Shown: positions 1 to 64,000 of the stretch, piece by piece
How positions within the stretch are numbered: position 1 is the first letter of the stretch
Layout: every line of letters begins with the position of its first letter
Source of the DNA: Chrysomallon squamiferum
Lineage: Eukaryota; Animalia; Mollusca
Assembly (NCBI GenBank): GCA_012295275.1
Contig: CM022671.1
Coordinates: 19,468,001-19,532,000 of the forward strand
Reading direction: 5' to 3'
DNA: 64,000 bases
The notes under the pieces: model-generated
Seen by the model: only the letters and a program-made list of their open reading frames with translations
Databases searched by the model: none
Told to the model about the DNA's origin: nothing
Translations under genes and position numbers: made by a program

Positions 1-56
1 TTAAATTTAGTTTTTAGATTTTGCATTTCTATATGTGAAAAGATATCACTAAAATG

Positions 57-87
<31 letters not shown>

Positions 88-3000
88 CCTCATCCAGAGC
101 CAGTTATTATTATTATTATTATAAATAATTATTTTGTTTTTGTTATATGCTTTCCGGTTTGACGTAGCTTCTTTTAAAAAAAAAATTCAGTTAAGATGAA
201 AATATTTCTTTTTCTTTCTTTCCTTTAATTCCTGATATTTAAAAGCACCATTAAAATAATATTTAGTGCTGTTTTCTTTTTCTTTTTCTTTTTTTAAAAT
301 AACAATTACTTTTACTTAGTGTTTTCCTAATTCATTCTCTTTATAGTACATGCACTTGTACCTTTATATTAATATTATAAAATCATATCTGAATTCAGTT
401 TATTGACATGACAATTAAGCTAAAAAATATGAAAGAAAGATGACAGAAAAAATGAGGAAAGAAAAGAAAGGAAATAAGGACCAACTAAAATTATACAAAG
501 GAAATCATGATTAATTTTATTAAAAAAATGAAATAAATAAACATTCTGACAAAACAGTGACTAACTCCAGTGTTATCTATTGTAGTCTTGTTAAAGTGTG
601 TGAAAGAATAGTGAAAATTACTTATTTGATAACATTACGTCTTTACTTTATGTCTAGCACACTCGTTATTAATACAATAAATAACATAATAATGTAGTTT
701 ACAAATATTTCTACAAAAATTATTATTCATAATATTATGTTGATCGTGGCCAGTCTTGCCATCAGCGATAATTTAATGTATTCATTCGTTAACGCAAAAA
801 CATAATTAAAAACGTAATATATAAGACTGTAAACAATTAAATTAACAAATATATCGATTAAAGGAAAAACGTATAACTTTTTGTTTAAATTAATTGTTAA
901 ATTTAATTAATAAAAGGAGAAAAAAGACAACAAATAAAAAAAAAAAAAAAAAAAAAAAAAAAAGAAAGAAAGAATAGTTTAATTAATTAAAAGAATTCAA
1001 AATGCAGATAGCAATAATAAACTGTTTCCATTAATTCATCATAAACAGGAACTTTATTATATCATCGTGTTTGTTGTCAAACACGTTAAAATTCCTTGAA
1101 TTATTTATTATCTGCAATTTGTTAAAAAAAATTTATAAAGGGTAATAAAATGTACTTATAACAAGAATTCATTTAGTTAATTACTTAATACATATTTGCG
1201 TTACTATGCAAATATTAATTACATGGAGCTGTACTTGACACGATCAATGTCAACAGTAAAAAAAAAAAATAATAATAATAATAAAAAAGATAAATAAACA
1301 AATAAAAATAAATACATTTCATACAACTTTTAATTAGAAAACAAAGAATTTTTTTTTTTTATCGGCTTCTGGCAAGTCGAACAGAACGTTGTGGAGGTTA
1401 TACGCAAACGAAATTCTGTGTTAATGGCTGTCAATTAAAGATTCGCAGGAAAATAACCTAGATTGTGAGATTCGGGGTTCCAGAGAGCGGTGCACAAGCT
1501 TTAGGCAGTATTATTGCGTGCGATAAATTTGATCCAAATTGTGTACGCTTCCTCCGCCATTCCTTTGTAAAGAAGTTAATTAACAACAGTAACACGAGAC
1601 TGGTTTTGTTTAATGTAACACTCAGATCGTGAAACGTTTCTTTGAAGCTCGAGTCTGCTATTACAAAACTTACTGGAAACAACAACAATCAAAAACAAAC
1701 ACTAACAGTCGCTGTTATTATCTCTGCTAAGAATAATACAAACATTTTCATCAAACTCGTCATCAAAATAACTTTGATTTCTTCTAATACTACAGCTACA
1801 TCTTATACGACTACCACTACTATAGACAGAATATCACAACTACTGTAACTAAAAATTGTACTTCAACCACACAACTATTGTTGCTGTTACTGTAATTGTT
1901 GTTGTTGTTGTTATTACAGCTGCTATTACTGATTTTTTTTTAAATGTGATATTCTTAAACTGATCACCTGCATAACAGATTGATATAATATTTTTAAAAA
2001 GATTCTTGTTTCCATGATTCCCTTCATGCATTTCACTGTCAGTTTTCTTGCACGTTTAATTGCGGCATCTAATTTATTGTTCATCTTTAACTATGAATAA
2101 TTTTTTTTTTTTTTTTTAAATCAATGTGAATACTTTATTATGGTCGCATTATGGCAGCCACATCTACATTCAGCAAATCAGGAAAAGTATTGACGTCTGT
2201 TCTGCATTTGTTATAAAGCTGCGCGTGGAATAACATTTGGTGTTTAAAAACGTGCGAACAATTAACTTATCTGCTTTCAGGAATCGCTTTATTGGTTAAT
2301 GGCTGTTATGTTTAATTATTTGAGTGAAAGATAAACTCTTCTTCTTCAAGCTGAATTACGAATGTTAATGCCTTAGGGATGATGGCTATGTTCAATCCAT
2401 AACTCGTGTCTTCGGTAAATATATTACACCATCATCAACACTATCAACAACAACTACAACAGTGCTACTGCTACTGCAGCTGCGGTTTCTGATACTACTA
2501 TTTCGGAAGATATAAATACTACTACTATAAGTATTATTAAAACAACAACAACTACTACTACTACTTTTCACTAATTGGCAACAGCAACTAAAACAGAGAC
2601 AACTACTACTACAGCAACAACTACTACTACCACATTTAAACTACTACTGTTATCACCATACTCACTAATTGGTAACAGCTGCTTGTACAGAGACAACAAG
2701 ACGTTTTCACTTTATAACTCTGAACATAAAAATGTCTACAGACATTTATGACAAGATTCAGATCAATAACAAGTCCAATAAGAAGAAAAAAAAGAAGAAG
2801 TAGAGGACGACGACGAACAACAACAACAACAACAACAGTAATATTAGGAAACATATTAACATTATTTATTGATAAGTATTGTTATTAATATCCTTGTTGC
2901 AAACATTCGATGATTATTAATTCTTCTGTTGACAATGCTGAGGATGCTAAATTAATTAGCAGAATGTAAATGATCTGAATGACTTGCAGTTAGCAATCTC

Positions 3001-3211
3001 ATTAATTCTCTGTACACAAATCGCCACTGTAGTACGATTAATCGATATCGCCAAGTGTCCCCAAAACGAACAAACTGATCAAATAATCGATTTATGTGTA
3101 ATCGATTACAGACCCGCGCTATTATGTTTATTCGATGCTGCTTCAGAGATATAAATTCTATATAATTTCATAGAAATCTACAATTATATATGTGTTTGAT
3201 GAATATCTGTG

Positions 3212-3347
<136 letters not shown>

Positions 3348-3664
3348 AAGACACACACACACATATTTATATGTATGTATGTGTTTATGTGTGTGAAGGT
3401 GTATACTGATAATTAAGAATAAATATATGGAATAAAACATATGAAAATTTAGTCTAGTAATTGGAGAAGCGTGTTCCAGCAGGAAGAGTAGAAATTACCG
3501 ATATTTTAATGACTTTTTGCATAAAGATATTCTGTGACATCTGTCAAAATAATCTTTTGATATTTGAGCATTCAGGGATGTCAAACACAAGCATACAGTA
3601 GTATTCTTAAAAAAAAGATGAAAAAAATATTTTGTTAAAAATAGATGAAAAAGTCTATGGTAGA

Positions 3665-3697
<33 letters not shown>

Positions 3698-5619
3698 GAA
3701 CTGCTTTTTTCCATAATCCAGGAAACTACAGATTATTTGTGTTAGTAAACTAACGATGTTATTTCTGTTGAATTTGTACCAAAAGAACTGGAGCAGGTGT
3801 TAAATTAATATGTCAGTTTTTTTTCTCTAATCAAGTTTTCTAATGCACTTTTGTTTACACCGTTTTCTGAGAAGACAACTCACTTTTATTTGTTTGTGAC
3901 CATACTAGGTGTACGTTTATGTTTTATCTTTTGCAAATGTTTGTGTGTGTATGTGCACGTGTTTCTGTGTAGTATGTATTCATGTGTTTGTGTGTGTATA
4001 TATATATATATATATATGTGTATTTGAGTGTGTTTGTATGTGGGTGAATGTGTGTGTATATATATATATAGATACACATATACATACACATACATACACA
4101 CACACACACAAACACACATACACATATATAAGCAAGTATGCAATCTGTCTCTTTCTTAAAGGCGGTTAAATGAAGGAAACACATATATAGATGTAAATGA
4201 TATTTCTATTATTAATTACTTCAGGCTTCACCAAAATGGTCATTATAGACGACATAGGTCGATACAGGTTTTCAAGGGTACGATGAACGCTTAATGGTTG
4301 ACTGAAGGTTGGTGCACATTTAGAAGATCGATGAGCTTAAAGAGGTCAAATTTCAGGAATCGGAAATTATTAAAATATCCGTAATGTTAGAAATTGATTT
4401 AATGCATAGACTGTATGTAACGTTATTTGAAAACTGAATGTTGAAATTCTGTTTAAGCATTATTCTGATAAACTTTGTATCAGAACATTCAAAAATAACT
4501 GCCACCTTTCATTTTCGGTTAATATTAATGATGTAAACAAATAAAGTTTTAACATCCCTAGTTGGCTTTGTCAAACGTGGAAACTCTGACTAAAGCTCCC
4601 CAATTTTGACATTCTCATTTGAAACATCACCCAGTACGTTCCTTCCAGTACTATTAATATTTGAAACGTTTTCCAGCTCTCTATTGCTTAATATTAAACT
4701 GCTTCTCTCATTAAAAGAAAGAAAGTGACATTTATAATTTTATAATTTTATTACTACATATATGATTACAGATCCAGACAGATACCATGAGTCAACTGAC
4801 ATTTAAGGGGGAAAAATAACACACACAAAAAAAATCAACGGAATATGACCTTGTTATCATCTAACATAACCCTTTCCCTTTATGAAATTTGAAATTCCAT
4901 CCACATATAAGAAACAGACAGAAATAGTCGTTAAAGACTTAATCAGTTACTCGTGTTTCTTTTTTTCAGTTTTTTTCAGTTTTGATCAATCAAAAAAGGC
5001 ATTTCATCAAAAAGTCTTACAATAACAAAGTATTGAATTTCAGCAGAATTTCGACAGAATGAAAAGAAAAAGAAAGAACATTTTGTTCTCCAAAAGAAAA
5101 GAAATATGGAGTTATCAAAAGACATTACCCTAAAGAAATGATTAAAAGATACCAAAAGACAGTTTTCTAACCGACTTGCTCGGATATCTGGTCATAAAAA
5201 GTAATAAAAAAACGAGACAGTCTAAATTCTTAAAAATTCAATATCTAGAAGCAGCTAATGTGAAATAATTATAAGATAAGAATAACATTTTGAAACATGA
5301 TAAATCCAGTTTAGGTATATAAAAATAAATGCACTAAAAGTGAAAAATATTGATTTTAAATATATCATCTGAAAACTAAAATCTTATACTGATAATTCTG
5401 TAATGAAAAAACGTAATAAGATGGCCATTTGAAAGAATTAATTTTAGGAAGAAATATTTTCCTTGAGAAGCATATATACCGAGTGTTCAAATGTTATGTA
5501 AAAGATATAATAAGATTTCAGTAAAACAGTCAGACAGATAGAAAAATATAATGATCGAGAGAGAAAGTGAAACAGAATGATGTGTTTGTGTGGTCATGTG
5601 TGTGCATGTGTGTGTGTAT

Positions 5620-5755
<136 letters not shown>

Positions 5756-6029
5756 ACTAAATCATTTAGAAATGGATAGTTTATTATTAACTATACTGAA
5801 TTATTTGTTAGCTATCACAATATTGAACAACAAGAAACTGATAAAGATTTGTGTAATCTGAGTATATTACTGTGACTGCAAACCTTTGTTTCTCAGATTA
5901 CACTAAGATAGGCAGCCACAGATAGAAGAACGGTAGATACTTGTTTGCAAAAATATTTTTGGTAAGATGATGTATGACTGTTCTGAATTCGTTATCTATG
6001 ACTACAAACAAACAAATAGATAGATAGGC

Positions 6030-6064
<35 letters not shown>

Positions 6065-9000
6065 AAAATAAATAAATACATATATTTGCAACCCACAGCT
6101 GTCACAACAATTTTGCGCAAGTAGGCAGCTCTTTTAGACAGAAAAACTCAGATGAATGATATAATTAAATAATGATTTGATTAGCATATAAATGGAAATC
6201 ACTGATTAAACACTGATTTTAATTAAGGAAATTACACTGATGTTAAAAATGCTGCATTGCTTTGGTCGAGGAAATACATGGAGATACGGACATACAAGAG
6301 AAACACAGAAATTGTCTTGTACTGGTCAATACCTAGAGAAAATTTCATTTATAACAAAAACACTTCATTTATATTAAGAATACTTAATTTACATGGACGA
6401 TTTCATGGACGATTTCTGGAACAAGAGTAGGCCCTAACAGCAAACGTATAACTGATTCTGATATTGACCTCTTACAGAACCACTCGAACAGATACAAATA
6501 TATTTTTATATTACAACTATCCGATAACTTTATACCTTTATGAAACAAAAAGAATAACTTCCAAAGTGGTTCGTAAATGTTCCCATTTGTCCATAAACTT
6601 TGAAGTCGACCTATTAGACATATTGCTAAAAGCTAAATCTCTAATAGTCACTGTTACAATCAACGACTTATAGTTGATTGCTTTACTTGCCTAACAGTGT
6701 CTATTTCTACAGTGTCTGGAATAGTTTTATTTTTCACAACAATCTGATTACGACTAATACTAATGCTGTGAAAAAGGAGACAGACATTTTTCATACCATA
6801 AAAAAATTGATCTAAATATCTGTATAATTTGTCGAAACTGTCTTATTTTCATGATCCGAATCAGTATTATTTTTTTTTCATCTGAAATAATTAGCAAATC
6901 TGTCTAGTCTAAGATATATTCTTGTCTCGTAATGACATAAAGTTATCGGATAGTTATAATATAAAAATGTTTCTTTATCTGTTTGAGTGGCTGTGTTGAA
7001 TCAGAACAATACCTTTTCGACATTGTGAAAGTAGGTGTATTTTCCAAAAATTGTGAACAACGCAGTACTAGTTTAACAGCTAATTTGCCATTAAGTTGGA
7101 ACCTAATTCGTTTTAGATTTAGATACGTCTTGGCCTAAAATTGTACTTTTTTTTCTTCTTTTAAAAACAGTATTAACTAAATGAGTCAAAAAATATTCAT
7201 CTGTTATTTCCAATTCATGGCCAATGAGACTTACACATAGGCTTTATTTTGAGTCTCGGTGTTTTAGAAAATTTTAGAAAAGTCTGTTCAGTAATTGTAC
7301 GAGCTTCCAGAATTCTCGATTACTGTTTATTGTCTTGCGTCACGAAGACAAAGAAAGAAATCTAATCTGCATCTTTTTTGTTTTTGTTTTTTTCAGTCAT
7401 TCTTTATTATTAGCCAAAATGTAAGACCATTTACAAAATGTTTAAGAAACAACATGCATTTGGATTTTTTATTGCCATCACCAGAGCTCCAGTTTAAGTC
7501 CAACAAAACGAGTAAAAAAAAGAATGGATTTATTTTTAAATTATCCTTAAGAATAGACACTGCCATTTATAAGATAAGAACTATTATTTAATGTACTCCA
7601 TTCACTAATATGATCAATACGTTGTAGAAACATTCGTTTATTTGTTATGTCATTATACGCTCTTAGCAAAATTCTCTGGTGAAGAATCTCTTTCCTTGGT
7701 CAGGCTATCACTATATTTGTACAACAACTTTGAAACAGCTGTTAGCTTTCTTAGAATTATTTAACCATACCTTCACAGTCCTAGAGTTCTTTCTGGAAAC
7801 TTATCAGCTGGTGCTAAAGAGATATTTTAATAAATCATACAATGTCGCGCGTATTTTATTGCCGCGTGAAGAAGATATTGATTGTTAGCAAAGTTTACTA
7901 TGACTACAGTAAATGGATGCCAGTATTAATAATCGTGTTTCTCTCTGGTAGTAACTATGCTGTTATAACAGAGTTTGAATCTTGGCAATGCTGAAGAAAA
8001 TGATAGTCGGAGATTCAGCCAAAAGTCTTAAGACACATTTCGATAACAAGTCATATAAATTTAAGAAAACCGAAAATATTTTAATATTTTCATAAAAAGA
8101 ATTTCTAAGAATACTTTTAACAGCATATATTAGGAACTTATGTGGAGAGTGATTATTTTTTTCATGATGTTTAGAACTGTTGTCATAATGGCACCGGTCT
8201 GGGCATACAGATTGTTCAGGCCATGTTTAAGCTCATCTCATATCCTTCTTTATCTGTGAACTATGCAAATACCGCAAATTGCTAACTTGCATGTCTAAAC
8301 CCGTTTGCGCGAACGATAACAATAAACATGAATATGGAAAATATCATTGTACATGTATAAATAACAGAAACGATAAATCTTCTTAAACAGTCTTCATTAA
8401 TAAATCAACGATTTCAGATCTGAACACGGTATCATTTAGTGTTAACATTATTTCAGAACATTTGATATTAATCTTATATATCTTTTGTAAAACGTAACAA
8501 AGACAATATAAATATAAATATGTGAAATATAAATATAACAAATATTTTAATACCTAAACGAAGAAGACAAAATTCATGACCATCTTAACTAACAACTTTC
8601 TTCTTGTTCTGATTTACTATCCGTTATACAGATCTACCACACATTAAACACATCTGCTGTCCTCTTCCGCAACTGATTTCTCTAAAACCATGGCATGTGC
8701 CTTTTTCTCTGTAAAATGATACATTTAAAAACTATGTTGCTGCTAATCGGTGATATTACCCAAGCAGAGGAGATCCCGGGATCCCGTCTTCATTTCATTC
8801 TTAACAAAGATGCAGATCAAATCCATATTGAAATGTATTAAGATATTATTAAATATCGGTCAGTTCATTAACACTGAGTACATCATACTCAGTTTGCCAA
8901 AAATCTAATTATACACTCTCTGTATTGTGTTCGTACGTTGTCTTTATTAATTATTTCAAAATTTTATAAAGTGCATGCTTTGTTAAATAGGAATCGACAT

Positions 9001-10208
9001 TCCACTAATTTATGTCAAATATGAATAATGATGATGATGATGATGACGACGACAATAATAATAATGATGACGATATAAATTAAAAAAAATGATGATGATG
9101 TGATTAAAGATGGTGACAACAATAAAAACGTGCTGTTTCTTGATCTTAATTTACATTTATCAATGCTCATGTGTACAAATTTCTTTTATTTCCAAATATC
9201 CATTTAATGCATTTTCAACAAACTGAAATTATCGCTCAGAATATGAAATTAAATATTTATATTACATATGCACTGTTAAATACACTTAGTAAAAGTCGTG
9301 GGGTATTTTTGGTAAGATTCTATGACTTAGGTGGCTGGCAGTGCTAATGTTGTGAATGTCAACACTGTACAACTGTATATAATTAAATATAATTCAGTTT
9401 AAGAAATTAATTCAAGTACTGATATTATTCAACAAATCGTGGAATAGAATAAATACTTTTCAGCGACATAGCTGTACAAATATTGTATCAACCGGATCTT
9501 ACGTAATCACATTAGAAACTAAAAGTGACTGCAACAACGCAGGAAAGATGAAAACTTCAACTACATTGATAATTATAATGAACATTGGCCACTTATTCCT
9601 TAAAACCTCTTTTATAATGATCAAATATTTCTTCAAGTTTTATCGTATTCTTTAATACAGGATCCAAGATAGAAAAATATTTACAGAGGTAATCCAAACC
9701 TAATGTAATTTAGCTGTTGAAAATTACTTCAAGCCACACTCAACGGTAACTCCAACAACCAGCTGTGTCAATGCCCGAATGCAATTGTTAGTAACCCTTT
9801 CTAAAATATTGACGTTTGATCCAAATGTTTTGTGGAACTTATACCCAATTGGAACTGATCATCACGTTAGGTCTTAACTTGGACCTGATAACTACTGCTA
9901 ATGTTATTTGTGCACGATGAAGATTTACACTCCAAGTGTTGATTACATTTCTGTGCGGGAGAACCAATCACACAAACTGTCTTGTTCTTAGACATCCACT
10001 TAAAGAGAATCTGTAGCTGTGTGAAAATTAACATGTACTATTAAATCTTACAATTATCTCTTTAGTTCAAAATAACAAACTAGAGAGACAAAACATAAAT
10101 AAATAAATACATATACATACAGACAAGCTCACAAATATATAAACATACAAACATGTACATGCATACATACACATACATACATATAAACACATTCACAAAT
10201 TCTTACAA

Positions 10209-10313
<105 letters not shown>

Positions 10314-10629
10314 TATTCAGATATGATTATTTTTAAATTTACACAGACTATGAGTACATTTTTGAGATTTTCCTATCGATTATGAATATAAAAATCAACA
10401 TCGTAAATTGACATCTTAAATAAAATAATATATGAATCACGTAAACACCGAAAATCTCACAAATGGCAATTGGCTAGGATATTTTGCAGTGATACGTGAC
10501 GCCTATGTCTGCATAGGTAAGTCCTGCAAGCAAACAGTGGGATTACGGAGCTCATAACTCGAGATCAATACGTTATCACACCAACTAGTCTTGTTTCCCC
10601 AGCGTAATCTCGATGTACGAACACTACTT

Positions 10630-10860
10630 TTTGTTTGTTTGTTTTTATCCCCTACTGCGAAACCTTCCGGCACGAAGAACTGGAGCATTCTGGAAGACCA
10701 TTGTCGCAAATGATTGGCGAGCCAATTACATCACATGTTATTTGACCTTTTCTGAACCAAGTAAAATCGTTTGGCCGTAAGGAAATGTTCTATCAAATGT
10801 TTTCACAACCCATGCCATGCGTGCCGAAAAGTTTGGCTGGGGAATAGCCTAACAAAAACC
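10630..10860. mobile_element. Possible degenerate MITE (imperfect inverted repeats)
   Basis: gcgaaaccttccggcacg (10657-10674) pairs imperfectly with cgtgccgaaaagtttgg (10820-10836), with weaker pairing outward. No clear TSD. Confidence 0.3.
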
Positions 10861-11373
10861 ATGGAATAAGTATTTAATCACCATGTATTTGCCTGCCTCG
10901 TTGAAGAATCACGATTTTGGTTTAATATACGCCCAACGTAGCAAATGTAATCTAACGGATATACCAGATGACTAATTAAGCTAGTTCATATTTCTATGAA
11001 AGATTTCAGTTTTTATGTATATATCTATACATATACCCACACACCCTTATATATGTTTATCTATAAATGTGAATCCACTAGTCACGAAAGGATTGGTTTG
11101 AGAGATGTACTGCGTGCTTTCAGTGTTAAAATGGATTTCTTTTTGTTAAAAACTGTTACCATGATTTTTTAGGTAAGTAACGATTTTATATATTTATGTA
11201 GAAGTTGTTGCAATACTTACAACGAAAAAAAAAAAGGTAATTAAATTCATATCAGTGATGTGTTGTCACTACAGAATCTATCTAACTTGTATATACGGCT
11301 GAATGATTTTTAGAAATACGTTCATCGATTTTAACAGTTGTATTTCATTATGTTAAAAATATATAGCTGTGTA

Positions 11374-11492
<119 letters not shown>

Positions 11493-11619
11493 GTCTTTAA
11501 CATATTATTCCGCTGAAAACCCACAAATCGTGTTGCTGCCCAGATGTCTAATTCTAATATATCTGCTGTTCACTGAACCATAATGCAATAAGAAATTTGT
11601 TTTCTATTTTCGTTTTTTT

Positions 11620-11759
11620 CGTTTCACAATATTATTTGACGAAACAAAGAATATTTTAGACAGCAAATAATTTGTTTATGTGTATTTTTTATATATTTAT
11701 TTTCAAATTGTCTTACCCAATTCTGGCCTTGTTGGTAAATAAAGTTCAGTTCTGTTCTG
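11620..11759 (+). mobile_element. Probable 5'-truncated LINE 3' end with the same tail type
   Basis: aataaagttcagttctgttctg at ~11738-11759 matches the tail at 26331-26354 and is preceded by T-rich UTR-like sequence. The left boundary is a guess. Confidence 0.45.
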
Positions 11760-11863
11760 GTATACTTACTTGTAATGTTTTACACCACCAAGAACGCCAA
11801 AAATATTATGAACTATCTTCAGTATAAAGTTTCAGAGAAAAATAAAAGATACAAAAAGAAATG

Positions 11864-12062
11864 GTAGTAGTAATGGTAGTAACAGAAGTAGTAGTAGTAG
11901 TAGTAATAATAGTAGTAATACTAGCAGCAGCAGCAGTAACACTAGTAGTAGTAGCAGCACTAGTAGTAGTAGTAGTAATAGTAGTAGTAGTAGTAATAGA
12001 AGTAGTAGTAATAGTAGTAGTAGTAGTAGTAGTAGTAGTAATAGTAGTAGTAGTAGTAGTAA

Positions 12063-12097
<35 letters not shown>

Positions 12098-12105
12098 ATA
12101 ATAAG
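11864..12105. repeat. (GTA)n imperfect trinucleotide repeat
   Basis: Directly visible; produces the poly-Val ORF artefact. Confidence 0.95.
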
Positions 12106-12456
12106 AAGACGATAGCTAGGACTGATATATCTATGTAAGTACTGATCTCTATAGAAAGGTACTTAATTAAAGATTATTACTGCTGATCGGAACAAGCTGT
12201 TCTAGTGTGATTCCTGTGTATTATCAATGCGATCTTAACCAATTACATTTGACGCTAAGCAACAACACCACCAGTGGTTTCTTTCTGACAGACACATTTT
12301 ATGGTCGTTTGAAAAACAAAACTTAAAAAAAAAAATATTGACAGCAAACTGGTTGTCAAATTATTATTACTATTTTTTTGTTGTTGCAAAAAAGAGAAAT
12401 TCGTAATAATTTTGAGCAGATAAACATTTGTCAATAACACTTAATACATATTCTGA

Positions 12457-13290
12457 GGTGTAGAGATAATTGCTGACGAGACAATTGCTCAACGATAAAC
12501 TGAGAATTAGGGCAATTATTGCTTATCACAACTGCTGATTGTTTTATAAATAAAACTTCATATTAGATCTGTTTGTGACTGTGTGTGCCAATGATTGGAT
12601 GGGAGTGGGAATATCTGATAAATAAATACATAAATAAAATAATATATTAATTCTAAATCAGCTATATTTTAAACAAGTTCAGCAGATCAGATCAGTTCAG
12701 CATGGAAATGGCAGTACAAGAGTTCTCGAAAAGCACGTTATAGTTCAGCACAATCAAATATGTATTGTGGGAGATATTTCGAATTAAATCTCCCACTCTC
12801 CTGTTTCCATCAGCAAATTCCTGACACAAACTCTGCACTCTGGTTTGTATCTGCTGAGTGGACGTCTTCGACCTCTTCCTATGTTGTTCACCTCGCTGAT
12901 GCTGGAGGATGAGTGTGGAATCTAGTGCGTGGTATTTAGGTTGCCAATAGCTGTCCACATAGAAGTGTGCTGGTGGCCAACCTCTCTGATAAATATGCAC
13001 GACAGCTTCACCTTGTCGTTGAGCTTGTCGAAATGTCCCACTGACCTCGGTCTGGTCAAGATAATTCAACAGTTCCCCCAGATCTTCATTGTCTGAAAGG
13101 AAAGCTATACCATTCAGAGGTAGAAAGGCCAGACGATCTATCATCCTTGCAAATATCTTGTCATCCCTTTCAGTTTTATATAGTTTAGTCAGTGTGCAAG
13201 GTCCTTTATCTTTATGTAGGTACTCTGGTACAAGTGGTATAAACACCCCTGTGTCCTCACATGCTACCCCAACAAAAATGAAAGTTTGTA
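12457..13290 (-). mobile_element. Mutator-family (MULE) transposase remnant with subterminal repeats
   Basis: The minus strand reads VRTQGCLYHLYQSTYIKIKD (CxxH motif, 13260-13201). After a frameshift it continues FARMIDRLAFLP...LLNYLDQTEVSGTFRQ...HQRGEQHRKR...LCQEF. Repeated aattgct units at 12468-12540 resemble a terminus. Confidence 0.8.
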
Positions 13291-15212
13291 ATAGTTTCCG
13301 GATATTGGAGTACTGGCATTCAAAAGGCGCACTGAACTAAAAAAATAGGCTAATTTATGAAAAATATAAACTCTGTGAGACGGGTTCCGGATTAATCAAT
13401 GAATGTCGTAATATATATATACTTACTGGTTATATCTATTGTGGTTATAGAACATAGGTAATAACTTGTTATGTAAGAACATCCGTAAACGAATTATTAA
13501 TTTGTTATAAACAGTATTACATAATGAAGCTTTTTTCCTGATTTATTTGTAAATGCACTGGTGTGTAATACGATATTTAGAAACAGTTATGATTTGTGTT
13601 ATCAAATAGACCGTCATGCAACAAGCAAATATATCACGCAATTACATGTTTGTGAAAGACGTTATGAAATATTACTGTACATTGTAAACTGTCATTTTTT
13701 TTCATTATGAGATATTATTGTGAATTTTGGAATATGATTGTACGTTATGAAAATAAAATATTTTGCGCATATTGATCTATTATTGAAATGATGTTGTAAA
13801 AATACGGAATATTACTGTTAATATTAAAATAAGTATATATACTGTACATTGTTAAATATTATTGTACATCATTCAACAAAGTTTTGAGATTATATTTAAT
13901 TAGTTAATTAATTACGATACGTTGAACTCGCAAAGCAATTGCTGGAGAGTTTGCTTCCGGTTTATCGGCGTCATCTCGAATGTTAATTAGGTCACGTAAA
14001 TATTTATACATGTGGATAGGAAATAAATGAAATTGCAAACAACATGAAAGGATTGAGTAATTACAGAGGCGGCATTTTATCTTTGATGTGTTTATTTCAA
14101 ACTTAACCGATGCTCCGTTGTGATGTAATTCACAGAGGTAAAGTGGCCTTGTTAATTACGCCGGAGCCGGAGGTAGGTATTTAATCTTGATTTACAACAC
14201 TCGATTTAACATCCCACCGTTTGCCTCGTCGCATTACACTACACACAAGACCTGGCTAATGTCTTGTGAAGAAAAAGGCCCCGTCGTTTATCATACCTAA
14301 ACCAGTCTCAGCAAGACGTTAAATTTTTTTCTTCACGGATATTGGCACGGAAGGATGTGTTTGGGATTTATTTTTATCTTACTGGAAACGAGGGAAAAGC
14401 TGCCGAGAAAGACCGAGTGTGTTTTCTTTACAGGAATGATTTAATGTTCAAAACTTTCTTTCTCGACTGCAAGAAAGGATTTCTTTAAGTTGTTCTCTCT
14501 CCAAACAGCAGACGGAGAGCTACAGTATAATTTTTTTTATGACAGTCAATGAGTATATTTATCAAAGAGAAAGTTCTGTATAATTAAATCATATTACATA
14601 TTTCTGTTTTCATGTACGAAAAGAAAGAAAGAAAGAAAGATGAATTAATGAATGTACGTACATATGAATGTGCTAGTATGTATATACATTCATGAAAGAA
14701 AGAGTATGTGAAAGCAAATGAATATAGAAATGCATAAATATATGAATTAATGAATAAATATGTATCATTACATTTTAATAACACCTGTTTACATACGTTT
14801 GTGTTAAAAACAATATTACCTGTAAGGAACATAGAAGAAAGATGAAATCCAGTTTTTCTTTAAAACTGTAAAATTGATCAATGTTCTGATATACAGGTTT
14901 AGGGAAGTTTGCAGTGGTTGTCTGTATTGATTACAAATGAACTAACCAGTTTTCTGATCTTATAAATATAATTATAGTTTTAGAATCGTTAACTTTTGTG
15001 TTGCTACTTTTGTGCTGGTATATAAAATTAACCAAAAAAAAAAAAAGTTAACTTAAAAATTTTGACAAACTGATAAAATAAATGAGTAATGTTGATAAAG
15101 ATGTAAAAGAAAAAAAAGAAAAAAAAAAAAAAAAGACGTAAAAAACGCAATAAAATTACAATAATTAGAAAGGTTTTAAAAGTAGCAACAATAACAGGGC
15201 CAAAAATCAATA

Positions 15213-15255
<43 letters not shown>

Positions 15256-15959
15256 TAAATACCGTTTAAAAATATTTTTCATTACATTTTAAAGCACCCT
15301 TCCAATCTGTTTGAACGCAAATAATTAATCCAAGAAATTAACATCAGAAATGAAAATCCTTCTTTACATTTTTGTGTTCTTTCTTTCTCTTTCGTTTTTT
15401 TCTTTTAAGATTTCATTAATTTGAAGAAGAAGAAGAAAAAAAAAACATTTTCATTTAGACATTTTGCAGGTTTTTAAATATTTATTTATTGAAGTCTAAG
15501 TAATCTTCAGCTTCGTGTTATTTTATTTACTTTGTCAGTACTAAGATAAATCAAACATGCCTTAAGCTAATGAAACAAGTAACAAAATGACAAAGATTTA
15601 GTTCTTAAAGAAAATACAGCTGCAACGTACTGTTTCCCAAAGGTGTTGCTAACACTGACAGCTCCAGCGTGTTTTTTTTTTGAATGGTGCAGATATTAAG
15701 TTTGATGGTGCTGACGATGACAATTTGGTGAAGATGTCGCGATGTCATATTTGAATAACCTCTGGCCTAGTTATTAGTCAAGTGTGTTATAATGTATTTT
15801 CAGATGTTTTAACCATGCTCTAGAGAGGAAAAAAATTTAAATACGTTTCTAACATTAGACATAAATAAACTTGATCAATATACATAAAATCAAGCATTAT
15901 GTAAAAATAACGTCAGCAGTTGACTGAAACTGTTTCCGTATCACTTACTATTCAGCTTG

Positions 15960-16180
15960 GCCGGTCGTTCTCGTGGCTTCCATTAATTTATTTCTCGTTC
16001 CAGTCAGTGTTCCATAAATGCCACGATATATGCTTTCTTCTCTGTGGCAAAAAGCGTATGAAAAATCTTTCGTTTTAAACTGATAAGATTAACAAGTAAA
16101 GCGAGGCAGCTAGGTGTAGGTGATATAGCTATCCATCTGTGTTTACGGTGATAGACAGACAGATAGACAGACAGTCAGAT
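15960..16180 (+). mobile_element. Degenerate SINE body with a (GACA/GATA)n tail
   Basis: ttctcgttccagtcagtg...atatgctttcttctctgtgg...tatgaaaaatc resembles the central domain of molluscan tRNA-derived SINEs as I recall it. Followed by a gataga/cagaca tail. Confidence 0.4.
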
Positions 16181-19100
16181 AAATAATAATGTAACTTTAA
16201 CATACTGTTAAAATGTGTAGAGGTTTCTTTAAATGTTAATTAAGTCGTTTTATTCTTGAGATCAGTTTGGTTTACATCAGTAGAACAATATTTTTACAGA
16301 CTAGTGCTTAAAGGAAAATCTTATTGAAATTGTAGAGTTTCTTTACAGAGTTTTTCACATTTAACTTTAAAATATGAAAGATGTTGTTTATTTAGTATGT
16401 GTAATTCAGCAGTGCAATCAACACTGTTGTAATCTGACAACTGGTATTACTGTCACATGCAACCAATTAACATTTACTAACTTATTAACGTAACAACATT
16501 CCCATTCACCATCTGAAATTGCTTTAATTGGCAATGACCTGAAAACAAGCACCTTAACGCCAGCCAGCCAGACTAATAATTTCCATACTTTTAAATCTTT
16601 CTCTCTTATTAGCCATCACCAATAACTGTGCACTTTGTGGATGAGTAAAATTTCAGAAACAGTTACAAAATAATAACTTTATAAAATCACAAGCCACATA
16701 CTTGTACTTAAGAATGACGTGATGTTGCTGATATTTGTAAATGGCGTATCCTTTAGGAATAATTTCTTAATCGTCTTAATGTTTGTTAATCGCTACTTAC
16801 ATGGTGTAATATACTAATATTTAGTGTACGATTTTTCAGAAAATATGTTAACCTGCTCAACGGATTAATGTCTAAGTTATTCAGTCCTACGAAAGACTGT
16901 GTATATAAATATGTATAAGCGTGTGTTTATGTGTTTGTGCGTGCGTGAGTCTCTTTTATTTACTGATCTGATAATAATTAGTATTCTGTATGCATACTCG
17001 GTACCGTTCAATCCTGTTTTAATCAAATGAGAAAGGAAACGTGTTTCTTGTTAACCAGGCCATCATAATTACAGTAAGGTATATGCTTCAGAGGCGCAAA
17101 ATCAGTTTTTGTCTATCATACTGAAAGAATAGTCAGATATTCTTACACAAGCTGTCGACGACCTATGTACAACTGAACTTAACCCCTTTGGTTAAAACCA
17201 AATTACTGTCAAGGGCTGTTTAACAATTGACTATTTTTGTTTTATGTCAGAGAATACTAACCTTTCAATTTTGTGCTCACATAAACTGCGTAATAATTTT
17301 CTGTGGTCTCTGACAACGAAACCTGATATTTCTTGACACCGACAACACGATTATATTTGTCTTGTGATCAGTGAAGGGAAAAGAAAAATGATTCGGTTAA
17401 CATTACAAATAGGATAACAATCAAATGACTATTTGTCGTTATTAAATAACGGTTTGGTTGTCTGGTACTTAGTGTCATCCTGTTTCTAAGACAATCCTAA
17501 ATCCAGTTTCTAACATGTCAGATTAGTTCTGGAAGAGTTCCGGAAAAGTCAATAATTCGTGAAAAAAAAAGTGTTAAACTGATTAAATGAATAAAGATAT
17601 AAACAAAGAAGTATAAATGTTTTTAATGACTTTCAGGATTCGTCTTTTATTTTACCGTTTTAATTCGTCAAACATTTGATTAAGAGTATGTACTTTATCT
17701 TAGAAAATATACCATGGCATGTTATGGCTAGGAGAGTGAAATAGCCCAAATGAGTATACTAAAATAAAATTGATCCAGCATATCTGTGCTTGTGTTCTAA
17801 CAGTCGAGCCTGAGCCGGCCTCTTCTTTAAATGGGATAAATAAGTAACAATATAAACAAAACAGAAAGTATCACTTTCCAGTACAGTAATTAACCGAACC
17901 TAAAATCAACATTATTATTCTAAATTGATTTCCATTTTGAATCCAAAGAGTTTCAATCAGATGATATATTGCGATGTCTAGGCTCTGAGGAAATGTTAGA
18001 CAGCTTTCATTGATTTGTTCTGTTCTCATTTAGACTTTATTATTGAAACGTTGATATATTTCACTTAACATTATTCTTTTATTTTCATGTCAATAGATGT
18101 TGAACAGACTCTTTGATTTTCATTTGAAGGAAAGAGAAACAAGAGTCATTCTATTACTTAATCTTTAACCCATTTTAGTTGTCACACATTAACTGGCTTT
18201 AGTTTCCTTGAATTTTACGTTTGATTACATTTTTAAATAAGAAAGCTTTAAGTATGCAAATTGAGCATTATGTTTTAAGAATCATACAAGGCCATTTTTT
18301 TGCATATAATCTTTCTCTTAACGGTTTTCCGAGGCGGACTCATCAGCAAATGTTACAGCATTCGCTGACGTTGAAGAGGAACATATTGAAATATGTCCAA
18401 TTATATATCTGTCCACAAAATGTTTTCCAAACGCTTTTCAGATGAAACTTCATTCGAAAACATATTGAAATCTTTAAAGCTGGTAAATACATACCATTAT
18501 AATTTACCGTGGACCTAGTTTTCTTAACCTTTATAAGTATTACTTAATATAGCTTCGAAACCTCTGTGATGTCCTTATATTAATCCAACATCAAAGAATA
18601 ATTATTTCAAATATTTATACTGATAATACAGAACGTTTTCTCAATTTGGTTTAATATTTTTTGTTGGCGTTTAAGCTTTTTCATCCATTTCTTTGATAAA
18701 TTTCTTTGAATTTATTATTAACTTTTACTGGCAGTCGACAAATGCGTTTCACTAAGGGTATAAAAAAGAACAAAACAACTTAGATATATTTATTTAGTTT
18801 GGTTTTGCATACTGAGTTTATTTATTTATTATTATTATTTTAGTTTTTTTTTTTGGTTGTTTATTTTTGTTTCGTTATTCCTTGTGATTTTAAACGTCGA
18901 ATTAGTTGGAAAAGATTTAAAGTGATAATGATGTAGATCTGTCATGTTCAATGTGTTTATCTGGTCAAATAACTTTACAATTCTTACATTTCTGCAAGCT
19001 TTGATGGAAATGCATACTTTGAATGAAGATCGATTATCAGTATTAATCTTAATTTTCGATGACATAATAACGAGTAGTTTCAATTTGTTTTCTGTTCGTT

Positions 19101-19274
19101 CAAAGATGTCCTGGTAAAGGTTCAATCAATTAGGCATGAAACATTCGTTCGGTGTTTCCAATTCCGTTCATACTTTCACACCATTTTATTCGATTTTTTG
19201 AAATAATTAAATGCTGGAAGATTATAGATCGCAGATGTGTTGATGGAATTCGCCATATGTTTTGAGAATTTTGA

Positions 19275-19374
<100 letters not shown>

Positions 19375-19499
19375 TAATTACAAATTTAGATGCACTTCAA
19401 TAAGTCCTTATTCGATTGCACAAATAAATGATTTAATAGAAAGGTTAAAGATATAAGAACTGATGTTTTATCAGAAGTGCTAATTTGAGTTCCCATATA

Positions 19500-19918
19500 C
19501 AGAGGTACCTCGACTAACGAGTGCACAAACATACAAGTTTTCTGACTTACGAGCAGTCGGCTGGTTGATTTTCTGCTTTGAATTGCGAGCCAAAATCCGA
19601 GTTATGAGCGAGCTTCAGATACGCCACCGCAGAAGGGGACGTTAAAGGCTATAACTCCAGCCAAAGGCGTTCAAATAATTTGTCTGATCTCCAAGATAGA
19701 TACACTTTACAAAATCAATTTATTACTTTACATTCTCTTTTATTTTGTTTTTTTATACAATATTTGTCATTTATAAATACATTTTTCTTATTTAAAAACA
19801 TGTTACAAAAAAATGGGCTGGGAACAGATTAATGATATTTCAATAAATTTCAGTAGGGAAAACTGAATTACGAGCTCTGTCATGGAACAAATTAAACTCG
19901 TAAGACAAGGTACCAGTG
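19500..19918. mobile_element. Tc1/mariner (Tigger/pogo-like) MITE with TA target-site duplication
   Basis: TA|cagaggtacctcgactaacgag ... ctcgtaagacaaggtaccagtg|TA gives imperfect 22-bp TIRs flanked by TA. Confidence 0.8.
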
Positions 19919-22211
19919 TATTTGTATTGTATCTCTGACGCCTTGACTGCTTCTGTTCTTTGTTCTTTTTCTTTTCCTCTAAAACCCACATATTCTTCTC
20001 TCTGTCTTTTTAAACGAACCTTCTAAGTACTGATACAACTTCAAACAAACAAACAAATAAACAATTACTTTACCTTTACTGCTTTCACGTAATTCAAAAC
20101 GGAATGCATAAACTACGTACTTATTTACACCGGTGTTGTCACAGATGCATGTTACATTAAAAACAAATGCTATCTAACGTACTTAATTAAGTTACTCTTC
20201 TATACCGAATTATTTCCAGTTATCTGTCATTACTTACAAAGCGGTCACTAACGGAGATGTTATTCGCCACACCTTGTAAATAAGAAGATTAACGATCCCT
20301 CTTTGTTTGTCAGGAAGATGAACAGAGGATCCATTATAGAATCTTTATCGGAGATTTGTATCGGCCATAAATGAACGTCTGCACAGCCCGATTAGACATT
20401 TTCCAGATATATTTGTCTTTAAAGAGTATTTTCTTTATGACTTCTTTGTTCTATTTCATATCACTGAAATAATAAAGTGTACAAAGCTGACATTTTATTA
20501 TATTTGCTCTTTTATCATATTTTTCTGAATTGTGGCTATATATAGATATATATTATTCAGAATCAATAGATGGACATCAGCTCCAGACTCAGTATCGTGT
20601 GTTACCAGTGTGGTTTATACCATGATTAGATCCTGTTGTCAGATTTAACCATAACCATTTCCAACGACTTACGTTTCTAACTATTTAACCAAATTATATA
20701 ATTCTTAAACCATTTGGTTGTAAAGAATTTGATCAGTTGTTGATAGAAAAAAAATAATGATGGTTGCGCATATGCATATTTAACGACAAAAATGTAAATG
20801 CAGACACGCACGCACACACACAATCAATTATTGTTTAATATCAATAACTGCTTTAATATATTTAATTAATAAAATGGTAAAAATGTGACTTATTTTGGGA
20901 AAACTGTTTCCGGCCATGGCTGTGGAATTATCACGTAATTACCTGTAGTCACATGATGAGAAATGGGTCATTTTCGCAATTCTTAAAAAGAATCACAAAA
21001 CCTATTTTTGAAAATTTCTGTTATTCTTGTATTCGCTACTCATTGTTATGTTAGTGAGATTATGAAGACTTTGCTGCTGATTTTTCTTTTCCTCAGTTAT
21101 TAGTTAGTATTTACAGACACTATGTCGGCTGTGACAGGATTCTACTTGGGATTTAGTTACATGGGAAAAGTATCTCTTCACCATAGAAAGCTTTAACAAA
21201 ATAAAATTTTAAGCTTTTTATATATTAAACGCTTGATATATATTGGTGCACACACAAAACAAATGTTTTTCTAACATATAAGATTAGTTTTTAACCTGTT
21301 TAGTCGTTCCTTATTTTGAATTCCCTAGAATCATTTCAGATGTTATAGAGTTAGCGTATGGACTATTAGATCCGAACAAAAGACCATAATTTTTATTATA
21401 AACGATAGGAAGTTCTACTGCCCGTGCTAAAAACATTAACCCTGGAACAAAATTTGTTTTCTTGAAAGAACAATGAAATAACATATTAATCGATGGAAGC
21501 GTTATAAAGTGTAATACGAAACCAGATATTGTATTTGCAAATATTAATGTTTGGTATCTCTGGGTTCAGTACACAATTTTCTTAACCTTACCTTAAATTT
21601 TACATACATTATATATTTCAATTGATTATTATCTAAATGCTTATTGATGACAATTACGAAAAAAAAAACATTGAAACACTAGAAATAATGGAGTTTCTTT
21701 GATAACTTTTTTTTATTTTTTTATTTTTATTTTCAAAATGAAAAAAGAAACAAAATACTTATTTATACACACAGTTAAACATTTTATAAGAATATTAACT
21801 GATATCTTTCCATTTAAAAAGATTAATGAAGTTCTTTGCTTATTGAAACTAATATAATCATTTTCAGTGTCAAATATACTTAATTTGTGTTTATAGGCTG
21901 TTTTGGTACATTATGATACATTATCAGGTTTTTCTAAATAAGAATTCGCGATAATGGACCCGAGGAGTGGACAATAATCAAATACACTATGTGTGTCAGG
22001 AACGCCTTGGCTCCTTGCGACTAACAAGTTAATCTTCAGCTGTCAAAAATATATAGCAATCTTAGAATATGGCGCATGACAAGATGATGGATGCTAGAAG
22101 AAAATTTACTCCAGTATTTTTTATCTTGTTTTTAAATATTTTAATATAAATATGGTGGACACAAATTATTATTAATACATAACATCTTATATGGCAAAAT
22201 AACCTTGTTCT

Positions 22212-25147
22212 ATGCCAGCAAATACGAAGAAGGTACGGAAGAAGAAAGAAAACATTAACAAGCTGTTAGAAACGAAAGAAAAGACCGCGTCAGCTTCTCC
22301 GACTAGTACTTAATCGCAAATTTTATTTAGCAGTGCATTAACTCGCTCGCCTGAATACTGAAATCCAGTTTACCAAGTTCAGCCTGTATTACAACACAAA
22401 TTTCCAACATGGACCAACCAGATACGTCAATAACTAAATGAAATATCAAATACACATCTTGTCATTTCGAAGAAGACAGATAAAATAGAAGGTGCTGAGA
22501 AACGATTAAAAATTACTGAAACCAATGTCAATAATTTCAAAATTAAATTGAGTGAGAGTAACAAGAAAATCTTTGAAGAAGCCCTTATGGAAAGAAAGAA
22601 AATAGCGGACGTGATTGAAGCCATGAAGGAAGAGGTAAGCCAAGTTAAGAAATGTCATAATGATATTGACAATTTCCGGTGTTTTTATAAAGATCTGTAT
22701 GAAAATGTGTTAGTTATTCAGACATGATCAATGAGAAACAACCTGATTCTTAACGGGATTATAGAAAATGGCGATGAGGATACAGAGCAAGTATTAAATC
22801 AATTTCTCAAAGAATAAAAGAAAAACGAAAATACTTTTTTTCATTTTGGTGTCTTCGCGAGATTGTGGAATGCAGAAAACGTTTATGGCCTATTTTGTTT
22901 TAGTCTAGACGACATGGACTCCGTGCTACATTAGTTGTTGACAAACTTTTTATTGAAGGAACACGATGGTGTCCAGATACTGAAACACAAGATAGACATA
23001 ACGATTCGAACATTCGAAACTGTAAATCCGAACAAGCGTGTTCGGAATTACTCCTCAACGACGGAAGAGCGTGCCTAGGACAGCCGCAGGGGCGACACTG
23101 GCGACAATAAAGATGAACCGACTGAAGTATCGAACCACCACTGTCACACAAATACAGTTAACACTTCTGACTCTGTAAATATTGTATTTTTAAATGTCTG
23201 TGGCTTGAAAACTAAACTACAGATACCAGAATTTTAAAACTTTTTTAATCAGTGTGATATTTTGTGTTTAGATATTGATAAGGCAGAAAGGTTCTACAGT
23301 ATATACAAATAATAGAAATCAAAAATAAAGTGTTAAATCAGGCAGCATATGCCTAGCTATTTAAAGTAATATTACTTCGAAAGTGCAAATTTTATCAAAA
23401 AACATCTGAATGTGTATTATGGTTTAAATTTAAAGATTTATCCGTATCTAGAAAAACATTTTATATAATTGTTGGTGTTGTATATATACCGCCTGTAGCA
23501 GCTTCTTATTTTAGCAGTTATATTTTTAACGTGTTGCAAGACGAACTTAGTAACGTATCAACTGAGAATAATATTGTGCTCGTCAGCGACTTTAACCCCA
23601 GAACACAGAGACTCACAAATCATATAATGCAATATTGAAACAATTAACATGATAGAAGTTTCAGATGAATTATTTAATTTTATGAACAAGCCAAACGATC
23701 TGCGAAAATTTAGGAATTTCTCTAGAAAGAAAAAGTCAGGATACTGGTAGGCCAAATAGTCATGGATATAAACTTATTGAATTTTGCAAAAATACATGTA
23801 CATTGTAAACGGAAGAGTGAGTAATGATAAAAATATTGGTAAAACAGCAAGTGTCGTTGATTATGCTATAGCCATTCTATGTGTATTAGCGAACATACTA
23901 GAAGCAGATCTACCTCCAAGCGCGGAAATAAGGTATGGCTGGGTAGTCAGTACAGATCACTCAGAAGAAAATACAGAGAAGCCAGAACAACATACAAAAA
24001 CAGGAAAACAATGAATAACAAACAACAGTTTCTAAAGGCCAGTAAACGGTACAAGAATGTAATATTAAAGCATTTAAGAAGACATAACTGGAAAACAGAA
24101 CAGAAACTTACAGATCTTAAAAAATATGACATACGAGCTTTTGGAAATTCGTAAAACACAACAAACTGACTGTGATTTACCAACTTTAGAAACACTATAC
24201 CAATACTTTAAAGATGTAAACATTAGTGATGATCCCACTCCAGAACCAAACTATACCATAGATTTAGAAAGTACTAAATAGTCCTATATAAGAAAGTGAA
24301 ATAATTATAGTTGCTAAATATTTCAACAAGAACAAAGCTTTGGGTCTGGACAATATAATTAATGAATATATTAAGCAAGTTGTTCATTGTACGATGCATA
24401 TATACGTCAAACGTTTTAATTTAATGTTTGAAAAGGATATCTTCCTGACTCGTGGTTAACTGGAATAATTAAGTGAATTTATAAAAGCAATGATAAAACT
24501 AATCCAGACAACTATAGACCTATTACACTACTTAGTTGCCTCGGGAAACTCTTTACCGCTGTATTAAATAATAGACTAAAGTTGTAAATTGAAAAAAATT
24601 AAATACTCTCTGAAGTTCAAGCGGGATTTAGGAAGGATTATTTGACGTATTATCGCATGTTTACATTATACGTATTAACTGAACTGATGGAAGTACGGAA
24701 GAAATTTTTTGTACGTTTTGAAGATTTCAGCAAAGCTTTTGATTCATTGTGGAGAATCGGACTCTGGGGAAAATTAATTCAAAATGGTACAAATGGTAAA
24801 TGTTTCCAGTAATTTACACTATGTATCCAAATATGAAATCTTGTGTCAGTGCACGTAACTCATTAACAGACTATTTCCGCTGTCGTTATAGTATGAGACA
24901 AGGTGAAAATGTATCTTCTATCTCATTGTATCTTAATGATATGGAAAATATATTTAAAATTAATGATTGCCAGGGCATAAACATAGACGAATTGTTCAGT
25001 GATTGTTTGATACATGTATCAGTTGTTCTTTTTGTTTTACTCTCTACCGATTACACTGTACTCCTTGCAGATAATTACCAAGACATGCAAAAATCTCTAA
25101 ATGGTTTTCATTCTTACTGCACTGAGTGGAAAGAACCAATAAACTAT

Positions 25148-25178
<31 letters not shown>

Positions 25179-26354
25179 TAATTTTTAATGGCAACCACAA
25201 AGATTACAAAAAAGTCTTTTATCTTGGTAATATATAAAGTTATAAATATCTATGTTTGAAAGTATTATGTTTGAAAAACTGAATATATTTTCTAAAGCAA
25301 TTAATGTTTTATACATGAGCACAGAAGGCTATGTATTTGATTCTACGAAAAGGAAGATGTCATAATATTTGACTGCATGGTTCTACCAATTCTTCTAAAT
25401 GGTAGCGATATTTGGGGATTTGAAAATTTGTCATTAGTGGAAAAATTATGTAACCAATTTATAAATTGTTATTATCTGTGAGGAAATCCTCTCCGTTGCA
25501 CTTATTAAATGGAGAACTTGGACTTATCCAGTATATATTACTGCAAAAGAAAGAGTGATGATTTACTTGTATCGAATGATCACGGGAAAGCATCTAAGTT
25601 ATCATTACTTGTGTAGAGACTATTACTGAATGAGGTTAACAGTAACATTTTTGATCACAAATGGATATTACATGCTAAATCTATTCTCGATGATGTTGGC
25701 TGTACATACATCTGCTTGTCACTAGTGTTTCTGTGTTAAACCCATGTATCAATACAAGATTTACAGATCAGTATTTAGAGTTTTGTTACTCTGTCATTGA
25801 TAACTCATCCAAAGCTTCAATTTATAAACTATTTAAAAATACTGTCGCATTCGAGACATATTTCAACCTTACATACAAAAATTTGGTGCCCATTATTACG
25901 GTTTAGTTTTTCAAATCATAATCGTCCTACTGAATCGGGAAGATGGAAAAATATATCATTAGAAAATAAAATATGTCTATTGTCTAGTAACTGTGACATA
26001 GGAGATGAGTTCCAATATATATATTTACATGTATGTTTTTTAAGAATCAAAGGAACCGTTACCTGCCATTTTTCTGCCAATCTAAACGAAGCATTCATAA
26101 GTTTTATAAATTATTTAACTCCTACAAAGCTGGTGTCCTTAGACAACTTTGTATTTTCTGTAATCTAATCATGAAGTTTTTTCAAATCCTCTGGCTCATA
26201 TATTGATATATTGTATATATATATTTTTTATTATTATGTACATTATTGTAAATCCATCAGCTTGTTATACTTGTTATAATTGTTTCAATGATAACAATTT
26301 TTTTATGCCGTAGGCTACGGCTTGTGTGTAAATAAAGTTCAGTTCAGTTCAGTT
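22212..26354 (+). mobile_element. Decayed, near-full-length non-LTR retrotransposon (LINE, RTE-X-like): ORF1 plus APE endonuclease/RT ORF2
   Basis: ORF1 remnant: coiled-coil region and SMRNNLILNGI at ~22730. Endonuclease motifs: IVFLNVCGL (~23180), VYIPP (~23480), SDFNPRT (~23583). RT motifs: KALGLDNIINEYIK, NYRPITLLSCLGKLFTAVLNNRL, QAGFRK, DFSKAFD, RQGEN. C-terminal NH..PTESGRW...GDEFQY. Ends in AATAAA plus a (GTTCA)n tail at 26331-26354. Many stops and frameshifts; the 5' boundary is approximate. Confidence 0.9.
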
Positions 26355-29300
26355 ATGTTAGGCAACATGCTTAACAAAAAATCCAGATACTTTGTTTAAT
26401 GTCATGGAAAACAAATGTACCTGAAAGCTTTCCGGAATTCATTTTGATTAATTTTTTATTACCATAATATGAATTTACAAGAACTTGGCTGGAGGATAGG
26501 TTTATTAATTAATGAATATTTGAGCGAATCTCAGAAAACATAGTAATAAATATTTCAAAATTAAAATTTTGGATGTCAGGATACTAAATGTCATTTGTGA
26601 CAGAAAAAAATCTTCTTTGTCAATTTGACATTTCTTTAAGTACACTTTAAATCTTCCTCAAAATATATTTATTTAAAAAAAAAAAAAAAAAAAAATTAAA
26701 AATTAAAAATCAAGAAACAAAAAGTTAATTCTGTTGAAGATACTGATTTTAATAAAAATTTTAAAAAGAATATGATCAGCTATAACAGCCTTTGAGAATA
26801 GAGTTTCTACATTTTTAAAATTATTATTATATATTTTTTTAATCTGTGTATTTCTGAAAATGAAAATAATTATCTTATCATAAATTCTTTATTTATTTAA
26901 CTTAATTTAAAAATTATTCGACATCTTTGTACTAACTCCACTGTATCAGTTAAATATCTTTTTTTTTTTTTTCCCCAGGAAAAAGTAAATGTTCTTTCTT
27001 TGTAACGCCTTTTCATTCATTCATTATTTCACCATTTCTATCTATCTTATATTGATTAACTGATCGAGTGATTGATTTGTGTATTACTTAATCAATTAAT
27101 ACATTTAACAATACTCTAACAAACTGATATATTAATTAATTCATTCATCCATTTTGTCATTTACTCTTTCACAGACGCTTATAATTTCTCGAATCAGATT
27201 TCCTTTCAAAACAATTATCAGAGAAAAAAAAAAAATTAATGAAAAAAGTAACAGAAACAGGTAAGAAAAAGACAGTTACAGAAAAATATTGTTTTGTGAT
27301 AATGACAAATATTGTCAAGTCGGCTTGAAATGATTTATTTCATGTTGAAAATTCATTAGCTTTCATTATTTGATTTTTTTTCTTCAGATATTCCTTGTCA
27401 TTTGTATGATTTTTGAAACACAGACTAATGTTATTTTCTTTCAACACTAAAAGGAAACGCCTTAACTGTTTCAGAATCTTAAATTTATTACGAAATAGCA
27501 TAATTTTTATATATTTAACTGGAATAATCATTATTTTGTATTATTACATATTCAACATGAATTGACAGTCAATAAAGATTAATAAAAATAAAAGAAGTAC
27601 GCGACATCATTATATACAAAAAATATATAAAAAAAAAAAAAAAGAATAAAAACTCAGAAAAAAAAGAAAATAAAGAAAAAAGGGACGAAAGGAATAAAAT
27701 AATCGAAAACAAGTCGATACAGCCAATGATTAAAAATATGTTGAATGTGTTGTTAAATAAAATATCACAGTGACTTTATGGCTGGCCTTCTTTCTTAGTT
27801 AATTAATTTGCGTAGATCACATATTTCATACTTAAGCAACATAACTGTCACTATGCTTTTATTCGCGGGCAGAAAGGTTATGATTACTTAGATAACTGAA
27901 CCAGTGTAACTGTATCAAGAACATAACCGTAGTTGAACAACATTTGAGTAATTAAACTCTGAGGAATAGAGAAACGTAATGATACTATTGCAGTTAGTAA
28001 GTACTCATAAAATACTCTGCTACAAACACCAAACAAGCGGGGATTTTGGCTTGACTGGATAATTTTGTTTTTATATGTTTACCTTACGTCCGATCCGCGG
28101 AAAGGTACCACGATTCCAGTCCTATGCATAAACTGCACATGATATAACCATAGTTAGCAATAAAGCAAATTTAAAAAAAATAAATAAATAAAAAAAAAGA
28201 ATAGAGAGGAAAAATGTAAGCCATAAGCTTAAGATATATATATATATATATACTTATCTTTAGAAACTAAGTATCAACACCATTTAGCAAACACAAAGTT
28301 ATAACAGAAATAATAATTAAAAGAAACATTCATAAATTGATGTCGTGGCAGATTTCGCTCAGTAAATCACAAGACCCGTGCTTGAACTGTATCATAACTA
28401 ATATTCATTCTGAAGACATTATTAGTAATTAAATAGTAAATAATAAAAGAAGACCATAATTATTATTGCTGAGGAAGGAATGATAATGACCGTGTATAGA
28501 TAACAGTATTTGTTCGAAAAGAATTCCGGTTATTATTTTTTGATCCATTTAGCTCCATATATCAATTTGGAGAGAAAGAGAGTTGGATGGAGACACAGTG
28601 AGAGAGAGAGGAAAAATACATGAAGGGGTATCTACGACATTTAAATGAATTATTTGATCCCCTTACACTGTAATGGAAGTTACTGGTGTTTAATCCCACG
28701 TGACAATTGGCAGAGGCAATTATGTTGTGCATAGATAATGCAGAAATATGTAATTTTCTCAATATAACACATACAACTAATACTTTTTGCAGTATTGTAC
28801 ATACTGTCTTTCCAGTTTTAAATCCCTGCTATATTAAGACAAGCGTCACTGAAACGTAATCTTTTAAATATTCCAGATATAACTTGTTACCAGTAACAGC
28901 AAGCTGTAATAAATTTAAAGATGGTTACAAAAATATTATATCAGAAACTGAAGCAAATTATGATTTTTTTTTATCCTCTTGAAATAGAAACAGAGATTGC
29001 CTCTGATAATACATATCATGTAACATTCGTTCTCAGGAACTGCCTGGAATAGAAGTCAATAACGTAAAAAAGAAGATAAAATGACGGTCAAAAGCTACAG
29101 TGGTAATATGGTTCTTTAACTATTTCGCATAATTCGCCAGAAGCTGTAGGCCATGTTCCAGTTGTGATTTATTATCAATCAATTGTTCGAAAGAAAAGCA
29201 ATGTCACGCTTTAATAAGAAATAACATAAAGAATACTCGGCGATCGAATCACGGCTAGGATTATGGACTTCTGTGTGCGCACGTCTTCCAATATAAGTGA

Positions 29301-29662
29301 TACCGGTTCTGCCTTTCTTCGTGTCGTGTTGAATGAAAGAAACGATTTGAACTAAACGTCTTCATAACTTAGAAAAGGAAATCTTTCAGTTGCCTATCTC
29401 TATTTTCGCTATCAAGTGGATGAGAATAACAGTAGAACATTTCCTTGTCTTTTACAGTTTCCGCAGCACGCACTGTCCGCGCCATGCCTGGCTGACATAC
29501 GAGTAAACGAAAGCACGTTGAAGTGACAATGGATTAAAATGTTCTTAAAGATGTCATACACATCGTTTGATATTGGTAAGTATTTGCATATTGATTGGGA
29601 GAAAACACTATTATACGCAGATGTAAACTAAGTTCTAGCATAAAGATGAAAACTGGTTTTTT

Positions 29663-29842
29663 GGTAAAAGTCAGTGCATATACGTAATCCTCTTTTATTA
29701 AATATGTGTGTGTAAATATGTGCATATTGACTGGTAGAAAACAGTATTATAAGTAGATGAAAACAAAGTTTTTGTTTAACGTCTATAAAAATGTAAATTG
29801 CTTTTTAGGTAAAAGTCAATGCATATACGTAATCCTCTTTAT
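29663..29842. repeat. ~33-bp direct repeat
   Basis: ggtaaaagtca(g/a)tgcatatacgtaatcctcttt at ~29663 and ~29808. Confidence 0.7.
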
Positions 29843-30453
29843 CAAAAATGTTATCAGTAATTTTCATTATTTTAAATATGGATCGCGAAATGTCACTTCT
29901 GAAATTTGGAAATCTTTTTAATATTTTCTATCTTATTCTCATGATTATATTCATTTAGTTTCCGGACTATTTCAAAACGGTTTTGTCTTATTGTGAGGTA
30001 ACTAATAAAAGACCCTTCTTTCTTACTGCTAACACTAATAATGGGGTGAATGTATTTCATATTTGACTAAAATTACAACCAAATCTCTCTTATATATAAC
30101 ATTTGGAAAGGAATGAAATAGGTATCATTAGATGTAAACAAGCTTTTGTAGATAACTCCAGAATTAATTAAATGAAGTACATGTTACTTGTATAAGATGA
30201 AAAAAATAATTATATGCGCTGAACTGGTAATTCGTGTTATGGGTATTTAAATGAAGGAAATGGTATACTAATGATATATTTCCTGTAAATATCTTTTTAG
30301 TTTAAAAATAGTCGGCTCTGTTAACAGAATAATCCATACTGGTAAAAACATCCGCTTGATCAGAGAGAAAACAAATCTGTGCCCCTACATATCCGCAACA
30401 AACCATGATATTTTTACTTTTCTTCTTTCTCTTTTCGTTTTTCGTTGTTTCTT

Positions 30454-30484
<31 letters not shown>

Positions 30485-30989
30485 TTATTATTATTAGTAG
30501 TAGTAGTAGTAATCGTAGTAGTAGTAGTAATTGTAGTAGTAGTTGTAGTGGTAGTAGTAATAAAAGTGAATTATTTCGAACTATTGCATCTTTTTGAAAT
30601 TATAGCTAATTTGTATTTTTTTCAGTGTTAAATGCACAGTCATAATTATTGAAAATAAAATGATTAAATTTCTTGCCAACTACATTCGTGATATATGTAA
30701 TCACCTGCAATTCGTTTTTATCTTGATCCATAATTACAGCGTAATATACATGATTTTAATGTAATATTACGATTTAAATCTAAAATTTCACCGCGTATCC
30801 ATGGCCTTTTCTTAAGGCAGTCTTGCGGACAGGAATGCGAAATTCGTAAGTAGAAAGATTTTTGTCAAATTATTCTCAGTTCGTAAGACTTCGGCTGACT
30901 GAGGTCGACATGCAGAAAGTACTGATGAATGTCCTGCCTTAAACAGTTGATACTCGCTAGATGGATAAAGCATGTAAAGTTATTTTATA

Positions 30990-31420
30990 TGATAATCGAT
31001 TTCACATGGGTAATTCGTGTACTTTCGTAAACCATGTTAACTGGGTAATCCATATTAAGAGGGTAACCCATGCTAAAACGGTAAACCATTTAAATGTTTA
31101 AAGACGTTAATCGGTATTAAGTAGGGTTATTTGTGTTACTGTTAGTGATCCAAGTTCAATGCTTAGAATGTTTAATCGGTATTAATCTGGTAATTCCTTT
31201 CAGTTTGGTAAACAGTGTTAAAATGGGTAATCCCTGCTCATTATTTAATTAGTAATCTGTGTTGATTTTTAAGAGACTAATCTGTATTATGTTGGTAATT
31301 CGTGTAATTCAGATTAACTAGTAGTCCAAGCTAAGTATTTAAATATGATAATCGATATCCTGTTAGTAAGTGGTGTTAGTGTGCAATCCATGCAGAATTG
31401 GTAATTAAGGTCTTGAGTAA
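30990..31420. repeat. Degenerate ~18-bp minisatellite (approximately GGTAATCCATGTTAACTG)
   Basis: Recurring ggtaat/ggtaac/ggtaaa followed by ccatgttaa variants. Confidence 0.6.
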
Positions 31421-32229
31421 ATAATCTGTCTTGTTCTTGTTCTGTTGCATAATTTTCATGTATTTAAAGAATCAATCAGAAATTTTAGAGAAATAGCTGT
31501 TTTCGTTAACCGACTGACTAGTTCAAACTAATATTTAATCAACGAAGAAAAGAGAAATCCTAAAATTTCACCAAGCTGAAACAAAGAAAAAAGTATACCA
31601 TGTTATTACACAATCATGCATGCACGCAATCCTTTACATATGCACACAACCATGGAGAATATCACCAACAAGAATAATTTAAAAAACAAAACCTCAAAAT
31701 AGCAACATAACAACACAAATCAGCTTCAGTTATTAAGTAAGTAAAACATTTCCTTCATGTAAAACTCTCTATTTTTAAGTATTAATAAAACCATATGTAT
31801 TATCTTATCTTATCCGTTTAAAAATATATATTTTTTAAAATCTGATAATGTTCAACCATTCAAAGCAATCTATTTGTAAATTTAAACATAACATCAAGCC
31901 ATAACCCAGCAGGTGATACGGTGGATTAATAATAAATAAAATTAAATTTGCCCCAACTGTAGATAATGTGCATTGTGTGAACATGCATATTTTTGCGATG
32001 AAAGAACTGCATTAATAATGTATGAATTAAATATCCATTTATTTGTAGCTAATCTACATTAAAATTCATGTGTGTTGCTCATATTCTGAAAACGATAAAC
32101 CAAACATCTCTCCACCTGCAGCTAATATGCTTTGTGTATATAAACGTATAAACCCGTATTTTGAAAAAGATAGACTAATGATCAATAAATCAAAATGTCT
32201 CAAACTGTAGTTTACTTATGAGAATGCTT

Positions 32230-32505
32230 ATAATTTGAAAACGAATTATTAATGATGAAGACATTAAAGATGTCCTAAATGCCCCTAATTTGCTTTTAAT
32301 GCCTGGGTATATTTTTATATTGACAAACCTGTACATTAATGACGAATAGATTGAAGGTCCCCCAAGCTGTAATTTACTTTGTCTATTATACATGTATGTA
32401 CCCATAATTTGAAAACGATATATTAATGATGAACAAATTGATAGTCCCCGACCTCCAATAATTTGCTTTTAATGCACCTGTGTATTTTTATATTAATAAA
32501 GTCCT
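32230..32505. repeat. Diverged local tandem duplication, period ~175 bp
   Basis: ataatttgaaaacga...tattaatgatgaa...taatttgcttttaatgc...atttttatatt occurs twice. Confidence 0.6.
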
Positions 32506-35500
32506 TGACTGTAGCTAATTTACTTTTTTATGTACGTGCTTCCATTAATATACATGTTGTTGAAACATGCTGATCTTGTGGTCATAATCACGTTGTAAAC
32601 TACGTTGCCGTTTGCCATAAATTAAAGCAAGTGTGTTCTTGTCATCTTAATAATGTATAATACAACGTTTAAAATGAGCAGAGTTGGCAAAAAAATCAGT
32701 TTGGTAAAAGACACTGAATCGGCAGAACGGATATGCGAGACTACCTTGTTTCGTGAATTCAGCTTCGCTAGTCATGTATGAAGCTAAGCTTTCCGCCTCA
32801 TGTACAATATATTATTATTTACTGAGAAAAAAATATACACTGACGACAAATTGATGGTGTTGTGTAGGTTATAGAAACGGTGCTGGACCATCGAGTAGGT
32901 CCGTCATGGTTGTCATCTTATTCATACAAAACCTTTCGTCTTGCAGAATGTTTAATATAAAACAAAATCCACAAACACGTTCATATACTGCGAACGTGCT
33001 ATTGTGCTGATGTTTTACGGTTATATTTATATATAATATTCTCTGACAGAACACACTTTTATGAATGCAGATATGAAATGAAAAGATACAGACGAGGTAA
33101 AGATAATTTTATTTCTGTATTTACTCTCTATAATCATGACTAGTCTATCCATATTTCGTATTATGTTCTACACCATTATAACGATTGGGTCTGCTGCAGT
33201 GTTTCTCAAGGCGATATTAGTTTGGTGAGGCATAAGATTCAAAATTAATGAATCAATACATGAACGCTTTCATGACTTTTTACTTTAAAATTTTCAAACA
33301 TTTTCTATCACAAAAAAAAGGTTTGCCGTTGAAGCGAGAAGCTTGGGACAGAAAAATGTGACTGACTTATTTCCCGTTCAGCTATCTGTTTGTCAAAATG
33401 TATTTAACCGTGTTGACTGGAAAGTGAATATAAAATAGTGTTGTTGTTATTGAACAAAAGAACCTAAGGAATGACAGCAAAAGATTTCCTTTCTTTTATT
33501 AACATATAAAAAAACAACTTCAAAATAATTAACTTTAAAAAACCTAACAAACTAATAACAATTTAGTTAGCTCTCATAAAGTTATAAGCTTTTATTTCAA
33601 ATTTCCGATGCAGCAAAAATAAAGAATACAAATGTTAGATATTCTTAGTATTTCAAATAGCAAACACATATATATATGTATATGTGTGTGTGTGTGTATG
33701 TATGTATATGTATCTATGTATGTATGTATGTACGTACGTATGTAAGTTTGATATTTATGTCTTATATTATATCTGTTCGATGTTTATTTTTCGAAATAAA
33801 TTTTATGTAATTACGAAAAACAAAATATCAAATTATCTAAAACTTTTTTTTTATTCTGCAAACAAGTGTTGGCTACATTTCCAGCACTGTGCACTGCTTT
33901 ATCTGTCTGTTTGCCTTTAGCTACTTGCTACAACCATAACCTTATCCCATTTGAGCCTCTGTTATCTCCCAGATCAAGAACAAAATGCACAATACAAAAT
34001 GCTTAAATAAGAGAAACCAAACACTGTATCATGTATACACCGAAACCATTGATACTACCGATACTGACGTCTACTGAACTGAAGAAAATGCTGTACGAAA
34101 CCAATGCATGTCATTACATACATGTTAGCTGCAAAACGTAAACACTCAGTGATTATAACCGAGAACCATTCTTAATGTGTGACGGGGTGCTAAAACAAAC
34201 CAACGACCACTACATTCATTATAAGGATGCAACTTCGTCGCCTCGCTTCTGGTCTCTTTGTTTTTGTAAGTGAAAACGACTTGCGTATAAAGAACTTTTC
34301 TAGATGATGACGTTTTTCGATGGAAAAATATTTGAACATTATCTTAGAAATAAAATACATTAGATCAAGTATGTCTTCTTTTTGTGTGTATAAATGTATC
34401 CCAGCTCAAATAAAAATGATGAATGATAATTAAACGTGTAACAACAAAAAAGAAAAAGCAAATAAAAGCAGAATATAGTGCAGATAAAATTAAGGCTTCA
34501 GAAAGTATTGAAAATATGTAAACTCGTAAAACGTATAGGCTCATTTTACTAATGTTAAATTCATGAATTACTCTGTACAAGATAAAATGTAAAAGCTAAG
34601 AGAAAATTAATTTTATAGTAACATCAGATTCTCAATGAAAATTAAACATGTAGACTAATATATTTTAAACTGTGACTAATTAAATAAGTAAAATATTGTT
34701 CTTCATTTTCAGTTTTACCTAACCATTACTACATAATTCAGATTTTAAATATTAAGAAATAAAATGAAAAAGTCATTTCAGTGTGATATTAAAATGCATC
34801 GCTTATTGGATCCCTCTGTAAAAATTGTTCCTGTATGCGTGGTATGGAAACAATATTTGACTTCAGACAGATCTGCGAAACTAAAAGCATATAGTTTAAG
34901 CTGCTGTCACACAATAACCTTATATCAGTCACACAATCTCGGTCACCATAATATGACAAACCAGATGTTCCTAAAAGGTGAATGAATCCGAACTCAGTCT
35001 GAGATGAGAGCGTGGATTGTTTTTAACACTATATACTAAGCAATGGAAACGTGTATCGTTTGGAAATGTGATACTTCATCAAGGTGAAAAGATGTGCAGC
35101 ATCTCATCTGATGCCAAAACCTCACATACATCACTGCTTTTAACACCTGATCTATAAGTGATAAAATGTACAGACACTTCGAAATATGTTGTTGAACACA
35201 ATATAATGTTATCTTGATATGTTATCTTTCATGAAATACTAAACTTTAGCTGCAACAATCTCAGTGTTGCCAATGCGGACAGCAAAATCACAGTTGTATA
35301 CCGCTCTCCGCATCTCTTCATAGTCACTATGGCTTCTTCAGTGATCTTTCTTCTTTGTTTCTGTCTTGTATATCCCAATGTTTGATGAGTCTTCTGCGTC
35401 TGTCTGTTAAGACATTCGTCGTTTTCGTTACAAGCAATTTGTGTCTATTATCACTATTAAAAGCTATTTTTACATGTATAACTAAATGCATTTTTACAAT

Positions 35501-36231
35501 GTTAAATCTTACCATGAGAGCTTTTAGTAAATTACTTAATCAGTACGTTATTTACCTAGTGCGTGATGGCTCTCTGCAAATAAAGATATTTGGCTGAACG
35601 TGGACAATTATAACACGACTTGTCGTTAATTATTTACTTTATACTTTCAGGAAACGCTAACACAACAGTTCGGAATTTCATTAATCTTCAAAACGCTAGT
35701 CCAGGTGAAGCATCCAGTTAGAAGGAGAAAATCAGCGGCTGTATGATCTACTGATGAGCATTTCATGTGTAAACAACACAAATATTTCCTTATACATCTT
35801 ACCTGTTGAATACATTTTATTTTTATAGTTGAACAAAATGTCTCGCAGTTCTTTTCTTGTTTGTTTGTTTTTCCTTTTTTGGTGTTCAGTGAAAGACCTC
35901 GTGGAAAATTCTTAGACTGCTGAATGAATTCCGGAAGTCATTTTTAGATTAGCTTTGTTGTGACAGAAGTACTGCACAGAGTATATTCCCAAAGTTTTGT
36001 GTGTTTGATTCAGTGTCGTACACAGTTAATGTCAGTGAAGTCAGTATATATCTGACTATGACTATTGAAATCATGTCCATTAAATGTTAAATCGATACTA
36101 ATGCTGGTCATCACATCATAATATGATCCGCGCGTCCGAAAACACGAAACCCTGAAGGAATATACTGTTTGAAAATGAGTACTGTGATTTCTAATAATGG
36201 TTTCATTCAGTCATCTGCTTGTGAGTGTCTG

Positions 36232-36256
36232 ACACTCTCGCTAATGTTTCTTGTGA
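36232..36256 (+). promoter_or_regulatory. Candidate upstream element of exon A (TCTCGCTA at -176 from ATG)
   Basis: acacTCTCGCTAatgtttcttgtga aligns with acaTCTCGCTAggtggtaactcgtga upstream of exon B at an almost identical distance. An Inr-like tcattcagtc lies at ~36203-36212. Confidence 0.35.
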
Positions 36257-36411
36257 AATGATGAATGCTCTTGGAACTGGAAACCTGGAGAATTTATAAG
36301 TATACAAAATTGTTTTTGTTTATTAATTTTTATTTATAACAAATTATCCTTTTCTTTCATTACTTCTTTTTTCAATTCCACAATGACCAAGTGAAAAGAA
36401 GAGTAATCAAA

Positions 36412-37099
36412 ATGATTATTTTACAGTTGCTGGTTGTGTATAGTGTGTATGGATCTAGTGCTTATCCGTCACATCGACCTATTTCTTTAGCACTTCTCCT
36501 GCCTGCTGATGAACGCCGACTGTTTTCTCTTAAAAAGGTTTCACCTGCAATTGCCAACGCTGTTGAAAAAGTCACAGCCAAAAATGGAATACTGCCGTTC
36601 AGCATCATAAAAGTAAACTATCGAGATTCAAACTGTTCCATTGCAGATGCCATGAATGAAGCCATTAACTATTACGTCAAGAAGGAAGTTGACGTATTTT
36701 TCGGCCCTTGTTGTGACTATGCAGCGGCTCCGGTAGCCCGCCAAATTCGATACTGGAGATTACCTATGGTTACACCCGGTGCTCTGGCCAGAGATTTTGC
36801 TACAAATAAAGTAGATATGTTTCCATTACTTACGAGGGTTGGTCCGAATTTCGATTCTCTCGTTGAATTTCTTGTTTCCATGCTGCACAAATTTGGCTGG
36901 TCGAAAGTTAAGTTGTTATATACACCTGATGGCCAGCAGCATGTTGTTGAACGTTTCTGTCACATTGCAACGGATGGGATTCACTATGGCTTTAGACATC
37001 AGAAAAAGATAAAGAATCTGTCACAAGACTATTTCAAATTTGAATCTGACAAAGAACTGCTGGAAATGATGGCGACAGACCTTTTAAAAGAGCATGCAG
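36412..37099 (+). CDS. Coding exon A of a natriuretic peptide receptor / receptor guanylyl cyclase-like gene: signal peptide plus N-terminal part of the ANF_receptor ligand-binding domain
   Basis: ATG at 36412 (the track's GTG start at 36391 is 7 codons upstream) leads into hydrophobic MIILQLLVVYSVYG. Family motifs follow: LALLLP, VSPAI, YRDSNC, FFGPCCDYAAAPVARQIRYW, TPGA, FPLLTRVGP, FGW, FCH. The frame stays open to GCAG|GTAGGT at 37099/37100, giving 688 nt (229 codons + 1, phase 1). Confidence 0.93.
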
Positions 37100-37849
37100 G
37101 TAGGTAATATTTTAACTTTTCATACCAAGCTTTGAAAACATAATCTTTCTCAAATTTATTTTTAAATTTTCCAATGTATATTTAAACAAATTGTGAACAA
37201 ATAAAAAAATGTTGTCATCCTTGTCTAAGAAATATACAAAAGGGATATTTATTCGACAAAATTTGCAGATTTTTATTTACGTTCATAGCAGTCTTGCTAA
37301 TGCTCATGAATTGAAGTGTAGAACATTTTGATGATGTTGCCATAATCTTTTTATATAGAAACACCAAGAAAAATGTTCAATTAAATAATCTGAAGGAACT
37401 ATACAATTCTACTTGCATTGCTTTTACTGTAATTATCTATTTAATTAAACAGTAATAATTTCGGTCAGTCAGATGCATTCGGTCAGTCTGAAGTTGTAGC
37501 TGTTCAGACATTTTGTAGATTTACATGATATATTTTTGAGTGACACTGAATAGAATACACTATGGCCGAGATCACAAACTATTCTTTCAAACCATCAATA
37601 CAAGCCAAGGTTCTCGACGTTACAACTTTATATTAAACATTTAATATGAATATTTTTGTTTGTTGTGTTGTTTGTAACGAAATACTAATGAAAACTTTAT
37701 AATGAATAATAAAAACTCGTTAGTGGAAAACCTTTGATAGACAGATGTATGTAACATGACCAGTTCAGTAACATGCCGAGATTATTAATTTCCTCTGTTG
37801 TTTTTGTTTTCTTTTTATTCTACTAATTATTCAATAAGAGTAATATGTT

Positions 37850-37912
37850 TATGTATGTATGTATGTATGTATGTATGTATGTATGTATGTATGTATGTAT
37901 GTATGTATGTAT
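37850..37912. repeat. (TATG)n microsatellite
   Basis: Directly visible. Confidence 0.95.
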
Positions 37913-38102
37913 ACATGCATGCATTGTATAGATGTTTGTTTGCATATATATGTGTGTGTATGTATATGTGTAAACTGTTTCTTGATGTTCAGCTTCTGCT
38001 ATGATGAAATTATAATAGCTAATAGTTAATGTTGTAACATGTTAAAGTGACTTTTAATTTATGTCATTTAACAAATCAACTTGCATTGCAATATGTAGAA
38101 AC

Positions 38103-39162
38103 GAATCTTGGAAAAAAGTCACAGAAAAAAGGTCACAGGAAAAAAGTCGCAGTTTTTAATTAAGAAATATATTAGCAATGAAAGATAGATTAAACACATT
38201 TTGTCAGAGTTTTTTGTTAATGATTTTTGATTTTAATGTTTGTGGTTTATCTTTGATCGAGTTGCGTATTTTGAACTGCATCTGGGTGCTCGCTCTGTAA
38301 GTCTGTTATCACAGAACCTCGACAATTACCGCTAGATCTTTTGACGCATTTCCACATCAACTTTATTTTGCGAGTTGAACATGAACCCCTCATAACAGAT
38401 TTTGTTACCACCCTCATTGCTATGAATATGCTTCTGATACTAGATCAAGCTGCAGAATATATAGGGAAACACACTGAACCTTGAACCTTGAAAAAAAATT
38501 AACGTGCTAATCAGAGCAAGCTGTTGTGAAGCACGTCTACGACAGGCACGCTTTCTGACAGGTCAGAGGGTGTGCCTGTCGTAGAAAAGAGTTTTGGGTA
38601 AGGAAAGAGAATGGGTTCTCGTTACGATTGCAGGACACAAGGGAGTGTCTAGCATATCGGATCGTAACGAACTGGTTGCAATGTTTCGTTGATGTTTTCC
38701 GCTCGTTGTTGTTTCCGGCACTTGTCTAGCTCGTCACCGGGTCCGTGTTGGTTGGGTCCTGTTTGTTTGTTCTCTTTTCGGCTGCCGTTGATGTTTCCTT
38801 GTTCTTTCTGGCTGCTTCCCTCTGGTCCAACAATTCCAAACCTTTTTTATTATTATTATTATTTTCATTTTTTTAAACACATTTTAACCTGGGACGTTTT
38901 ATAAATTATTTACCATAGGAAGCCCTTAGTTTAAACCTATCCTAATCAGTAAGCTAGACCCAAGCATCACAACTGCACAATATAAAGCCGCTTTCCTTAC
39001 TCTAGCCTAAGTGACCTAATCAGTAAGCTTGACAATTACCCCATGCATACTATGATTCCACTTTCATTACTCTACAAAGCCATACATTTTGTTATATAAA
39101 AATTGTGACTTTTTTCTGTGACTTTTTTCAGTGACTTTTTCTGTGATTTTTTTCCAGCCACC
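38103..39162 (-). mobile_element. Non-autonomous Mutator/Phantom-like element with tandem-repeat TIRs, a FLYWCH remnant and an ~8-bp TSD
   Basis: The left end ggaaaaaagtcacagaaaaaaggtcacaggaaaaaagtcgca mirrors the right end tgtgacttttttctgtgacttttttcagtgactttttctgtgattttttttcc. Flanks are gtagaaac (38095-38102) and atagaaac (39163-39170). Minus strand ~38430-38270 gives IHSNEGGNKICYEGFMF, a frameshift, then LMWKCVKRSSGNCRGSVITDL (FLYWCH zinc-finger-like). Confidence 0.82.
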
Positions 39163-39900
39163 ATAGAAACACACTTATACAAATATAATAAAAAAGGGGC
39201 TCCATTGACACTAACGACCTAAGCAATCGTGCTCAAATAGATTTCAAACATTTAAAATACTTCAGTTTCCTCACATAAACACTTTTCAGCTTCCTCACAT
39301 AATCACTTTTCAGCTTCTATCCCACTTATCATTATTTTTCCACGGATTTTTATATATTTCATCTTTGACAATTCCCCCAACATTATTATCGTCTTGTCCA
39401 AATGACCAGACAGCTACTTCCCCAATGGTTATCTTTTGTAATTCTTAATTTTTGAAATCTATCATTGTTGTTCCCAATACGTTTTTCAGTTTCTCACTTA
39501 CATTGTAATGAATGGCTTCCTTTCAATTGTATTCCTTTCAAACTACAGGATGATAGATGTCAAATACACAGAATCAACTCTTTTGAGTACAAGCACACAT
39601 AGCAATAGAAAACATACAAATACCTCGATCAGTGAAAAAATAGGCTTGCAGCGTGTGCTGTTTTATGTTTTCTCAGTTATTGATGTGCAAATCTTTATTC
39701 ACTGGAAATTTGAAGTTTTCTTCTAAAATCCCTGTTGAATCCGCATGGAATGTTATTTTGTTTTGCTGCACTTAATAAGCGCGGCTGTTTTGTTTTCGTT
39801 TTTTTTTTTTTATAGTTAAAATAACAATTTATTTATTGCACTTTTATAATAAATAAATAAAGTAATTATTTATATATTAATGAACTGAAGATGAATTAAG

Positions 39901-39931
<31 letters not shown>

Positions 39932-40655
39932 AAATAAAACAACAACATAATAATAAAAAATAAAAACAACAACCAGCAATCATACATTATTTTTCAACAT
40001 TACAAAGGTATTTCAATCTGTTTAAAGATGATAATTCTGTATTCTGGAGCCCTAAGATACTGAGATGTAAACTTTTGGTTAACAAATTGATAGGAATCAT
40101 TAAGTAAGAGAACCGTTTTAGACGGACATATAAATGGTTGTATTATTCCTATAACTTGAAGATTAATATAAAAAATATATATATTGTTCTTAATCGGTGC
40201 ACTGTTAATATCATTATTTTTTAATAACAATAGTTAAAAATCTTAGAGAACTCAATTTTTTATATTACCGATTGGCATGGGATAGGGGTCTACGGACAAA
40301 CATACAAGCGTAAACGTTACTCTTTTTTAATATAGGATTCTAAGAAATATTCAAGCTGACTTTTATTTTATTTATGACGATTCCATACAGTATAAAGGCC
40401 GCTAGATTGCTTAACTACTAGCTTGGGAATGATAAAGTAATTTCTCCCCATAAGCTGTTATTACGTCTTTATAGACGAGTTTTAAACGTACATACAGCAA
40501 TAAATCGTTATTTTTTTCCTTCTGATTAATTCATAAAACTGTCACAAACCACTTCATACACCTATTCTGTTACATATTTTAAAAATTATACCACAATTAC
40601 ATAATATTATTTGTACGGCAGTTGAACATAAAACCTGATTTGCTAACGCAAATAC

Positions 40656-41015
40656 TTTATATCACTATCGGTATGCGCAGTTCTATATGCCAGGTACGGT
40701 CATAAAAGTAATTTATATCCTTATCGTCTATGCGTGATTTCAAATACTAGAGCCGGTCATAATTTAATTCTACAAACATTCCTGTCGTGTATGCACAATT
40801 TTATATGCTAGGGACGGCCATGTTTGTAAAGCAAACAACAGTCATTTATATCCCTATCGTGTAAATTCGGTCTTATATGCCAGACAATATCATAATGTTA
40901 GTTATACAAAGAACAATAACGTATACGCCCCTGTCGAGCGTATTATATTTTATACACTATATATAGGCTCGGTCATAATTTTAGACAAACATCAGTAATT
41001 TATGGTCCCATTGTC
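40656..41015. repeat. Degenerate tandem array: ~50-bp core with variable linkers, about 5-6 copies
   Basis: The core is approximately tttatatccctatcgtgtatgc...ttatatgccagggacggtcataa. Confidence 0.65.
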
Positions 41016-42613
41016 TTCAAAGTCCATTACTTCATCCGCTACACGACACGGATATCAAACGTCTGGATAAGTGCTTACATTCAGTCATGTGAAGTTGATC
41101 TTTTAAATAATCCCATGCTTAATACGCAGTGAATATGGTGGATTTCCTGTTGCAGATTTAAAAAAAGAATAAATCTCTGACAACTAATAAACGGTAACAT
41201 AACTGTGTTCAGATCTGGTTTAACTAAAAGATAATTCATTCATTAATCTAGAAAATTAACGATGACGTAATACGTGCCTTTAACTTAGAATTAAACATAA
41301 ATAACTAATGCTTAAAGACTTACAATATTTAATTTTATGTGCCTCTCGCTTCATGGTTTTTCACCTTAACTTTGAGAATTAATATTTTCAAATATAATTC
41401 TTTAAATACGACACTGCTACAAAGTTTAAATAAGTGATTCTTGAGTTATCTTCATGAACCTGCATTTTCGAATAATTTTATGATTCATTCAAAATGAAGT
41501 TTACATCGCACGATATCTAACAAAGTGAACCACAATAAAAAAATAATTATATCGCTCATCGCTTTCGAATGATATTTGTTTGTTTCGTGTTATTGAAGGC
41601 ATATGTCGCCAGACGATAGCACCTTACTCACCAGCTGGTGTTTTGTTCAAGGTGGATCTCTTCTCGCGTGTGACACGTGTTAGATTATTACTTCCCAATG
41701 TGTACGACCCCTCTGTGACCAATCACATTCTGTATTCATGAAATGCAATGACATACACGTATAGATAAATGCATGTCCTGTTTGAAAAAGAATATAGCAG
41801 TTCAATAACAGTAAACAAATTGAAGTGATTATATATACATACATATATATTTATAAATAATACATTAGAGATTCATACCGACAATAATTTTAGTTAATAA
41901 GTCATACTTACGTTTTCTCTTTAATACACGGAAACAAAACGTCCTAAATAATACATTATTTAGTAATACGTTTGTTTATCGTAAAGAGATGTTATATATG
42001 ATGAACTGCATAAAAATGTGTACTGAGAGATTAATGAAAATAAATGAAGCATTATTACTTCTAAACGGCAACACCTTATTCTAGAAAACCAATTTTCATT
42101 GATAAAAGTACTGTTAGGAACTAATAACTATGTCGATTAAGCTCTCTGATATAATATCTAACAATAATGGGAAGAGATATAACCCATAGAGAACCGTGAC
42201 GGATCTTGTAATTGATCTTGATGGTGAAATGGCTAAGTCATTGTCTTTATGACTGTTACATTTTAACATACTGGATCACTTCCTGATACATGAAAAAAAA
42301 AAACATACTAAAAATATTATATTTCTTTTGGAAGATGTAAAACCACTAAATTTTTTTCTCTTATTAATTAATCTTCACGAATTACTATACTGAATATATT
42401 TTGCATTGTAAATCGTAGGACATAAGTACATGAACATTAACTACGGGTAAAACAGCCTTTTCCCAAATTGATTCATAAAATGATGACAGAAGAGAATTCA
42501 GATTTATAGGAAGGAAGATATCAATAAAATTCCCGAACCTAGCATTTGCAGGGATATTTCATAGACAAGAACCGACATTGCCATTATATATATTTACACA
42601 GTAGTATTAGTAT

Positions 42614-42649
<36 letters not shown>

Positions 42650-42912
42650 AAGTAGTAGTAGTAGTAGTAGTAGAAGCGAAGGCAGTGGTTGTGGTTGATT
42701 GTTGAAGTAATCAACATTACAAAAGAAAATAACCCATCTGCTTGGTTAAACATTATAAACATGTTTTTCAAAGTAATTAAAAAGTAACATCAGTTTGATG
42801 TATGACTGCCTTTATAGAATTGTTCCCAAGAGAGGTGTTTTCCAGGAAGCAGCAGAAACAGAACTCGGGTTATTTGCGTAGTTTAACAGCACTCTATATA
42901 TGCATGTAGATG

Positions 42913-42955
<43 letters not shown>

Positions 42956-45900
42956 CAAATAGATAGAGAGAAATATAGATAATATATACAAATATACACA
43001 AACATACACAAAATACATATACATATGCATATATACACACATACATTCAATCACATACATACATATCTGGTTCATACATACACAGAGACCGAGAGAGAGA
43101 GAGATATAAACAAAGTGACAGAGACAGATTACATGTAATGACGTATAAGGAAAGGAGATCGATGTAATATTTATATATGTTTAGATAGAATGCTCCCCAT
43201 CCTATAAATGATTCACAATTTTGTTATGTCCAGCTCTAGACTGTATATATTAAAGGGCAATGTTGTGTCTAAGAAAATGCACTTTTTTCCAAGATCTCAT
43301 GTTGTTAATCGATTAGTGTAGCCCATAAAGTGTCGTCATGTCGTCAGCTGGTTTTCTTTCTCAAACTTTTTCATTAAATAATTATACGTTTGATACCAGC
43401 CAAGTGCTAATTTAAAAGTCATTCATTCTTTCAATGAAATCTGCTGAGAGGGTCGTAATTAAATAATAAGTATCGCCGCTTTCACTGGTTTAATCATATA
43501 TATTTTTTTTTTGGCTTTATTGTTGTTTTCTCATTCCGATTTAATTCTGTTGCAATTAATTTTTTTCTCATCTTTTTTCCATCTTTTTTTCTAAAATGAT
43601 CCATCTATAGTTTGTATTAGAGGAAAAAGTATTCATTTTCAATTATTCTGATAATAAAAAAGAAACCTTCTGCTAGCTAAACCGATTTTCTTTCGACAAT
43701 AAATAGAATGAATGATTAATGTTTAATTAGACTTGACATTAAATCTAAATAAATGGGAAATCATATGATTTTTTATAATGTTAATTCTGAAACGCTCTTA
43801 AAAGATATGTTTTAGCACAGTTTTATCCAACAAATGCCTTTTATACATCAACTGGAGGCTTCTCTTTATCACTGGGGGTCAATGAGGAAGCTTTATTACG
43901 ATATATATTGTTCTTCAACAGAGTGGGCGTTACCCAAAGTTCTTGATTCAGTGTAATAGTGGTGGTAATATTAGCTGTAGCAGTAGTAATAGCAAGGTAT
44001 CGCTAGAAGTAGCAGCAGCAGCAGCAGTAGTAGTTGCTACTGCAGCAGTTATAGCAGTAGCAGTAGTAGTAATAGTAGTGGTAGTAATGCATTTTCTAGT
44101 CATACTTGTTTGAAAGTTAAAATAATCCGGTCATAGGAAAGTCAGTGAACAAAGCATGAATTACACAGATGATTCCAGACACGTACACAAAAAAAAAAAA
44201 AAGGTGGCATCTACACTAATCAAATTATCTCTGGCAGACACGTATTTATAGAAAACTTTGAGAGCCATTATCTCATTTTATCTGAGCTCAGTTTTCCCAG
44301 CCACTTAGGACATTAATGTCTTTTGCAATAACTTTTACAACTAAGAAATACTGACGGGTGCACAAATTGTTAAAAACATATTCAGTAAACAATGACAAAA
44401 GTCAATGATTAATTCATATTATTTCTGTATTGTTTGTGTTCGTTTAAGCTGTTATCTGGATAGGTTTCTTGTCTAATGTACTGTCCTGTAGTTCGTCTAC
44501 ATAAGCTAGGTCTTCCGAGTGGGTAACATAATAAACACGTTATCGGAGACTGTCGGTCAGCAGTTGGAAAGAATAGATTATTTCCAGAGAAGATCAAGAA
44601 ATGTTAACTATTGTTATTTTACGACGTGGCATCAATCAGTTTTTGGCCTTTTAACTTCTTTTATGATTGTTTTGTCTAAAGGAAAAGGACGGGACAAAAA
44701 ATATAATAAAATAAAAATAATAAAATAATAAAAATAAAATAAATAATAAAAATCAGAATAAAAATAAAAATAAAAATAAATAATAATAATAAAAATAAAA
44801 ATAAAAATAAAAATAAAAATAAAAATGATAATAATAATAAATTAAAGTAAAAGTAATAAGAAGAAAAGTATATATAATAATAGTGCCCGATTTCTAAAAT
44901 ACATTCTGCTGATAACGCAAGTTCTGAAACAGTATAAATTCCTCGATATCATTAAATCTTTATTCTTTTTATATTGAGTCAGGTTTAGCTTTACTAAGCT
45001 TCATGATATCTGAAACTATGCAAATTTAATCAAATGATAATATGAATATCACACTATCCACATTGACTTATTAATAGATTTCATTTCTTTGATACATCTT
45101 TCATGTTATATTATTATAACTCTTTTTAAGAAGATTTGTTCGTCCATGTTAGTGTATTCTTAATTTTGAATATTAAATTCTAAAAAATAAATCTAATGCA
45201 GCGCGTGTGTTATTTTAAACCATATCAGACTCTAGTTCAATACTGGTTCTTAAATACATCACAAATAATTGCAGCTTTGTGATATAAACATTTTTATATT
45301 CTGAAATGATCAAAATTTTGCAAGAAACTCTTCATTACACGAGTATCATGAAAACACATCAAAAGAATATATTTCTGATTCACCATATGAAAACTTTAAA
45401 AATTTAAATTTTTACAAACTTCAGTTTCTGATATAATTTGAATTCTACAAGATGACCTCAATTCCTTTTTAATAGAAGAGTATCCCGAAAAATATCCCAA
45501 CAATTTCCTGATGTTACGAATTTTATGTTTCCTAATTTTGTCAGTGAAGCGAAAACCTCCGGGTTATCTGATTTCAATGAATATAATGAGACCATTTCAG
45601 TACCCATGAGACTGTTCTGATTCATTGCTCAGTAGAAGAAATGAAATGCATGCGTCCATCCTAAATTAGACGTATACTGGGAATATTGTACGACACTGCT
45701 TGACAAGTGGTCATACAATTACAAGGACTTTAGGGAAATAAACTGATTAACATTCTTATACCGTCATGACTTAAAGTTATCAAAATGATTTCTTTGCTTG
45801 CATACATATAATTACAGGCTCTTCCTAAAAGCAATAACAGTATCATAACGTGTTGAAAACTAAATATGACACAGGTGATGCATTGTCGAAGCACTATTCC

Positions 45901-46016
45901 ATAAAGGACTATTCCTGATTAGTGTGTAAATAGAATTTTAACAGCTCCTGTTTAACACAAGTGGCTAACACTTTTCGTAATTGGAAATGTATCACGTTAA
46001 ATTATCTGGAACGCAA

Positions 46017-46042
46017 ACATCTCGCTAGGTGGTAACTCGTGA
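46017..46042 (+). promoter_or_regulatory. Candidate upstream element of exon B (TCTCGCTA at -175; CTCF-like TCGCTAGGTGGTAA)
   Basis: Shares the 8-mer with exon A. About 11/14 match to the CTCF core, read as CC(A/G)SYAGRKGGCRS. Confidence 0.35.
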
Positions 46043-46194
46043 TGTTCACAGTCTGAATCCCATGAACACGTGTTCGAATAATCTGAGGTCAGATGGTTCA
46101 GCAGTATCACCGACTTCATTATAATTGAAATCTAGAATTTCTGTTTTATTATTAATTTTAATTACTGTGAAGTGTAGATATAAAATACACCGTC

Positions 46195-46894
46195 ATGGCC
46201 ACACATATGCAACCATTTAATCCTGTTTCTGTACTATTTTTATGGATTATTGTTTGTATAAAAGGAGACAAAACTAAGGTATCTGTAGCGGTTCTTCTGC
46301 CATCGGGTAGTGAGTTTTTGTTTTCAGCTGAAATAGTTTCTCCTGCAATTGAAATAGCGTTTGAAAAAGTCAGAAGACCGGATGGAATTTTGCATAATAC
46401 AAATATCACACTGGAATATCGAGATTCGAAATGTTTACCTGGAATTGCCACAAATGAAGGGATCACTCTTTACATAGAAAACAAGTTTGATGTGATGCTT
46501 GGCCCTTGCTGTGACTACGCCGTGGCTCCTATTGCCAGACAGTTAAAATACTGGAATTTGCCGATTATTACGGCCGGAGCCATGGCTATGGATTTTATAT
46601 CCAAAAATTCAGAATTCCCTCTACTGACAAGGACTGGACCATCTATTAATTCCCTTGTTGAATATCTCATTGTGATGTTCAAAACTTTCAAGTGGCATAA
46701 AATAAAACTATTGTACAATCCAATGCAGCATACCGATGCTGGGGTAAGCTTTTGTCATATTGCTGTGGATGGTATGCACTACGGGTTAAGAGTGCAGACG
46801 CAGATAAAGAACTTTTTACCGGAATATTACAAATTCAGTAACGATTCCGAGATTCTAGACAGAATGAAGCAGGAAGTGGGTAATGAACATGCAG
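46195..46894 (+). CDS. Coding exon B, paralog of exon A: signal peptide plus N-terminal ANF_receptor domain
   Basis: gtcATGG start, hydrophobic VSVLFLWIIVCIKG, then VAVLLP, VSPAI, YRDSKC, MLGPCCDYAVAPIARQLKYW, TAGA, FPLLTRTGP, FKW, FCH. Ends at the strong donor GCAG|GTAAGC at 46894/46895, giving 700 nt (233 codons + 1, phase 1), the same homologous position as exon A. Confidence 0.93.
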
Positions 46895-47267
46895 GTAAGC
46901 TATTTACAGAAACATAAATATACAAAAACTATCCAAATATATTTTTGTAGTCAACATGATGGTTAGCTATTTAAAGAACCATAAATACACAACAGAGATT
47001 TTGCAAATACACTACTAATTTACTCATATTTACTCAAACTATCATTATACAAATAAACAACATTTTTCCAAATACACTACTGTTTTACAATCATGAAAAG
47101 TATCCAAGTATAATCTAATATAGAAGTTCACATAGCTACAGTTTTCTTTCCACTGTGTTAAGAGATTCGTAATATTTTGTGTACGTAATACCTAGCTTAG
47201 TTCTGAAGATGCCATGTGGGTTTTACCGGAAGATTTTACGACAGAATTTTGTTCGGAAAAAATCAAT

Positions 47268-47377
<110 letters not shown>

Positions 47378-47464
47378 TTACAAACATGTATCTATGTGTG
47401 TTTATATTTTAATTACTAAAAGTATCTCTAATAATATAAAATTAGAAACTTCTTCTTCTTCTTC

Positions 47465-47504
<40 letters not shown>

Positions 47505-49107
47505 GTTCTCAATGTTATTAGACCTCTAAATATTATTTGTCACGTCAAAGTAACGATACTGGCAGATGTGACAGCTGTTAGTATCCAGTATCCGGCATGA
47601 ACGATAAATCATAGTATTTGTGAGTCATCACCAGTTTGAAACAAAAATTTACACAATTTAAACAGACAGGGTAAACACTTTTGTATGACATTTTTACTGA
47701 TATGTTTTTCTGAGTGCACTACCAAATCTGAAAGTGTACTCTCCTCAGTTCCGGATCCCTTTCCCGATCCGTTTCCTGTTGGGAAACTGACATGGCGGAA
47801 CGTAATTGAAGCATAAATACTTCTCTTTTTTTCACAGAAAAACTATAATTTTTAGATTTTTCTGACCACTTAGTATCGCTAATGAGATGGGACAAAGCTG
47901 GACAAAATTGAAGGAGTTGTAAATATCGTTTTAAATAAATAATATGCTCTTTTATTTTAGTTCTATCCTGAGAAGTAGATTTTTACGTGTCATTAATTTG
48001 AAGAAATAATACAAATTATTTTTTTCGCTGTTTTAATAATACTGATGATTTAGAAGTGGTATTAGTTTCAGTAGTAGCAGTGGTAGAGTTCTGAAGAAAT
48101 TGCAATGGTGATTATAGTCAAAGAAGCAGCATTAGTAGCAACAGATGAAACCATAAGGTTTAGAAAGAGTAAAAGTAGTATTAGTATTAGTAGTAGTAGT
48201 AGTAGCAGCAGCAGCCGTAGTAGTAAGGAGCAATAGCAGTATTAATTATAGTGGTAGTAACAGCAATAGTAGTAGTAATATACAAGTTTTAATAGTAGTA
48301 ATAGTAGTTGTAGTTGTTATAGTTTTAGTAGGAGTATATAATTTTATTATTTAGGAATTCGTCTATTTAGCATTTATTTGTTGCATTTAATGGTGAAGTA
48401 TTTCATCGTGGAGAATACATGTACGCCGAAGTTATTTCTGTTAACTAATAACGCAGAATTACTAAATGAAATAGCCATTAAATTCGGTGTTGCCTATCTT
48501 TTTATCTCACCGACCCATTTAAAGATTCCACAAAAATCCGGAGGCTTCTAGTGAAAACATTGTTGTTATATATTTTTTAAATTTATTATATGAAGTGTTT
48601 TTGATTAATAATGATTATGGCACTGTATAAAGAGTATATATAAAAAAAGTTATAATAATAAAACGCTTACAGGCAAATACGTTTAAGGGTGGACTTAATG
48701 TTTTGTTTTGTTTTTTGTTTAATTTGGACTGATGATTTGTAAGCTTTAATCTTAAATCTCTTTTTTCTTCCAATTTCAGTATGATTCGCTGCTTAATTAG
48801 AAGTGCATTAGCACGGCTAAATCCAGCTTCATTTATATATGAAGTAGGGAATGGTAAAATAAAAGGTGGTTGTATATTTTGGGATATCTGGTATTAATTA
48901 TTTCATTTCTCCAGAATAATTTAGTAGTCTTATTTTTTACAGTACTTTTGCTTCGAGATCAAGAGACATGTCTATAAGTTCAACCATTTTTCTTTTTAAA
49001 CAATAAACAAATTGTTGGAAATTTTAAATATTTATTTATTTTTCAGGCTTTATTTTTTTTAATTTTTAATATTAAATTTCTCTAAACCTCCTAAAGACAA
49101 ATTTATC

Positions 49108-49200
49108 TCTCATCGACCCCCTAACCACCCTTTAGTTCCCGTCGACTCCCTAAGAGCAGCCATCGATTACTGTGGGTCGATACGGACAACTGTAGACAGT
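49108..49200. mobile_element. Possible DNA-transposon (hAT-like) subterminal fragment
   Basis: Cluster of related motifs: tcgacccc, gtcgactccc, gggtcgata. Confidence 0.25.
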
Positions 49201-50343
49201 TTGTTGCGTGCCATGTGTTAGAACAGTACCTAACAAGAGCGACCACTGCAACAGTCTAACTTCGTTCTATATGTTTTGTTATTTCTATCAGATGATCGGA
49301 GAAGTTCCTGTTAAATCAAGCTAAAGTTATACTCATTCGCATGACCAGCTACTGTTTCGAGGAACGAAGACACTCATATGCATTTTAAATTCTTCTGTTT
49401 CACTCATTTGTGTACTGTAACAAACTTCATGAAATAATATCTCGACTGTAAAAACACATTATCTCATAAACATTGCTTACGAAGTATTTATGGTTTCCCG
49501 ATAGTTATGTGCAGGCTTTTAGGAGAATAATTTAATTATAACATTGTGTACTAAAGTTAAAGCGGGGGTAACGGAACCGTTATCTAGCCACCGAGATGTA
49601 TTCGAAATCATACTTTTTACAGTTTACTGCCGAAAGAGTCCGAAAGACAGATTAATTAATAGACTATGACACTGAGCTCTATTGTAAATTTATTTTTTGT
49701 ATATATATATTTCATATATCAGAGTTTTATATCAAGAAGGCAATTTGTTGTCCTTCTTGCACGTTTCAGAAGACTGTTCATTAATAACGACAAAGCAATT
49801 TAGTTTTTTTTTTTTATGAAAACGGACAACAACGACGACAGCAGTTATTGATATTTTTAAGAATTCCTTCTAGTGCAGAAGCCATAAAATTGATGTTTGA
49901 AGCACTCATAGCATATTAGTTTGTTAATGTCTTTTTCCCTTACAGCAAACAGTTTTCTTCTGTTGCAACTTAATAATCTGATTGTAACATTGCTTTATGC
50001 CTGTTTTACTGGAGTGATAAACATTTCTTGGTGAAAGTTATTAAAATTTTACTTTAAAAAAAATAACAAATTACAACCTACTTATTATAGAAAATAAAAA
50101 CGAATGCATATATTGGTGTATGTAATCTGCATGGTTATGTGTGTGTGTGTGTGTAAGTGACAGATGAAAAATATATTGGTTAGGAATATATAAGATAATG
50201 TATATTTATGACAATGTATATGTGTCTGCTTCATGATATTTGTGCTGGTACGTATAATATTATATATATATATGTATGTGTTGGTGTATATGTAAGTGTA
50301 TGTATACACACACACATACGGACATATATATAAACATGTGTAA

Positions 50344-50401
<58 letters not shown>

Positions 50402-53357
50402 GTACGTACGTATGTATGTATAATAAAAAATAAGCTAAAATAAGCTTTTGCTCGACAAAACTCATCAGAAATGTATCAACATTAGATCCTGGTCAAGTCA
50501 TTAGAATGTGTTTACTGAGTCAACGTGTACAAACAAACATACTGTTATTCGTTAATTACTATATATAATTAATGTATAGCTGAAAGTAATTCTCATCATC
50601 ACTAATATTCATTACTTAATTACAAAGCTATTCTGGTGAAGGCCACATTTAAGAATTCATTAACTATGCTCTTTATGTCTGACCAATTAGTTCATACAGA
50701 ATAGAACCGACCATATTCAATATCATTATAAAACTATCAAATACCCAGAGAAAACCCATTAAATCTTTCACTGATAATAATACAATTATTTGCCTCAGAT
50801 AGCCAACTCTTTCATCTATATATAAAAACGTATATTTCAAGAAGGGTGTAGGGAATATAAACTGAAACTCTCAGGAATCGTCTTTTTTTTCTCGCTGGAA
50901 CTGAAAAACAAAAATAAAAGAAATAAAATATATATATGGCAAATAAATAATAATATTATACCATCATGCTAAATGGCATAAAAATAAATAAATAAATAAA
51001 TAAAGTAAAATGAATAATCAAATAAATACCATAATAAATAATAAACAAACAAACATATAAATCTAAAAGAGAATAATATCCATGTAATTCAGCATAACAG
51101 TTTAAGAAATCACTCAGCAGTAATATTTACAATACTAACGAAAGACAAAATAAATAAAACAAAATACTTTTTATGTAAACATGCAGTTACAAATATTATA
51201 CAAAACAGTTTCAGAAATCCTTTCAGAAACACAAATAATAGCATTAAATAAACACATAAATAAACAAACACTCAAACAAACAGTCAAACAAACAAACAAA
51301 TAAATACAGAAACAAAAAATCATGATTTACTGAATGGATTACTGAAACACGTTGTTGGATACTGGAAAATTTAAGAGACAATTCCTACAAACAAACAAAT
51401 ACTAGAAAAGAAAAACCAAATGGTAATTCCTTTAATGGACTGGAAAAATTTAATGGTAAGTAACTATTAGGTTGTTAGAAGATTAACCGAGGATTCCTTA
51501 CGCCAGTCTTTAAAAATTCCACCCAAGAGTGAAACTGGTGCCATTCCTGTATCTAAGAATCGTAATACCAATATCTTAAATACTGCGCACACGAAGCTTG
51601 TCTCCGCTTTCTACTGACCATAACAAACAAATAATTGCACTGCATCCGAACTCCAAGTGACATGAAATGATCATTCCTTTAATTGTCCTGACCATCTGAT
51701 GTGTGAAAACAACACTCAGTCTTTCAACAGCGACACGCAACTTTCCGCTTAAATTCTTCAAAAACATGATGAGTAAAGTTGGCAGGTTAATTCTGGCCTT
51801 TTCTTGTTGTCTGATAATAGGTGAAACGAGTCGAACTAATTTGTGCTGGCAAAACACAGTTAGGTCGATACTTCCCATTAACAATCTTTTCCACGCGTCT
51901 AAGACTGTGAGGCATTGTTCTAATTTTCACGGCTAATTTGAATTGAGTGTAATAAGAATTATTCCTTTTAAACTTGATCAGGACCCAAAGGATCAAGCAA
52001 GGTCACACTACCGTGGTAGAGAACAAGCTTATGCGTGAATGATCACAGATTCGATATTGCTCGTTGGATTTGTATTAGATTTAAATAAATGGAACTTATC
52101 CATTCCGCACCCAGTCATATGTATTATACTAAATTAAGCCATAACTTACGTTTCTAAACCATATCATAGCAAACGTGAAATGTATCAAATTACATAATGA
52201 CATGCCACGCCACTTCATAGCGTACACACAGGCACACCAAACGAATGCTATGCATGCAATATAGTGTCATATAATGTCATTCTATTCCATACCGTGCCGG
52301 ATCATGTCATTAAAGAATTTAATAATAAGAGAGAAAATGAAAAAAGAGTTATAAAATCAATGCGTACGTTTCTTGAGCAGTAAACAGATTATATTGAAGG
52401 AAACACTAACAGTAAACACAGAACATATGTGTATCATACTTTCACATAGCGTGTTAAATACATGTCTTATGAAGAAACAAATCGTTTCACATAGCGTTTT
52501 AAATACATGTCAGATTACTGAGTTTACGGGACTCGGTGTATATTTAAAATACCATAGATTATCATAATGTGTAATAGTGCTTTTTTCTTTCTTGGCTTTT
52601 TGTTTGTTAAGATTTTTTGTTTAATTTTGCATTCGCGAAATTAAACATAATCATCGAAGTTATGGAATGTATTCAAATAAACATTTCGTGGAGCACATAA
52701 CTTTTCGTGACTTAACCATAGAGAAATAAAGAAATACAATCGTTTAAAATGTCCTCTTTTAAATCAGAGAATTTTCTGTGTATTTCACGTAATTAAATGA
52801 TGTAACATTTTGGTACGACGGAAGAAATACTAGGAACAGAAATAACAAATTACTATGCCAGATTACAGAAACTACATGTGATCATGTTAATTAACATATC
52901 GTACTTTTGCTACTACGCAAACATTAAATTTTATTATTCTCATTGTTTTTAAACGAACAATACATTTTAAAAAGGTTTCTTTACTGCTTCTACTGCTTTG
53001 TACTGCAAACTCAGGCTAATCAGAATCAAACGCCGTTTACTGTGGGAAAATTATATTTTCATTTATACGTGATACTGTGATATACGACAACTAAAGCTGA
53101 CGCATAATGGTCTGAATGATTTTTATGAAAAAAGAGCGTTGTGCATTTTATGATTCAGATTTTATAGTCAGGTTCGTGACGTTTCCAGTACCTCAGAGAA
53201 CATTAAACTGTCACCTCTGTAATATACTTTGACTTTTCTTTCATTTGTAATGCGCAAAGCATTATTTAGATGATGGGTTAATCATATCGCGTGGTATATG
53301 TATAGGCTCAGGTTTAGACCCAGTAATATTTTGTTACCTTAATCGGGGTTGTCCAGC

Positions 53358-53382
53358 GATGTTGATGATGATGATGATGATG

Positions 53383-53433
<51 letters not shown>
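53358..53433. repeat. (GAT)n(TAT)n microsatellite
   Basis: Directly visible. Confidence 0.95.
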
Positions 53434-53714
53434 TTAAACTGGTGATTATCATTCATCATGTTCCACTTAAAGATTTTGCATTTTCTGTCTTTAAAGATAC
53501 AGTTTTAATTATTATCATTCGTCGAAAATTATCACCCGAAGTTTCACTTATTTTTTATAATAATACTCAAATCCGCTGACGTCGACGTTAAATATTTTTG
53601 ATAAGTAAATAACATTAAATGTAGATCAGAGTATTTACACGTCAGGTATCTGTTGAGGATTCCTGCCTTTTATAGATTAATCTGATGAACTCATATAGCT
53701 AATGATTATTCTTG

Positions 53715-53830
53715 ACACTGGTAAATGGGTGCTGTGAAAAATAGTCTACTTGGGTTCAGAAGAGAGGTTTGATCCATTCGCCCCACGTGCTTCATGGCAG
53801 TGTCCAACTACACTGAGATAAAGGCGGCTT
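53715..53830 (-). mobile_element. Degenerate tRNA-derived SINE head
   Basis: The reverse complement shows tatctcagtgtag (A-box-like), ggatcaaacc (B-box-like) and gactattttt. Confidence 0.35.
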
Positions 53831-54649
53831 CTCGATACTAGCTGAAATAAAATAAATTAACTGATGTCAAATGATACGTGCTGTTAACAAGTATCTAACG
53901 TGAGAAGATTTCCCTCAACACCTGAACATAGAAATGAGCTGGCAGTAACTTGCCACACTGTTACACGGAACACTTGAAATATCCCACACACAATTTTATT
54001 GACAGGCGCAGTTTTGTCTGTCGTTTGTAAGACACGACAATAAAAACATCGTTCAGTTCTTTGATACTGAATTATTACACGTTTCTTTGTTCTCAGTCAG
54101 AATGAAATAAATGATTGTTTTGATAACAGCACCAGAAGATGAAAGAAAACACGTCTTTGAAGAGGAAATGTAGAAATGCAAGTCAACCGAACACGTTTTC
54201 ATAATAAATTAATTTTATACGTTAAAGTGTTTATTTCTTCCCTGACTTCTCATTCTTCCAACCTTTGTAAATATTTCTTTTTATCTTTTCCGTATACTTA
54301 CTGATTATCATGTCTTTCTTGTAATATTCGACAGATTATCAGTACTTTATAATTTTACTGGGATTGTCTTTTTTGTTTTCCTTTTTTTTTCTCTTTTTTT
54401 TCACATTAATAAAGTAGAAAACTGTTTTGAGGAATTATTCGTCAATACAAAAGAAATACATACTTTTCTGTTTTGTTCACTAAGGAATTACTACAATCAA
54501 AGACGGACTTAAAAGAATAAAGTTTTCTGTTTTGTGTAATTTGTATCACTGCGTATATTAGGAATAATAAGCATGAAAAAAATAACACTTATAATTAAAA
54601 TAATGCCCACCTCAGAGATATATTTCAGTTTTTATATAGACTAATAAAT

Positions 54650-54653
<4 letters not shown>

Positions 54654-54730
<77 letters not shown>
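54654..54730. repeat. (AG)n microsatellite
   Basis: Directly visible. Confidence 0.98.
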
Positions 54731-54734
<4 letters not shown>

Positions 54735-55217
54735 CCACTAAATTATATTAACAATTCATTTAATACGTACAAATTGCTAGTTATCTAAAATTAACATTGC
54801 ACCTTTAATAACTGGTCCCATTCCGATATTTAATTCATCTCTTTATCTTATTCTGTTGTCTGTTCGACGTTAAGCGTTTGTTATTTTTGCAATTCAGTTT
54901 CATTAGCGGTAAGGAGTCTTTTGATAGACAAGAAAATATTTATTATGATTAAACACGTAGTGGGCGTACTTAAACAAATATCCATCGGCGAATTATCATG
55001 CCAGGCTTAAATTAATTAAAGAATGGACTATTTATAGGCTTCCCTCAAATTACACTACAAAATGAACAAATTAAAAGTCATAATCATTTCACAGTATAAA
55101 TTGTGTTTTAAGGGAAATAACTCTCGTTTCATAATTATTACTATAACTACTTGGGTTATCGTTCTTCGTTCATTATGACCAAAGATTCCCATCTGGTTGT
55201 TTTTGACATTATCTTCC

Positions 55218-55235
55218 TCATCATCATCATCATTA

Positions 55236-55279
<44 letters not shown>

Positions 55280-55289
55280 GTTATTGTTA

Positions 55290-55333
<44 letters not shown>

Positions 55334-55350
55334 GTTATTATTATTATTAT
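55218..55350. repeat. (CAT)n/(TAT)n microsatellite
   Basis: Directly visible; produces the poly-Ile ORF artefact. Confidence 0.95.
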
Positions 55351-57905
55351 TTTAATTTTTTATGTATTTTATATGCCGAGAAGATGTTTGTGCATTAAAG
55401 AGACACTTTACTGTCATATTTATTCTTATAATTAAAAAAAAATATTAAAACAATTTTTATATGATTTTATATTAATTTTTTTTTTATCGTATTCGTCTAA
55501 TAATTTTAAAATTAGAATTAACGCTTATGTTACCATCTGAGTATTTTATTTGAAGGGAGATTTTAAAAATAATTAATAACCTCTGAGATTAGAAGATATG
55601 TCCTTCGTTATTCAGTTGTTAAGCTTTGAAGTCATTAAGTCCACATAAATACTTCACTTCCAAAGGTTTCACAAGACCTTTCTTTGGCATCGTTTATACT
55701 GTATTCATCGGAGAAAAGTGGAATAAAGTTTTTAATGTAAAAGCTAGTGCGGAAATAAAGGTCAAGTTTTACCCTGTAGATTCACCTGCGAAGATTATCC
55801 AAATACTTAAACGTTAATTGACATGGACGTTTGAAAGATGATGCAAGACAAACTAGAGCGGCATTGTTCATGTTGTGATAACAAACAGCCATGTGTCGTT
55901 TTTAATGACTCTTCTCTAATGCGGGGAACTAAAAGCATATTCTTCTGTCAAAGCCAATTTAATTTGTTATTCCAAAACGAGAAAGATCGAGTCTCTATTA
56001 TTAGGATTGCCAATTAGCGGAGATGCGTGATGAAGCACTCGGGTTCAGCTTTGTTAGAGCTGGAATCACCAAGGAAGAACGATGTTGTCTTTGTTTTGTT
56101 TCCAGTCATTTATTATTGCACTCAGTAATTGCACTTCGATGGTTTGGCTCATATAAGTAACTTTCCTTTGTTATTTGTTAAAGTGCGTAACTGGAAATAT
56201 TTGAAGAAAAATAATGATGAGGTTGTTGCTGTTTTGGTAAATGAATAAATGTACATAATATGACTTCGGTGTAATATTTATGTTCGTTTCCTTGAACTAT
56301 TGATTGTTAATTTGGTTAGCGTGTCCTTCATGTGAGCTAGTGTTTAAAATAAAGAAATACATGCACACAAATTTGTGTGTATGTGAACTTTATCATACAA
56401 CGCATATATCTAATGACACTGTTTTGAAAAACGACAAAAGCTTTTGTGACTGGTATCGCACATTTCTCAGTGTCATTAACTGTGCTTTATCAAACAGAGG
56501 AAACGGGTTGATATTTGACTAGAACTACCGATATTTTAGTGGTGTCATTTCTTTAAAAATTCTGACGCTTATCACGTTATGAAATTTTTCATATATATAT
56601 TTCAAAATAGACATATGAGAAACCTAAAACACGTGACTTGAACCAATTTTCTAGAAAAATGTTAACACTCACACCACTGTGAAATTATTCTCCAAACAAC
56701 GCAGATGATAATTTTATTGATTAGGCCTAAATTATTTGAAAACAGTTTTATGTCCCATCATGATGTTAATGTTAGATTTTCTCCATGGTTAGCAGTTCCA
56801 GGAAAAAAAAAAAAACCTCTAAAATATCGTTGCTGTTTAATACGGTAATAGATTTTTTACACGGATTCCGTGAAGGAAACTCAGATTTTTGGCTTGTGTT
56901 GATCATTTTATCTTTGGCTGTGTCGAATATTTGTTCTAACTTCTCAGTTAGACGAAATCTTTCAGTGAAACAAAGCGAAATGTTCGTTCAGCGTAATGTA
57001 CTCGTACTGTGTTTTCCAATTCAGAGCTCTTTAGTTTGAATATCCAAGCAACAAAAAAATATAAATAAATAAATAAATAAGAAGTACGTAAGTAACTAAG
57101 TAAGTAGGCAAGTATGTAGGCAAGTAAGTAAGTAAGTAAATAAATATTGAATGTTATTAAATGCTAAACATAAAAGTCTATAATGTCTAGTGTTACCCTT
57201 ATCACTTAACAGCTAGACATATTCCATGCAGTGGAAAGTACATATTGCAGATGCTACAGTTAGAGAACACTGCTGAAACTGCCACTAGCACAATTATAGG
57301 TTCCTCTGGAGGACCCCTGCAGTCTGTGGAAAACGACTTCTCTTCATTTATTAAGTCCAAATATGAAAGAAGATGATTTATATAGTTACTACAGTAGTGT
57401 TTATAATTCAAGGAATGTTAAAACCATTGTTTTTATTATATTATATTTTATTATATTATATTTATTTATTTTAATTTAATTTAATTTTGTTTTGGTAAGA
57501 AAAAACTGCCATAAAATTGTCATGCTAAATAAAACAACAACAATAAAACAATATAATAAAAACATAAATAAATAAATAAATAAATAAATAAAAATAAACA
57601 TTAAAAAAAAAAACATGTTTTAAAATGTTTTATGAGTCTAGACCCAGCGTCATTATTATGTTTTCCCATAGTGATTTTTTTGTCAACATTATTTGGCCCA
57701 CATTAACGATACCTTAAAAACGTATTTCTTGTTGTTCAGGCATAATCCACTCGGATGTAATAAGAGCATGAAATCGTATAAATGTCCATTTCACCACGTC
57801 CATTTAAAACATGTAAATCACCAATCAAACATTTTATCATGTCTAGTACAAATAAATGAATTAAGAGTCTTTGTGGAAGGACACATCCATTTATTTTAGC
57901 AAAAG

Positions 57906-58121
57906 CTGTTAACATACATCTATTATTAAACTGTGTGATATTAACGTGTTCGACAATGTGTCTGGCATTAACGTGTGTGTCTGTTATCAACATATGTGTC
58001 CTTTCTTGACGTGTGTGCCTTGTTAATAAGTATTTCTGTTATTAAGGTATGCTGGTATTAATATGTGTGTTAGTTATTAACGTGTGTTTGTTATTAACAT
58101 GTGCATCTGTTATTAACGTGT
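57906..58121. repeat. Degenerate ~19-bp minisatellite (approximately TATTAACGTGTGTGTCTGT)
   Basis: Repeated tattaacgtgtg / tattaacatgtg units. Confidence 0.65.
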
Positions 58122-58127
58122 AAAATG

Positions 58128-58212
58128 AATCTCAGTGGTTAAATATATGACTGAAGCTTGATGAGTCGCTGGATCGATCCTTGTCGATGACAGTTTATCA
58201 GAAATATTTCTA
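58128..58212 (+). mobile_element. Degenerate tRNA-derived SINE head
   Basis: ctcagtggttaaa (A-box-like) followed by ggatcgatcc (B-box-like). Confidence 0.35.
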
Positions 58213-60299
58213 AACTGGAAATGTATAAAGAAAAATCAAAAATCACACTTTTTCAAATGGATACATGTTCTAAATTTCTTTAAATTATCTAACGTTTCAC
58301 TTTCAGTATCAGACGTTTCAAAAGAAATCAATGTATTCCAAAGATGTAGTTAAACAAAACTAATTTTTATTTTACTCTTGCCAACAAGCGCTGTGTTATA
58401 TACACTTTATCAAAGACAGTAAAGATTTTAGCACTATTTTTTGATATACTAGCATCTGTCGTTGAAATAGATTTTGTATTGAAGCATATATTCGAGATTT
58501 ATCGTTACTTCATTGAAATATATTCCGACCGCTAAATCTTAACAAAAACAATACCCATTCAATGTTAATAACTATCTGGAAAATACTGAGTAATAGACGA
58601 CGACAAGTAGCCATATAAATCCTGTTCCGAAGCCTCAGCAATATCAGCATGTAACAGATTAAGTTTGTGTCGAGAAACTTTGTAAATCACACCGAGTGGA
58701 TATATTAATATATTATAACTGTTTTCTATTCCGATTTTCGCACCATTTGTATAGATGATATAAATTTACGTTCAAGGCACCTTGTTATGAATACATGGAT
58801 ATTAAAGAGAATATATTTTAAAATATTATAGGATAAATATACTTGTATATTTAATACAGATTTGTTACTTTCTTGATTCCATTTAATATGATTTTTTTTT
58901 TTTTTTTTTGTATTCTTCTTCGACTTTGTATTTTTATAATTACTATTTTATATACACATTTGAAAAGTAATATTATAACAAAATATTTATTCCTAAATAC
59001 AGACAGACAGACAGACGTACACACATATATATACATACATGCTTATACATACAGACGCAGGCACATATAATTAGAAAGACATTTTTATTTAAAACATATC
59101 GTGTCAGAGTTGTTTCAATCAAAATAATAGCCTATAATGATATATGTGCTTCGATAATTCGTTACAAAATGATGGAAATTCGATCTAACAACATAAATCA
59201 TCATTCACTATTATATTCATTGAAAATAACACAAAAGGTTTTAAACAATACATTATTCTATCAGTAATTTTGTCACAAAACATCATTTTCTCTATTAAAA
59301 CCTGAGTCACAAGTATCATTATCCTTTTACAGTGTATAATAACATATGTGGTTTCCTGACGTTTCCATCATTTTTCGTAACAGATTTTCAGCATTGCTCT
59401 TTCGTTCCAAATACTGCGTCTTTAATTATTTCGCAGTGAGAAACGCAACAGGATTTTGGCGACTAACCTATTAAGTGGTAGAAGAGAGAAGACGTTAAGA
59501 GCCCTTTTTCATTTAGCAGTGGTTAAAGTTTCTGGTCAATGATGAAAGATCGAGAGCGCAAATCACGCTTCCAGATTAAGAATTTTTTTCTGAGATCTTA
59601 TCGCTTCCTGTATTCCATTCGATTCCTCGTTTTATCACGGGATAGAACATAAAGTAGCACATGATGAAATCTTTTTGAAAAAACAGGAAAGACAGGAAAA
59701 AAGAAGAGAAAAACTTTTGCATGATCCTAATTTTTAACGGGCCCTAATCTAAAAAAAAAAAAAAAAAAAGAAGAAAAAGAAAAGAAAAGAAAGAAAAAGA
59801 AATGCCAATAGAAAAAACGAAGAAAGAAAGAAAGATGATTTTTAAGAAAGTAAAAAGAAAAGCCCCAGTATATTAGAAATATTTTTAAAATATATGTAAT
59901 ATTATAGACCAGTATATATGCCTTGGTGACTTGTAGTTTTAAAAAAATTAATATTGTCACAAAATATCTGAGTACCGCGATATCTGACATAAAAATAAAC
60001 TTCGCGAAAATCGGTCTGAATTTTTAAGTCAATCCTGTTCGTTTTTAATTAAGATTGTGCAGCAAAAAAAAAAGAAGAAATAAAACAACTTCGAAATATG
60101 TAGAATATATACTTATTATTTTCTGTATCACCTTAATTACTTTAATAGTTTTTCTTATTGTCTGGCAGCTAGAGAAAATTTTGAATACCTCCCATCAGTC
60201 ATATGCTTATTTCTCATACAGTTTATAACAACACATCTCGGTCGCGAGATCGTTCTTGAGCGAGGGTATGCTGGAAGGAGGAATAAATAAAAACGTGTA

Positions 60300-60463
60300 G
60301 ATAGGTTTCGGACCCGTCACAGTGAATATAGATTCCTTTTGTACTGTCTTTGGTTGATGAAAATATAGTAACCCTAGACTGAATCAAAACTTTTAAAGGG
60401 GGCCATCGGTCATATTAAGTTGCTCATAAGGGGTCGCGGTATGAAAAAGGTTGATAACCAGTG
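60300..60463 (-). mobile_element. hAT-like non-autonomous element end
   Basis: The reverse complement begins cactggttatcaacctttttcataccgcgacccc, resembling the CAGTGGTTCTCAACC hAT terminus. The other end was not found. Confidence 0.5.
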
Positions 60464-60770
60464 GCCTACAGCATCTAAGAACTGAAGGTGTGTCTTGACT
60501 CTCTGTTGCAATTGATGCAGATTGTTGTTGGTGCGTGGCTCATTGTCTCACGGTGGTACAAGAGCGGCAGAGGGAATTGAGCATCATCATCAATCCAGTT
60601 GACGACCATGCAGTCAATGAACTCTTGGGCACGAGGAACATTTGGTTTCGAGTCAACGGTTTCAATCTATGCGTCCTGAATTTTGTCTTGTGATAGTAGA
60701 GCTAGTTCGGCAACCTTGCGGATCCACTGTCAAAACATGTCTCCTTCAAAGTCCTTCTCCTATTTAAAAG
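60464..60770 (-). mobile_element. MULE transposase fragment, internally deleted
   Basis: The minus strand reads QWIRKVAELALLSQDKIQDA*IETVDSKPNVPRAQEFIDCMVVNWIDDDAQFPLPLLYHRET, frameshift, PRTNNNL...FLDAVG. RTNN is the motif preceding the third catalytic acidic residue in MULE transposases. Confidence 0.75.
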
Positions 60771-61305
60771 CAACATCTCAATACAACTGGAGTAATCATG
60801 AACACATGCTACCCACTGGAGCTGTGATTACAACAGTTACCAATCAGACAGCAAAGACTAGATGATTATTCCCCACCCAGGGGTGCCCAGCTTACTTACT
60901 GTTTGACTGCTTTCCAAATTGTATGACTATTGACCATATAACGTTTGGGAGGATACCTTAAATTTTATGTCTGTCTGTATGTATGTATGTATGTATGTGT
61001 GTATCGGTGTGTTATGTGTATTTGTTGTTATGTAGCTGATGTCTGAAGGGTAAAAGTAATACTGATTAGTAAAACAATACAACTCTACTTTAATTGATTT
61101 AAATAATTAATGTCTCTTCAAGAAGTGCATTATTTATTCATGACGAATGGATTGTCAAAAATCTATGAGTTTACGTATTTTAGATTTTCCATCTGATTCT
61201 AAAACGATGGAATAGCTGTTATGTTAGGACGCTTAACCCTTCCCTCACACTGAGACATAAAAACGTATATACATGCAGACACACATATACACATACATAT
61301 ATATA

Positions 61306-61355
<50 letters not shown>

Positions 61356-61842
61356 CTATTATTAGAATATCTCAACACATTTTGAGCTGTTATACAGGTC
61401 CTTATCAGCTCAGCAAATAACTATGTTTTCTCCTAAAATATAGTTGATATTGAAGATTTTCAAAAAGCTATTCCGTTACATACTGTATTTTTTTTAGCCA
61501 TTACAAAAATATATACATTAATAATTATGATACTGTCTTTTTTTTAAAAAATCAGTTTGTCGATTTGTTTCCAATTTCCTCCATTATCATTTGGCTCATT
61601 AGATCTTAATTTAATTTGTTCTTTTGTTTGTAAATCATCAAGGGATTTTCTGTTTGGTAACTAATTCAACCAGTAAACAGTAATTGTGATAGTATTGTTC
61701 CGTTAATAATGACTTATTGATTCGTGCTGGATGATTGTATTTTAATGACATTTGGCTGTAAATGTTCTAGCTTGAATTGTAACTGTTTAAAATATATATA
61801 TACATATATGAAAGAAGCTCATAAAACATAAACAATCCATTA

Positions 61843-61964
<122 letters not shown>

Positions 61965-62594
61965 CAGTTACTAATCAAGCTTGAATATCTACAGCTAAGT
62001 GCCATTAAAATACAGTTATCCACGAAACATGTATAAATTCTGGAATGGATATGTATTCTTGAAGACGTGCTTTCTTTATTTACGAAATAGCTGAAATTTA
62101 TTGTTTACACTTGACTTACTTATTTCGTAATTGCACATTTAATTGTATTGGTATTTCTGTCCACCAGCTGAATCTTCATCCCATCAACGTATTAGCTTAT
62201 ATTTCAGCCTAATCACCTTTGTCTGTCTGGCTGTCTATCTTTCTCTATTCTGTCTTATTGTTAATAATATATCTTTGAATGTCTGTTTACATTTTTATTT
62301 TTAAAAGAATATTTTGTATATCTACGTTCATCCAATTATTTTCTTTATTAAAAATTCAAAATTGAGTGGAATCATAATTTTTTTTTTACTTGTTTGAATA
62401 GTAATGTCACATGTCTGACTTACATATATTGTTATTTAAATGTTCTCTTATTTGATGCAAAATAAAGAATGTCTGTAGCCTTAAGATGTTTTTTCCCGTT
62501 CAAACTTTTTATAACCACAGTTACCTCAAGCCACGATTAGGAAAAATCCAAGTTTTAATTTAAACATTGTTTTGGAATGAAGAACATTGGGTTC

Positions 62595-62595
<1 letters not shown>

Positions 62596-62654
<59 letters not shown>

Positions 62655-62672
62655 TATATATATATATATATA
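62596..62672. repeat. (TAA)n(TA)n microsatellite
   Basis: Directly visible. Confidence 0.95.
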
Positions 62673-64000
62673 TTAAGAAAATTATATTTTAAGAAGAAAA
62701 AAATGAATATAGAAAAGAGAGCTAATGTTAATAATTAAAAAAAAAAAAAAAAAAAAGGATGGAATGAGATTTTTTTATAAAAAGAAGAAAAGAAATAATC
62801 AAAAGGAAACCAAACAAAAATAAAATAAAAATAAAAATCAGAAATAAAAAATAAAAAGTGAATATACTACTACTAATAAAATAATTTAAAAGAAATAATA
62901 AATTAAAATCTTTAAATATATATTTAAAAAACACAAAAATTAAAAAGTACAAGAAAATGAAAAGATAAAGGACAAGCTTTCTTTATTATTAATTTTTTTT
63001 TTCTTCAGTGACAGAATTTTAATAATATTGGAAGAGTGAGAAAGATCATCTTATTGTTCTGCCGCTAACCAATATCGGTAACTTTCTCTTGAGCAATGAT
63101 CAACATCAAAGCTGACTGAAATCTTTGGTATAAAAACTTGTTCGCCTGTGGAATAATGAACACAACTTCATATTCGAACATCAGCACTTGGCTGCAATAA
63201 CAAAGCAGAACGTTTTTTTTCTTTTTCATTCCCAAATGAAAACGTCATTACCGGAAGGGAGATAACTGTGTTCAGAATTTCTTTGTCGCAGCCATTGACA
63301 AATTCTTATGCTTGTTGATGAGTTGTCATTATAATCAATATTGTCTGCGGGCCGAATCGCAAAAACGAAATGATTGTTCCGGCTGATTAAACCTTGTCGT
63401 CGACGCCAATATAGAGCAAATGAAAAGGTCCCAGCGACATCGAGAAAACGTCGTTAAAATCGGTACAACGCAATTAGCAAAGCGTCACGTCGCGTCGCTT
63501 TCTCTCGCGGCTTCTGCGGATTTTTTCTTCACGCACACGCGACGCGCATAGCGAATAAAAACGTCTGTGCATCTTAGAATCAAATTCTGACAAATTTTAC
63601 GTAATCGGCGCAGTGTACCGTTAAAATAAACGAGCGATGGAATGTGTTATTTTGAATTTCCATGAAAGAAATTATTCCGGTCCTGTTTACGTTTCATTTT
63701 GTTTTCGGGTTTTCATGTCAATCATATTTGGCTTTTTATTCATTTGTTTCTTATGAACCTTTAAAATAAGACCTGCAAACAATTAATTAAAAAAAAAAAA
63801 AATGTGCTCTGTTATTTTATACTGTGAGTCTTTAAAGATAGTAATGTTTATTTTTTGAAGTGAATAATGATATTTAGTTAAATGGTGATAATGATGTATA
63901 AACTAAGACAGAACATTATAGTTAATACTGCATCTTTCAAAAACTTAAGTAAGTATTCTTTATCCTGGTTTTGGCAAAACATTTATTAATGACTTAAAAT

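Follow-up and report, generated by a model that had tools for sequence, protein, structure and literature searches.

The stretch analysed here (the window) is 64 kb of Chrysomallon squamiferum DNA and carries two related coding exons, A and B (Table 1). The first-pass annotation had described a same-strand pair 9.1 kb apart, each exon with its own ATG and each encoding some 230 residues of the N-terminal half of an ANF_receptor domain. This observation is confirmed: both exons are found, and the Pfam profile ANF_receptor (PF01094) matches each of them from profile position 2 (E 9e-21 for A, 2e-21 for B). The leaders are hydrophobic N-termini judged by eye and are treated as putative signal peptides. 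Both exons encode equivalents of Cys60, Cys86, and Cys164, the N-terminal half of the NPR-type pattern. Exon A encodes an S...GPCC chloride-site motif, which follows the form S(x)nGPxC (PMC5225109), and Cys183, whose predicted disulfide partner would be supplied by a constant exon outside the window; exon B has Cys187 at the same cross-exon disulfide position.

Table 1. Features of the locus, in positions of the window
Feature	Position	Strand	Content or evidence
Pyrimidine tract followed by AG; weak hint of an acceptor serving upstream non-coding exon(s) of A	36345..36391	+	Sequence; edge of an RNA contig
Variable coding exon A	36412..37099	+	ATG at 36412; hydrophobic leader and N-terminal half of ANF_receptor domain; 688 coding nt (229 codons + 1 nt)
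Phase-1 splice donor of A	37100..37105	+	GTAGGT
Interval from A to B, probably intronic in the A transcript	37100..46194	+	Microsatellites, high-copy repeat (~37916-39211), no constant exon
Variable coding exon B	46195..46894	+	ATG at 46195; leader and N-terminal half of ANF_receptor domain; 700 nt (233 codons + 1 nt)
Phase-1 splice donor of B	46895..46900	+	GTAAGC
Downstream stretch, likely intron	46895..64000	+	Neither exon 2 nor another module over at least 17 kb

The two exons share the phase-1 ending noted at first pass, reading CATGCAG/GTA across both donors, and a phase-1 GT is present at the module end in 10 of the 10 related genomic loci that reach it, several of which possibly come from one species. 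Each reading frame continues for a few codons beyond the donor and then stops, and an AATAAA lies 100-160 nt downstream of the donor in both cases. Exon B is preceded by an AT-rich tract and TAG. Ahead of A, a pyrimidine tract and AG end one base before 36392, exactly where an RNA contig of run X1 starts, and for this reason we write "first coding exon" rather than "first exon"; A and B may lie behind non-coding exons and not be true first exons.

Contigs from two of three RNA runs, all of one study, cover parts of exon A (36392-36665 at depth 2.8 and 36864-37062 at depth 6.7), leaving the flanks uncovered and ending 37 nt short of the donor; the third run has zero cover on A. The Logan contigs of these small runs contain no junction from A, and those listed show neither a joint nor a loose end at donor 37099; they are too thin for this to count as absence.

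Divergence of the exons and content of the window

By BLASTP, A and B are identical at 102 of 206 positions with one gap, next to an earlier hand count of 103/206 with one indel. Over 221 codons, nucleotide differences fall 81/66/129 on the three codon positions, and the NG86 estimates are dN 0.45 and dS 1.66 (near saturation), a ratio of ∼0.27. Both results agree with the proposal that the exons have been under purifying selection. Two sites separate A from an independent DNA contig, one silent and one H159Q, too few to gauge selection. The nucleotide likeness of the two regions is restricted to the exons (63% over 524 nt), the flanks being unlike, and in quick module trees a sister grouping of A and B is rejected (AU p 0.008, with the groups named after the trees were seen). 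A recent segmental duplication can be eliminated on the basis of the exon-limited similarity, the dS of ∼1.7, and the rejected grouping. Because A and B are not sisters, the duplication appears to be old, with both copies kept intact.

Three types of search detect no exon 2, transmembrane, kinase-homology, or cyclase exon anywhere in the 64-kb window. When 28 proteins were compared with the window by tblastn, the rows inspected (A, B, and seven full-length homologues) gave matches at A and B only. A set of 733 overlapping 30-aa pieces from nine gastropod constant regions reached at most 25.8 bits, at poly-Ile microsatellites, a value exceeded by 41 of 42 20-aa and 50 of 56 15-aa oyster control pieces. 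A constant-region HMM found nothing better than a domain at E 0.046. The statement that no such exon lies between A and B thus held under each method. The window contains no third or decayed module either (best other domain, E 0.16), none of its 131 other ORFs of at least 62 aa reaches the Pfam cut-off, and an Rfam search of it gave no match. The constant region must be located past the end of the window and, as there is no constant exon between or after the two modules, splicing from the donor of A must pass B. DNA depth is level in the unique parts from A to ∼44,700 (mostly 32-98). No contig among the Logan DNA contigs spans A to B, and an assembly mis-join is compatible with these contigs.

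Module switching in gene models of related species

Automatic RefSeq gene models provide the isoform evidence from relatives. In 21 of 31 species with at least two proteins compared, differing N-modules of ∼230 aa are joined to one constant region of ∼840 aa, and the isoforms switch exactly at the position of the A and B donors, in accord with the variable-constant design proposed at first pass. The N-modules are 22-49% identical in the pairs computed, the constant regions 99.5-100% across >800 aa. Whether V or I stands at the junction depends on the module, and every later residue is identical between isoforms, which is what a split phase-1 codon predicts. In this incomplete sample, the other 10 species have a single module per constant region. 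The design appears in gene models of many molluscs, ribbon worms, a horseshoe crab, and a spider. Distinct modules per gene number seven in Mytilus trossulus, six in M. edulis and Mercenaria, and five in Magallana angulata, three in Haliotis, Patella vulgata, and Biomphalaria, and two in Lineus and Argiope. Two intron-free Logan contig proteins, P0022 and P0031, join modules of the two classes to constant regions that are 99.6% and 98.0% identical, respectively, to that of M. gigas. Seven of nine long homologues contain the transmembrane, kinase-homology, and cyclase domains. No nematode protein is among the matches listed. We set aside two candidates for proteins with both modules in tandem: Mytilus coruscus P0187, a GenBank prediction, was taken as a predictor artefact, and the extra part of Mercenaria X1 is a long leader. 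None of 34 metagenome loci (1-12.6 kb) carries two modules or a constant exon; these loci are too short to test for an array.

Among relatives, A is closest to module X2 of an abalone gene that has three modules and is seen in four species (291 bits, 66-68% identity). In Patella caerulea, matching modules lie at locus tags 14811, 14810, and 14809, with the constant region on 14809, for which a short product is annotated as well. B is closest to a stand-alone exon product of Gigantopelta (55-56% identical, grouped at SH-aLRT 99 in a quick tree). The contig that carries it is equal in length to the contig with the full-length Gigantopelta gene, and the constant region of this full-length gene shares 83% identity with that of the abalone gene. 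The only close relatives of B are annotated as stand-alone proteins of 270-283 aa, none joined to a constant region. Two module classes share one constant region in bivalves, gastropods, nemerteans, and a spider, which suggests that the variable-constant design is likely older than the mollusc-arthropod split. In Octopus the two classes sit on separate genes, and whole-gene paralogs are present too, with abalone constant regions 77-82% alike.

The junction falls inside the receptor domain. Alignment to NPR-A, which an abalone isoform matches at 1054 bits, places it at mature V209, between Cys164 and Cys213, the residues of the disulfide named for NPR-A in the available text of PMC4049422. The Cys164 equivalent is conserved in 91% of homologues and the Cys213 equivalent, in the constant region, in 100%. 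AlphaFold gives a poor model of the full abalone isoform (mean pLDDT 50.6, pTM 0.29), used only to locate the junction, which falls after one secondary-structure element and before the next, a helix and a strand. Exon 1 of vertebrate NPR genes probably ends at about the same place as the A and B donors, and presumably it encodes the ANP-contact residues of NPR-A.

A candidate variable-constant receptor gene

Taken together, these results suggest to us that A and B very probably serve as alternative first coding exons whose donors both splice to a single exon 2 past the end of the window. The variable-constant interpretation made at first pass is supported, and a design like that of UGT1 and the protocadherins appears to be real in an NPR-type receptor gene; the junction in Chrysomallon squamiferum itself is likely, with the relatives' gene models as support. 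Each exon would contribute a leader together with the N-terminal half of the extracellular domain in an NPR-type receptor guanylyl cyclase. The phase-1 donor of either would join a common exon 2. The remainder of the extracellular domain would be encoded there and in the exons that follow, as would the transmembrane helix, the kinase-homology domain, and the cyclase. The last G of the donor exon and two bases of exon 2 would make the first Val of V-V-V-L-C-A, and C183 of A or C187 of B is predicted to pair with the Cys of this motif, as in the Cys164-Cys213-type disulfide of NPR-A. Isoform choice would most likely work through separate promoters, possibly by way of non-coding exons, in which case different cells would express different modules.

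The explanation that comes nearest gives the same protein outcome: A and B would be mutually exclusive internal cassettes, as in Dscam, behind one upstream promoter and a non-coding exon. The acceptor-like sequences ahead of both exons (a pyrimidine tract and AG with an RNA contig from the next base for A, an AT-rich tract and TAG for B) fit such cassettes, and an abalone A-type protein with four RefSeq accessions listed across three species suggests several 5′ UTR forms. However, upstream non-coding exons fit private promoters equally, the contig edge at 36392 comes from one contig at depth 2.8, A and B each have their own ATG and leader, and gcy-28.c and.d of Caenorhabditis elegans are driven by separate promoters in the available part of PMC9249223. 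We consider cassette splicing unlikely. The nearby stops and AATAAA signals past each donor would suit orphan exons, which either make a short secreted half-domain (a decoy or binding protein) by read-in to the intron or have lost splicing to the constant region; many relatives are likewise annotated as stand-alone "NPR3-like" proteins of 210-280 aa, all the B-type ones included, and P. caerulea 14809 has its short product. Against this, AATAAA is frequent at ∼30% GC, the module is half a fold that would leave its Cys164-type residue unpaired, donor position and phase are conserved in relatives, and sister species carry spliced orthologues of products annotated as stand-alone, as with P. caerulea 14810, which is 97% identical to P. 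vulgata X1. Orphan exons are thus very improbable.

A and B could also derive from two NPR-like genes with separate constant regions, that is, whole-gene duplicates brought together by rearrangement or assembly. Several whole-gene paralogs do occur in gastropods, in some cases on a single chromosome; in Octopus the two classes are divided between two genes, and no contig bridges the interval. Yet private exons for A could only be located past B, at a distance of at least 27 kb, which would leave B nested on the same strand; DNA depth stays level over most of the interval, and the tandem design is directly visible in relatives. We regard two genes as very unlikely.

For alternative first coding exons with a shared constant region, the functional meaning can be argued by analogy. 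The module contains the chloride site and, if NPR-A is a guide, the greater part of both the ligand pocket and the dimer interface, so that a swap likely changes the signal that drives the same cGMP output; altered ligand specificity is likely on this analogy. In a C. elegans hypoxia assay, overexpressed gcy-28.c and gcy-28.d had an equal effect (PMC9249223, available part), and by that comparison the modules may matter more for the site of expression than for the ligand. More tentatively, it is possible that the NPR-type gene of the protostome ancestor already had variable exons of an "R" and a "G" class on one constant region, that molluscs expanded them to at least seven, and that dimer pairing of co-expressed isoforms gives a combinatorial, cell-specific receptor code for peptides, with one cGMP output. 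With the pocket between two modules and identical tails, n modules would give n(n + 1)/2 pockets (28 for seven).

If the variable-constant design holds, one gene could make several receptors for different ligands, and gene-based counts of invertebrate receptor guanylyl cyclases would put receptor diversity several-fold too low. Many of the short "NPR3-like" proteins in mollusc annotations would likely be mis-split variable exons. A natural set of isoforms that differ in pocket but not in signalling tail would make de-orphanisation directly testable in one cGMP assay. The short list of variable-constant genes would gain a peptide-hormone-type receptor, one whose two cassette classes appear older than the mollusc-arthropod split.

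Comparison with known systems

Vertebrate NPR-A (NPR1), NPR-B, and NPR-C share the domain order, full-length similarity, chloride-site motif, and disulfide pattern. NPR-A is described as one 22-exon gene, with variable exons unmentioned in the available text of PMC4049422, whereas variable exons are present here. According to the accessible part of PMC6878697, natriuretic peptides are restricted to vertebrates, the pocket is not conserved in protostomes, and the ligands of protostome NPR-type receptors are mostly unknown; judged from that source, a receptor built with A or B is unlikely to bind natriuretic peptides.

The first-pass annotation knew of no such design in NPR or receptor guanylyl cyclase genes. 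This stands in part: our literature search, largely limited to freely available papers, turned up no account of variable exons in the NPR-type genes of molluscs or arthropods, but C. elegans provides a partial precedent in a receptor guanylyl cyclase, since the gcy-28.c and gcy-28.d isoforms differ in their 5′ coding ends, share the 3′ end, and are expressed from separate promoters that are cell-specific (PMC9249223 and PMC3842693, in the parts available). RefSeq names one abalone isoform "gcy-28-like". The sDscam of chelicerates, from partial text, is another surface receptor of invertebrates whose diversity comes from tandem 5′ cassettes and alternative promoters; it differs in being an Ig-domain protein of adhesion and self-recognition with ∼50-100 isoforms and no enzyme output.

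There is also a close likeness to UGT1A, GCNT2, and the clustered protocadherins. As in the UGT1 and protocadherin type, A and B are tandem same-strand paralogs, each with its own start and a same-phase donor, and have no private constant exons between them. In the available text of PMC1885805, all three systems have tandem paralogous exons that encode a signal peptide and an N-terminal recognition part and are spliced to common constant exons, and they share with the present gene the lineage-specific gain and loss of variable exons and duplicated clusters. Unlike them, the gene here is an invertebrate receptor guanylyl cyclase, its variable exon splits a single Venus-flytrap domain with a disulfide predicted across the junction, it has two to seven modules in the species found here against a dozen or more in those clusters, and its two module classes appear conserved across phyla.

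Exons A and B in the window

The window (∼31% GC, microsatellite-rich) holds two look-alike coding exons of an NPR-type receptor guanylyl cyclase gene, A and B, on one strand and each with a phase-1 donor, which confirms the observation of the first-pass annotation. Both match the ANF_receptor profile from its start. The encoded proteins are identical at 102 of 206 positions (103 in the earlier hand count), and the nearest homologues are from abalone (68% identity) and Gigantopelta (56%), which suggests that this animal DNA is from a gastropod. Differences are most frequent at third codon positions (81/66/129 for positions 1/2/3), and dN/dS is ∼0.45/1.66, with dS close to saturation, in keeping with the purifying selection proposed earlier for both exons. 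Outside the exons the flanks are unlike, which indicates that the duplication is old and that both copies are intact.

Features located in the window
Feature	Positions	Strand	Remark
Exon A	ATG 36412 to donor 37099	+	end CATGCAG/GTA, phase 1
Exon B	ATG 46195 to donor 46894	+	end CATGCAG/GTA, phase 1
RNA contig on A	36392-36665		depth 2.8
RNA contig on A	36864-37062		depth 6.7
Pyrimidine tract + AG	36345-36392		20 nt upstream of A's ATG
AT-rich tract + TAG	ending at 46177		upstream of B, similar to A's
High-copy repeat	∼37916-39211		also in RNA contigs
Weak FLYWCH match	38250-38444	-	E 0.002, under cut-off; inside the repeat
ORF	12695-13336	-	no Pfam match
ORF	24800-25234	+	no Pfam match
ORF	51579-51926	-	no Pfam match

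The first-pass annotation saw no exon 2, transmembrane, kinase-homology or cyclase exon between A and B, and our searches extend this to the whole window. Full-length homologues matched at A and B only. When nine gastropod constant regions (the ∼840-aa remainder of the receptor) were cut into 733 pieces and searched against the window, only poly-Ile noise came back, and 41 of 42 oyster 20-aa control pieces outscored it. Profiles of the constant region and of the module (the ∼230-aa variable N-terminal part) detected neither a constant exon nor a third module, and none of the 131 other window ORFs reached the Pfam cut-off. With no other receptor part in the window, A's donor has to splice beyond B, and B's donor has to span >17 kb. 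The tabulated ORFs (116-214 aa) resemble, by eye, decayed transposon pieces, and summed DNA depth in the high-copy repeat rises to ∼58,000 versus ∼58 in unique parts.

RNA contigs cover parts of A, not its flanks, in two of three runs from one study, which is thin evidence of expression; because they end short of A's donor, no A junction is seen. One contig begins at the base after the pyrimidine tract and AG, a weak hint from sequence that A might be the first coding exon behind upstream non-coding exon(s).

Modules and constant regions in relatives

Using the constant extracellular part as the query, we took 120 of 432 matches, added isoforms from cluster look-ups (up to 15 per cluster), and split homologues at the V-V-V-L-C-A motif just after the A/B donor position. 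Among the matches listed, different N-terminal modules occur on one constant region in 21 of the 31 species with at least two proteins compared (11 bivalves, 6 gastropods, 2 nemerteans, a horseshoe crab, and a spider). Modules in these species are 22-49% identical for the pairs computed, versus 99.5-100% for the constant region over >800 residues. Mytilus trossulus has at least seven modules among the matches listed, M. edulis and Mercenaria at least six each, and Magallana angulata at least five; the remaining 10 species of this incomplete sample have a single module per constant region or were not splittable. It is mainly through these relatives that the variable-constant reading of the first-pass annotation gains support: A and B are probably alternative modules on one constant region.

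The relatives' isoforms are automatic RefSeq gene models; two proteins from intron-free Logan contigs (P0022 and P0031) join modules of both classes described below to an oyster-type constant region. At the junction, some modules give V and others I, as expected of a codon split in phase 1, and a phase-1 GT ends the module at 10 of 10 related genomic loci reaching that point. Across 34 related loci, the module is one exon in 7, separated pieces in 11, and partial only in 16. Intron-split modules (L008, L009, L015, L016, L022-L024, L026, L029, L030, and L034) retain the phase-1 end donor wherever it is reached (L008, L015, L030). Mollusc RefSeq proteins named "atrial natriuretic peptide receptor 3-like" (P0017, P0024, P0025, P0027, P0028, and P0142) each consist of one module, and most of them read on past the donor; such short proteins are likely mis-split variable exons, not clearance receptors.

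Gene layout, module classes and age

A's best match is the module of RefSeq isoform X2 of an abalone gene that carries three modules in each of four abalone species. In Patella caerulea, matching modules occupy consecutive locus tags 14811, 14810, and 14809, the constant region lying with 14809. B falls with the product of a stand-alone exon in Gigantopelta (SH-aLRT 99); the contig encoding it is equal in size to the one that carries the full-length gene of this species. A sister relationship of A and B was rejected (AU p 0.008). The layout is likely A, B, further modules, and then the constant region. Whole genes have duplicated as well: the constant regions of gastropod paralogs are 77-82% alike, and several of these paralogs carry module pairs of their own. 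In Octopus, the two module classes lie on separate genes (P0077/P0287 and P0223/P0285; constant regions 68% alike, equal-sized contigs), possibly through whole-gene duplication and reciprocal module loss. Module and whole-gene duplication thus coexist.

Quick trees divide the modules into two classes, R and G (SH-aLRT 100); one ends in Arg, and the other, which includes A and B, mostly ends G-x-x-Y/F-A/G/S. Both occur on single genes in oysters, mussels, scallop, clams, abalone, limpet, Lineus, and the spider Argiope. Monophyly was rejected for the Argiope pair (AU p 0.0002), the Lineus pair (AU p 0.002), and all arthropod modules (AU p 0.008), the groups having been chosen after viewing the tree. 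Since these groups are post hoc, the spider G-class branch is long, the tree has no outgroup, and constant-region orthology is assumed, we call it likely at most that the two-class design predates the mollusc-arthropod split. The variable exon duplicated independently in chelicerates (Tachypleus), where two genes, P0124/P0125 and P0129/P0130, have two R-class modules each.

Predicted mechanism and known systems

Aligned to the vertebrate receptor NPR-A, the junction falls at mature V209, and the variable exon includes the chloride site and Cys60-Cys86. In NPR-A, the residues that contact ANP or form the dimer interface presumably lie before residue 209. Across the homologue alignment the module varies much more than the rest: mean top-residue frequency is 0.46 in the module, 0.84 in the remaining, constant part of this domain, and 0.88 in the cyclase, the last two inflated by rows with a common constant region. 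The available text of PMC4049422 describes a Cys164-Cys213 disulfide in NPR-A; a bond of this type would bridge the variable/constant junction. The Cys164 equivalent is kept in A and B, its partner is invariant across 33 homologues, and by itself a module makes up half a fold and leaves its Cys unpaired. Alternative modules would equip a single cGMP-producing tail with different ligand pockets, and separate promoters may drive the individual modules in different cells. Counting against this view, the C. elegans isoforms gcy-28.c and gcy-28.d, when overexpressed, behaved the same in one assay (PMC9249223, in part), and the ligands of such protostome receptors are mostly unknown according to the portion of PMC6878697 available.

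At the level of isoforms, these two are a partial precedent within the receptor family (excerpts of PMC9249223 and PMC3842693). Full-text literature searches turned up no account of an array of variable exons in NPR-type genes of molluscs or arthropods; the available portions of PMC1435932, PMC5225109, PMC12923798, and PMC4935464 add nothing on exon structure. The isoforms are already in RefSeq, as automatic models. Three defining variable/constant features are present in the window, namely, tandem paralogous exons, an own start, leader (by eye) and same-phase donor for each, and no private constant exons between them; splicing of modules to common constant exons is found in relatives only. 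The architecture works like that of UGT1A, GCNT2, and the clustered protocadherins, as far as the excerpt of PMC1885805 goes.
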